DNA of 61,306 bases, the filler included, from Circinaria calcarea (Eukaryota): the NCBI GenBank assembly GCA_051942165.1. It is 12 parts of 12 records of this genome, joined end to end, with 100 filler letters (N's around TTAATTAATTAA, not from the genome) between each part and the next. Parts side by side here need not be neighbours in the genome. Positions count along the whole stretch, not along the records: positions 25,655 to 30,672 come from JAVECS010002079.1; 11 more parts are not named here. One strand, given 5' to 3'. Below the pieces are notes generated by a model. The model worked only from the letters and a program-made list of their open reading frames with translations. It made no database searches and was not told the DNA's origin. Shown here piece after piece: positions 1-61,306 of the stretch. Made by a program: the position numbers and the translations under genes. The stretch's first letter is position 1. Each line of letters starts with the position of its first letter.

Positions 1-340
1 GAACTCCAGTACGCAAGACTGGGCCAGCGTCACCGGAACAGCGGCCACGATCTCGAACAGCGACCCACGGATCAAGGAAGTGTACAGTTCGGGCACGAGT
101 GCTTGGTTTGGGGATCTAGGAGATGGTGTTCACACGGGCACACCGGGGGACCCCAGAATGACGCTGGTCGAGGTCAAGAGCAAGTACATTTCGTACTGGA
201 AGAGCACCGTCACCTCCGTTGGATTCGTCAAGGAGGTTGCTCTTGGCGCAATGACCGGCAAAGTTGCAAACACGGGAGTGCAAAGACAGCTTCTCGAGGA
301 GGACATTGAGAAGATGAGGGAAACTCAGGGAGGCAGCTAA
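1..340 (+). CDS. bli-3: Blue-light-inducible Bli-3-like protein (PNPOx-like FMN split barrel), 3' part
   Basis: Frame from base 2 reads NSSTQDWASVTGTAATISNSDPRIKEVYS..AWFGDLGDGVHTGTPGDPRMTLVEVKSKYISYW; the WFGDLGDGVH.G.P.DPR motif is typical of Bli-3; 5' end lies outside the window. Confidence 0.8.
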   Translation, partial: NSSTQDWASVTGTAATISNSDPRIKEVYSSGTSAWFGDLGDGVHTGTPGDPRMTLVEVKSKYISYWKSTVTSVGFVKEVALGAMTGKVANTGVQRQLLEEDIEKMRETQGGS

Positions 341-663
341 GACCGCTGGCGCCCAAGGGACGGACCGCAAAGTCAGATATTGGGATTACAGGACGTTGAG
401 ACAAGCAGATATCACGACAGGATGAAGACGAACGACTAGCTTCGGAAATCAACCATTTATGAGAATCTTGTCTTGAATGCCCAGTATCGTGATGATATTT
501 TCTGTCGGATATATTGTTGGTGACCGTAGATGAGTAGACCTCGGCATAGCGCTTGAATAAAAACATTGCAACCCGGGCCGAACTTGCTCGCTAAATATTA
601 ACCTCTAGATTTGTGGGACCCCTCCAGAGTTCGTGGTCTCATACCCGAATTCTAAGCTAGAAG

Positions 664-883
664 TGTAAGGGCTTTACCCCAGAACCCCTACGAACCCTAC
701 GGGTGAACTATACACCGAGGTCACGAGGTGTTAGCTTAGCGAGAAGGGTTTCCCTCGCGAAGCGTTACACGAGAACTCTTTAGCAATAATTCATACGCTA
801 TGCGAACCTATTGAGCACATTATCACACAGTTTACCGACCCTTATTCGTAAGATCATTATACTATTCGTAAAGGATCCTTACA
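664..883 (-). mobile_element. Solo LTR, family A (220 bp)
   Basis: TGTAAGG...CCTTACA termini; homologous copies at 4857-5037 and 19480-19854; flanks AGAAG/AAAAA could be a 5-bp TSD altered by G>A; orientation taken from the polypurine tract at 19855-19867. Confidence 0.85.
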
Positions 884-941
884 AAAAACGACTTCCCACA
901 CAAATATGTTGTTCCCCTCACCAAAAATACTGGATGAAATC

Positions 942-1037
942 CTCAGACTGCGCTTCGCGCGCACGCTATTTTTAGCATCTATTAACTGTATACAGCCATT
1001 CCGAAAAATACGCGGCAGCGAAGCATAGCAGTCTGAG
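942..1037. repeat. Imperfect ~96-bp inverted repeat (MITE-like hairpin)
   Basis: CTCAGACTGCGCTTCGC ... GCGAAGCATAGCAGTCTGAG arms with a central CTGTATACAG palindrome; no TSD visible. Confidence 0.45.
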
Positions 1038-1153
1038 TTTCTGAGACAGTTAGGGATCTCTGGTACTCTGGCTTTCTAATTTCTTATTCCGCAGGAAAAG
1101 ACGCAAACCGCCGACCGCAAGATAGCAACGCATGATATCTTCGGAGGGAGCGA

Positions 1154-2575
1154 ATGATGATGTCTTTTCTCGCAGACTTCAATCTTCTGCCTTCAAGTTT
1201 TCCTCTCAGTTTCTTCGATTGTTTTCCCACCACGGTCTGGTCGAAGCCATGGACCATGTATATTCTCCTCGTGCTGTCTCTACACCTGTGCCTTGCCAGA
1301 GCACTTAGATATCGCCGTGTCAATACAATGGAGCGCAGATATCGCCATTTGATAGAAAATCCATCCCGAATGACTCTCACCGAGGCGTTCACGATACATA
1401 ACTACCTCTTCCAGCTCGAATTCCCTACCATCTTCCACGCCGCTTCAGGCTTTTCTCTCCTCAAGGCATGTCCACCTTTCTTACCTCTCAGCGAGCCCTA
1501 TCTCTTTTTATACTGCGGACTAACCATACGGCCGCTAACGTCTAGACATACGGCATTCCTTCGATTTCGAAGATCCTCGTCGGCACCAGGCAACTGACAT
1601 CCCAAGGCAGTCTAGGGAGCAAGCGTATGGCCGATACCAAGGCTCTTCTTTTCGAAGCCCTACTCAACCACCCAACCTCCCATCGAGCAGTTAGTGCCAA
1701 AGCACGCATCAACTACATCCACACCTTGTATTCAATTAGACCAGATGATATGCTATATACCCTGAGCCTTTTTGCACTCGAGCCCGCGCGGTGGACTGAT
1801 CGATTTGAGTGGCGTAAGTTGACCGACCTAGAACTCTGTGCTCTAGGGGTATTCTGGAAAAAAGCAGGAGAAGACTTTGGTGTTGTTTATAGTAGTCTTC
1901 CGTCGGGCATGGATGGGTGGGAGAACGGAAAGGAATGGCTTATGGAGCTGGATGATTGGAGTCGCAGCTATGAAGAAGCATACATGGTGCCAGCAGATGC
2001 TAACAAGATACTTGCGGATGTGAATATCGAACGTGTACTGTGGAATGTTCCAAGTGGTCTAAAAGGATTATTCAAACTCTTTGTGACCGCTCTCCTGGAG
2101 GAAAGGCTACGTTGCGCCATGAAGTAAGGTCTTATCCATTCCCATACTCTTCCATATGTTTAAACAGCTCTTGTCTAGGCTCCCAGATCCCCCCTGGGTT
2201 ATACACACGATCTTGTCCATTACCATTACCATACGCAAAGCCGCCCTTCATCGTCTATACCTCCCCCGCAACAAAATAAAGAACCTCCCACTTCCATCGG
2301 CTCCCAATGGGAAAGTCCATTTACTGAGTTATCGCAAAGACCCTTGGTACGTCAAGCCAACGAGGAAGAACAGGTGGGGTTTAAAAGCGTTGTTGATTCG
2401 ACTGAAAGGCGGAAAGATTCCGGGGGACGATGGAAGTACATATGCACCAGAAGGCTTTGTTTCGAAGGAAATAGGTCCAGACGTGGCAAAGGACTCGGAT
2501 CAGGCTATGGACAAGTTGATCGAAAAGCTAGCTGGTTCCTCCAAGGGTAGTGAATGCCCCTTTTTCTTAGCTTGA
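1154..2575 (+). CDS. ER-bound oxygenase MpaB/DUF2236 (rubber oxygenase-like) family protein, 3 exons
   Basis: Introns 1466-1545 (GC-AG) and 2124-2178 give LEFP..FSLLKTYGIPSISKIL..KRMADT..ARINYIH..DDMLYTLSLFALEP..WTDRFEWR, and C-terminal CPF; N-terminal hydrophobic anchor; start could instead be the ATG near 1256. Confidence 0.8.
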
Positions 2576-2706
2576 TCGGTCTTCATGGTGGAGTCATATC
2601 GCTTTGTATGTGTCCAGTATATACTTAGGATACTAGACTTGATTTCAACCCGAGAACCATCGAACTAAAGCTAAGCTTATCCAGAACGAGGTGATTTGCT
2701 CAGTAC

Positions 2707-3939
2707 TTATAGCATTCTGGGCAGGAACGCCAACCACTGTACATTAACATAGCAACTCAACGGCAGCGCACGAATACTAGAGAAAGCCACAGCCAATGCC
2801 AAGAATCTCGCGCAGAGGTAAAGGAATGTGGGTATGATGAATGTGAGCAGGTTCCACGGCCACGCTGTCTTATGGCCTTCGAGGTAGTAAGAATGATTCA
2901 AGCTTCTCCGATGATGTTTCGCTTCCAAAACTCCGTGGAATCCCAGCGTTGCTTCTGCAACGATACACGAGACCCGCCAAATGAGTTTTTCCGATCTGGT
3001 TGGAAAGGCGAAACTCCAGTCGAAGAAATGCAAAGTGGAGAAACAGAAGGCCACCAGACTGAGGAGACCACGCTGGCGGAGGCTGTAGAGCTGAGGATTG
3101 CGGTCGTTGGGTATTCGTTGCAAGGGATGTTGGTGGGGCCCGTAAAGACGAGCGAGGCATGGCCATTGATCAAAGATGTAAACCTTCGGTTCCACAAAAT
3201 CTAAAGGGGTATTCCAAAATATTTCTTTGGCGGAAGGACCTCCCTGCGAGAGGATCTCCGTAACTGTAAAATCAATACTGAGAACCGTTGGTGTACTGAC
3301 GTTGAGAGGTTTCTTGAGCCAGAACAGAGCTGTTGTGACGGTACAAAGTATGATGCCGCATGTATAGAGTTCAAGTGGTGATACTGCTAGACCCTGGATT
3401 GCACGAGCAATACATTGGGTGATGAACCCAATAGTCTGCACACAAAGAAAAATCTTCGTCAAGACGTCGGCTTTGCTTTTGTCTGAGATCTGTTCCACCG
3501 AGATTGTTGGAATTGATAGATATTTTTTTTTGACCAAGTAGTGGATTTGCTTTGCTGAAACCGGGAAGCATGGATATCCAGGTGACCGAAGCATGAAGCC
3601 CCCCATATCTGCGTAAAACCCGTGCACGACGGTCCATTCCTTATACCCAATGGTCCTCATTGCGTCAGCCGATCGTTTTGCCGATGCCCATTGACCTCCC
3701 GCTGCAATAATCACAAATTCCGGCAATATCCCATTCATTGCGAACCAGCGAAGTTTTCGGAGAAATGTGCAAAGAAACCCCTCATTATACGTAGGTAGGT
3801 TGAGATGGATCATAACCCAAAGGCATATAAACAATGTAGTCAAACAGCTCCAGATAATGTCCGCAGTTCCACGTTGAACGCTTTGATCGACCCATCCGGA
3901 ACTCAGTATTGAAGGCGCTGTAGTAACATTTTGTGCCAT
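2707..3939 (-). CDS. Uncharacterised fungal multi-pass membrane protein
   Basis: 410-aa intronless ORF with motifs RGT.DIIWSC..T.F.C.W..IHLNLP, WT.VHGFYADMGGF, I.DKSKAD...K, QCIAR..QGL..SPLEL.T, which recur in a large ascomycete hypothetical family. Confidence 0.75.
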   Translation of the reverse strand: MAQNVTTAPSILSSGWVDQSVQRGTADIIWSCLTTLFICLWVMIHLNLPTYNEGFLCTFLRKLRWFAMNGILPEFVIIAAGGQWASAKRSADAMRTIGYKEWTVVHGFYADMGGFMLRSPGYPCFPVSAKQIHYLVKKKYLSIPTISVEQISDKSKADVLTKIFLCVQTIGFITQCIARAIQGLAVSPLELYTCGIILCTVTTALFWLKKPLNVSTPTVLSIDFTVTEILSQGGPSAKEIFWNTPLDFVEPKVYIFDQWPCLARLYGPHQHPLQRIPNDRNPQLYSLRQRGLLSLVAFCFSTLHFFDWSFAFPTRSEKLIWRVSCIVAEATLGFHGVLEAKHHRRSLNHSYYLEGHKTAWPWNLLTFIIPTFLYLCARFLALAVAFSSIRALPLSCYVNVQWLAFLPRML

Positions 3940-4440
3940 GCCAAATATATAATGTAATAGTAAAGAATAACCACAGAAACCGCCTCAATAATCAGGCTAC
4001 GAAATCGACAAGCTAGAGACAGTGGATTAGAGGTAAACTTATATTCAGGATAAGGTCAAGTCCTCGGTATTTGTTTCAAAACTGAGGGTTGGGCACAACC
4101 ATTGCAAACCCATTTTGACCACTGCCGCAAGATATGCACAATGCATGTATGCTGAGCCAGTAGGCCGCATTATCCTGTATAGATAGATCTATAGGATGAT
4201 ATTAGCACCTCTTATGTTTCATCAGCATGATAAAAATCGCGGCGGGTTATCGGGGGCGGGTTGTCGGTGCAGGTTTTGAAACCAATTCACCAGGCAGGTA
4301 TCACGCCCGAGCAATCTCTCCTGCTGTGCCGGCTTCATGCTCTTAAAACTGAGGCGCACTGCCTTCGTCCCCTGCCTGTGAAGGCATAGAAGCGTCATAC
4401 TAACTCATCTCGGCATAATTAACAATATTTGCCTTAAAAC

Positions 4441-4742
4441 TGTTATGGCGCCAGCACCATGACATGTACTAGGCCAGGAGAGGGCTAGCCCCGGAAGGGA
4501 AGAACCGTAAAGCCGGTTGCTCAGCATGCTCATGAAGGTGAGCAGGGTGAGTACCGTATTATATATAGCAGGCTATTCCCGCTCTTTAGAATAGCATGCT
4601 TATAGAACCATAACGAGTTCAATATACTCCTTTTATATTGAGCCTAGGGCAACAATTCAACTACACCCTATGTAACCGTGCTATCACCAATCGAGACTTA
4701 TCATATTCCTCAATAGGCCCCAAGGATTGCAGCGCCCTTACA
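4441..4742 (+). mobile_element. LTR, family B (~302 bp)
   Basis: TGTTATGGCGC...GCGCCCTTACA imperfect terminal inverted ends; internal TATATATA; first ~170 bp homologous to 19308-19479 and last 22 bp to inverted 19286-19307; strand arbitrary. Confidence 0.7.
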
Positions 4743-4856
4743 TATATAATAACCCTGCTCACTTTACTCATTTATGCTCATTACCTATAAGTATATTAAG
4801 CACCCATAAGCACCCATAAGCACCGGTCCTCTGCTCATCCTGCTCACCTATATTTA

Positions 4857-4981
4857 TGTAAAGATCCTCTACGAATAATATAATGATCTTACGAATAAGG
4901 GTCGGTAAACTGTATGACAATGAGCTCAATGGGTTCGTATAGCGTATGAATTATTGCTAAAGAGTTCTCGTGTAACGCTTC
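4857..4981 (+). mobile_element. Family A LTR, 5' part, interrupted
   Basis: Begins TGTAAAGATCC and matches the reverse complement of 664-883; broken at 4982 by an opposite-orientation copy. Confidence 0.8.
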
Positions 4982-5037
4982 TGTAAGGGCTCTACCCGAG
5001 AACCCCTACGAACCCTACGGAGGAACTATACACCGAG
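4982..5037 (-). mobile_element. Family A LTR end nested in the previous copy, cut by contig end
   Basis: TGTAAGGGCTCTACCCGAGAACCCCTACGAACCCTACGG is nearly identical to 664-718. Confidence 0.8.
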
Positions 5038-5137
5038 NNNNNNNNNNNNNNNNNNNNNNNNNNNNNNNNNNNNNNNNNNNNTTAATTAATTAANNNNNNN
5101 NNNNNNNNNNNNNNNNNNNNNNNNNNNNNNNNNNNNN
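5038..5137. other. Artificial contig spacer
   Basis: N44-TTAATTAATTAA-N44, stop codons in all six frames. Confidence 0.99.
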
Positions 5138-6725
5138 GAACCGTCCCAACCGCTCAGAACGTGGCCTAAGATCCACACACGTTCGCCTGCATCTTCTGCG
5201 GCTTGAAGTTCTTGAATTAAGAAGCTGAACGATCCTGATACGTCAGGATTGGAAGTGTTAATGAAGTTAAGGATATTACTCCGGTACCAAAAGTCGGTGT
5301 TCAGAGTAATAATGCGTAGTCCGTATTGGTTCAAAGTCGAATACGCGCCATAGTGAATTCTAGCTTGGTCAGCTGTGGATGCGTTCACCCAACCCTCATA
5401 TTGCCATAGCGCAGACACAAAATCGTAGTTCCAGCTAAGTTGCTGGCCGAGGGGTCCAGGAAGACTATGTGGAGCTAGAGAAGGCATCCATAAGCGGTTG
5501 TTGAGAATTGGATAGGAGACAAACCATCTATGGCTACTGGATTAGTATCATGGTTCCCCAGCACTGCGAAGACCGGGCTTCCGATATAATCCTTAAATAA
5601 CTCGAAGACAGCCGATTCTGTATACTTCACTAAAGCTCTAGAAAGAGCATTCTGGGGATCGTGAGCGACAGCTTGGAAATATTCAGTAAACGACATTTTG
5701 ATAACTAACATGGAGCATCACTCACTATCACCCGTATATATGGACCATGCCAGAGATGAGTTGCCATCAGTACCGGTCAACGGAGCAATTGCCTGCAATG
5801 CGGCGACTCCAAGGTCATACGGTACATCACACTTGTAACCTCCGTATAAGGAGGCTGACAAGGATATTTGGCCTGACTTCAAATTGGCGTTCTTCACGTT
5901 CGTCCTGCAGCACAAGCCTGTTGTGCAGTTGGCTTCTGAACCAGCCGAGTATCGCGGATCAAGATGAAAGTCGGACAGATGCAAAACTTTGACGCGCTCA
6001 CCACTGGGTGAGGGCGCCGTAGTGTCCTTAGGCTTGGACTTCGGGAATAGGTTCGTAGTGTTTAATGGAGATGTGGAAGGAGCGGTGCAAAACGTGGATG
6101 AAAGTGAGTTGCATATATATCGTCCGTCTAGCCCGCTAACGTCGGCAAGGACCATAACTTGGGTCCACACGGCTCCCGAGGTTCCGGCCGAGTAAGAATT
6201 GGTACAAGATGAGTTCGAAGCAAACCCAGTCGATTGGCAGAGGGCAACTAGGGCATTAGGAACATATTGGGGCGTGATCTGAGCAACCAGCTTCCCGATA
6301 TTCAGGGCAGCGACGCATTTGGAGCAGTTTCCAGAGATACCCCCCGCGCCAGATATAATTTCTCTTATTTGACTTATTGCTGCAGAAACGAAAGCCTCCG
6401 CGGTAGCGTTGGAAACGTTGGCAATTGCTGGCGGAAAGTAGATAGGATCATTGTCAGAGGTCGGTATAGTATTTGGATCCGTCAGATTGAGTGGAAATGT
6501 ACTGTTCGAAACCGGATCATATATTATCGGCTGAGGCTCTTGCGTAGGCACTGGAGGTGAAAAGTAGGAGGAGAACACAGAGGTAGGGAAGCCGGCGCTG
6601 ACAACATACGATGGCACGCCAGGAATGGAATCATGTTGCGCCTTCACATAGCAAGGCAAAGAAGATGATAATAGTGCTACAGCAACGCAGATTTTCAGGA
6701 CAGGAGAATGTTGTTGCTCAGGCAT
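5138..6725 (-). CDS. Acid sphingomyelinase-like secreted metallophosphoesterase, 3' truncated
   Basis: Signal peptide, saposin-like Cys region, metallophosphoesterase motifs HLSDFHLDPRY, TGD.VAHD, GNHD, LNTDFWY, WILGHV; two short introns near 5672-5725 and 5475-5525. Confidence 0.9.
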
Positions 6726-7146
6726 TCCCAGCGTCTTTGCTCTGGAGACGTCTATTTAGAAGTGTGAGAAGCAAGCAGTTGGCAATGAAGTCAAGAGATC
6801 GAAAGAGATACACCTCCACCGGCGTCATACTTATAAGTCTTGCCATGGGTTACAGCTTCCATCTTGAGCCCAAGTGTTGACGTTGAGGCAGCATCTTACT
6901 TTGGTGATATGCAGGTCCGACGAATCACTCGAGATAGGAGCAGCACGTTGGCGAGCATTGGCGAGATACTTGGAAACGGGGGCTACGGAGCAGTCGGGCC
7001 GACAAGAAAAGCTCAGTTACCCGATTCAGTTTAGCCCGGTAAACTTTGGATTTCCACAAAAGCTTTATTGAATTTGTCGAAAGTACCACCGGCCCTCTTG
7101 ATCAGGCGTCTGTGACATGCAATTGTAATTACTTGCGCCCTTCGCC

Positions 7147-9562
7147 ATGGTGCTCTTTATACTCACCGAGACAAGTGCGGGATATGCCCTCTTAAAAGCT
7201 TCAGGTACACTCGTCCCTGCGTGAATGCATTGAGTCGTGTCTAACGGCAATATCCATAGATAAAAAGCTGCTGCAAAGAGAAAATCTTGCAGCAGATACA
7301 GATTCTGCGGAGCAAATATGTTCACTGTGCGTTTACCATCATCGATATCTGCGCACTGAGTCGTCCCCATTAGATTGCGCCTGCCACATGGGATTCAAAA
7401 TCTAGACTTACACGACATATCTCATAGCTTAAAATTGAAGAATTTCCAAAAATTCGATAGTGCCGCGACAGCGTTGGAAGAGGTTGCCGCTTTGGTCGAG
7501 GGCAAGGTCACACCTCGGTTGGCATCTTTGCTCGACTCCATCAAAGATGAAAAGAAAGTGTCATTAGCTGTTGCAGACCCAAAGCTTGGTATGCGGATTA
7601 GAGACCCAATATCAGAATCTGAAAGAACTGACAGCTGCAGGCAATGCTATTAACAACCTTCCTCAACTCTCCATCACCCCAATATCTGACTCTACGACGG
7701 CGGATCTGTACCGTTCCATTCGCAACCATTTACCTTCGCTGATCCCGGGATTATTACCACAAGATATTTCTACAATGTCACTAGGTTTATCCCACTCGCT
7801 CTCCAGGCATAAGCTCAAATTCTCTCCCGACAAAGTCGATACGATGATTGTGCAAGCAATTGCTTTGCTCGATGATCTGGATAAGGAGCTGAACACGTAT
7901 GCTATGCGCGTAAAAGAATGGTACGGCTGGCACTTTCCTGAGATGGGGCGCATAGTAAATGACAATCTGGCCTACGCACGAGTAATCCTAAACATGGGTA
8001 TGAGGACGAGTGCTGCAAACACTGATCTTGCAGAAGTTCTACCCGAGGAGATTGAGACCGCTGTGAAGGCTGCAGCGGAGGTTTCAATGGGTACCGAGAT
8101 TACTACGGAGGATTTGGATAACATACAGGCGCTTGCAGAGCAGGTTGTTAACTTCACCGAATACCGGCAACAATTGTCGAGCTATTTGTCCGCCCGTATG
8201 GCTGCAATTGCACCTAACCTCACCGCTCTTGTTGGCGACCTTGTAGGCGCTCGATTGATCGCTCATGCTGGAAGTCTCATGAATCTAGCCAAAAGTCCAG
8301 CTTCAACCATACAGATCCTAGGCGCAGAGAAAGCACTGTTCCGAGCTCTAAAAACAAAGCATGACACACCAAAATACGGACTGATTTATCATGCGTCGTT
8401 GATCGGTCAGGCCACTGGAAAGAACAAGGGCAAAATTGCTAGAGTACTTGCAGCAAAAGCGGCTATAGGCATCCGTGTTGACGCCTTAGCAGATTGGAGC
8501 GCCGAAGGTGAAGGGAAGGGCGACTTAGTTACTGAAGAGGAGAAGTCTGCCCTCGGGGTTGAAGGTCGGCTCAAGATTGAGCGACGACTCGCAGGCTTGG
8601 AAGGTAGACCGTTGAGATCCAAAGGCGTCACCATAGGACCAAGTGGTGTACCTAGTCAACCTGGGAAATGGGAAGTCAAGGAGGCTCGAAAGTATAATCC
8701 CGATGCAGACGGTCTTGCTGGTGATGAGCCGGCTGCTGCAGTTCCGATTACCGAAAAGCCTAAGAAGGAGAAGAATCACAAGAAGGAGGTGACCCAGAAG
8801 GAGGAAGAAGTCAAGAGGATTGAGGAAATTGAGGAGGATGAAGACGAATCAATGTCCGATGGTGAGGTTTCAGAGGAACAGCAATCCGAAAACGAAGATG
8901 AGGAGATGGTAGACGAGCCAACTGTCATGCCGGACTCTGACGCGAAGTCAGCTCCAGTTACTAACGGCGCTGCTAACGATGCCAAAACTGCAAACCATAC
9001 AACGGGCGCCGATGAGAAATCGGAAACAATATCGACTGTCTCAGCGGATACACCTGATTCGCCCGACTCGCCTACACAGCAGGAAAAGAACTGGCAATCC
9101 AAGATTCTTGGGAACACTAAAGATGCTAAAAAGGCCCGAAAGAAGGAGAGACATGCACGTAAGCTTGCATTATCGGAAGAACGAAGTAAGAAGAAGGCAC
9201 TTAAGAATGCTAAGCTTGCAAGGAGATTAGACCGTAAAGAACGTCGACAAAAAAGGGCAGAGCAGCTTGACAGACGTGAAGAACGAGATGAAAAGCAATA
9301 TGCTGCTCTTGCGAAGCAGGCTGGCTTAACAATAAGTCGGTACAAACGAAAACTGGAGAGGGGAGAGATCAAGTTCAACGAGGATGGGACTCCGCAGGCG
9401 ATCTCGAAGAAGGATATTAAGAGGGCTGAAAAAGCGGCCAGAAAAGCGGAGAGAGTTACGAATATCGATGCAGGTGAAGGGAAAAAGAGGAAGAGGGAAG
9501 AGGATGCAGGAGAGACGGTAGAGAAGGGCGAGAAAAAGAAAAAGAAGAAGCTAAAGGAATAG
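7147..9562 (+). CDS. NOP58: Nucleolar protein 58 (box C/D snoRNP)
   Basis: [18 protein letters not shown] start; introns about 7205-7259, 7327-7427 and 7589-7640; NOSIC/Nop domain [63 protein letters not shown]; Lys-rich tail. Confidence 0.95.
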
Positions 9563-9932
9563 ATATTTGACTTTCCTTAAGACCCTTTGGTGTAGCATAT
9601 GGCAGTTCTGGCTCTCCGGTGATATCTTGGTAGATGATCCTTGAGCCTTTTGTACATGGCGTACGATGGCGGTTAATAACTCTCAGGTGGATATCCCGAA
9701 GTAGTCTACAGATAGTCAAACTCTAGGTCTTCCAATCAAAGTCCTTTTTGTGATGAGATGCCTGCGAACCCAAGTTACGCCGACCACCTAGTGTCTTAGA
9801 GTGCGTAACGTCTTGCATAGCAGTCCTATATAGCTACCTTCTGCATGTCCAGTAAATCCATTTCCAAATACCGTGTTAAGTGTAACCGCCTATCTGCACA
9901 CTATTCCCTTCTCATTCATTACAACCACAATC

Positions 9933-10171
9933 ATGAAGGTCCAGTTCCTCCCACCCACTCCATTTCCACACGTCCACACCACTCGCTAACAACTCCCCCC
10001 AAACAGATCCTAGAATCCCAATCCGCAACCCTCACAAACTACGAAGTCCTCACCCACCTCAACGCCCTCGCCGCCAAGAACTCCCCATCCTCCTCCGCCA
10101 TCACCCCGCAACCCCCGCCTCTAAAGTCTCCCAACTACGAAACCATCACCAAACAACTACACCACTACCTC
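9933..10171 (+). CDS. RPC17: RNA polymerase III subunit C17 (Rpb4 family), 5' part
   Basis: ATG AAG, intron 9939-10006 (CTAAC..CAG), then ILESQSATLTNYEVLTHL, matching the Rpc17 N-terminal L(S/T)NYEVL motif. Confidence 0.75.
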
Positions 10172-10271
10172 NNNNNNNNNNNNNNNNNNNNNNNNNNNNN
10201 NNNNNNNNNNNNNNNTTAATTAATTAANNNNNNNNNNNNNNNNNNNNNNNNNNNNNNNNNNNNNNNNNNNN
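10172..10271. other. Artificial contig spacer
   Basis: N44-TTAATTAATTAA-N44. Confidence 0.99.
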
Positions 10272-10369
10272 TTCGTACTTCGTACCGCCCATACCAACTT
10301 GGTACCCTTCTTTTCCCCAGGAAAAAAACTCCAAGTTCAGAGTCAGAGTTCATAATAGCCTTTTTTATA

Positions 10370-10930
10370 CGGCAAATATCTAAAATAGCATATAGTTTTG
10401 GCCATTCTATCTAAAATAGCATGTACATATCTAAAATGGTATATTATTATAAATTACATTACACTAAGTTTTTATGTGTTTCCGAAATAGCATATTCTCG
10501 CAAAAAGTTAAAATTCTTTCGGAAATAGCACATATTTTTGGAAAGCTATTATTCTATATATTAGCTAAGTTTCCTTCCTTATTTTCTTCTTAATAAATGA
10601 TTTTATTAATTTTACTGCAAACACTGCTCTCTGGTTCCTCTATCGCCCCTCTGCCCGCTCGCCCCTCTGCCCGTTCCCTGTGCTGTTTTTTTTAGCCCAG
10701 TTTCCATGAATTTCGAGCGAGGGTAATACTCGCTGTTTTATGTAGATCGTTCGAAAAGAGTCCTAGATAATCGTGCTGAACTGTGCGAAAAAAAAGTAAT
10801 TAATAATGAAAATGTGCTATTTTGGAAATAAATATGCTGTAATGTAATTTATAACAATATGCCATTTTAGATATGTACATGCTATTTTAGATAGAATGAC
10901 AAAACTATGTGCTATTTTAGATATTTGCCG
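10370..10930. mobile_element. Non-autonomous Mutator-like (MULE) element, 561 bp
   Basis: TIRs of about 95-125 bp (CGGCAAATATCTAAAATAGCA... / ...TGCTATTTTAGATATTTGCCG) containing repeated AAATAGCA motifs; 9-bp flanks TTTTTTATA / TTTTTTGTG differ only by transitions; AT-rich, no ORF. Confidence 0.8.
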
Positions 10931-11324
10931 TTTTTTGTGTGAACCGGGCCCCAAGCCCCTTCAGACCCCAAGCCCTTCATGCCCCAAGTCCCAAGTCCCA
11001 GCTCCCAAACCCCGGAAAGACCACTCATTCATTCATACCGAGTTAAGAAACACGCATACTTGATTTTTTTTTTTAAAAAAAAACAAAAAAAAAACAAACA
11101 CCAGTTGTATGGAGCATACTCGCTAGGGCCCACGAGGGGATACGGAGAGTTACGAGTACGGGATATGGGGGTGGGAAGTTGGCGAGATGGAGATTTCTTT
11201 TTTTTCTTTCATTCACTGGAGCTATGACGTTCTACTGAACCGATCAAAAAGTCAGAAATTATCCTCAGGTCGCCCCACAACCACCCAAATCCAACCCAAC
11301 CCACTCCCAAGAAAGAAAAACCAT

Positions 11325-14300
11325 TCACATCCCCTTCATCAGCTCCTCCAACCCAATCGGCTTCCTTACCGCATTCGAAAAGCCTTCGTGATAACTCACC
11401 CACACCCTCCCTTGCTCCTTGCTCTTCTTCGCCTTCCCGTTCGCCGTCCCATTTCCTTCTGCCTCCGTTGACCCACGTCTCGCTTCGTTAACGATGATCC
11501 GGCCGAAGAAATCACGCTTGACGCCTGCGACCTTCTTGCTTGTTCCCGTGCCCTTTGCAGAAGACTTGCCCAAGTTTTCTTGATCTAGGTTTGGAGGCTT
11601 GGAGGTGAAGTTGGACTCGACAGGAGGAGAGTTGCCCGCCGTATATCGCGATTGACGGGCTTCTGCGCGCTGGCGGATGAGATGTTTTTGGTACTCTTGG
11701 TCGAGGACTTGGCGGATGGCGTAGCGGGCCGGAACTGAGGTTGAAATTGTTTGAGAGGCAGTATCGAAGGTTGCGAGGGTATCCAGTGGCCTGAACAATC
11801 GATTAGCAGATGTTTTTTTTTTTTGGTATTGCCAATCAAAGGCTACTCACGGCTCCATTCTGTACACAAAGCCACCAAACCCGCCTCTCGCATCTTCTAT
11901 CTTTGATCTTTCAAAGGTCACACTCACAGCACTCATGGCATCTACCGCCCTCCTCACCATAGCCCTTTCAGCTTCTTTCCTTACACTAGCTGTGCCTCTT
12001 TGCTCTCCGCTCCCACCAACGATCACGGGCTTCACGTCCGGCGTGAGCATCTTGAGAAGATGGGGAAGAAGATCAGTAGCAAGCTCCTCTGGAGAGCGAA
12101 AAGAGCGAAGAAGCGGGATTGAGAGAGAAGCTTGTAGCTGTTGTAGAAGCGAGCGGTTCGCTTTCTCTGCTTCGTAGGCAGAAAAGTCGGCTCGAGGGCC
12201 GGTGAACGGCGACGGTTCCTCTTGCTGGTCACCAGTCCGTTGGTCTTGCTGGTTGGTGCCCCACGAATGCTTAGCTGGAGCAGCGAATAGATAATGGAAG
12301 CCTAGGATCGACTGGCTGAGATAGGGATTCAACTCCCATTCCTGGCCGGCAAAAACTCGCGACGACAGAGCATCATGAAAGTTCAACCAGTCATACGCAG
12401 CATTTGGTTTGGATAGAAAGGTATCATCCTGGAAGGGGTGAGACGGGTAGGTTGCGAAGCAATCGGTTATTATTCGATCACATTCACCACAAGTGTCGAT
12501 GATCTCGCGAAGTCTCTCTATGGCTGTTCTTTTACCGAGTTCTGCAACGCCAATACTTTTGACAGTGCAGCCGTTGATTGCGTCTTCGAGAGGTAGCGAA
12601 GCGATTGATTTGGGAAAACCGGCGCCATCGAGGAACACACGATCAACAGCTTCTTTTGCGCCTCCTCGTCCGATACCTCTTGAACCCCCTCCTCCGTGAG
12701 CCAGGTCGTTTAGCATGTGCTTTTCGACCCATTGCTTTGTCAATCGAGGTTGGCTTCCGGTGACAGTCAAAGCACCTCGTATCTTACGAGCAACCCATTC
12801 TCCCACTACTAGAACACCTCGGATATCACCATCACCAGTGTTATTGGAATTTGAATGAGACTCCCTCCTATTGCTGATCCCCCAGGCCGCCTCGCATAGC
12901 CGCCTCACGCCATCGTTGTCGCTGGATATACCTTCTTTACCAAAGACAGTTTTCAGTCGAGCCACTACTTTGTCCAGAGGAGGTTTTCGGATATGAATGA
13001 TTTCTGCCATGTTGGAAGCTCGTAGGGGCCTTAAAGCTGGGTGATAGACGTCGTTGCAAATTAGAATCATTGGCCGCAGGAGACGAAACTGATCTCCTCT
13101 CTTTCCCTTTCTGGTGCTCGTTGGATGCAAAGAATTCAATCCAGCAGACTTCGAGTTCTTTTGGTCCAGTGCAACCAAATCAAGTAGAGCTTTGATGAAA
13201 CCTCCTTCTCCACCACCACTACTGCCACTGACAACGCCATCAACTTCATCGACAACCACACATACCGGTCTACCAGCTTTCCTGACAATTCCATCTGTGG
13301 TCTTCATATTCACCCCTCTTACATTTTCGGTGCCAACACTATCTCTAATCCTTCCTTTGACCACCTCTCGACTCCTCTCATCACTAGCATTGATTTCTAC
13401 CACTTCGTAGCCAGCTTGTCTAGCACATACGTGTGCCAAGGTTGTCTTTCCCAAGCCGGGTGGTCCAGTTAGGAGGAGTATCTTCCGATGTGGTCGATCT
13501 TCTGCAGTCTCTTCCTGGGCTTTACTCCGGGGCTTTGGTCTGCTGGCCGTGGGGAAGACAATAGGATCCCAACATTTCAGCCATCTAAGTACACTTCGAT
13601 GCGTTCGCTCATCGCCAACCAGATCTGTAAATCTCTTGGCACGGTATTTCTCGGTCCACATCATAGTCCGGCCTTTGCGGGATTTGTTGTTTGCCGGTTC
13701 TTCCACGGATGGCCGCGGGACCTCTCCTCTACTTACCGAAGATTTGCTTGGCAAATGAGTAGCCGTAGTCTTGGCCTCTTCAATCAGCTTATGTATTTCG
13801 ATGCCATAGAAACTTGTTTTTGCCCTCCCTGGAGCACTCTTGGACCGGGAGGCAATCAACTGTTCATATGATATTGCAGTCTTGACAACCTTTTTCCGTA
13901 GCGGAAATCTAATTCCACGTGCCGTCCGAATGAAATTGGTCAGCTCTCGGACGCTCTCATCGGTTTCCATATGGGTCAAGTTACCAGTCGGCATGACCGT
14001 AGGTAATGAGTCTGTAGCAGCCTCCTGCATGCTCTCGAACATTGCCATCACGCTTGGATCTGGCAAGTCCTCGACGTCGTCTTCAACAAAAGGTCCAAGC
14101 ACCTTTTTGAATAGTTCGTTTGATTTCCGCGGTGTTAGTGAGGCGAATAAGTTGGCCGCATTATTGGAAGCACCTATTGCTTCCTTGGCAGGAGCTATTG
14201 GCGACTCCCAGCCACCCACAAGTCTTCGTTTGGCTGGGGCGAAGGCATCTGCAGGACGAGTACGTTTACGATGTTCTTGAACTTGCGGAGGTGATGAACT

Positions 14301-14791
14301 TGGAGGGTAGGCGATTGGAGAGGAAGTGGAAGACATGCCAATGGCAGGTGGGGAGGAAGGTGGACAAGGTGGATCGGACGAGACACAAGGTTGGAAGAGC
14401 GGGTTGATGAATTTCGAGCCCTTGGAACACGGGGTATCTTATGAAGTCAGCATTCAGTAATATTTAAGCTCTGCACTTTGATGCCCACCAAATTCCGTAG
14501 AGGGGCCCATCTCTTTGTCTAATGGGGTGATCTGGAATACACAAGGGCAGCAAGCGAGTTCTCCAGCCTACCTAAAGGATAATCCTCTTCGCTCCTGAAG
14601 ACATCGGCAGTTTTCCACGCGCGGTGCTGTATCACGATCCCCTGCTTAGTCTTCGACGCGATGGTTTCTTCCTGAAGGGAATTTAAGGCCTCGAAATCAT
14701 CGGAATTGTTAGGTGTTGGTAAATGGGATTGGACCAGCTCTGAATGAAGATCGATTGCTGGATCAAAAGACGGAGGTAGCGTATCTGCCAT
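11325..14791 (-). CDS. CTF18: Chromosome transmission fidelity protein 18 (RFC-like clamp loader)
   Basis: WTEKYRAKRFTDL, Walker A GPPGLGKTT, EINASDERS, VVVDEVDG, RPMILICND, C-terminal VWVSYHEGFSNAVRKPI; introns 11791-11850 and 14438-14571, the latter joining the 14519-14791 ORF in frame. Confidence 0.93.
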
Positions 14792-15301
14792 ATTTATTTC
14801 TCAACCATTGAACAACGTAAAGTGGTTTCGTGTGAAGTCGCGACAAGGCGTGACTTTACTCCGTATTTGTCCGCTAACTCAAAATGGACTAGCTCAATTG
14901 TCAGAAGGAACGGTTTATGCCATTCCCAAATTGGAATTCCAGAGTCCATGTATGAACTCTTGCACCAGCCATCTCACCACGAACCTCCACCCAGCCACCC
15001 TTCATGCCTTGCTTCCTGCCAATTACCATGAGAAACCCCTTACATGCAACGCGCCGACTTCGACTACTTCTCAAGCTATCATTCCTGGCTCCCCATCCGA
15101 ATGGGCTATCCTCCCCTTGACACACTTCACATCCACTACTGCGACTTTGCCTATGAGCGCAAAGGTCCCTTTCGCATGGCGAGCACTAATATTGCCGATA
15201 CGACAGCTCGAGTGTTCGCAGAGTAAGTCTCCCTTCCTCCCGGGTGCGTCCGCGACCTTGTTGACCAACCAGAACCTATGCGCTCCAGACTTCTGTCCGG
15301 C

Positions 15302-15401
15302 NNNNNNNNNNNNNNNNNNNNNNNNNNNNNNNNNNNNNNNNNNNNTTAATTAATTAANNNNNNNNNNNNNNNNNNNNNNNNNNNNNNNNNNNNNNNNNNN
15401 N
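15302..15401. other. Artificial contig spacer
   Basis: N44-TTAATTAATTAA-N44. Confidence 0.99.
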
Positions 15402-16054
15402 GGTGGAGGATTGTGGGGTTGGAAGTGGAGGGGTGGAGAGGATGGTGGATACTACGGGAGATGTTAGATGATGAGTTTGGTTTGATGTGTATTGTGATAT
15501 GTCAACGAGAGCTTGCCTAAGTGCAATGGTGCCATTTGAGCCGACATTGATGTTGACCGCGTCGGTCTTTGGGGAGACCACGATTGAGTAAGGCTGCCGT
15601 TGGCGAGCAGTAATGTATGCTGTCTTCTGAGAGTAATCCTTCAGCCTGTGTCGATGAAGATAGAGGGAGAAGCTCTGTGCATGCTTGCGCATTGCCTCAT
15701 CCTATATGTAGGTATTTGTAATTGATCGTGAATTCAGGAAAATGTGAAGAACGGCCCTGTGAAATATTTGCCGGGCTAGCCTTATCGGTATCTCCCGTGA
15801 CGCCCTACCGAAAGCGTATTGAGCGAATTTTTGGTTTTGTTGAAGAATTCAAGCCAATGACGTTGGGGGTGAAGCTCGTGTTGCTTTGCGGATACTCTGC
15901 TGATGTGAATGATGACAAGTTGACACAAAATTTATGACCGAAGCTGAATAACATCATCTCCTCCCACCGTGTTGCTGTCCCTGGAATTTATCAGGAATAT
16001 CACCCTCAGCTTAAGTCTACAAGGTCCATCTGTTACAGCTCGGAGATAAGAAAC

Positions 16055-17050
16055 AGTAAGTCCATATGCCCCCCAAGAATGACTCTAGAAATTAGGGACG
16101 GAAAGAGGCTCGTGGATGACGATTTTGTAGTGGCACCAATCATCCATTGCGTCCGTCACGCTCAGGTACCGGAGAATCCTTCATTACCCTTGAATGTCGA
16201 TCACCTGCTGATCCGAAGCAGGGATATCATAACCTAGCCCTATCCAACCATGTCATGCCTGGTATGCGTCCTTCCGAAATTCTACATGTACCTCAATTCG
16301 TTCGAACATTCTGACTGCTTACCCAGATCCGAGCCTCACCCCACTGGGTGAAGAGCAATGCCATCGTCTCGCACAGAATTTCCCGTATCATAAATCCATC
16401 GAACTCCTTGTAGCATCCCCCCTCCGCCGAACCATTTACACCGCGCTCCTTGGCTTTGAGCCAGTAATCAAGAGAGGACTGAAGATCCTCGCCATGCCAG
16501 AGCTTCAGGAAACATCTAACCTACCTTGTGATACTGGCAGCAGCCGCGAAGTACTGGAAAGAGAATTTGGAGACAAGCCCGTAGACTTCAGCTTGGTACA
16601 CGACGACTGGAACAGCAATCAAGGAAAGTTCTTACCGCATGCCGTTGCCGTCGAGAAGAGAGCAGAAGAGGTCCGACAGTGGTTGAAAGCTAGGCCGGAA
16701 AAGGAGATTGTGATCGTTACGCATGGGGGCTTCCTCCACTATTTTACCGGGGATTGGTCGGATAGTGCACGCTTCGAGGGTCAGCTCCGTGTGTTTCATT
16801 AGGTATTTTCGTTGGCATGTGGACCTTTGACTGATGTTTGAGGATAGGCACTGGTTGGTCGAATACGGAGTTCCGGTCTTATCAGTTTTCAGACGAAACA
16901 GGCGACGACACCTCCTTGGTCGAAACCAAAGCGTCCAGAGATGGCCGCCGTGGAACCGAGAAACCACTTTCGAAAACAGAGCAGATGGAGCTGAGGGAGA
17001 CAACGAATAAGAGTTGGGAAAACAATGGTTATGTCCAGAGCAAGGTTTGA
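16055..17050 (+). CDS. Histidine phosphatase / phosphoglycerate mutase-like protein
   Basis: Spliced product MAPIIHCVRHAQGYHN..DPSLTPLGEEQC..VASPLRRTIYT..PELQE..PCDTGS..IVIVTHGGFLH..GTGWSNTEFRSY; four introns, the first (16056-16130) apparently splitting the ATG. Confidence 0.88.
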
Positions 17051-17721
17051 TGAGACGCAAGTGTTAGCATGGAGACCGGACTTTCCTCACTATGACCTAG
17101 GTAGAGGACAACAGGGACTAGACCGGTGAATACTGAGCAAAGCATCGAGGATGATCGAAAATGATATCACGGCCGGTTTTAATCGATAGACTATAAATGA
17201 TAGACGATAGAAACAGCATAGGTGGCTCAGTTGCAACAACAGATCACGAATCTGTCATATTTAGGACCACCATCTCCAACCATCTTCACGACGGCTGTAA
17301 TGATATCCGAGGTAAAAGGACGAGCATTCGGCCCGTCAGTAGAGTGAGGCATCGTTCCTATTCTGGCTATGGCGTTACTTGACTGTTTTATTATGAAGGA
17401 GCTGCCATGTACGGACCTGGAATCTCTTGTAAAATAAGTGACTTGCACCCCTGGCCACCGGCGGGCTAAGTTCGGAGCTGCCAAGCATCAGATCTCGCCC
17501 GATTGGGTGAAATAATTCGGAAATTTTCTCCAGTAATATCTTTGTAAAGGTGCGTGTAAAGCATAATGGTAGGCATAAGTAAGTATAACTATATACCCTT
17601 GTAGGCGTGATCACATGATTCTTTTCGTATTAACTTCCGCTAATTGAATGAAATTTCACATCGCTACTGCCAAGGAACAATACGTCCGTTCAATCAACCT
17701 AACTCCAACCACCTTGGCAAT

Positions 17722-18592
17722 ATGACTTCGACCCAAGCCCAAGCTGCAAAGCCCACGTTCATCTCCCCAGCCTTCCATGTAGACGCCGCCGGATTTCCGG
17801 ATGATCCCAACCCAGTTCATGAAGACGTCGTGGAAATTGTTTCAATACTCGAGGACGCGGGTATACCATGTTGCTTCATCAATGAGTATGCATTAATATA
17901 CTATGGTACCGGTCGGGTACAACACGTAGGAGCCCGCATTGAAATCCCAATGTGACAGAATCATAGACTGATATGACCATACTTCTTCTCAGGATCGAGT
18001 TCTATGCGTTCCAGATCATCATCACGGGAAAGCCACAAACCTCTTTGAATCACACAGTGACGTTTTAACGCCTTGGCGACCCTCTCCCATGCGCGGCAGG
18101 ACCATTCTGCTTCGGCCCTTTCCTCGCTTCAAGGCGACAAAATCGAACGACTTCTGGGTGCTTGTCACAGCGAGCTTTGCACATATACCTTGTGAGCCCG
18201 ACAATATTGAGAAAAGCAAAGGTGGCCTTCCGTATCCAAGCCTCGCAACTTACGCACAGAGTCTGCTTGAAACTCAGAACGATGTCGATCTAGAAGATCT
18301 GATCGATGGGATGAATCTATCTGAAGAATGGGGGGAGCAACACCTCGACCTTGATAAGAATACCGATGTTCAATGGGCCAGACGCCAAATTGCTGTCTAT
18401 GAAGAAGCCGGAATTGATGAGATGTTCGTCTTCTTAGATACCGAGCCGAGAAAGACGAGAGTAGATTGGCAGCGATTGAGCCGCAATAAGGAAGCTCGGA
18501 TCGGTATCAAGAAGTCTGCAGCGCGTTATGCAACCAGATTTCGCAAACATGGATCTAAAGATCCCCGATCTGTTCGAAGAAGTCTAATATAA
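17722..18592 (+). CDS. Uncharacterised fungal protein, possible degenerate nucleotidyltransferase fold
   Basis: Intron 17926-17992 joins two ORFs in frame; LEDAGIPCCFINEYALIYYGTGRVQHDRVLCVP..FPRFK..GLPYPSL..AQSLL..DLEDLIDGMNLSEEWG. Confidence 0.7.
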
Positions 18593-19285
18593 TCAGTACA
18601 TCACGCTTGGTTGCAGAACTAAGTCTTCCAAGGCCCATATTCCATTGAAAACCTAAATGAAGTCTAAACCCATAGCTCCAGCTAGCACTAGTTAGATACT
18701 AGCCCCAAGGAGCTTCTGCAATGTCAGACGCTCGTCTTCCAAGACATTACACGAATGCACTGACCTGGTTTATTTCTCATCGCATGGATGACCGCTAAAA
18801 CTAGAAAGCCATCACGATTGAGCATACTTCTTCTAAGAATTTTCTGTCCAATTTCGGTGTCAGATCTTGCCGTCGTATTTAGAATTTCAACGGTAGCTGC
18901 CATTCTACAACATCCTAATCTATAGCTGTATCTAGGCTCAAATTGAAACATCGCTGTTTATGTCCGTTCGCGGACACAGCGCGTAACGCTTCCTCCGATG
19001 AGCTGGTGTAACGGGTGACCTCTATACTAAAGATCAGTACTGCAATATCGCCAGTTCTTGGGTTAATTTGGGTGCTATCAGAACTGACGCTCGTCAATGC
19101 CCTGAAACAAAGAATAAGTGGAAGGGTTTAAATTTGGGCACGACCCGGTCCGATCCGAGCAAAATTCTGCTGGATGTAATGACGCACCCGGCAAGGCTGT
19201 GCCAAGAGGTATAGGCAGTATGCGTCGCAGGCGTACTAGTGGTACTGGACGTACTGGACGTGGGTTACGTTTATTACGTCCACCG

Positions 19286-19479
19286 TGTAAGGGCGCTGCG
19301 ACCCCTGTGTTATGGCGCCAGCACCATGACATGTACTAGGACCCGGTTAGGACTAGTGGCGCACGGAATAACCCTGTGCCGTGTGCTCAAGAACTGAGCA
19401 GCGTGAGCAGCGTGAGCAAAGATATATATAAGCAGACTGTTCGGCACTCTTTAGAACAGTATGCTTATAGAACCATAAC
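19286..19479. mobile_element. Family B LTR fragments: inverted end (19286-19307) plus 5' part (19308-19479)
   Basis: TGTTATGGCGCCAGCACCATGACATGTACTAGG and CTCTTTAGAA..ATGCTTATAGAACCATAAC are shared with 4441-4614. Confidence 0.75.
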
Positions 19480-19701
19480 TGTAAGGATCCTCTACAAATA
19501 GTATGATGATCTTACGAATAAGGGTCGGTAAACTGTGTGATAATAAGCTCAATAGGTTCGCGTAAGCGTATAAATTATTACTAAAGAATTCTGGTGTAAC
19601 GCTTCGCGAAGAAAATCTTTCTCGTTAAGCCAACATCTTGTGACTTCGGTGTATAATTCACCCGTAGGGTTCGTAGGGGTTCTCGGGTAGAGACCCTTAC
19701 A
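19480..19701 (+). mobile_element. Complete family A LTR
   Basis: TGTAAGGATCC...ACCCTTACA; full-length reverse-complement match to 664-883, differing mostly by transitions. Confidence 0.87.
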
Positions 19702-19867
19702 GTATTAGCTTAACGAGAAAGGTTTTCCTCACGAAGCGTTATATTAAAATTCTTTAATAATAATTTATATACTATACGAACCAATTGAGCACATTATCAC
19801 ACAATTTACCGACCCTTAATCGTAAGATCATACTATTCGTAAAGGATCCTTACATCCTCCCCCCTTT
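19702..19867 (-). mobile_element. Partial family A 3' LTR with polypurine tract
   Basis: Minus strand reads AAAGGGGGGAGGA immediately followed by TGTAAGGATCC; heavily C>T/G>A mutated. Confidence 0.8.
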
Positions 19868-20225
19868 GTAACAAGCTAGTTGGTTGCAAAGCGGTGTTAT
19901 TGTGTTTGTTATTACTGAATTGGGCTGGGGGAGGGAAGGGGAAGGAGAGTATGGGGTTGAGCATCTGCAAAGGCGGAGGCGAACTGTGATGAACGTTTAT
20001 TTATCAAAACAGTTGTCTGACCAGGTATAGTTAGTAGGGCGCCGTGGATGTTATGGGAGTGTAAACAATTATATTCCAAAAGGGGTTGCTTGCGCGTCGT
20101 GTGTTATAGAGGAGGTGCTTATGAATGGATAAAGTTGCGTGGGAGAAAGCCCAGAAGGCCGTAGCGCCCAGCCCCAAACGAGACTACCAAATAGAACTAA
20201 TCTCGAGAACCCAGATCATCGACCA

Positions 20226-20430
20226 CTAGGACAAGTCAAATAATCCCACCCATCTCTGCTTGCCCGCCGCCGGCAGGTCCGACAGAAATATTTTAATGTT
20301 ATCCGGATCGAGATCTGGTCCGGCGGCACGCGCTTCCTCGGTAAAGGTCCCGAGTAAGTATTGGATGTCGTCCCGATCACGAGCGGTCCGGCGGGTAGCA
20401 TAGACCCCCATTTTGCTGCGGAGGAGGTAC
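20226..20430 (-). CDS. 3' fragment of hypothetical protein (NTase-associated K..R..D..D C-terminal helices)
   Basis: Open from the contig end: YLLRSKMGVYATRRTARDRDDIQYLLGTF...; GC-rich coding-like composition. Confidence 0.5.
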
Positions 20431-20530
20431 NNNNNNNNNNNNNNNNNNNNNNNNNNNNNNNNNNNNNNNNNNNNTTAATTAATTAANNNNNNNNNNNNNN
20501 NNNNNNNNNNNNNNNNNNNNNNNNNNNNNN
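20431..20530. other. Artificial contig spacer
   Basis: N44-TTAATTAATTAA-N44. Confidence 0.99.
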
Positions 20531-20659
20531 CGGTCCCGGTGTACAAGCGCGCCTTTTTATCCGTGGTGGGTTTATATTATTGAAGAGACAAAGGTCAACC
20601 ACCCTCGGTCGTAGTTCTTGTTGTACCATCGGTTAGTGTTCTTAATCAATATTTCCTGG

Positions 20660-21650
20660 CCAGGGCTTCGAGCCCAAGGTGCGTGGACATATGACTTAAC
20701 CGTCGATGCTTATTCTGATCCATTCAGCCCAGAAGTATCTCCCGCCCTATTCGTACCCGTGACTATTTTAAATTCCACGTGTGCTGCCGAAAAGCGGATT
20801 TATATTCGACACGGAGGTGAGTTGGCAGCGCGAGCTCGACGACGCGGATTTTATAAGGCGGGGTTTTGATCCCCAATCCGAATTTCGACACCGCTGTATA
20901 CTTTCATTTGGCTGGCTATCGTGCGGCGAATGCTTGATCTCCCCGAGGATGATCGGGAGTATTCACCGAGCTTTTTCGATTGCCAACGCATCAACTGGGT
21001 AACCTTTGCCATTGAGGAAATCCATCCAACACTCAGACTTGATTGTGGACTTCACAAAGATAAGCGTCTGTCGTGGGTTATTGCGGATGATTTCGTCGAG
21101 GTCTACGATTGGTTCTTCGCGTCTATCGTCTCTGTTGGTTTGCCTGACTTCGTGGCGAACAGAGGAGCGGCGTGTCATGGATGCATCTGGGGTGTCATTT
21201 TTTCGAGTAACTTTGATTGTATAGTATCCTTCAGTCTTGAGGTATTCCCTTGCGTCTTCTTGTCGAGTCTATGCTGGAAACTTGGAGCAAAGAGTAATGT
21301 TGAGCAATTCGCTGTGGTGTCATGTGAGATGTGGCGCGTCGGAATGTCCGTCAGCACTGGCTTCCACTCTTCTCCCATTAACACATTTGCCTCTTCAAGA
21401 GTCATATACGATAAGGTATCACGCCGAGTCAGTAGATCCACGAGACGGCCAAAGGATGGCGATTGAGACATCACAACGTTGTGCTAGGTTTTCGAACCCG
21501 ACTCCTGTATTCAGGGCGTTCATCATATATAGCTGCGGTATTAAACGGGGTACGATAGCAAATTATTCGGCGGTTTCGAATACTGATATTGCCAACTAAC
21601 GCGTGGCACATAGTACTAAGGGCCTGAACAGATAACGGAGGTATCCCTAC
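20660..21650 (-). pseudogene. DEAD-box RNA helicase pseudogene, copy 2 (frameshifted)
   Basis: Fragments across frames: SVQAL..LAISVFETA, GRLVDLL..YMTLEEAN..EEWKPVL, TLLFAPSF, QTLIFVKS..FLNGKGYPVDA, SYVH; boundaries approximate. Confidence 0.7.
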
Positions 21651-22399
21651 TTCTATATAAAAATCGTTCTAAGTCTGTTTCCTTTTCTCGCAATCGTCTG
21701 GAAGACGTGACATGTTGATGGGTATTATCTCGAAACGAAAGCCACTTCAACTATACGCTCAGATGTTTCGTTTTCCTGGCGAGAATACTCATCGTCATCG
21801 TCAGTATGAGCAACTTCTATGTAGAAGTCGTTCTAGGTCTGTCCCTTGTTGTTGCGAGCATCGGGCTCACCATCAGGTGAAGAGGTACTGTCAAAAGCCG
21901 GTCTGACAGTATGTTGAGATGCCTTTGAACAGTTGGAGAGGCAGGGATCTGGGTTACCGCTTGAGGTCCGCTTGGAGTTAGATGGAGGGTTTTGGCTGGT
22001 GGGCATGACTGTCGAGTGGTGCGATAGGATGCTAGGGGCCGAATTGCTCGACAAGTAGGGCCCCTAGCCGTTGGCTCTCCTCGTTTGAAAACATCGCGAA
22101 GGTTGCTCGCATTGCCATGTCTGCGCGCTCGCCTTTTGTGCGGCGATGTTATGAAGGATGAGCGGTTGGAAAGGAGAGTTGAGAGGCAGAGATTTTGCTG
22201 CCGCTCGAAGCTTGCTTGAAGATAGATGGGGGAATAAGCAAGTCGGTAATATCTCATATATAACGGGCTGATGCCCACTCGGTTGATTACTCCAAGCGCA
22301 TACTTAGTAGGAGAAACAACAGACGGCTATGAGAAGCAAAAGGCCTTAAGATGTAAAAATATATAAAAACTTGTTTAGCTGTTATACAGCTTATAGCAA

Positions 22400-22830
22400 A
22401 TAGCAAGATCAAACGGTTTGCGGTGATATCGTATGGTATGCGCTGCGTGCGGATGTCCGTCAACACTGGCTTCCATTCTTGTCACATGAATGTATTTGCT
22501 TCTTCAAGTACGACATACAACAAGGTATTACAGTTGGGTGAGGTATCAAGGCGGGTCGGTATATCTACGAGGCGTCCAGGAGTTGCCACCAATATATCGC
22601 AGCCTTCCTTCAAACTCGATACCTGTCCTTGTATCGGACAGCCTCCGTACACCACAGCTGGTCGAATATGTGTATGGCGGCAGAGCTATACCGCTGTTTC
22701 AAAGATTTGTATTGCGAGTTGTCGAGTGGGACATAGTATCAGAGCTTGAATAGACGGAGGAGGTATGCGACGCCGCGCTAAGAGACGCGTGATGATTGGT
22801 ATCAGGTAGGCCAGAGTCTTTCCGGTTCCT
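22400..22830 (-). pseudogene. DEAD-box RNA helicase pseudogene, copy 1 (Ded1/Vasa-like N-terminal RecA domain)
   Basis: One frame: GTGKTLAYLIP..QALILCPTRQLAIQIFETAV*LCRHTHIRPAVVYGGCP..GCDILVATPGRLVD..YVVLEEANTFM*QEW; two in-frame stops; cut upstream by a TIR element. Confidence 0.85.
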
Positions 22831-23153
22831 AATATCATGTTCAGGGCCGCCAGTAGTCCAGCGGTCCGGACTGAACTGGCAGTCCGGACTGCAATCCAGA
22901 CTGCCAATTTACGCACTGTCAGTCACAGTCTAGGGTAGCTGGACTGGACTGGACTGTCAGTCTAGACTGCAGTCCAGGTATTAAATTTAAAAGAAATTAA
23001 TCGTAAGGAGAATAGTGGGTAGTTTTCGGAATTTTGAAGTCTTGGCAGTTCAGACTGCAGTCCAGACTACCAGTTGAGGGGTTTCGCAGATTTGTGTAAG
23101 AAGAAACTAGGTAAGAGCAGCCAATGAAATTTCTTATTAAGTGCTAAACCATA

Positions 23154-23195
23154 CTAGTGCAACATAGCTCCTGTGAAAGTTAACACAGGAGCTAT
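23154..23195 (-). other. 12-bp perfect hairpin followed by CTAG (Helitron 3'-end-like signature)
   Basis: ATAGCTCCTGTG-aaagttaa-CACAGGAGCTAT at 23164-23195; on the minus strand it is followed after 6 nt by CTAG then T. Confidence 0.4.
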
Positions 23196-23202
23196 CTCTT
23201 AA

Positions 23203-23330
23203 ACTGTTGCTCAGGCGCACCGAACTGTGCGTTTTTTGAACGCACCAGTTTCTGGTCCGTGCCAACCTAGCCGGCCCAATCTAACCTTGTATCCGAAAAA
23301 CGCAACGGTTCGGTGCGCCTGAGCAACAGT
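23203..23330. mobile_element. 128-bp MITE flanked by TTAA
   Basis: ACTGTTGCTCAGGCGCACCGAAC / GTTCGGTGCGCCTGAGCAACAGT perfect 23-bp TIR, extending imperfectly to about 35 bp; TTAA on both sides. Confidence 0.85.
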
Positions 23331-23418
23331 TTAAAGGGATATTGCACTATATTGTCTGAAATAGGCAGTTGATCTACATATGAAGTTATAATTCCTACTG
23401 AGATTCAATGTCAAGTGA

Positions 23419-23538
23419 TAGAAATCGGTAGAGTAGAAATCGGTAGAGTAGAAATCGGTAGAGTAGAAATCGGTAGAGTAGAAATCGGTAGAGTAGAAAT
23501 CGGTAGAGTAGAAATCGGTAGAGTAGAAATCGGTAGAA
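23419..23538. repeat. 15-bp minisatellite, 8 units
   Basis: (TAGAAATCGGTAGAG)x8, last unit with one mismatch. Confidence 0.95.
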
Positions 23539-25178
23539 TAGAAAATCGACGTTGAATTGGTTGTAGCCGTCGTATTCGAAAGGCGCCCGAAGTATCGATG
23601 GCGTATAATTGGTGCGTAGCCGTGCACGCGCGAGAGTCGAAGGTATCTGACTGAATAGAGTATTAGGAATAGACCTAATTCTAGGAGCTGTTTACGACGT
23701 AAACGGCGTCGTAGAACGACCGAAGGACGTGGTATGATTCTTAAATTTACAAGGGGGGAAATTTCATGAATTCTACAGTATAACATAATTAGAGTTTGAT
23801 ATTAATTAACTAGGCTTAGCTTCTTCGGGCATTTATTATTCCTTACCCTACGTTACATTAGTTTAACCAACAAAATCTCAGTCCACCCTTTGGACTACTG
23901 GCGGCCTTGCGTGTAGCAATGAGTAAGCAGCACGAGCGGAAAGCGAAGTTTGATCGGCGCCACGGGAGTGCAAGCATGTAGATGATGGATATCGGAACGA
24001 TTGATTCTATTTACTGCCTACTCGAAAGCTTTATTTATGGCCCCGCAGGCCCGCCTGTTCCTTCCTCCTCTCCTATGACAATCACGATCGCATTGGACTC
24101 GGTAGGGAGGGTCTTGGCAAAGGGGGTGATGCAGCCATTGACAAACACCAATACCAATCAAGACAAAGGATACTTCCTCCTCTTTCACATCTTAATATAA
24201 AAAAATAAAAGAAACCACCCCCCCTTCACTCCCCAAATTCCGCAGGAAAACCCTTATTAGCTACGTGTTAGGAAAAATCGAGGCCCTGTCGGTGCAATGT
24301 TGATTCACCACAACTCTAGTATAACTACATGTTAATTTTTCAAAATATGAGACATTTAATTGGCATAAGGAAGAAGAAGAAAAAATTTCCAAATAACAAT
24401 TTATAGTAGATGAGAAGAACCCCCTTGAAAAACCAGTTGTCTCTATTTTTTTTATTTAAAATTAATGTAATCATGTCCCCACGTGGAAAATCTATAAGAA
24501 ACAAACCAACACACACTATATACCACACACACCCAAAAAGAAAAATTCCTATTCGTCATGGTTTTATTCAAATTTCCTGTAATTTAGTTTTTTTTCTAAC
24601 TTGCCTCATTTTTTTTTAAAAAAATATATATTTGTTAACGGGATAGTAAGAGGAGAAGGGAGGGGAGCCCGTATTTACGGCAGTTTCTACGCTGTATTTT
24701 GTGTGAGAAGGTCTTGGTAGGTGTAGGTGTATTACTGTCGAGACAGTTGTGGTGTGGTGTGTGGATGTGGTTAGTCGCCTCCACGCTGGCCGCACTGTTT
24801 GCCACTACTGGGAGCGTTGAGCATACATACCTACGCGGTAGGAATCCGTCCCGCCTCTAAGAAATCAAAAAAACCAAAAAACTATGGTCCAGAACTGTGG
24901 CTTTTCATTTCTGTTCTTGGGGGTTGGGGGGAGGGGGCTCCTGGCCGCGTCATGTGATGCAACTCATCTCGAATATTACTGGCAGTGAGGTCAAGGACAT
25001 TCATTCATCTTCCGTACGAGCTGTATGAATACGCAGGGACTGAAGAAAGCTTTGCGGTATCATTCTAGAATGTAAGTGTGAGATGAAAATCTCCACACGC
25101 TGCGGAACTAAAATACAATGTGGATCATGTGACCTGGGGGGCGTACTGCTTTGCTCTACAGTGACACGGACACTCGTC

Positions 25179-25554
25179 TCACAAGTCCAGGTCCACCCCG
25201 GCCATCTTCAACCCTTCCTGGACCGCCTTCTGCCCCTCTCCCAACGTCGCCGCCACCGCCGCTCCCTTCTCAGCCTCGGCCTTCATCTGGGCCGCTGCGG
25301 TGAGGATCTGAACCGCGTTGGCGGACGGTTGGCCGCTGGAATTCATTTCCAAGCTCTCGGCCACGGATTGGATGACCTTCGCTTGCTCGTTGAGAGTCGC
25401 GTTGGCCATGGAGATGGTACCGGCGGATTGGTGGAGGAGGGAGGCTTGTGTTCGGAGAGCGGCTTCGTAGGTGACGACGCGAGCCTCGAGGTTGAAGAGA
25501 AAGGGGGTCATGGGGGTAGAGGTGGAGGGATTGTGCGGGAGGCGACGGTGGGGG
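25179..25554 (-). CDS. 3' part of hypothetical Ala-rich coiled-coil protein
   Basis: ORF open from the contig end with strong GC3 bias; no recognisable family. Confidence 0.55.
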
Positions 25555-25654
25555 NNNNNNNNNNNNNNNNNNNNNNNNNNNNNNNNNNNNNNNNNNNNTT
25601 AATTAATTAANNNNNNNNNNNNNNNNNNNNNNNNNNNNNNNNNNNNNNNNNNNN
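25555..25654. other. Artificial contig spacer
   Basis: N44-TTAATTAATTAA-N44. Confidence 0.99.
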
Positions 25655-25780
25655 CAACGGGAGCAACGGGAGCAACGGGAGCAACGGGAGCAACGGGAGC
25701 AACGGGAGCAACGGGAGCAACGGGAGCAACGGGAGCAACGGGAGCAACGGGAGCAACGGGAGCAACGGGAGCAACGGGAG
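25655..25780 (+). repeat. 9-bp coding tandem repeat
   Basis: (CAACGGGAG)x14 perfect, running into the contig end. Confidence 0.95.
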
Positions 25781-26184
25781 CAACTGGACCTATGGGCCCA
25801 AGTGGAGCATCCGGTCTCAGCGGCGCAATAGGCCCTAGCGGGGTCTCGATCGCAATGGGTTACCTTGGATGTTATTTTCAGAGCGGCAGTGCTGTCAACA
25901 TCAACGGTCGCGTTTTGGCCAATTTCCAAGCCACTTATACCACCTCACCCAATCGACAATGTATCGCCGCCTGCTCCGCGGGCTCCTATATCTTTGCGGG
26001 ACTCGTAGCCAACGGGGCTACGGGAGGGGACTGTTATTGCGGCAATTCACTGAATTTGGTGCAGATTCTCGGATTGGGAACGGGGCGGACGACGGATAAC
26101 AACTGCGGGCTCTGTGGGGGCGCATCTGGAGAGTGCGGGATTACGGCGAGTCAGACTGTGGCGATTTTTGCGAAAGCGTTTTAG
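25655..26184 (+). CDS. Collagen-like (Gly-X-Y)n protein with C-terminal WSC domain, 5' truncated
   Basis: (GAT)x14 then [21 protein letters not shown], then YLGCY..C...C....Y.FAGL..G.DCYCGN..C..CGG...ECG WSC pattern. Confidence 0.8.
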
Positions 26185-27222
26185 GCTTAGGCTTCCGGGG
26201 AATGGAAAGGGGTTGGTGTGGGTTGGAGGCGGAGGCGCTGTGTAATAACAAATGTAATTTGGAGACGGTGTTGGAAAGGAGATATCTTAATATAAACCCC
26301 AATGCACTCGGAATAAATCTCCATCCTAATTTCCGTATTCTAGCACGTTTGAAAATTCCTGTTATCTGAAATGTGATTCCGGGTGGTGCCATGGGGATAT
26401 GATTGTGCGAATGTTGTGGTGGACCTGGGTAATAGTTCTGCCGATACGCCGAGTCACGTGATACAACGACCATGTTGTGCGAACGGACTTCTCATCTCCG
26501 CTTTCACGCCTTGCGGTAGGCCAGAACCAGCCACTATACATGTGCGCGTACCAATCAAATGCCTGGCGCATGCTGGATTAAGCAAAGGACCTCTGTACCT
26601 GGAAAAAGATGCCCCAACAAGCTATGGATGCAGATTGCAAACAAGGCCTATCAATTGGACCATGAGGCTGACTGGGCGTGTACGCGCTTCTTGCCGCACC
26701 ATTACGAGCTACGAGTACCCCCACGACGTGTGGACATTTACGAGTAGCCGAAGCTGTTGTGGTTGTTCGGAATGGCCGTTGGAAATCCTACTGGGCAGGA
26801 TATACACAAGTGACTTTCCATCACCCTTGCCCGCATCAAACCCGTGTATCTTCCCTACGCTACCTGTACTCTGACAAGGTAGGGATTTGGATACAACCAC
26901 TGCATGTGTCACGCTCTTTCCTTCTCGTCCAATAATATCTATGGCTTCGATTCGTGCGGCATTATGGCCTGGGCATAATTGCTCAGATCGGATCAGAAAA
27001 CCAACAGTACGGCAGAAGGTAAGAGGAGGGATGTCGTTACAAAGTATATTCAGCACCCAGTTCCCCGTTCGCTTATCCGACCATGACCTTAGCCGGCTGG
27101 AGCTGGGTAAGCCTCGTTCTGCCTAGGTGGGATGCCTCGAGTGATTGAGGATATGTCGTGTGCTCCTTTCTTGAAGCAACAAGCTACCTGCTCGTACATC
27201 CACACACGGCACAATTCCGCAG

Positions 27223-29462
27223 ATGGATCCGTTCACAATCGTTGGTGTCGCTGGAGCAATCGTGGGTGTGATGGACGTTATCACAAGAAGTGTTCGTTCT
27301 CTATATCATTTGCAGACAGTGTTTAAGGGAAGCGACTTGACCATTAGCCTCCTTATTGGCCAACTCTCCACGCTCAAGGCCGCACTAAATCAGATCAATG
27401 AATGGATTGATACAACTCTTGTGAATGTACAGCAGCGCCAGCAACTTGTACTCGATCTCAATGCATCCTTGGAGAGCTGCAAAGTCGTCATCCAATTATT
27501 GGATGATCGTGTAAGCCATTTTGAAAGGATCAATAACAATGCCATGTGTATGCAGAGTAGAGTACTATATCTATGGGAGCAGACGGGTATCACGGAATAC
27601 CTTAACCATCTAAACAATCAGACCACTGCCCTTAACCTTCTCCTAACAGCCTTACAATGGTTAGTACATCACCAAATCTAGGGTTCTTTAGTCAATTTCA
27701 CTGACAGTTATAAAGCCGATCAATTTCCGAGCAAACTTCTCTGCTGGATAACAACAAGAGCCGTCAAATCATCACCGGGGCTAGGGATGATACATCTTCC
27801 TTATTGTGGTTTAAGGATGCAGAGTCATGCACTACCCGGCAAAGTAAAATGACTGAGAACTCAGCCATGTTAGATACGAGGTTTGACTTTGACAACGAGA
27901 TCCTCAACTCGAAGCCCTATCAGGGAGCAATGAGGTCTAACATTAGGTACGGACTCAACAGAAGATGGAAGGTACAGAGGAGTTCCGATGAGCCACCACC
28001 AAACATGACAACCAGCTCTACAATATCAACACCATCGGAAAAAGATGAACAAGGTATGCACATGACAGACGTCGAACTCCCGAGTCTTCCCATTGTGGAA
28101 AGTGGTACAAGTCGGTCATACGGCATAGGTTATGGCCCTTCGCCGGCGGCTCTTGATCCATCAATCCGCACTGTACGGCTCCGCCCAGTGGATAGCTTAT
28201 CAAAGAATCAAAGTAGGGACGATGGATTGATGAGGGAAATGTCACACACATATGGGCAGAGGCTGTTTAGGACCACTTCCAACTTGCTGGCAAATTGGAA
28301 GGGTAATAATCGACAGCCGATCTCACAGAAAGAAGCTCAGGCCGCGAGATCAAAGGGCATTGATGCGTTTATTAAGAAGGACAAAATGGCAAAGGAGAAG
28401 GAAGTGAAGCTACTGTTCCTAGGAGCTGCAGGAAGTGGAAAGTCCACTGTCCTCAACCAGATGAGGCTCCTCTGTCAAAGAGACTACACAACTTCTGAGC
28501 GCGAAAGTTTCAAGCCGGCCATCGTCAGCATTATGGTCAAGCTGATGCGAAATATCGTAAAAGCTATGATTGAGTCGGACTTGTCCTTGGACGATAAGGG
28601 AGGGGAACACTACCTCCAAAATATACTAAGCCAGCCATTAGATCCCAAATGGGATACTCTGCCTTCCGAAGTCATTGACGCTATCAATTTCTTGTGGATG
28701 GATTCTGGTGTCCAGAGGTATTTTCAGAGACCAGATAGGTGTCAAATCGACAATGCTGCACAACAGTATGTTATTGAGAAAACTTATTGTCCTCCTGGGA
28801 GCAGAAGGCAGCTAACCGATATGTTCGTATATAGTTACTTTGGTTCCATCTCTCGTATCACTCGATCTGACTACTTGCCAACTGATCAAGACATCATCCA
28901 ATGTCATATCGAGAAAACTGGCATTACGGAATCCAAACTCTCTGATCCCGGCGGATTGACCTACCGTTGTTTAGAATGTAACGGTATACCATTTGGCCAA
29001 GGGAAATGGACTCACGTTTTCGAAGATGTCAAAGTAATACTCTTTGTCGTCTCCCTCGCTGACTATGATCAGATGCCGTCTAACGACAAGACTGGTTCCT
29101 CAATGCAGGAATCCCTGGACCTATTCGGGTCGATCTGCAAATCGAAATGGTTGGAGAAGACACCTATACTTTTGGTTTTCAACAAGACGGATTTGTTTAA
29201 TCGCAAGATTTTCGAAAGCCCCATCAAACATTATTTCCCTAATTGTCCCTCTCCTACCTACCGTGCAGGGCGGCATGACATTGAGGTTGCTAAGAACTAC
29301 TTCCTTCACAGGTTTTTAAGTTGCAACAATAATCCGAATCGGCAGTTCTACCACCACTTTATCAGTGCCGCGACCGACAGGACTCTCGCAAGGACCATCA
29401 TTGTCGACGTTAAAGACGCTCTCCTCCAATCGTCTTTGGCACTATCTTTGGAGGGCTGCTGA
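27223..29462 (+). CDS. HeLo-like (fungal STAND N-terminal) domain fused to a divergent G-protein alpha domain, ~704 aa
   Basis: Exons 27223-27659, 27716-28765 and 28835-29462 (GTTAGT..CTGAC..AAG; GTATGT..CTAAC..TAG) splice in frame; N-terminus MDPFTIVGVAGAIVG...; G-alpha motifs VKLLFLGAAGSGKST, YLPTDQDI, KWTHVFEDV..ILFVVSL.DYDQ, ESLDLF.SIC, LLVFNKTD. Confidence 0.88.
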
Positions 29463-30672
29463 ATTTATAAGCGGACACAAGCTTATAGAACTTCGGTCCT
29501 CATGAAAGAATGTACACGGCCGATCGAGGAAATCCCGTCTTGGAACTTTCTTGAGCAGTCTGCCGAATCGAAAGAGGAATGGGCATAAGAATGAAGGACT
29601 CCCTTGGTTATTCAAATTATATCAACAGCTATCAGAATCGGCCAACCACAACGGACGCCTCAATCGGCAACGCCTCTTAATGTCTGCTCTCTATCATGGA
29701 CTGCACGTATCTTTAGGGGTACTCGGTGATTACCTCTCATGCCAATCTATTGGGATCTATACCAAGCTTCTATTATCATAGAATTTCGACTAGGCCACGG
29801 GAGGCTTTACCAGATATTTCTCAATATATCATTTCTTTGAGGGCGTGGTGATATTGAGGAGTATGGGAGGAGCAATTACTGCTGTTATTGGGCGGGGTGT
29901 GTAGATTAGGGTACTGTCACACGACGTTTCCCGGTTTCTTTAGGCAGGGGATCGGTATGGATTTTCAAAGGGTGGGTCGGGACCGGGGCAATTGCACTTC
30001 AGCAGAGAGGGATTACCAGCTTTGGCTACTGCGAGAAGCTGCCTTGTACACTTCGATTAGATTACTTCTCCGACAAACCATCCTCGTCAGCTATCATGTG
30101 TATCTAGTATGTGCTCTCTGTCATGTCAACTCGGAAACAACTATTGTATAGGCCAGTCATTCGGAAGTGATACTACATCCAAAATTGCCCTTACCCAATA
30201 AACTTAAGATGACGTCCCTTACCACTCACACCCGATCCGGCTCCCCTGCAAGGCCTTCCCTTTCCCTCCCCATAATGCCGCCCCGGTGTCTAACAAAGGT
30301 CCCGAGCACTCTCCCCCCATCTCTACTTCAACAAACTCCAACCGCAACGTAGAGAACTTTGAAGATCTTTTCCCCTAGGGCATAGCGATATTTTTATCAA
30401 GACAGCCTTCGGCACCCGCTTGAATATCCAATGTTCGATTTGCACGACTGTATAGCCCATGAGAATCTCTCTCTTCTTTATTGCGCCTTTCTACCCCATC
30501 GCTGCTGCCTCTTAGACCCCTCAGAACTTGCCCAAGCCGGAAAAACGGGGGTTTCTCGGTGAGTTGAATGAATGGAATGGAATGGGCTAGCTAGGCCGAC
30601 TGTGGGCGCCCGTACGCTGGAGATAGAATGCCAGCATGCACCAACGAGGGTTCTGAGAGGCCGGGACGGGGG

Positions 30673-30772
30673 NNNNNNNNNNNNNNNNNNNNNNNNNNNN
30701 NNNNNNNNNNNNNNNNTTAATTAATTAANNNNNNNNNNNNNNNNNNNNNNNNNNNNNNNNNNNNNNNNNNNN
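30673..30772. other. Artificial contig spacer
   Basis: N44-TTAATTAATTAA-N44. Confidence 0.99.
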
Positions 30773-30983
30773 CGAGGAAGGTTCCGGTCTGGTTTTCAAC
30801 TGGTTAGGACCTCACGGCCTGAGTATCCATACGTGGAACTCGAACGGGCAAAGCCAGACCTGGAAGGTCTTGGGGGAGGCATTGCTGGCGGTGTATGACT
30901 ACATGCACCAGCACGAGTTCGGAGCCGCTAATTTCGCCATTTATGATGGAAGCAGGGAGGTGGGGAGAGGGATCATTGGATAA
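30773..30983 (+). CDS. 3' end of small hypothetical protein (paralog 1)
   Basis: Frame from 30774: VFNWLGPHGLSIHTWNSNGQSQTWKVLGEALLAVYDYM..FGAANFAIYDGSREVGRGIIG*; aligns with 31017-31458; absent from the ORF track. Confidence 0.7.
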
Positions 30984-31016
30984 AAACCGCTAACATTGCG
31001 AATGGCCTCGAAGTAG

Positions 31017-31458
31017 ACCCCAGACCCGCGGCCGCAAACCGGACAAATCTCTGCATCGTCGTACGACCAATGTCAACCAGTGGCTTTGCGACGGTACACG
31101 CACATGGGTGAGTGTCACCTTCATCCGGGCTGTGGGCGGGAACATCATCCCCAGCATCCTCGCCGACGCCCTGGGAGATATTGAGGAACGGATCCGGCGA
31201 AAAGGCACCGGTGACGCCTTGATCGCTCAAGGTCTTGGCGTTGCAGTGAACTGGTATGGTCTCCAAGGGCTCGGGCTTCGCACCTGGAGTAATGCCAACC
31301 ATCGGCTCACGTGGACGATACTGGGTCAAGCCCTGGTGGCTCTGTCCGAAGGCATGGTCGACAGTCAGTTTGGAGAGGCCGTGTTTACCATCTGGGAAAA
31401 CCGAGAGGTGGTCGGTTATGGCAGGATCGGTCCGGCAACATGGAGAGTGGGGAACTGA
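31017..31458 (+). CDS. Terminal exon of small hypothetical protein (paralog 2), no own start codon
   Basis: CTAAC branch at 30990 and AAGTAG acceptor ending 31016; ..SLHRR..VNWYGLQGLGLRTWSNANHRLTWTILGQALVALSEGM..FGEAVFTIWENREVVGYGRIG. Confidence 0.65.
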
Positions 31459-31811
31459 GAGCTTCGAGAGCCGAACAGTGGGAGAAGATGGCACTCTTGT
31501 ATTTATACCGGTCACCCGTAATGGCTGGAATGTTGTTTAGAACTCGACCCGTTCACATTCCCTTTGGGTCTCACCTGTGCCGACCATGGTAGTTTTGAAG
31601 CGTGAGATCCGTCGGCCCTATAAACCACTGACTGGTGTATTAATAAACGGTCAAAATGTCACGTTGAAATCAATCCGATGGATTCCTCTGGTCCCTTTAA
31701 CTTTCCACCCCAGCACCCTTCGACGCGAGCTTCGCCAATACTTTCCGCCGATCATTTTTCTCGCCATCATCAGTTAGCCAGGCACTAATTCGTTAGCACT
31801 TCTCTCTTGTA

Positions 31812-32049
31812 CTGTGGTTGCAGGGGAAATTAATACTAGCTCGGCGCTGGTAGATCAGTGCCTATGGCAGTTAAACTCCGCAGAGGCTTTGTAATTTACA
31901 TCTAGCATTCCGTATGTATGCCATTTGCATCAATTAGAATAGGAGGAAGATTTAGAATACTTGAAATTATAAGTAAAATTACGATAGTCTGAGCATGGAC
32001 TTTAGTGCTTTTAGCGCCGAGCTAGTATTAATTTCCCCTGCAACCACAG
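31812..32049 (-). mobile_element. Tc1/mariner-derived MITE, 238 bp
   Basis: Perfect 37-bp TIR CTGTGGTTGCAGGGGAAATTAATACTAGCTCGGCGCT; TA TSD on both sides; retains transposase tail IDANGIHTEC* on the minus strand (31934-31902). Confidence 0.92.
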
Positions 32050-33742
32050 TACTTTTGCCCTTTAGCCTCCATCTACGGAGTCCACCCCGTCGTACTCCGT
32101 AGCCGGTGGCCGTCCGTCACACCGCCTAACCAACCACCAGCCCTTCAGTCGGTTGTACTGTCTTCCCCTCTGATCGCCTAGTTTCTGCATGGGATCCCTA
32201 TGGTGTGCATGCGGGTGCTCGTGCGACCAGACGAATCCCGCCACTGCGATTGGTAGCCGTCTTTAGATTCTCATCGTTTTCCCTCTATGCGCGGCCATGG
32301 CGACTTTAGAGTTTGGGCGGCATGGGGGTGGTTGGGTGGTATCATGCATGATCGAGGAAAAAACCTTCTGCTGCGCACCGCCGCCCAGAGATTTTCTTCC
32401 GACCAATCGATGGAGTTGGCCTAATGGTGGAGGGACGAGGGTACAAGGTAGGTCGTGCCGACGAACCGGAGCAATGAACCTTTGTTCTCATCATGCCATG
32501 GCTGTGGTGAAATTTGTTCTAGAATGACGAGTCCATTGTTCCCCTTCCCCCCCCCGCTCCTCTTCAACGACCTTTTTCCTCCGCGAGTCCATCACTACTA
32601 CCGGAGTTCGGAGAATAGCAATGGGGGGTGGGGCCCCCCTTCAAATCATTTGACTGGCGAGAAGGTTTCCCAGAGGATGCAACGGGTCTTAGGGTGAAAC
32701 GGGGCGGATCGGCGCTACGATGACGACTGGCTGGCGAGTGGATGCTTCATCTGTCGGCATAGTGAATCTCCGTCGCGAAAAACACTGCAGTCGGTAAATT
32801 CCATAGAAGGCGCGCAGAAGGGATGGCGCATGAAACCCCTGAGACCGACCGTCGAGTGACAGATGGCCATTTAGCCATTTGCCGGGACATATTCGCGACA
32901 TGCATCTGATGCTGCTCCACCCGTCACACACATCACACACACTTTGTTTGCTGTCGGACTTGCCGCGCTAGACCGCATCGGTTAGGTAGTGCCACAGTTA
33001 CTCGGTAAGTGATGCTGATGCTATGTACTGCGGGGCAGTCACTCTCTCTCCCCTACCGTGACCGTGACCGTGACCATACTATGTCCATGTCCCGGAAGGG
33101 AACTACTACGAGGCACAAAGGTGCAGAAGAGGGACTGCTGCTGCTGTCCCGTTGGACGGACGGACAGGGAGGATTGTGGATGGGTCACGCTTCGTTCCTT
33201 CGAACACTGCCTCGAGCTTTTCTTTCCATAGGTCGATACCAAACTGAGACGCTCCAACTTGCAACCGTCATCGGTCATCGCTTGGGGGTGCGTTGTAACC
33301 TCGACTCCTTTCCGGTTGCTTCACACACTGCCAAAATGTCGAGGAACAACCGCGTGATGGATTCTCCTCTTGTTGGCTCTTGACACTCGCATCGTTTCTC
33401 GACCGTTTGCTGTTGCTGCTTTCTCTGGCCGCCTACCTATATCCCCATATCCGCTTGGGCTTCCAATTTCCGAAACTCGACGAGTTATATCATAGCTCAC
33501 CCGGCTGCCGTTGCCCTGCCCTGGCCCTGGCCCTGGCCCTGACTCCTCTCAAGACTCTCATATCCGACTCAAACACGGTCGTCCAATCTCACCCATATCA
33601 TCACCGCACCCCCACCTGACCGACTGGACTCGGTCGAACCTTTCCAACCCCCCTCTACATCGCCGTAAGATTAACATTCCCAAGCTTGACTTGGATTCAT
33701 TCGAGTAACTACCGAATTACACCTGTCACCCAAACTACCATC

Positions 33743-34936
33743 ATGCCCGTTCTCAATCGCCGCCAGCCGTCGCTGGACTTGCGGAAAGCTGCCAGTGCCC
33801 GGACCAGCATGGACAGCGACGACAGCAGGAAGGAGGCTCTTTGGATAGTGAGGGAGAATGTGGAGAAATCGGAGAGACCGCAACGGGAGAGGGACTTCCC
33901 AACCTCCAAGGCATCCGCTCTACCCTCTCGCCCCAGATCAAGCCATAACCTCCGTCTCACCACCAAAGTCGACCTCCACGACAAGTACCAGTCCGACGAA
34001 GAAGAAGCTTCCCCAAGTCCAGACGACGATTCCGACAGCAACGACGAGTCTCTCGAAGATGACTCCATCACTTATGAAGTACACGACCCCATCGACGTCG
34101 ACTCCCATTCAACTTCCTCCTCCCTTCACCCTGATACCTCCTCGATCAATATCGCCACATCCATCCTCTTCTTTCCACCTCCCCACCGCCCTCGTCTAAT
34201 ACACATAACCCGCCTTGCTCCTCTTCAAAAACGAAAACGCCCTCCCCCTTCATCACGTACACACTCCCATAAACGTCTGACCTCTCTCGACGAGAACGTT
34301 GCCTACCCCGGTCCTTCATCGTCCGCGTCTACCGCGTCTTCATATCATACCGCCGATCTCCCCCTCCGGAGAGAAAACCATGACCCTCGGGTGACACGCA
34401 TCTCCCAACCCGAATCTTGGCTTCCTATGACGGCAGATGAGGAGGAGCAAGAGCCGGAGCAGGAGCAGGAAATGGTACTCCCGGGCCCATACAAGGAACC
34501 AGAAGAATCAATTTATTTCCCCGAACCTCCCACTTCCCCAACAACCTACGCCGAACTAGACCCCTACTCCCTCTCCCCTCCCACTCTCATCCGAACTTTC
34601 TCAAATACCCCGTCTACATATTCCCCATACAGCACCTACGACCGTCAGCACAGTCGAAGTTCACTCTCCTCACCTTCTGGTCCTTCAGAGAGGGGCTCGG
34701 GATCGGGATCGGGATCAGGATCGGGATGGAGGGGTAAAGTCAGGGGTCTGGGGTTAGTGAGGAAGGCTTCTTCGGATCAGGGGGGCAAGGGCTCTTTGAA
34801 TCAAAGAGCTGGTATTGATAGCGGTTGGGGACGGGGAAAGAAAAAGGACAAGGGAAAATTGATTGCGAGGGGAGCGGCGGAGAGGCAGGAATTCATGGGG
34901 ATCCCGCCTTTTCCGTTTGAGGGTGTCCTCGCCTGA
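33743..34936 (+). CDS. Ser/Pro-rich hypothetical protein
   Basis: Long intronless ORF from ATG 33743; short conserved-looking blocks RPRLIHI..LAP and KLIARGAAER....IPPFP. Confidence 0.75.
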   Translation: MPVLNRRQPSLDLRKAASARTSMDSDDSRKEALWIVRENVEKSERPQRERDFPTSKASALPSRPRSSHNLRLTTKVDLHDKYQSDEEEASPSPDDDSDSNDESLEDDSITYEVHDPIDVDSHSTSSSLHPDTSSINIATSILFFPPPHRPRLIHITRLAPLQKRKRPPPSSRTHSHKRLTSLDENVAYPGPSSSASTASSYHTADLPLRRENHDPRVTRISQPESWLPMTADEEEQEPEQEQEMVLPGPYKEPEESIYFPEPPTSPTTYAELDPYSLSPPTLIRTFSNTPSTYSPYSTYDRQHSRSSLSSPSGPSERGSGSGSGSGSGWRGKVRGLGLVRKASSDQGGKGSLNQRAGIDSGWGRGKKKDKGKLIARGAAERQEFMGIPPFPFEGVLA

Positions 34937-35784
34937 ATACAGAACTTGAGCGTAAGAAAAAGGATTGGAAACTAATGATCACGGCCGCTGCCGGAATTGG
35001 GTTTTGGGATAGAATAGGAAGGATAGAAGACATGATAACAGTCACTTGGATATTATAGCCTGTTACCAGACGGGGTGTGTTACTTTTGGATAGGCCGTGA
35101 GTTTTAACGACCATATCCCACCGACTTGATACGATGGACATCAGAAACAGTTTTACCTTTTGCCTAAATATCCCATCTTATTCCATCTTATTCCATCTCT
35201 TCCCTCTTCCCTCTTCCCTCATCCCTCATCCCTCATCCCTCTTCCCTCATTTCGATCCCGTCACGTTCCGTCGCCTGCTGCCAATTATACTTCCTCGGCA
35301 GCACCGAGGATTGACCATCTCCTCTTGAATTTTCCATTCCAATTCCCCTTCCCCCTTCCGTCCCGTCCCTTCTCTCACCCCTAGCCCTAGATAGAATTAA
35401 TATCTACTCTGTAACCTTTCTTGGTTTAATTTAGTTTCCCGTTCCGTTCCCTCTTTCACCCCCCCCCTTTTTTTTTTCTTTTTTTTTCTTTTTTTTCCCA
35501 CACATCCTCCTTTCGAAATCCTAAATCCTAAATTTCTACCTGAAAGGCACATTCTCCCCGCTTACCCTTACCATATTCTGAGCTTCTGATCGTCTGAGCT
35601 TCTTCCCTCTCTTCGTAGAATACTCTCTTCCCGGCAATGGCAATAAACCGCTACTGCGGGTTTAGTGAGGGTGAGGATTCTGCCCGGCGAGGAACTGGAA
35701 CCGGAACCGGAATTACTTCGACGGAGAAGGGAGAAGGGAGAAGGGAGAAGGGAGAAGGAGAACGGGGGTGGGAGGTTCTCGGGC

Positions 35785-35884
35785 NNNNNNNNNNNNNNNN
35801 NNNNNNNNNNNNNNNNNNNNNNNNNNNNTTAATTAATTAANNNNNNNNNNNNNNNNNNNNNNNNNNNNNNNNNNNNNNNNNNNN
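35785..35884. other. Artificial contig spacer
   Basis: N44-TTAATTAATTAA-N44. Confidence 0.99.
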
Positions 35885-37116
35885 CCGCATCAGCCCTTTC
35901 CCCCCTCCCCGCCACTTCCTCACTGATAAAGCATCCCAGACCCGCAAACGCCTCGAGCATAGTCCGGGCGTAATATTCCTTGATATCGTACCCACCCGCC
36001 GAGATCGCGGGATCGCTACGCGCCTTATCCAGCCATGGGTTTTCGTAATGGTCCTGAAGGGAATAGTAGGTTCGTTCCTGGAGCATGCCGCCAAAGGGGT
36101 CGTATGGCTTTTCGGGTCCGACGACTTCGACGGGTTTGAGGCCTTTGATGAGGAAGGAGGAGGGGTCCGAGGATGGTGCGCTGCTGCCGTTGGAGGAGTA
36201 CTTGGCGGTGCTGACTGGCTGCTGCAAGGATTGAGATGAAGACTGCTGTTGTTGCTGTTGGCGCGCCTTTTCTGCCGCGGTCCGGCGGGCAGTGCTTTTC
36301 TTCAGAACGACCTTTTGCGCTTCGGCGGCGAGCGCGTCCGCGTCTCCCTTTCCCTTTGCGAGTTTGTCGATGAATTCACGCTTACCTTCTTCTTTTTCTT
36401 TCCGTTCGTCGTCTTCTTCCCGCCGGGCAGCTTCCCGTCGTAGTCGAGCGGTTTCTCGTTCGGCGGCTTGCCGGGCCTCGGCAGAAGAGTGTTCCTGGTT
36501 CGAGATTGCGGTGTTACGGGCGATGGTAGGGGCGTTCTGGGAGGCGTAGGCGGCGAGTTTGGCTTCCGTGGCGGGGACGTCGATGTTCTCGATGAGGTTG
36601 AAGGTTAGCGATTCGACTTCTTCAAGGTAGTTGTTGTAGTCGAGGAGGGTGCTGAATTCTTCTTCGCGCCGGTTGAAGCTGGTCGAGTGAGCGTTCGAAG
36701 GAGCTTTTGCAAAGGCAACCACACTCACACTGAAGCTACGCGGCGTCTGATATCCACTTCCCGCTCGACCTTAATGTCCCCAAACGTCTGGGTCCTGAAG
36801 CGAGCTTTCCGGAGCGTCCTTCCGCAACCTGCGACGGGGCAGGGAGCCGGACCTTGGGAGAAGATCCGGTCGACGCAAGATTCACACATTTTGTGATAAC
36901 ATTCCGGATTGACCAGGAATCGCATATTGGGATTGAGGTAGCGGGATGACTTGCATACCGGGCAGATTTCTGACCAAAACCAAGTAGGATAGTATCAGTA
37001 TAGAGGCCTTTTACAGGCGCGTGTTTGTAGAGAATGAGAAGAAAATGAGGCCTACCATCTTCATCCCCTGGCCCCCGAGCTATGGCCCTGCCGTTCTGCT
37101 GAGCTGCTCGAGACAT
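35885..37116 (-). CDS. TFB3: TFIIH/CAK assembly factor Tfb3 (MAT1), 3' truncated
   Basis: RING CPVCKSSRYLNP..ECYHKMCESCVDRIFSQGPAPCP..C; EREVDIRRRV..FNRREEEF..L.DYNNYLEEVE; AGGY..RTMLEAFAGL; two introns. Confidence 0.95.
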
Positions 37117-37532
37117 GGTGGTTGATGATTCGAGTAGACTTCGGACTGAGGTCTTAGGCTAAGCTACCCGAGCATCGTTATTGAACAGGGATTGTAGATA
37201 TAGGGCTGCTCCGCATTGCGCTAAAGAAACGGGCTGAGATTGCCTGCCGAAAGCAAAGCAAAGGCAAGTGGAGCCGGGACGGCTTCTCAACTCAAACTGT
37301 CAGTCCGATCAGCTTCGAGGCTGTTGGCGTTTAAATCCAATACAAATCCCAACAACAGATACCGAGCACGGGCCGCTCCTCATGCACAATCAGTCTCCCG
37401 TCGGTAACCACTTTTGCTAACTAGTCTCACAACTATCTGGAAATCAGCTGCACCTCATCAGCCTCTGAGATCGACCGCTCATATCCCAAGGCTACAGAGT
37501 GTGTCACGGTATTAATCTTCCCTACCGTCTTT

Positions 37533-39690
37533 ATGGCTGCTATCAAGGATAGCTTTATTGACCTCGAGCGTCACCGTAAGCGATTCGAAGCCAACGTAGC
37601 AGAGCTGAGGAAATCTCTTCAATACTGGCAAACATGGGAAGCCGAATACGAAGGATTGAGAGAACAAATACAAGGCTTAGGAGATGAACCCAGTGCGCAG
37701 GAGCTGGTATGCAAAGTCAAGATTGAAGCTCTCGCTTGACGGTACTTCGTGGCTTATTCAAGACGCCTAGGAAGATGAGGGGAAAGAGTTCGGCGGTGTC
37801 CTCCTGAACGAAAAAGGTACAAGTCTACCATGCAACAACGTTATACCTTTGCTAATTTTCTTAAGAAATCAAAGGGCTACTTAATGACGGGAGGGGCCAA
37901 CGCCGTACAAGTCAGCAGATTCTTGGTTTGCTTTCGAGACGTATCGATTGTAGGTCTTACCTAACGTTACTAGAAGCTTAGAACGCACTGATACTTGACA
38001 GATGTGCAAGAAAACGTTAAAGCTATGGCAAGGCGACTGGAATCGGCCAACGAAAAGCTTCTAACCGCCAACGTTGTCAGCCAACCAGAAGTACGGAACG
38101 AAGAAGGACTACCCATAACAGAGATATCCGAGGAATTAGACGACGATGGTAATATGATCGGTCAGTGCACTCCGATATCTGGGTCTTGAGATCTATACTG
38201 ACAATTGCATAGCTAGCTCCACAACCACGCCCGGTGACTCTACACCACAGCTGTTGGAAGCCTTGCGTAAAGCAGGAGTGAAGGATCTCCCACAGGTCAA
38301 CGAAAGTGACATAATTGAACCAGAATCTGACAGCCTAGCTGACCAAGTCGAAAAAATCAAATTATCAATGGAGCATGGGTCTTCAGCTGCGAACAAAAGT
38401 CGTATGGTAGACCCCGGGATTTCACAGGCCACGGATGTTGGTCATGAGCCGGTAGCAAAAGAGTTTGGGAAGATCAGTGATGATACGACAAGCCGGAAGA
38501 AGAGTGTGTCATTTGCCGAAGACACGAAAGACCCCGCTCCTACCTTTAAGGCCGTTTCACAGTCACCACAACGTCAACGCAGAGTAGGCTCGGGGGACGC
38601 AGCTACCTACAGAACTTCTACAGGGATACCTGCATCTAATCTGGAAGTAATCAACGTCAACGATAGCCCTGATAGCTCTATTACTTCGCCGATCGTTCCT
38701 CATGATGAATCTCCAGAAGACGCTGATTTACGGCGACAGATGCTTGAGTATAACATGAATGAAGTTGGCGCTATTGTTGCTGAGATGGATCTGGACGATA
38801 GTGGAAGCTACAGTTCTTACTCAGAAGACGACGAAGACGATCGATACAACAGCAGTGCCGACGAGGACGAGGACCAATATGGCCGAACAACACAACCCGT
38901 CATTACTGAAAAGTATAGGAAGCAGATGCAAGAACTTGAACGAAAGCTTAACGCTAGGATCATCGAGAACGTGGGACCGAAACCTGATATACCACTTGCG
39001 GAGAGCCATAGTGAGGATCGATCTTTGCGACCCGACGTAGAGCTGGAGGATGTACCTCGAGAGATAAAGACCTCGAGGAAAAAGGGCGTTCGTTTCGCTG
39101 AAGAGCTAGATGTCTCCGAGGAACCAACTATTGCTCCGATAAAGCTACAACCAAAAGTTATGGATACTCCGAGCAGTGGCCCAATTACAGGAACCATAGT
39201 TGAGAGATCGACAAAGGGTGTTGAGACATCCGACACCGGTCCCAAGAATCAGAAGCTATCCAGGTTTAAAGCGGCGCGTTCGGGAATCGCACCTACGATA
39301 GTAGGAAGCGTTGCACCGCAACCCATGGCTCTGGCTACACAAGTAACCAAGATATCTTCTGCTGCATCTCCAAGTTTTGTTGACAAAGATCGTATCCGCC
39401 AGGTCCCCGAGGGACCTCAAGGACGCACACATGCAGACGTCCTCATAGAACGTTCACCGAGAAATGACGGAAATACGGCGATCGAGCCCGATGAACTCGA
39501 TCCTGCTCTGCTGCATCAAGAGGTAGCGGTTGAGTATCACCGGATGCGTAACCGCATGATCCAAATGAACGGAGGATTCATGCGAACAGATGAGGAGTCT
39601 GCGCAGATACCAGCAACAGAGGAGGATGAAGACGGAAGCGGAGGTAGGAAGATGAGCAGATTCAAGGCTGCTAGATTAGCTAGGCAGTAA
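37533..39690 (+). CDS. BUD27: Unconventional prefoldin Bud27/URI-like protein
   Basis: N-terminal prefoldin-like helices (LQYWQTWEAEYEGL, LLSRRIDYVQENV, NEEGLPITEI.EELDDDGN) over several small exons; acidic middle; repeated K(L/M)SRFKAAR motif. Confidence 0.75.
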
Positions 39691-40375
39691 GTAGATGAAT
39701 ATGTGCTCTTACCGTAAAACTTTCTGCGAATAATCTCCCCTACCTGAAAGTCCGCCCCGGAAGTAGCAGAATGGCTTCCCTTGTTCAAACTTTTGGATTT
39801 TTCCTTTCTTTTAATGTCTAGCTCATCGACCAGTGGAATATGATGCATCCGTAGCCTTCGTGGCTCATGAGGAGGTAGCTCTTCCTACCTGCCTTGTCAT
39901 ATCCATCTGCTGTTCCCAAATCGAAAAGTGGACTCTCTGAAGCCGTGTCCTGTTTACCTAAGACATGACTATTCGTTTCACCCACTACACCTCATCTGGC
40001 CGCCTGCCGTCGTACAAGTTGGCGTGGCGACCTTCTCTAATGTCTATTACTCTGTCGAATCTGGCCTACACAGGAGACGCATTTCAAAAGAGACTTCGTT
40101 GAAATACGCGCGTCGTGAGTCCTCTTCTGTGTCTCATCGTGTCCTGGTCTACTATTCATTCACCACCGATTTAGGTGCTCTTCGCAATATGTCATGCTCC
40201 TATTCATACGGTCAGAATGAAATTCTAAGCATCATTCTAAGTATCCGTCTGTTCAAACTGCCAATCTAGAACTATCTGACCGGAATTTTGGTTCGGGGGA
40301 GGAGACTGGTATGTTAATAGCACTGAAGCTCCAATCCACGCTGCGTCGTCTGAAAAATAAAGACCATAAGAATCT

Positions 40376-40894
40376 TTAAACCCCATCGTTACTTGATATC
40401 TTTGCTAGTTTGCGTGCTACAAGTGCAGTGTACATGATTGGCTCTCCCGTGACAGAAAGCCGGTGACGATAGGACTTCTGGGTCACTATTTCCATTGAGC
40501 CCTCGGATATCAAGTCTCTAATCATCTCAGCAAAACCGGAGAAGTGACCGCTGTCGAGTAACTCGTCCTTGATATTGAACCCAATGAGCCCTCCACTGGA
40601 AATATAGCCAAAGGCCGCCAAGAAGGCTTCAGTAGGGATATGGCCAAAACCAAGAGCTCCAACAATCACGAGGCAGTTAAGACCTGCGTTTGCTAGTCGT
40701 TCTTGATCTTCTTTGGGTAAGGTGGTAAGGTCGGCAACGATGTACTCGCTATAAAGTCCTGGACGATCACGTTCCGCTGCCACGGCGGCTTCCTTGAGGA
40801 TGTCGCAGCCGACGATGTACTTGACTCCGATTCGCCGCAGTTCCTCCCCGACTATGCCATTACCTGCTCCGACGTCGAATACGCGCGGAGCCTT
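40376..40894 (-). CDS. Class I SAM-dependent methyltransferase, 5' truncated
   Basis: Motif I VFDVGAGNGIVGEEL, VGCDI, ADLT, VGALGFGHIP, YRHRLSVTGEP; no intron in the visible part. Confidence 0.85.
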   Translation of the reverse strand, partial: KAPRVFDVGAGNGIVGEELRRIGVKYIVGCDILKEAAVAAERDRPGLYSEYIVADLTTLPKEDQERLANAGLNCLVIVGALGFGHIPTEAFLAAFGYISSGGLIGFNIKDELLDSGHFSGFAEMIRDLISEGSMEIVTQKSYRHRLSVTGEPIMYTALVARKLAKISSNDGV

Positions 40895-40994
40895 NNNNNN
40901 NNNNNNNNNNNNNNNNNNNNNNNNNNNNNNNNNNNNNNTTAATTAATTAANNNNNNNNNNNNNNNNNNNNNNNNNNNNNNNNNNNNNNNNNNNN
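40895..40994. other. Artificial contig spacer
   Basis: N44-TTAATTAATTAA-N44. Confidence 0.99.
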
Positions 40995-41847
40995 AATAGA
41001 GGTCTCCCCCGGCCAATTCATTTGTGGTCACACACCAATGCGTGAAATGGCCGAACGCTATGGCACCGTCCTTGTGGTTGGCGGAGAGGGCGAAAAGTGC
41101 CGCTTGGTCGCTGAAGGGTATGGATTCAAAGATGCGGTGACGCCGGGCGATATTATCAAGGATAACCGCGACACAACGCCATTTCGAAAGTTGACAGAAG
41201 AGGAACTCAATCACTCGAGAGCGCGTAACTTCAACGAAGTGGAAATCGAGGCTATCTTCGTGTTCGCCGATAGCCGTGATTGGGCCGGCGATCAGCAGAT
41301 TATCTTGGATCTCTTGATGTCAAAGAAAGGCAGACTCGGCACTCGCTCCGAGACCTTCGATGAAGGACCTCCCATTTTCTTCTCCCATAACGATGTCGTT
41401 TGGTCCACCTCACACGAACTGACTCGAATTGGGATGGGGGCACTCCGCGCATCCCTCGAGGCTATGTTCAAAGCTGTTACAGGCAAAGAGCTTCAGACCA
41501 CCGCATACGGCAAACCTCAGATTGGCACATTCCAGTTCGCCACCCGGTTGTTACAACAGTGGAGGAAAGAGACTCATGGAATCGACTCCCCGCCGGAGAC
41601 AGTCTACTTTGTTGGGGACACCCCCGAGTCCGACATCAGGGGAACAAACGAGTACAACGAGTCAGGGTCGTCCGAGAACACATGGTACTCAATCCTCGTC
41701 CACACTGGGGTTTTTGAAAAAGGCACCAAACCTACGGTCCAGCCCCAAGCTAGCGTAGATACTGTCCTGGACGCTGTTAAACATGGCATGAGGCGAGAAT
41801 TCATCAGGGCGCCCAAAACGAAGACTGCTAACGCGGAGTGCTATTGA
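40995..41847 (+). CDS. HAD-superfamily IIA hydrolase, CECR5 type, 5' truncated
   Basis: QFICGHTPM, AIFVFADSRDW..DQQIILDLL, GKPQ, YFVGDTPESDIRG, SILVHTGVF. Confidence 0.9.
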
Positions 41848-42878
41848 ACACGGGGGTAATCGAGAAGACATGCCGCCTTTTTAGTATTGTTACCGGGACA
41901 TGTTGTTCTCGCAAGAGAACTCAAGGATCAGGTACCGTCGTATATTCGTATGCATTACATCGACCATAGATAAGGCTCTCGAAGCTGCAAAGGTGCTTCC
42001 GGCCGCGCATGACATTTCTCCGGCACGGCTTAGGAGAAAGACCAGACTGGATCAGTAAAGGGGAATGGCAGGAAGAGAAGAGTTTGAGGAGTTTGACTAG
42101 ACCAACCTGGCCCTCGAGCTGTTCGACCGTTGTTGTCTAGTGTCATGCAAGCGGAGCCTCAAGAGCCTTGGACCCATGGTTTGTCCAGACCGTGAAAATG
42201 GGCGAAACCCCACATTGATTGTTTACACCGCTGCTGAATGTGTGGGGGTGGGGTGTGCTTGGGATGACTGTACTCTGTACTCCGTAGATAGAGTGAGAGG
42301 GCATGCTTGGTCGATCATACAACAGCACAGATTGATGTTGATGTGCGTGGAGCGCATGGGTAGATAACGAATGCACTTTAGGTATTCCACTGCCCGTTGG
42401 GCCTTCCTCACTTTGTCCCTCACAGGCCCAGACCGAGGCAGGACTGCTTCCAAGCCCTTGCGGAAAGCGGGCTGCTAAGTCCGAGTACCCCCGTCGCCCC
42501 CCCTTGAAGTTATGATGCATGTGACAAGGATTAGCGTCACCTGAGACTGGAAGGGATAGGTAAGGTATGTACAAAACCTGAGGTAGTCGGTGATCATCCA
42601 CCATACGACTGGCACTGTACTCTCTCAGCATCGCACTCACGCATCCTACGGCTGATGAACGAGCTCTCCTGGCTATTATCGGACGACATGGCCGTGGTGG
42701 TTACATTGTAAGGGCCGGTTACCCTGTCCCAAGATCGCTTGCAGACAAAGGAAGTCTCGAAACATTCCAACAGGTATCAGGTGAACGGGCAAACACCACA
42801 CGTTCATGTCAGGTAGAACGGTGATAGCGGCTCGTACTGTCGGATTTGAAGCCTACATAAGCACCACCAGTCTCCGGC

Positions 42879-43904
42879 ATGCCTCCCCACGCAATTGAAC
42901 CACCAGCCCCAACCGTCGACCGATCCATGATGCAGGAATTCTCCGAATCACCCATGTCTGTCCAGAAAGAAGCAGGCATTTCTCGACCGTCTTCACCCCG
43001 TCGTTCTACCGATCTCGTTACACCGGGTCCACCGTCACCGTACAACAAGCTGTCATCCCTCCCTCTGCGACCTCGCAATAGATCTCCCTACGCACGAAGT
43101 CACCTCCGTACACGCTCCTCTCTGAGCTCGCTGTCAGCCCCGCCAATGGCAAGAGCACATTCTTCTCCAGTAGTCGATACCTCTGGTCAAGGACACCCAC
43201 CAGCAAACGCGAGGCCACCAAGCCCACTCCTCTCCTCTGGTCGGCGTCAAAGTCCACTGAGGCGTCCTCTGGACGAGACCTACTCTAGCTTCGGTGGACA
43301 GGTCGACATTGATGAGACCATCTCCGAAAACTCCGAATTGGAATTTACCCCCAGACCGACTGTGGACGCAGAAGCCATGCCTAGCTCGCCACTTTCAATG
43401 CACCACACCTTCCCACGCAGCCGTCGACGGCCGTCATCACCACTTCATCACATTCTACAAACCCAGATGCACGCCGGTACATCGGTCTTGCATACCAGTG
43501 CCTCGTTACCAACCCTTGGGTCTGCTGCAAAATTCAACGAACCATACCCCTCCAACTACTCTATCTCGTCCTCTTCCATGCCATCAACCCCCACCTCGAT
43601 TCGCTCCCGTTCTCCTAGCATTTCTTCTCTGGAGACTATTCCCGACTCTCCAGATGCAGAAGAAGCAGCGCAGGAAGAAGATGGTATTGCGCGTCTGAAG
43701 GCTGCAGCCGACCGAGAAAGCGAAAGGGAGCTCGTCAGGAGGAGAGGCAGCTTAGATGTACCCGGAAGAAGTAGCGGTGGCATGGTGCTAGGAGCCAACG
43801 GCTTCGGGGTTGTGTATGGGTCAAGAGATAAACGGAAGAGATGGAGTGTTTGTGGGGCAGAGAGGAGGGGTGATTTGGATTTGGAAACAATCTGGGAGGA
43901 TTGA
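42879..43904 (+). CDS. Ser/Pro-rich hypothetical protein
   Basis: 341-aa ORF; RSPSISSLETIPDSPDAEEAA and C-terminal RDKRKRWSVCGAERRGDLDLETIWED, blocks I recall as conserved in Pezizomycotina. Confidence 0.8.
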   Translation: MPPHAIEPPAPTVDRSMMQEFSESPMSVQKEAGISRPSSPRRSTDLVTPGPPSPYNKLSSLPLRPRNRSPYARSHLRTRSSLSSLSAPPMARAHSSPVVDTSGQGHPPANARPPSPLLSSGRRQSPLRRPLDETYSSFGGQVDIDETISENSELEFTPRPTVDAEAMPSSPLSMHHTFPRSRRRPSSPLHHILQTQMHAGTSVLHTSASLPTLGSAAKFNEPYPSNYSISSSSMPSTPTSIRSRSPSISSLETIPDSPDAEEAAQEEDGIARLKAAADRESERELVRRRGSLDVPGRSSGGMVLGANGFGVVYGSRDKRKRWSVCGAERRGDLDLETIWED

Positions 43905-45016
43905 TGAAGCGCCGGCTACTTTGCCTGCCTTTCTTGCTGGTTGCAGGGGCTTACTCCAAGGGAACATTCTAATCTCTCCGCCGGAGAGATGACCAACCGG
44001 AGTTGCGAGTTGTTCTGCTGTGGCATTACTGTCACGCCGTTGCACAATCCAAGTCCCATCAACAGCACATATCTGGCGTCTGTGCCACGCATGAATAATC
44101 GGAGCATCGGTAGTATTCCACTGGCGCTAAGGCGGGTCCATTTGCTTTGATGCTTTTAGTCGAGTCTTTGCGGCGATACCCTCCTTTGCATGTTCATCTT
44201 TCTGATGATCCGGTGGGCTTTGTTTGGTTTTTTTGCTTCTGGCTGGATCCATTCAAGGAGCTATGGAAGAATTAAAGCTTCACATTACTGTGGACAATGC
44301 AACAAATCGTGTACTGCTCTCCCTTTTAGAACCCCCCTGAGAGGACGGAACGCTTTGCGTGACTATGGAGCACACGGTTTAATGTAGCCCCTGTACGTTG
44401 TAGAGTATCCGACATCCCCATGTACTCTGCCACCCCCTCTCCTCCCCCCCCTTTTTTTTCCTTTCTTCTTACCAAACCGAATAGAAATGTCAACCTTGGA
44501 CTGGGCAAGAAAAACCCGGAACAAGAGGAGAAGTGAGGAGGGAAGAAGTGAGGAGGGAGAGAAGGGAGAAGGAAGAGATGAGACGGGCAAAGATGGAAGA
44601 GTTTGGGTTTGGGTTTTGGTGACGGTTTTACATTTTTTTCCAGGTACGAATGAATGGCAGGAATTGGGATTTTTAAGGATTGGGATTGGGATTCCCAAAC
44701 CCCCCCCCACCCTAACCCTCCAAAAAGCCCAAAGGGGCAAAAGGGCAAAAGGGGGAGGAGAAGAAGAAGAAGAAGAAGGAAAAATCCTCGTTACGGTTTT
44801 GAAGAGAGAGAGCGTTTTTAGACCAATCCGTTCAAATGATCCGATCCAAAACTTTTACCGGGAGAAGAAGGGGGGTTACCTATCGTACATTCTTTTGTTT
44901 TTTTTTATAAAATCAATACTTCCAACAGCGAAAGCTGGCCGCGAGGACAGAAAGCCTGGCTGGCGGCCCCCCCCCCTTTGCACTGTTTGTTCAGCCTGTA
45001 CAACCCCATTCTCCCC

Positions 45017-45980
45017 TTATGACCTCAGTCCTAATAGCAAGCTCGTCCCCTTGCCACCGTCTTTCCCGCCTCCCTCCCCACCACCCGGCAAATACGTCAC
45101 GTTCGGATTCGCGGCCAACGTCTGCGCAATCTCCCTGCTCGCCTCGATCCTCCGGATCATAATCAGGCCATCCCCGGCCTTTTGCACCGCCTTGCTGATG
45201 ATTTCCGCGCTCTCCGCCTCGCCCTCGGCGCGGATGACGTTCGCCTGCCGCTCCTGCTCCGCCTTTTCGACGATGAACCGCGCGCGCTCGGCGTCCTGCT
45301 GGGCGATCTGCTTCTGCTCGACGGCGCGGGTGAATTCCTTGCCAAAGGTCATGTGCGTGATGGAGACGTCCTCGAGGGCAATGTTGAACTCGGAGGCGCG
45401 CTTGAGGAGGTCGGTGCGGATGCGGGCGCTGACGGCTTCGCGCTGCGTGATGAGTTCGGCGGCGTCGAATTGGGCCACGATGGCTTTGAGGACTTCGTTA
45501 CCGATGGAGGGAAGGACGCGCTCGTCGTAGTCGAGGCCGAGGGACTGGGAGGTTAGGACGTCGGTTAGCTGAGTGAATAGATGTCTCCCCGTGGGAAAGG
45601 TAGAAACGCATGTATAAATAGTAGAAGGAACCTCGGAACAAGGAGAAAAATTGGCATACCTGATAGATCTTCGGTAGCTTGGTCACCTCTGGCCGATGCA
45701 GAACCCTCAGGGTGAGGCTGACCATCTGCAAATCTTTGCTTCCCGTTGTTGTGCTAATGTTTCTCGGCTTGGTCCGGACATCGTAGATGATTGATTTTTG
45801 TAGCCAAGGGATCAGGAAATGGGTCCCCTCGTTTACCACCGTATCCTTTACTCCCGAAAGACGGTCGAAGATTACAGCCCGGCTACCACCTTTGACGTCG
45901 TAAATGGATGCTTGGGCCAAGGAGAAGCCGACGGCGATGGGTATGGCGTAGCGGTAGACTGCACCAAGGGCGTTGGCCAT
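45017..45980 (-). CDS. PHB1: Prohibitin 1 (SPFH domain)
   Basis: [47 protein letters not shown]; intron 45545-45659; [23 protein letters not shown]. Confidence 0.96.
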
Positions 45981-46000
45981 GGTGAGAGATGGCAAGACGA

Positions 46001-46100
46001 NNNNNNNNNNNNNNNNNNNNNNNNNNNNNNNNNNNNNNNNNNNNTTAATTAATTAANNNNNNNNNNNNNNNNNNNNNNNNNNNNNNNNNNNNNNNNNNNN
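46001..46100. other. Artificial contig spacer
   Basis: N44-TTAATTAATTAA-N44. Confidence 0.99.
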
Positions 46101-46330
46101 GTGGGGGGGGGAGGGGCAAAGGAAGAGGCGGATACAAATCCCTCGATGATGTGGGAAGCAATTCCCGTTACGGACAGGGCAACGGATACCAGAACCACCA
46201 GCCTAATTACGACGATGCGCCCAGTCAGGGTCATTCAGCTGGAAGCGAGGCGTATAATGCGGCGTTTCCTGCTATGGGTGGGGGAGGCTTGGGAAACGGT
46301 TATGGGGGCGGTTTACCGTATGGGCATTAG
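46101..46330 (+). CDS. 3' end of a Gly/Tyr/Asn/Gln-rich low-complexity protein
   Basis: Frame from 46103: GGGRGKGRGGYKSLDDVGSNSRYGQGNGYQNHQPNY..GGGGLGNGYGGGLPYGH*. Confidence 0.5.
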
Positions 46331-46966
46331 GCGTTTGGCTATGTATGCTTCATGCCTACAAAAATGTAGTGTACCAATATCACAGGCGAGGGAGGAAAGT
46401 CCTGATTTCAAGTTCACTTATCACATGATATGGGACTTCTGGACTTGGGATAATAACGGAACGGACTAACCTATCGACTCATGTACATAATCTCGTAGTT
46501 ATTTCCGCAAACCAATTACACAAATGTGCTTTTCGATTCCGTTTCCGTACGTCTATTTACATCGCCACGCCCCTCATGTCCTGTCCAACGTATTGTCTAA
46601 GTTCCCCATTGCCATTGGGCCCCAACCATCCGGATCCCCAAAACCATCCACATGAACAGGAGGATATAAGAAATCCGCGGAAAAAAAGGAAATCCCCTGC
46701 AAATGCTTCAAAGTTCCAAAGAGATGACGCGCTATACAGGTCGATTTGTAGAGGACGGGGAAAAAAAGGGGTATATGGGTTTTCCATTCGACTCGCATAT
46801 CGCGTCATCCATGCCATGCTCGCTTTGGGAAAAAACAGAATCAGATCCGGTGTGGTCTTAGTGTCGCAACTGTACTTCGCTCACCCCGGAGCGAAGCGTC
46901 TTCTTGGTTTTTCGTCGCAGTTTGCTTGGAAGGTTTTTGTCGTCCCGTGTCAGCTTTCTATTGGGA

Positions 46967-47956
46967 TCAACTATCCTGATCCACCAATTCATCCAGTAAC
47001 CGGATACTCAGTATCATTACCAATAGCCCGATTGTCACAATAATCAGCAAGGCGAAACCGAACCAACCCAGGACAATGGCCGACGTGCCGATTCCGCTCC
47101 TCACACTGCCATTTCCCAAATCTTGCGCTATCACACTTGCAGCCACGGATGCGGTATGTTGCCATAGCACACTGACGAGCGTAAAGACCGCTGCGACGAA
47201 GATGATGGCCAGAGCGACTTGGGATACAGGTCTCGAGGGGAAAGGTTTGACGTCGCGTTCGGAACCCCGCTCGTCGAACTCTTCGTGCCAGCCGGGAAAA
47301 GTGGCGAGGATGAGGAAGCAAATGAAGGCAAGGATGATAGCGACAATTCTAAGATCGCGCTTATTAGCATTCGAAAGTTGAAATGAAAAAGGGAACTGGT
47401 TGCGACTCACATTAGATAGGGGAACACAATACTATCCCTGAATGTACTCGCTACCCAGATCAGATTCAACGGATCCTGATCCACTGACACCTGAGCGGCC
47501 AGCGCGCTCGCATTGTTGCTGCAAAGAAAGGAGCCTCCGTCAGGATTTATGCATATGCCAAAGTATCCCACTCGTACTTCGAGCTGAGATTGGCCGACAA
47601 TATTTGCAATAGCTGTTGTCACGCCCGGATCGACTTGGGCGGGATCAAAGACAGGAGGGTATGATTGGTAGTAGAGGGAGATGAGGAAGATGTTCGGTAT
47701 TAAGGGTGAAGAGGACGAGCAGCCAGCGAGAAGGAGCGCTAAAGCGCTCAACATTAGTCCCTGGAATGTTGGACAGAGGCTGTTTGAAAGAACTTACAGA
47801 GCAATATGATGGCTATGGCAATGAGTATCATGAGAATATGGTGGTATCCAATGACCGGTCCCAGCCCTGGTGGGAAAGGTCAGCTTTATCCACTGTATTT
47901 GTTGATTTTGGCAGAGACGTACGCCGTAGCCCAAGAGAGAATCTTATATTTGCCAT
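46967..47956 (-). CDS. FIG1: Fig1-family Ca2+ regulator / membrane fusion protein
   Basis: Four exons; GYHHILMIL..LLLAGCSSSS, claudin-like VRVGYFGIC........C, DPLNLIW, VLWQHTA; four TM segments. Confidence 0.8.
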
Positions 47957-48821
47957 CTTTTCCCCTTAGATCTCCCCGTTCTGACTATGCCCCTTCCACC
48001 AGTTGTCTCGTCCTACGGAGAGGACGTTGATCCGATCGTCCCTTCAGCACGTGGAATGAGGTAGTGAACTGTGCTAGATGTGCTTCCGTGCCCACGTGGT
48101 AGATCGTTGCAGAGAAGAGGAATGTGGAGCTCGCTGAGAAAAGGGCAGGAATGTTCGATTGTAAAGCTTTCGTTGCCAGGCAACTGTAATCTTCAAATTC
48201 GTTAGATTCCTTTCTCTTAATAGCGTGAGAACATGAGATCGATAGTGTAGAATCTGCTTTGCTTTCTCAAACGTTTGCCCGTGCTCCAAGCTCCATAATG
48301 CGTAATGGGGGATAACTGCAGAGGTTGGGGTGGCTGAGGAATAATCCAGGGCTAGGATTCAGGGTGAAGCGAGTATTTACTTACATGTTACCGCGACAAC
48401 TGCACTAGCCTAGGAACGTGGCCCTTTTCTTGGCGACGCAACCTAAAAACCCGGGATGACATAACTCTAAGCTTAAATTCATCATGTCACTCTGAAGGCA
48501 TCCACTCATCCCCCCAAAGGCTCATTGACGGCCACTGGACCGATTAAGGCGTAAAACGAAAACAGTCAGTTGAGTGTTAGTACTTCTGGGTACCATCAAC
48601 TCAGTCCCACGTATCATCTGTGATAGTTGTTGTACATTAACCTCCTGTTTGCTAGATGCATAGAATTCATACCCAAGCTAATTTTAGCCATCTGTGTAGG
48701 ATGCACTCATCTCTACGTTGAAAGAAATGAAACACTAATCATGAGTTGACCCTTACACCCTCACCACTTGCTTGGAAGGCTTTCCTTTTCCCCAACGCCG
48801 CGCTATAAACAGACTTTCCAT

Positions 48822-51104
48822 CTACCCCTTAAATGCAAAGCGTCCTAAGTCAAGTTTAGGCTTGTTAGTGCTCCCTCCCTCTGAGTATAAACCGCTCTCC
48901 TGATCCTCATCTTCCGAATTAGGGACCATGAAATCCTCACTGCCTCCGTTGGAAAACATTCTGGCTGTTTCCGGTGATTCCGGTATATGTACATTCGCTT
49001 TCAAAGCGGTCGGACTTGTAGATGCTACTGAATCCAAGGGTTTCTTGTCTGTTCCAGCTAAAGTGCTGGAAGACGTTAACGCACTGGTACATGAACGTGG
49101 TCTTTGCAACGCTCCTAAACGTATTTGATGCATAGGTGCTTTATTTTCGGGTCCCTTCAACAGTGGCCTACATAGATTCCCAAGTGCTTTTGTCGGTCCA
49201 GCAGTACTCTGCGCATTTAACTTCGAGGATAGAACGGTGCTTGCCCGTGCTCGCGTTGGATTCGAGAATTTAGCCTCGAGAGCCACAAAATCCATCTTGC
49301 TGCACTCTGCCCAAACTTTGTCAGCAGGCTGGATCTCTGTGACACTTGACACTGAACTGGCAGGCGTGCACTGAGTAACTGCCTGAGATAGTTGCGTCAA
49401 GACACCTGTTGAAGATGATGTTTGAGAAATTGTAGTATTGTCAGGTATGGACTTATTCCTCCTGGATGTGCCCTCCTGATTCTGCGTGTCCATGTCCTTG
49501 AAGACGGGGATCTTGACTAATTTTACAGGCCCATAATCGTCTGCCACGTCGGGTAATTTGGCCATCGCATCCTCTATCGAATCATCAGACCAAATATTGA
49601 TACCTGTTGTTTTTGACCGATCTTCCCTCGCACCTCTTTTGACTAATGGGCTGGGCTCTGGTATAAGAGCTGCAAAGAATCGACTGCGACCAGCCTCAAC
49701 CCTCACCATAGTCGGAAGAGCCTGATCGGTCGCTTCCTCGTCCGGATCTTCACACAGTCTCTGTCTTTTTGGTGGATGTATTCCAGGTGCCGAGGCTGGG
49801 GGTTTCTTATTAACAAGTCTATCCGTAAATGGGGACATGGGTGCATTGTCCGTTATCGGCAAGGACGTTGTAGACCGGGACAGCATTGCCCGAGTTGGGG
49901 CGGAACTGGATAACCATGAGCCACGATTCTGTTCAAGAAGCCACTGTTGGTTAGGAGAAGGTGTAAAACTATTAGGGTCTAGCTCCGCAAGTGGCGTCCT
50001 CTTGGGCTTATAGTAAGACTCAATTGACTTGCTAGACTTCAAATCAGATGGCGTAACAACTGATTGCCGTCTTGATGTTATCCATGGCGACTTTGGTGTA
50101 CTGCCAGCTCGAGAGGTGACAATCATCGGAGTCTTTGTCATAGGATGGAGGTCACCTCTCGCCACACCCAGGGCAATATGTGACTCAACATCTTTTCCAA
50201 TGAACGCAAAGTCTTCCGGTTCAACCTCCAAACCTATGTTCGTGGCCATCACAACTTTGTTGACATCAGGGCAGAAAACACGTTGGTGGAGAAAAGTCAG
50301 CTCGGCCTTCCGGAAATCCTCCAGATACCCTGGTGGAACAACATATTGACCATCAAATTGCAGCATCCGAAGGATTTTCTCAATTGTCTTATGTTTTCGC
50401 ACGAGTCGATATGCAGTTTTGAGGCCCATCTTATTGATGCTCGGCAGGTAATCGCATCCGCTGAGTATTGCCATTCGCCTGAATTCCACATCTGACCAGC
50501 CAACCAAGCTGATTTCTCGGCAGGCAGTAAAATCAGCGCGATTGATTGCAATGCAATCGCCATACTGGTCTAGCTTAGTAAGAAGTCGTTTCGCTCCAAA
50601 GACCAGAAGGTCCGAGTCTTCGGATAGGATTCCTTGAATGATACCCCTTTTTTCAAGATATACAAGCTGTGCATCTGCCTCGTACGGTGCGACGACGTAT
50701 TGTATGTCCTGGCATTTCAGCTCGTCGATCAGTTGTCTGGCCATTTCGGGAGTGACGTCAACGGCCTTTTGCAATTCCAGGTGTGCTTGGGAAGGTTTCC
50801 CCATCCTGTGAAGTTCCAGCCCGACTCTTTTGCTTTCCTTGCGCCTCTTTGCCCTCTCAATTTCCGTAATCGCTTTGCTTGGAAGGTAATCTCCATCGAA
50901 GACCATATATGGAGTAACGCCAAAGTGTATCAACATGCGGACTCGATTCATTGCGAAGTCGACAAATCTATAAACATAAGCTTTGCCAAGGAGTGCACCA
51001 CTGTTATATTCAAATTACTTGGTGGTTGGCTTATCCAAGGCGAGATCAATCGCACAAGCGACTGTGCCCCTGTGTAGCCAGCCATATGCATCGACTCCAA
51101 TTGT
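48822..51104 (-). CDS. EXO1: Exonuclease 1 (XPG/Rad2 family), 5' truncated
   Basis: GVDAYGWLHRG, VFDGDYLPSK..E..R, VAPYEADAQL, SEDSDLLVFG, ILSGCDYL..I..MGLKTA, TFLHQRVFCP; long disordered C-terminus. Confidence 0.95.
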
Positions 51105-51204
51105 NNNNNNNNNNNNNNNNNNNNNNNNNNNNNNNNNNNNNNNNNNNNTTAATTAATTAANNNNNNNNNNNNNNNNNNNNNNNNNNNNNNNNNNNNNNNN
51201 NNNN
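51105..51204. other. Artificial contig spacer
   Basis: N44-TTAATTAATTAA-N44. Confidence 0.99.
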
Positions 51205-51307
51205 TTCTCTGCATCACGCGGTGCATCTCGACAGCATTTGTATTCGAAGCTCTCGCGATATCTAACATCACTGGTCCGCACCCGCATCCACCCGCATCGT
51301 AACCACA

Positions 51308-52099
51308 ATGTCTCTCGCAAGAGCTTTAACCAAGCGCTACAAGCAACACGATACCGAATTGCCATCTACTCCAGCGCGTTCTGCGAGCATAAGGAAATTT
51401 GACGGTCCTATCGACCGAAGTAAAATCTCCTTGCCCATCGAGCTCATATCGACCACCAATGTCCTCGCATACGATGCACCGGATCTATACAACCACGACA
51501 TCCAGAACTCATCAGCATCATCCATGAACTCATATCAAGATTCAGATCGTTCCCTGAGTCTTCACAGTTCTTCGAGTATATCGTCGCCAGAAACTTCATC
51601 GATCGAGTCATCACCTACATCGCCTGAACCGAATCATCTCTCCTCGTACTTTATGCCAACGGGCAATACACAGTTCTCTGCAGGCTCACATCGTCAATCT
51701 TCATCACCAGACGCAGATGCGCCAGCGATTCCATCCCGCGCACTGTCCCACACGAAAAAGACACATCGTGCTCTGGCACGCAAGCGATCTTCGTCACAGA
51801 CCAGAGGCCAGCAGCCACCCAACAGCCTACAGGCTAATGTGATCGCGCGCTCGAGCTTGGATATGTTCTCCAGCAAACCCGAGTCGAGTCACCCATTCGG
51901 TGCAGAGTTAGCGCAGGTCAACGAGCTCGCGGAAGAATATTCCCAGAAAGATGTCACGGTTTGGGATGAAGAAGAGCAATACCTGGTCTCAAACGGCTTT
52001 CAAAAGTTTGGTGTTGAGGATTACGTAACGGAAATTCAAGGGCTGTTCGGCGGCGTATTCGACGACAGGTCTTTCCCCATGGCCGCAGGGTGGATCTAA
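51308..52099 (+). CDS. Ser-rich hypothetical protein
   Basis: 263-aa ORF with ISLPIELISTTNVLAYDAPD and HPFGAELAQVNELAEE blocks. Confidence 0.8.
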   Translation: MSLARALTKRYKQHDTELPSTPARSASIRKFDGPIDRSKISLPIELISTTNVLAYDAPDLYNHDIQNSSASSMNSYQDSDRSLSLHSSSSISSPETSSIESSPTSPEPNHLSSYFMPTGNTQFSAGSHRQSSSPDADAPAIPSRALSHTKKTHRALARKRSSSQTRGQQPPNSLQANVIARSSLDMFSSKPESSHPFGAELAQVNELAEEYSQKDVTVWDEEEQYLVSNGFQKFGVEDYVTEIQGLFGGVFDDRSFPMAAGWI

Positions 52100-52739
52100 T
52101 CATGACAAGGTCAAGAGACCCGGGCACGAGGATTGACTCCTCCCGATGCCCCCAGTTTGCCAACTCATGGGGAATGCTCCATGTATCTCTTCTTGTAAAT
52201 GCTTAATACATGCGTTCGGCTCACTTCATGCTGATAAACTGTATCTGCTATTCCCCTTTCACAAGAGGTATGAGGTGGAAAGGATGGCGGCGGTTTGCCA
52301 AGGGGGGAAAGATCGAGGGACTCATGGCGTTTAATGTACTGCTGGCAGACTGGCTCGCACTACACTCCTTTCAACCAACTGTTTACGCTCTCTACGTGTT
52401 ACGATCTCTTAGGATACTCTGACTGGTGTTACTGGAAATGGGTACATAGTAGCTGGTCTTGGCGTCAGATATTACATGCAACAAATTTGACATTTATGTT
52501 AGACCCCATGTTGAAGTCTGTGGAAATTCAAACCTCTGCTACATGGGCTTTAGCGTAATGCTCAATTTATGACTGTAATCTAGTCACGTTGTAAGTGTCA
52601 GGTGTAGGTATACGGTATAAAAGTCCAAGCTTCCTAGGCCTTTTGCGGAGTGGCTAGATAAGATTACATGCGAGGCGGGTTGAGCAAAAAGTTCGTTTGC
52701 CGAAAACAATGATGATACTGGAGGAACTCCTCACATGTA

Positions 52740-53028
52740 CAAAGGAGCCGGTTTTAAGTCTCCGCGCACGCACACAAATTATTGGGGGATATTTGAATAT
52801 CGCAACACCACTTATTTTGTATACAAATTAGATGTTAATCAACAATGAACATCTTTTGTCGCCTTCATGCTATAATCTTTCAAGTACTGAAAGTATTTCA
52901 CGTGGCATTGTCGTGATTTATGAAGATATTGTTGGTTCTTTTCATGTTGTATATTAGAATTAGGCCTATAGAAATTGCCTTGGCACAGAGTCATCCCCGT
53001 GCGCGGAGACTTAAAACCGGCTCCTTCG
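52740..53028. mobile_element. Tc1/mariner-type MITE, 289 bp (second family)
   Basis: 31-bp TIR CAAAGGAGCCGGTTTTAAGTCTCCGCGCACG (30/31 match); TA TSD on both sides; AT-rich interior. Confidence 0.9.
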
Positions 53029-53292
53029 TACGTATATCACGGCTCTGGTCGATTCGTACAAGCACGACCTTGGATGAAAGGAAATTCTGGGATCTGTTTC
53101 TACCGTTCCCCCGCTACTCCCCGGCACTATCGCTTCTCCCTCAAAACCAATCCGAAACTTCTGTCAAGTCTCGGTTTCCCTTATGATCTGGGAACTTGGT
53201 TGGTCTTGGAGGATCTGAACGTGGGAGATGTGGAGGGCCTCGGATTATTTTTCTACCTTCCAGTTTTGCAGACTTATGTTCCCACTTCTATC

Positions 53293-54475
53293 ATGCAAAC
53301 CTCATCAGATACAACCGATAGAAGGGATTTACTGGTCTCTCAAAAGTCTACATTGCCGCCGTCGCCGATATCGTCTGAGGAGTTCTCAAAAACTTCGTCA
53401 AAGTTCTTCTCAAAGCCATCCTCGAACCTTCCAGCGGCAATTCAGATACTCAAGGACCGTAGGCAGTGTATTTTAGCGGAAAACTGGAATCCCATACAAT
53501 TGCGACCAGGTGACTACGATGAACTGTGGCTGCAACTCGAGAGAAAGGAACAAGATCTCCTAAGATACCTTGAGGACAAAGTGCAGTATGGAAGAAACCC
53601 ATTTGCTAAACTCAGATAGCTAATAACTAAAGCCTCGACTACGATCCCAAGACCTTCGAACTCGTTATTCGTATGCCTACAGAAATCCATGAATATGTTG
53701 GAGGGTCCATTATATATGACATTCGCCAGCAGATAGACATTATCAGAACTGGGAATAACTCTGCAGCTGTACTTGCACAGAAGATAGAGTACCTTGAATT
53801 GACGTCCGTGATTCTTGAGGATGGTGCTCGACGTGATCCGGACAAGGAGTTTGGATACAAAGGTGCCAAATACCCCACCGTGGTTGTCGAGATTTCCTAC
53901 TCACAAAGAAAGAAAAATCTCGCAAAATTGGCGGATCAATACATCGTTGAAACGAGTGGACAAATCCAAATGGTTATTGGAATCAAGTTAAATTACGCGG
54001 GATCGAAAAGTACAATCATATCATTATGGTGCCCAACATACGGGGTAGATAATAAAGGAAAGTTTTTTATATTAAAGCAGATATTATCAGAGGTACTTCG
54101 AATTAAAAACTAAATATCTACATCGAACTAATTTTTAAAGGAGTTTCGAAAAGCAGATGGAACTGGTATCACCGATAAAGCGCTTCGACTTCAGCTGAAA
54201 CACTTTATACTATCCTATTTCGAAGCTAACGCTTATAGATTAGAACAAGAAATCGTGATTTCCTACGAAAAGCTTACGATATTTCTGGACAAGGTAGAAG
54301 ATATTCAAGGCATTGAAACTATCCCTTACGTGCTAGCCGCCGGGCAAGAAAGCGAAGACGGCAATCCACGCCGCCGGAGGAATTCAATTCGGAGGACGAA
54401 CAGGCATATCAGCGTCTAGAAACGACCGAGGCAACACGGGCTGAGGAGCAAGATAAAGAATGGATACAGAGTTAG
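53293..54475 (+). pseudogene. Uma2-like PD-(D/E)XK-fold hypothetical protein with an apparent late frameshift
   Basis: Introns 53586-53632 and 54093-54140; DYDP..LVIRMPTEIHE..RDPD...PTVVVEISYSQ; the tail KRRRQSTPPEEFNSEDE lies in a shifted frame from about 54350. Confidence 0.6.
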
Positions 54476-54743
54476 CTGCACACCGACTTCCCTGAGGGAG
54501 TCGGTATATATAATAATATTATAGAAACCATTATTATTAAATAAATTAAAACGTAAAGGTAAGTGTCTACTACACGACCTATTGGTGGAACCACTATTAC
54601 ATTGAAGATTATCTAACTAGCTACGCTCTGCTGACAGAGATATATTTTGCCATTATTACGCTAAGCCCCATTGGGTGCTATAACTATAGTCATAGCAGTT
54701 AGCTATTAGGAGTGCACCGTATTTCAATTAGATTTAAAAATAC

Positions 54744-54983
54744 TACGGCGACGAGGATAAGCTCTCTTACGATACACTAAAACAAGCAGTAAGGGAAGTA
54801 TGAGATGTTATTATAAAAAATTATTTACGTGATTTTATTAAACCAATATAGGCTTGCTGTTAGCCTATAATTGGCATGCAAACTAAATACTAGATATAAA
54901 TAACAAAGCCTTTTCAGAATCTAACTAAAGTAGGCATTGATCTACTAGCGCCGAGCTAGTATTAATTTCCCTTCCGACCATAG
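54744..54983 (+). mobile_element. Decayed Tc1-like transposon 3' end (transposase C-terminus plus TIR)
   Basis: KLSYDTLKQAVREV*DVI..NYLRDFIKPI*ACC*PIIGMQTKY* resembles a Tc1 transposase tail; ends in a TIR matching the 31812-32049 MITE, followed by TA; relic may extend upstream to about 54500. Confidence 0.8.
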
Positions 54984-55293
54984 TAGATGATCCGCGCGAT
55001 AGCGGCTAGGGCAGACGAGGCTACCAGATGTTTGGGGATGAGGGGAGTTGGTGATTGGAGGGATGGTGCAACGAGGCGGAGGGGGGACGAGGGGATGAGG
55101 CTGAGCACTTTAAGATTTCTCCATTTGCTCTCAACGAGGATGAATATTTGTGGACTTTGGGGTTTCTTGCGTGCGCAGTCTCCTACGTTTGGGATGAGAT
55201 ACAGGTTGGATCAGCCGGAGTTGCCCCCTCTATGAAGAAGACAACATTGTCACTCCATCAATACTAGCCCTCGAAGAAGGATAATCGGTACAG

Positions 55294-56206
55294 ATGTCTT
55301 CCCATTCGGAGATGCCGGAACCCAGAGCGAATCCTCGTGACAGACGAAGAGAGCGCTATCGAGATGAAGAGGCTGTAGAGGACATGGCGGATAGCTCAGT
55401 CGTCCTAACAAGGACTATTGACCCTGTCAAGGTTGCAATAGAGCCTAGAAGCTTAAGCGGATTGAGGTCGGCAATTCAAAATCGCAGAAAGGGTGCAAAG
55501 GCCAGGGACAGTCTCAATGAAGCAATGAATACCAGCACTGGCAACTCTCCTTCAGGTTTTGCGGGTTTACCTCTCTTTCGAAAAGATTCAAATTCTGCAT
55601 TAATGGAGAGGGATCCTTCCCGCATCATAAGCCTCGAGAATCGTAACCAACTTGATGGAAATGAAGCGGACACTTCAGACAATGAAAACTTATCGTCAGG
55701 TACTTTTGATGGAAATGAAACGGATACTTCAGACAATGACGACTTATGGTTAGCTACTTCTGACTCACCGCCGCTTGAGACCCCAGACTCCGTGCTTTCC
55801 ATGGGCTCAGCTTTCACCTCTCCTTTGCCATTAGGTGTGGATAGCGATGATGATATCTTGCGACCTCTAGAATGGATAAACCGACTGAAAGACATTGAAA
55901 AAGAGGTGTTTGAGAAGTCCTATTACTGGTTTAAAAAGGAGCCATTAACAAAGGAGATTCAAGGAGTGCGTTCTTCGTCAGCGCATAGCTCGCAGACATA
56001 CTTTCGCTCAAAATTCCTGCCTATCTTTTGTCCAGTGCACTGTTTGGATGAGAGCTGGCAACATTTGCGCCATCTAGATTTTGAACTTGAATCTGAATAT
56101 TCAGGTCGTAACAACAGCAAACAGACTTTCACGGAGATGGCACTAGCAGAGCTGGTGTCCCTGTACGTGAACTTTCACTTAGAGGACAGAGCAGTCACAG
56201 TACCCA
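55294..56206 (+). CDS. Hypothetical protein, 3' truncated
   Basis: ORF of about 300 aa open to the contig end; internal 54-bp-period duplication at 55652-55747 (DGNE.DTSDN..L twice). Confidence 0.6.
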
Positions 56207-56306
56207 NNNNNNNNNNNNNNNNNNNNNNNNNNNNNNNNNNNNNNNNNNNNTTAATTAATTAANNNNNNNNNNNNNNNNNNNNNNNNNNNNNNNNNNNNNN
56301 NNNNNN
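56207..56306. other. Artificial contig spacer
   Basis: N44-TTAATTAATTAA-N44. Confidence 0.99.
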
Positions 56307-58269
56307 TTGCCGCCTTCTTCAGATCCTTCTTACATCCCACCCCCTGCGCGTAGCAGAATCCCGCTTCCGCCATCGCGTCCGTATCACCCCAATCCGCAGC
56401 AATCTCAAAACATCGAAGGGCCAAGGCCTTGTCTTGCTCGGTGCCCCAACCGTTCATGTGACTGACCCCTAACTCGTACACGCTCAGTGCGAAATGTGCT
56501 CGGCGGGTCTTTTGATCCTGAAAGTCCTTTGGGTTTCTGCCTCGGTTGTCCGAAGTATCCTCCTCGAGTTCGATACTCACCGAGTCCATGGCTTTCCGGA
56601 GCCACCTAACACCTTCTTCTGGACTTTGTCGCATACCCCATCCATGGCGACATGCTAACGCGTAGAGTAGCATCGCCGTGGGATTATCCTGTCGCGCTGC
56701 AATGCGGAGATGATATGTCGATTCTTTCAAGGAGCCGCGTTCATGGCAGTCAATGCCTTTTGTCAGGTGATCCTCAGCGGTCAGCTCGACTGATGCGGCA
56801 AGCGTGCGAGGGGTCGATGGCTTAATGGTGCTTCCCGAGTTTGTCGAGGTCATGGAATGGCGAAAATTATCATCCGATGTTGGTATCGGAGGCGGCCGTC
56901 CATGGGCGGACTCGGTATGATCGACAGAGAGACGTTCTGGTGTAATAGGGCGGAGATCATCACTTTGTCTAGAGTGAGGCGGATTGGGAAGGGATGAGTC
57001 GACTTCTCTTTCTGCAGGCGGTGTCGCTACAATAACGTTGGTTCGAACAAGTGGCTGATCCCACTCAAACTGGGGCATTTCCGTGTTTTGGAGTACCGAA
57101 GTATCACGTTCTAGCATTCTTCCACGAGGCAACGAAAATTTAGCGTAGATATACGACGGAGCCGGAGCAGGCTGGTGTTCTTTGGAATCGAAGAATTCCT
57201 CATTGTCCACCGACATTGGCGTATGTACAGCTTGATCTCCAAAGGCCTGAGTGTGGCTATCGGATGAAACCTTGCGGGAAGGAAACTCCATCGAAGGCCT
57301 ACTGCTATGACTAAGAGGGCGTGAAAAGTTAAGCATGGGACGAACCATAGGGGTGCCTCCAATGGAGTATTCGGAGTTCACGGACGGTGGTCGGCCATGA
57401 GGTTGCACGAAAGGCGACAGCGGAGATTGCGGTAACGAGATAGCACTACTCGAAGATAATCCGCGATTTCGCGAGCCAGACGATCCAGTGTACCCAGTGT
57501 TTTCATCGTCTGAGCTGTCAACTGGAATAGACCGGATACTTGATGATTTTCGAGTGTAATGTAGAGTTGGAGGTCCTAAAGTGTCTGGATGGTGACTTCT
57601 TGACGATGTAGACTCGATAGATAACCCTCTTTGTAGGCTTTCATCGGGATGTGACGATTCAGCGTTTTTTTGGTATCTCCCTAAAGGTGATGTGACTTCT
57701 ACGCTCTTGCGGGAAGGCGCCATGGATTCTGGCGAATGGGCGCGCACAGCACCGAAATAGTCGTTAGTGAAGACTGGTTGACTCTCTAGTGGAGTCGAAA
57801 ATATCTGATCATTCAATGCCGGAGATAATAACGGCGGATTCCCATTACCTCCCATCGGCATCCTGCCCATCCGTGGATAAAAAGACTTTGGTCGAAAGGT
57901 AGGCTCTGCGACTTCCATTTTAGTCCCAGATACCTCGTCTGGCACTGCCGCGCCTTGCTGCTCTGTAATTCCACCTGGTTCACTACTTATCGACCGGAAA
58001 AATCCCTGCCTTGGTTTGGCAAGCGACTTGGCCACCGTGAGAGGAGGTAGCCGGCTTACGCGCCTGCCGTTCCTCCTGCTATCGTCTAGCTCCTTGGATA
58101 GAAGACGGCTCTGGGCGGCCAACGCGTCCAACGGTGACATTGCGGGAGGGACATCTCCTGCGACATGTGTAACTCTGGGAGAGGGCATTCCATTAGGTGA
58201 GGGAATCGTAGATTCTTTGGTATGATCCAGGCCCGTACCAAGATCTATGAAAGTAGGTCGCTGCGCCAT
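56307..58269 (-). CDS. Sel1-repeat protein, Nif1/Dsf2-like, 3' truncated
   Basis: N-terminal VPPAMSPLDALAAQSRLL..RRVSRLPP; Sel1 repeats HLTKGIDCHE, AMLLYALACRHGWG, YELGVSHMNGWG, EAGFCYAQGVGCKKDLKKAA. Confidence 0.85.
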
Positions 58270-59810
58270 CGTGTGCGATTATGGGTCTTTGATGGAGGTA
58301 TAGATTCGGCGGAATTGTTCGTCGAGTATAGGAGTTTGCGCAGCGATGGTAATTGGCCGACGGCTGTGGTGAAGGAGGTAGTTCCTCGCTCAATTGAGAT
58401 TTGAGATAGCGAGTCCTTTGGTTGTATGGTTTGGAGCGTTTTCGAATGCTTTTCAGGCTTCGTGCTTCGTTCGTTGTCAAAGTCGATCCTTCGTCGTGGC
58501 TGTAGAGAGCTCTGGTGTGGCGATGTTGATTCCTAATGTGAATGAGAAGGGCAGTGCTTCAATCGTTGTGAATAGCTAATACTGTGGTCTTTATTGTAAC
58601 AGAGCCCGGCCTCAAGGACAACATAGTCAAAACATGTCAAACCGATCACAACGAGAATGGAAATTGTAATAGTAGATGCTGCAAATGTAATTTAGCGTTG
58701 ATCTCACGACAATAATTGCCAAATGTTAAATCTGACCAATGATGCATTGACCCCCGGCACCATTGACTGGCCTGTGCGAGTCATTAACCTAAACCATGAC
58801 CTAAACTTTCCAAAACTAACCCGAAACCGTTGAAATCATAGCGAGTAACATCTTTAACCTCGAACCCCTAATCCTATCATTCTACTTATCTTCTCAAGTT
58901 TTATACGGGTGACGACGCTCGATCCGTTTCTTATCTAGAATGTATCAAGTAGATTTAAACAGTAAACACCTAGTGATGGTTCCCAATCAAGGTTCATGCC
59001 TGTTAGAGTAATGGAGGCATTTACAACGAGACTAATGGTGGAGCAAGATCAGGCAGCTGTAGCCTTCGGTCCAGGATGATGATGACAGCTTTGTATTGAC
59101 GAAGGGAAGCAATTCCATTCAAGAGAAACGCTGGGGTGCACTAGGTACTGTTCCCAATGCTACTACGAAGTACGAGCGTTCCACGATCCCTGGCAGTGAT
59201 ATGCTCAGGGGCCTCCCGGCGAAATGCAATGCCATAGGGCTGAAGGCGGTCGAACCGGCGGCCAGCGAGTATAAACATTCAAATTACGCTATTCCGTACT
59301 TCGCTCTCGCCTCCGGTGCATATGAGTGGGACTACAAAACATGGCTACTCTGGTGAAAAACGCGACTGGATCGGGGCCTTCGGTACGGGCTACCGAGACC
59401 AGACTTATCGACATGGCTACTCCGTAAGAAGCCCGGAGGTGTCTCCGAATGGGTGCCCACTTTCCATAGCACTGGGAGATATGGTCTCGGTTAGAAGCCG
59501 GACCCCGCCAAGCAATTTTGTCCGCCACCATTCTTTTGCCGGAAGCTGGCTGTCAATCGATGGCGCTCGGATGGGTGCACACATACATGTATAGACCATA
59601 TACTCGGTAGGTAACCCTTAAATTCAGTCTCCTGGGTCAGGTGGGAGTTTAGGTTTTTGTGGCGTGTAGCCTTCCAGGCAGGGCACGGACTTTTGGCTTC
59701 AAGATATCAACTGACAAACGCTGCCAGCGCAAATCACCTCACCTACAAAATCCCATCCATATCTCACCATTTCTTGTCTTTCCTATGACTCACATTCCCT
59801 GAAACCTACC

Positions 59811-60751
59811 ATGCCTTCCCTCTATCCCCTCCTCGGCGTCCCCCACAACTCCCCCTTCGACCCCACCTCCCGCTACACAACTTCCTGGCTCCTCCCCCCA
59901 ACCCTCCTCGCCATTCTCCGCCTCCTCATCTCCCTTTACGCCTTCGTCGCCACCTTTTTTATCCTGGGCTGGAACTCCCTGCACTTCCATTCCAGCGCGG
60001 CCCGCAACTCCTTCTCCTTCTTCACCAACCTCACATACTGGGGCTTGGCATTCTACTTTCTCGTCAGCGCGGCGCATACGATTTCCTACGCGAGAACGGG
60101 CACTCCGTGGTTGCGGAGGTGGCCGAGGGGACTGCAGGCGGCGCATGGGGTGTTTTATACCACCGTGGTGACGTTTCCGATCTTGGTGACGGTGGTCTTT
60201 TGGGCGGTGCTGTTTTCTTCATCCCGGAGCATCTTCGTGACGTGGTCAAACGTAAGCCCTCTGCACTCCTTTTTCTTTCTTTTCTCTGCCGCTCTTCCCC
60301 GAACGCCTTTCACAAGCAAATAACTCACCGCCACTCCCCTTACTCCCAGGTCTCCGTTCACGCCCTCAATACTGTCTTCTCCCTCTTCGAAATCCTCCTC
60401 CCCCGCACTTCCCCTCCACCTCCCTTCCACCTCGCCTTCATCGTCCTCATCCTCGCCCTCTACCTCGCCCTGGCCTACATAACCCACGCCACGCGAGGCT
60501 TCTATCCCTACCCCTTCCTCGACACCACCAGCGAGGGGAGCGGAAAAGTCACGGGCTACATTTTCGGCATCTTGGCCGGTGCTTGCGTGATCTTCGGCTT
60601 GGTGTGCGGGCTGATCTGGGTGCGGAGGTGGCTGACAGAGAAGGTGCTGGGCATGCCGGGGAAGTTTTCAAGGAGGGATGGAAGGAAGGAAGATGGGGAG
60701 GGCGAGGGCAAAGGGGCTGGGGATGTGGAGATGGTATTTCCACGGAAATAA
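59811..60751 (+). CDS. FAR-17a/AIG1-like multi-pass membrane protein
   Basis: Intron 60252-60349; FSFFTNLTYWG, SVHALN and FYPYPFLD motifs; about six TM segments. Confidence 0.75.
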
Positions 60752-61306
60752 GGTTTTTTTTCACTGGATTCGGTTGACTTGATTTCCGACGGCTGATTCT
60801 GAACATTGGATATTTTATCGTTTGAGAGAATACCTATGCGACATCTAACAGATCTCTCTCTCTCTCTCTCTCGCGATACAATTATCTATATAGGAAGGAC
60901 GGGTGCGAAACGGGACAGGAGAGAAAAAGGGGAGAAAAGGGCACACCAAGCCTATAGGTAGAATCGATGAGTTGCGAATTTCGACTTCGGGTCCCCCATC
61001 TGGGTGTTTACATGTATAGAATAAGGGTCAAAGGAAGGAGAGTTTAACAAGCTAGAAAAAGGAAAATGGAGGGAGGGGATTTGTAAAAAGGTACGGATGA
61101 TATTCTGTTTCATGAACATATTCTAGATAAGAGCCGAGCCTGACGGATCCGTCTTCGGAAGAAAGGGGCTTGAAATATCGGCATCGCTGTATATACATCC
61201 AGCTGTTGGATTGATATCTGCCCACGCATCCAGGCCCCTGCACTGAAACCACCCTCTATACTTCCAACTCTTCATCAGAATCAAGTGATAATCATCACCT
61301 CCCCCC

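What the first reader, a model, noticed from the sequence alone, without database searches (positions are those of the whole stretch)
27223..29462. HeLo-like domain fused to a G-alpha domain: candidate G-alpha-gated cell-death/immunity effector
Seen: two ORFs in the track join into one intact ~704-aa gene through canonical introns. Residues 1-146 have a hydrophobic Gly-containing first helix (MDPFTIVGVAGAIVG) followed by amphipathic helices. A DDTSSL..FDFDNEILNS.PY linker and a disordered spacer follow, then a complete G-alpha (Ras-like plus helical) domain. There is no MGxxxS myristoylation start. Established: this N-terminal pattern is that of the fungal Helo_like_N / STAND N-terminal four-helix domains, related to HET-S HeLo, MLKL and RPW8 membrane-targeting effectors, usually found on NACHT/NB-ARC NLRs. 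Canonical fungal G-alphas are ~350-aa lipid-anchored proteins. Inference: G-alpha here takes the place of the NLR nucleotide switch, or is an integrated decoy sensing GPCR/G-beta-gamma/RGS-targeting effectors, and controls release of a membrane-damaging helix. Similar architectures may already sit in genome databases, but I know of no functional description.
Basis: partly seen in the sequence, partly recalled or inferred. Interest (0 to 1): 0.88.

Follow-up and report, generated by a model that had tools for sequence, protein, structure and literature searches.

The report
HeLo-like domain fused to dead G-alpha
This fungal gene really does join a membrane-targeting "cell-death-type" helical bundle to a G-protein alpha domain that has lost its GTPase switch residues; it belongs to a widespread but functionally unstudied family that earlier work counted as extra G-alpha subunits.

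Summary
Window 27223-29462 (+) encodes one 704-aa protein from three exons. Both introns have canonical signals, and the spliced product aligns without gaps to annotated homologues.

The parts are:
- aa 1-145, exactly exon 1: a four-helix N-domain of the PF17111 (HeLo-like) family. Its first helix is the most hydrophobic segment of the protein.
- aa 146-235: a conserved helical linker with near-invariant FxFD...Y residues.
- aa 237-345: a disordered Ser/Thr/Pro-rich spacer.
- The rest: a complete G-alpha fold.

The Arg finger is His, the Mg-Thr is Lys, the DxxG Asp is Glu and the catalytic Gln is Ile. Across 42 family members, Gln survives in 2.

The architecture recurs across Pezizomycotina. 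Of 41 long profile hits to the N-domain, 37 carry G-alpha and none carries NACHT or NB-ARC. The family probably includes Aspergillus GaoC and possibly the "divergent G-alpha paralogs" of lichens. I found no paper that notes the N-domain.

My best reading is an MLKL-like design in which a pseudo-GTPase regulates a membrane-targeting bundle. This is inference. A membrane-tethered signalling variant like plant XLG is a serious rival. No RNA data were available.

The parts
27223..27659 (+). Exon 1: aa 1-145 plus two bases of codon 146. It encodes the whole HeLo-like (PF17111) four-helix N-domain.
   Evidence: Pfam PF17111 at 24.2 bits, E 2.4e-5. AF2 gives four helices at 3-33, 35-68, 73-106 and 109-144, with mean pLDDT 73.7.
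27229..27285 (+). N-terminal hydrophobic helix, aa 3-21, with small-residue positions G8, G11 and G15 and an acidic D18.
   Evidence: Its Kyte-Doolittle 19-mer mean is 1.85, the highest in the 704-aa protein. In alignment A2, G8 is kept in 52/62 rows, G11 in 37/62, G15 in 32/62 and D18 in 33/62.
27660..27715 (+). Intron 1 (56 nt), placed exactly at the boundary between N-domain and linker. If it is retained, the frame stops at 27679-81.
   Evidence: The alignment to homologues is gap-free across the junction. The A2 consensus of exon-1-only ORFs has a read-through W directly after the exon end.
27716..28765 (+). Exon 2: linker, spacer and the first part of the G-alpha domain.
27717..27980 (+). 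Conserved helical linker, aa 147-234. It contains DDTSSL (27786-27803) and FDFDNEILNSKPY (27882-27920).
   Evidence: AF2 helices at P0002 residues 3-34 and 58-88, with pLDDT 76-89. Across 57 fused proteins: S174 55/57, D180 47/57, F202 53/57, F204 54/57, D205 54/57, Y214 54/57. Median identity to 12 homologues is 42%.
27987..28313 (+). Disordered Ser/Thr/Pro/Arg-rich spacer, aa 237-345.
   Evidence: pLDDT is 30-47 and no secondary structure is predicted. Median identity to homologues is 12%.
28326..29459 (+). G-alpha fold: alpha-N-like helix, Ras-like domain and helical domain. The span includes intron 2.
   Evidence: PF00503 at 286.3 bits, profile 2-332/333. Best PDB match is Go-alpha at E 3.7e-53. 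AF2 pLDDT is mostly above 90.
28422..28448 (+). P-loop GAAGSGKST. The GxxxxGKS/T pattern is kept.
28766..28834 (+). Intron 2 (69 nt, in frame, no stop codon).
   Evidence: The homologue alignment has no counterpart for these 23 codons. pLDDT is below 50 there.
28835..29462 (+). Exon 3: the rest of the G-alpha domain and the TGA stop.
28899..28925 (+). Switch I, QCHIEKTGI. The Arg-finger position is His (aa 520) and the Mg-binding Thr position is Lys (aa 523).
   Evidence: hmmalign against canonical G-alphas. Five-way alignment.
28974..29009 (+). Switch II, ECNGIPFGQGKW. The DxxG Asp is Glu (aa 543) and the catalytic Gln is Ile (aa 547).
29181..29192 (+). Guanine-specificity motif NKTD, kept.

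Best explanation
What it is (about 0.9 sure). This is an intact three-exon gene of a filamentous ascomycete for a 704-aa protein. It belongs to a Pezizomycotina-wide family with four parts: a PF17111/HeLo-like four-helix N-domain, a conserved helical linker, a disordered spacer, and a G-alpha fold that no longer has GTPase-switch residues.

How it most likely works (about 0.4; inferred, not shown). The design resembles MLKL. The N-terminal bundle, with its hydrophobic glycine-rich first helix, is the membrane-targeting and possibly cell-killing output. The C-terminal pseudo-GTPase, derived from a heterotrimeric G-alpha, is a regulatory or partner-binding domain that keeps the bundle inactive until a signal arrives. 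That signal could be a binding partner such as G-beta-gamma, a receptor or an RGS protein. It could also be phosphorylation or cleavage in the spacer, or loss of an intramolecular contact made by the FxFD...Y linker helix. The G-alpha part acts as a nucleotide- or partner-binding scaffold, not as a GTP-hydrolysing timer.
For: Gene and architecture:
- The spliced model aligns gap-free to annotated 600-770-aa homologues.
- 23 of 30 N-domain hits and 37 of 41 profile hits carry PF00503. So do 26 of the 42 long hits I scanned, out of the 150 listed. Six more of the 'G-alpha-less' proteins show the start of the domain with a family HMM.

HeLo-like identity of the N-domain:
- 24 of 31 family members hit PF17111 at E<=0.01.
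- P0201, P0240 and P0252 exceed the Pfam cut-off (29.5, 30.0 and 33.6 bits against 27.2).
- The nearest ESM-Atlas clusters are PF17111 and SesA.
- AF2 gives a four-helix bundle that superposes on the Rx CC domain (Z 12.6), the MLKL N-terminal domain (Z 10.9, rmsd 2.5, 116 residues) and AtMLKL3 (Z 9.0).
- Residues 3-21 are the most hydrophobic 19-mer of the protein, with conserved G8, G11 and G15.
- HeLo and HeLo-like domains kill by membrane targeting through their first helix, and are related to the MLKL 4HB. I take this from passages of PMC12881547 and PMC9815663.

Pseudo-GTPase:
- In this protein Arg is His, Mg-Thr is Lys, Asp is Glu and Gln is Ile.
- In 42 fused proteins, Gln is kept in 2 and Arg in 15. 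The P-loop is intact in 28, clearly degenerate in 8 and gapped in 6.

Which part is under the tighter constraint: median identity to 12 homologues is 43% for the N-domain, 42% for the linker and 28% for G-alpha. Canonical G-alphas evolve slowly by comparison (the canonical P0006 and P0087 are 52.0% identical). This is the pattern expected for a conserved output domain and a diverging regulatory domain.
Against: - No activity, localisation or expression data exist for any family member (GaoC function unknown and the gene was never deleted; no RNA run).
- PF17111 is a broad family, and most of its members have no shown death activity.
- The window's own N-domain scores below the Pfam cut-off.
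- The structural matches are those of a generic long four-helix bundle. IncA and SPECT rank higher, and the tool itself warns that Z below about 13 is common for helical bundles. Foldseek found nothing at E<=0.001.
- G-alpha domains are not known to oligomerise, whereas HeLo, MLKL and CC executioners act as oligomers.
- The gene lies among housekeeping genes, not in an NLR- or het-rich region.
Confidence: 0.45

Rival explanations
1. An XLG-like atypical signalling G-alpha. The protein is a working, nucleotide-independent member of the heterotrimeric G-protein system. The HeLo-like bundle only replaces the missing lipid anchor as a non-lethal membrane tether or localisation module.
For: - The window's G-alpha keeps an alpha-N-like helix, the P-loop, NKTD and much of the canonical sequence. 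It is 44.0% identical to a group I G-alpha.
- There is no N-terminal lipidation motif, so another membrane anchor would be needed.
- Plant XLGs combine a long N-terminal extension with a G-alpha that has lost its nucleotide motifs. They still bind G-beta-gamma and act in immunity (passages of PMC8584482).
- One Cladonia paralog was reported as induced 2-fold in co-culture (supplement passages of PMC6652019). That this paralog belongs to this family is not shown.
Against: - Across the family the G-alpha domain is the less conserved part (28% against 43%). Its P-loop is degenerate in 8 of the 36 ungapped members. That is odd for the functional core of a signalling protein.
- Switch II, which by recalled structural knowledge is the main G-beta contact, is heavily altered here.
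- The N-domain plus linker also occurs with other C-terminal parts.
Confidence: 0.3
2. An integrated decoy or guard. The G-alpha domain mimics the host's real G-alpha, so that an antagonist's toxin or effector aimed at G-proteins trips the HeLo-like executioner.
For: - The architecture is executioner plus a copy of a common toxin target.
- The G-alpha part evolves fast and the family is patchy in its distribution.
- Divergent G-alpha paralogs are reported as expanded in lichen fungi (PMC6652019). It is not shown that these are the same family.
Against: - The residues that known G-alpha-modifying toxins attack (recalled: the catalytic Arg, the catalytic Gln and the Cys four residues from the C-terminus) are His, Ile and Ser here.
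- Gln is missing in 40 of 42 members. A modification-sensing decoy should keep its target residues.
- No sensor-type polymorphism data are available.
Confidence: 0.1
3. Two separate products, or a decaying gene. The N-domain exon and the G-alpha ORF would be expressed separately, or the G-alpha part would be a drifting relic without function.
For: - No RNA data are available.
- Retention of intron 1 would give a 152-aa stand-alone N-domain.
- The catalytic residues are lost.
Against: - The reading frame is intact over 2115 nt and both introns are canonical.
- The linker residues that bridge the two ORFs are conserved (C146 42/57, S174 55/57).
- The same fused architecture is annotated in five classes of Pezizomycotina.
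- The G-alpha fold is predicted with pLDDT above 90, and the P-loop and NKxD are kept.
Confidence: 0.07

Closest known systems
Aspergillus oryzae / A. flavus GaoC (the 'fourth G-alpha'), and the 'five divergent MAG C-like G-alpha paralogs' of Cladonia grayi and Endocarpon pusillum
   Same: Aspergillus section Flavi proteins of 606-690 aa share the N-domain (37-39% identity), the linker motifs and a G-alpha with Ser at the Gln position. The GaoC paper reports the same Gln-to-Ser change and an 'inactive' G_alpha domain (PMC5869405 passages). The lichen paralogs are described as divergent extra G-alphas (PMC6652019).
   Different: Neither paper mentions an N-terminal domain. PMC5869405 says the G-alpha proteins contain only the G_alpha domain. 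The A. oryzae RIB40 model in the same 90% cluster is a 358-aa G-alpha-only model, probably truncated. That GaoC and the Cladonia paralogs are this family is inferred, not proven. The window's G-alpha is more canonical-like overall, yet it has lost more switch residues.
HeLo-like (HELL, PF17111) executioners HELLP/HELLF, and HeLo of HET-S
   Same: All have an N-terminal helical bundle of the same Pfam family or superfamily, with a hydrophobic first helix.
   Different: Those proteins carry a C-terminal amyloid-forming motif and are triggered by a neighbouring NLR (PMC9815663 and PMC12881547 passages). Here the C-terminal partner is a G-alpha fold, I scanned for no amyloid motif, and no NLR is nearby.
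Fungal 'all-in-one' NLRs with an N-terminal HeLo-like domain
   Same: Both place a HeLo-like domain at the N-terminus of a P-loop NTPase-fold domain.
   Different: There is no NACHT or NB-ARC here (only a P-loop-only hit of 15.9 bits against a 26.7 cut-off) and there are no WD, ANK or TPR repeats. G-alpha is a TRAFAC-class GTPase (recalled classification), not a STAND ATPase, and has no known oligomerisation.
MLKL (four-helix bundle, brace helices, pseudokinase)
   Same: The logic is the same: an N-terminal membrane-targeting 4HB, a helical connector, and a C-terminal enzyme fold that has lost catalysis and acts as the regulatory switch. The bundle superposes at Z 10.9.
   Different: The regulatory fold is different (a G-alpha, not a kinase). 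A long disordered spacer lies between connector and regulator. Only the bundle may be homologous; the rest is analogy.
Plant extra-large G proteins (XLG1-3)
   Same: Both have a G-alpha-like C-terminal half with degenerate nucleotide and catalytic motifs behind a long N-terminal extension. XLGs have roles in immunity and cell death (PMC8584482 passages).
   Different: The XLG N-terminus is a Cys-rich, NLS-bearing region, not a HeLo-like bundle. The origins are independent (plants versus Pezizomycotina).

Membership tests
PF17111 (Helo_like_N / PigL_N; HeLo-like domain) | The sequence scores above the Pfam gathering cut-off | tested here: inconclusive
   The window's exon-1 domain scores 24.2 bits against a 27.2 cut-off, E 2.4e-5. 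Close relatives (34-53% identical) pass: P0201 at 29.5, P0240 at 30.0, P0252 at 33.6. 24 of 31 members hit at E<=0.01.
PF17111 (Helo_like_N / PigL_N; HeLo-like domain) | N-terminal position, with a hydrophobic first helix | tested here: met
   The domain starts at Met1. Residues 3-21 have a KD mean of 1.85, the top 19-mer of the protein, and the feature is conserved in the family.
PF17111 (Helo_like_N / PigL_N; HeLo-like domain) | A four-helix bundle of the MLKL / HeLo / plant-CC type | tested here: inconclusive
   AF2 gives four long helices, pLDDT 73.7. VIA Z is 12.6 to Rx-CC, 10.9 to the MLKL N-terminal domain and 9.0 to AtMLKL3, but 14.5 to IncA, and the tool warns that such Z values are common for helical bundles. 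Foldseek found nothing at E<=0.001.
PF17111 (Helo_like_N / PigL_N; HeLo-like domain) | Membrane targeting or cell-death activity | not testable with these tools
   This needs expression and membrane assays.
Heterotrimeric G-protein alpha subunit (PF00503) | The G-alpha fold: a Ras-like domain with an inserted helical domain | tested here: met
   PF00503 at 286.3 bits, profile 2-332/333. Go/Gi-alpha structures match at E 3.7e-53. AF2 pLDDT is above 90 and a helical insert is present.
Heterotrimeric G-protein alpha subunit (PF00503) | Catalytic Arg in switch I and catalytic Gln in switch II | tested here: not met
   They are His and Ile. In the family, Arg is kept in 15 of 42 and Gln in 2 of 42.
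Heterotrimeric G-protein alpha subunit (PF00503) | Mg-binding Thr in switch I and Asp of DxxG | tested here: not met
   They are Lys and Glu in the window's protein.
Heterotrimeric G-protein alpha subunit (PF00503) | P-loop GxxxxGKS/T and the NKxD guanine motif | tested here: met
   GAAGSGKST and NKTD are present.
Heterotrimeric G-protein alpha subunit (PF00503) | N-terminal lipidation motif (MGxxxS) at the start of the protein | tested here: not met
   The protein starts MDPFT, and the G-alpha part begins near aa 346.
Heterotrimeric G-protein alpha subunit (PF00503) | Binding of G-beta-gamma and coupling to a receptor | not testable with these tools
Fungal NLR / STAND receptor | A NACHT or NB-ARC nucleotide-binding oligomerisation domain | tested here: not met
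   There are only P-loop-length sub-threshold hits: NACHT at 15.9 against 26.7 bits, and nSTAND_NTPase5 at 16.4 against 34.
Fungal NLR / STAND receptor | C-terminal WD40, ANK or TPR repeat sensor | tested here: not met
   Pfam finds no repeat family. The protein ends with the G-alpha alpha-5-like helix.
HeLo-like-G-alpha fusion family (unnamed; includes Aspergillus section Flavi 'G-protein alpha subunit-domain-containing proteins') | N-domain, then a linker with FxFD...Y, then G-alpha, in this order | tested here: met
   The window's protein has all three parts, with 37-52% N-domain identity to named members.
HeLo-like-G-alpha fusion family (unnamed; includes Aspergillus section Flavi 'G-protein alpha subunit-domain-containing proteins') | The published GaoC (AFLA_124830) and the Cladonia paralogs are the same family | tested here: inconclusive
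   The Gln-to-Ser change matches, and a 358-aa A. oryzae RIB40 'G-protein alpha subunit' sits in the A. flavus cluster. No locus tag could be linked, and no Cladonia sequence was available.

The most novel reading that the evidence does not exclude
HeLo-like-G-alpha proteins are an unrecognised class of fungal regulated-cell-death or immunity executors that need neither an NLR nor an amyloid trigger. In them, a pseudo-GTPase derived from a heterotrimeric G-alpha gates an MLKL-type four-helix bundle. The near-invariant FxFD...Y linker helix may act as an intramolecular latch. G-protein-pathway partners, or antagonists that disturb them, would then trigger membrane attack directly. If the divergent G-alpha paralogs reported as expanded in lichen-forming fungi are this family, it could police partner recognition in symbiosis.
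Probability: 0.25. Interest if true: 0.85.

Novelty: new variant of a known kind. Interest (0 to 1): 0.6.

Why it matters
If the inferred mechanism holds, fungi have a third way to control HeLo/MLKL-type executioner domains, beside NLR fusion and amyloid templating. This control would be built on a dead G-alpha. That would parallel the MLKL pseudokinase and the nucleotide-independent XLG proteins of plants.

There is also a practical point. The 'extra G-alpha subunits' counted in Aspergillus section Flavi, and probably those in lichen fungi, are likely not heterotrimeric G-alpha subunits in the usual sense. At least one reference gene model (A. oryzae RIB40, 358 aa) appears to lack its N-terminal half. 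The family gives simple experiments: test the toxicity of the N-domain with and without the G-alpha part, and test nucleotide binding.

Tried and rejected
- RNA evidence: the look-up of sequencing runs listed no RNA holder, only one biocrust metagenome DNA run with a 0.06 share of words. I did not lay it.
- Whole-genome paralog search: no genome is held for this window. Within the window there is no second copy of either domain (tblastn).
- Profile of the N-domain (A2) against PDB sequences: the top hits were coronavirus spike heptad-repeat constructs (E 3.2e-4) and other coiled coils. I read these as a compositional helical-repeat likeness. No HET-s or MLKL chain was listed.
- Foldseek against PDB: nothing at E<=0.001. 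HET-s is not among the 50 rows shown by VIA-align.
- Idea that the window's G-alpha was swapped in recently from a canonical paralog. A quick tree placed it among canonical G-alphas (98 SH-aLRT). However, a tree holding all 27 fused rows together was not worse (lnL 3.09 higher, p-AU 0.653), after I dropped 6 very long rows: P0127, P0144, P0169, P0168, P0284 and P0137. Pairwise identities are star-like. So a single origin with fast, independent divergence is enough, and the swap idea is not needed.
- Literature: 'helo-like' plus 'g-alpha' gave 0 papers. The 6 papers listed for 'PF17111' (7 hold the term) and the 5 listed for 'Helo_like_N' (6 hold it) showed no title on this architecture. 'Galpha' plus 'HeLo' plus 'fungal' gave 18 papers; the 10 listed looked like prefix matches (for example Helotiales), and none was about this architecture by title or abstract. 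'IPR031348' gave 2 unrelated papers. PMC9815663 has 0 occurrences of 'g-alpha' or 'g protein'. PMC12881547 has 0 of 'g-protein', 'galpha' or 'gtpase'. One of the 13 supplement files of PMC6652019 was not searched. Lafon et al. 2006, the original GaoC report, is not in the library and I did not see it.
- Earlier findings of this scan: nothing relevant.
Full report

Yes. The + strand between 27223 and 29462 holds two long open frames, 27175-27681 and 27714-29462. A 56-nt intron (27660-27715) joins them. It has a GTTAGT donor, an ACTGAC branch-like site and an AG acceptor. A second intron, 28766-28834, is 69 nt long, in frame and free of stop codons, so it hides inside the long ORF. Its signals are GTATGT, GCTAAC and TATAG.

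The spliced CDS is 2115 nt and encodes 704 aa. In a MAFFT alignment with 12 annotated homologues, the spliced product runs through both junctions without a gap. The 23 codons of intron 2 have no counterpart in any homologue. When the read-through translation (P0002) was folded, the only low-confidence stretch inside the otherwise confident G-alpha fold fell on those intron-encoded residues (pLDDT <50 at 354-358 and 362-372).

Transcript evidence could not be obtained, because no RNA run was listed. The gene model therefore rests on splice signals, homology and the fold.

**2. What the parts are**

*N-domain (aa 1-145, exactly exon 1).*
- Pfam gives PF17111 (PigL_N, formerly Helo_like_N) at 24.2 bits, E 2.4e-5. 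This is just under the 27.2-bit cut-off, and no other HeLo-type family is reported even at E<=1.
- At family level the assignment is firmer. 24 of 31 members hit PF17111 at E<=0.01. Three relatives pass the cut-off: P0201 at 29.5, P0240 at 30.0 and P0252 at 33.6 bits. The nearest ESM-Atlas clusters carry PF17111, or PF17107 SesA, on 15-27% of their members.
- AlphaFold2 with 31 sequences gives four long helices (3-33, 35-68, 73-106, 109-144), with mean pLDDT 73.7 and pTM 0.65.
- Structure searches are compatible with an MLKL or plant-CC type bundle but do not discriminate. Foldseek found nothing at E<=0.001. VIA-align against 48,161 chains ranked IncA (Z 14.5) and SPECT (13.7) first, then Rx-CC (12.6), the MLKL N-terminal domain (10.9, rmsd 2.5, 116 residues), MLA13 (9.6) and AtMLKL3 (9.0). 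The tool warns that Z below about 13 is common for helical bundles.
- The first helix (aa 3-21) is the most hydrophobic 19-mer in the whole protein, with a Kyte-Doolittle mean of 1.85. Its small-residue positions are conserved in the 62-row alignment A2: G8 52/62, G11 37/62, G15 32/62.

*Linker (aa 146-235).* This part is as conserved as the N-domain, with median identity 42% against 43% to 12 homologues. In 57 fused proteins, S174 is kept in 55, D180 in 47, F202 in 53, F204 in 54, D205 in 54 and Y214 in 54. AF2 predicts two helical segments there with pLDDT 76-89 (P0002 residues 3-34 and 58-88).

*Spacer (aa 237-345).* It is predicted disordered (pLDDT 30-47). It is rich in Ser, Thr, Pro and Arg and is not conserved (12%).

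*G-alpha domain.* PF00503 scores 286.3 bits and covers profile positions 2-332 of 333. 353 PDB sequences match at E<=0.001, the best being Go-alpha at 3.7e-53, with the alignment starting at residue 9 of Go in the alpha-N helix. AF2 confidence is mostly above 90.

**3.

I aligned the domain to a profile of 95 canonical G-alphas and to canonical representatives. The window's protein keeps the P-loop (GAAGSGKST) and NKTD. It differs from the canonical residues as follows:

| Position | Canonical | Window's protein |
|---|---|---|
| Arg finger (switch I) | Arg | His |
| Mg-binding residue (switch I) | Thr | Lys |
| DxxG acid | Asp | Glu |
| Catalytic residue (switch II) | Gln | Ile |

Switch II as a whole (ECNGIPFGQGKW against DVGGQRSERKKW) is rewritten.

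I then looked at the 42 fused proteins whose G-alpha match spans more than 250 residues. These come from the 60 proteins that have both domains among the 313 I had fetched.

| Feature | Count among the 42 |
|---|---|
| Gln at its column | 2 (one in a clearly degenerate context) |
| Arg | 15 |
| Thr or Ser at the Mg position | 34 |
| P-loop | 28 intact, 8 degenerate, 6 gapped |
| NKxD motif | TKxD 23, HKxD 9, NKxD 3 |

The family is therefore a set of pseudo-GTPases, or at best non-hydrolysing nucleotide binders. The window's copy is the most canonical-like in overall sequence (44.0% identity to a group I G-alpha, against 33-36% to other fused members). It is nevertheless among those most damaged at the switch.

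**4. Distribution and architecture**

- A word-indexed search with the N-domain found 30 long proteins, of which 23 have PF00503.
- A profile of exon-1-only ORFs (A2) found 41 long proteins, of which 37 have PF00503.
- An exhaustive phmmer search over 1.84 billion representatives found 697 hits at E<=0.001 and 291 at E<=1e-10. Of the 150 listed, most are 140-200-aa ORFs that correspond to exon 1 alone. I scanned the 42 that were at least 250 aa and had not been scanned before. G-alpha appears in 26 of them at E<=1e-5, and NACHT or NB-ARC in none.
- I re-tested 22 'G-alpha-less' proteins with family HMMs. 20 carry the linker and 6 show the start of a G-alpha, so many are truncated models.
- A few proteins pair the N-domain plus linker with something else. 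There are weak PH-like hits in P0266 and P0262. In P0139 a PNP_UDP domain lies upstream of the N-domain.
- Named members come from Lecanoromycetes, Eurotiomycetes (Aspergillus section Flavi, Talaromyces, Cladophialophora), Sordariomycetes (Xylariales), Leotiomycetes and Dothideomycetes.
- The gene's neighbours in the window are housekeeping genes (Nop, AAA ATPase, MAT1, DUF3835, XPG, Band_7, Sel1). There is no NLR or HET gene among them.

**5. Origin of the G-alpha part**

A quick maximum-likelihood tree put the window's domain, together with the fragment P0003, among canonical G-alphas (98 SH-aLRT). This suggested a possible domain swap. An AU test did not reject a single clade of all 27 fused rows. 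The constrained tree had a log-likelihood 3.09 higher, with p-AU 0.653, after I dropped six very long rows. Each fused member is closer to slow-evolving canonical G-alphas than to other fused members. That is what one old fusion followed by fast, independent divergence would give.

**6. What is already in print**

- A. oryzae and A. flavus are said to have a fourth G-alpha, GaoC, of unknown function (PMC3563288 passages).
- PMC5869405 (passages) reports that its catalytic Gln is replaced by Ser and that SMART calls it probably inactive. The authors did not delete it, and they state that the G-alpha proteins contain only a G_alpha domain. The Aspergillus section Flavi members found here have Ser at that position. 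Their 90% cluster includes a 358-aa G-alpha-only A. oryzae RIB40 model beside 673-690-aa A. flavus models. GaoC is therefore very probably this family with its N-terminal half overlooked. I could not link locus tags, so this remains an inference.
- PMC6652019 (passages and supplement search) describes five divergent MAG C-like G-alpha paralogs in Cladonia grayi and Endocarpon pusillum. 'HeLo' does not occur in the 12 of 13 supplement files that were searched.
- The NLR-domain survey PMC9815663 and the 2025 review PMC12881547 do not mention G-proteins at all.
- Direct searches for the combination found nothing.

**7. How it most likely works**

*Shown:* the architecture, the HeLo-like affinity of the N-domain, its hydrophobic first helix, the conserved helical linker, the disordered spacer, and the loss of the GTPase switch residues.

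*From the literature (passages):* HeLo and HeLo-like domains kill by membrane targeting through their first helix. They are related to the MLKL four-helix bundle, which is held in check by a pseudokinase.

*Inferred:* here the dead G-alpha plays the regulatory role and the bundle is the output.

The inference is helped by the conservation pattern, in which the N-domain and linker are better conserved than G-alpha. It is weakened by several points:
- There is no functional data for any family member.
- The four-helix-bundle fold is generic.
- There is no known way for a G-alpha to oligomerise.
- The genomic context is housekeeping.

The main rival is an XLG-like, nucleotide-independent signalling protein whose bundle is only a membrane tether (PMC8584482 passages). 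A decoy reading is less likely, because the residues that G-alpha-modifying toxins attack (recalled knowledge) are not retained.

**8. Verdict**

This is a real, intact gene and a new variant of known kinds: a HeLo-like executioner module combined with a pseudo-G-alpha. The family is present in databases and has been partly noticed as 'extra G-alphas'. As far as my searches reach, its architecture and function are undescribed. I put interest at 0.6.

Noticed in passing
window 28766-28834: Intron 2 is 69 nt, in frame and without a stop codon. ORF-based translation therefore silently inserts 23 residues into the helical domain of the G-alpha. The AF2 model of the read-through has pLDDT <50 exactly there.
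   Followed up: yes
window 27660-27681: If intron 1 is retained, the frame ends after 7 more codons (stop at 27679-81), giving a 152-aa free HeLo-like domain. The intron sits exactly at the domain boundary. Most hits to the N-domain in metagenome protein sets are 140-200-aa exon-1-only ORFs, so the intron position looks conserved. Regulation by intron retention is conceivable but untested.
   Followed up: partly
window 25603-26181 (+): This ORF has a run of unknown bases (16 X codons, about 25609-25656). It is followed by about 15 Thr-Gly-Ala repeats, which Pfam reads as 'Collagen', and then a sub-threshold WSC domain (24.9 against 27.8 bits).
   Followed up: no
proteins P0266, P0262, P0139 (related loci, not in the window): The N-domain plus linker module is occasionally paired with other parts. 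P0266 and P0262 have weak PH-like domains (27.2 against 28, and 18.4 against 27 bits). In the JGI model P0139, a PNP_UDP phosphorylase domain lies upstream of the N-domain, and that model ends at the conserved intron site.
   Followed up: partly
proteins P0315 / P0314 (A. oryzae, 358 aa) versus P0146 / P0313 (A. flavus, 673-690 aa): The A. oryzae RIB40 and 3.042 gene models in the same 90% cluster contain only the G-alpha half. They are probably truncated annotations of the fused gene. This would explain why the GaoC literature saw only a G_alpha domain.
   Followed up: partly
window 1-61306: The long ORFs around the gene are housekeeping types: Nop 7568-9559, AAA ATPase 11850-14438, His_Phos_1 16233-16799, MAT1 35832-36770, DUF3835 38158-39687, XPG 48825-51014 and Sel1 56254-58278. 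No tRNA genes were found.
   Followed up: partly
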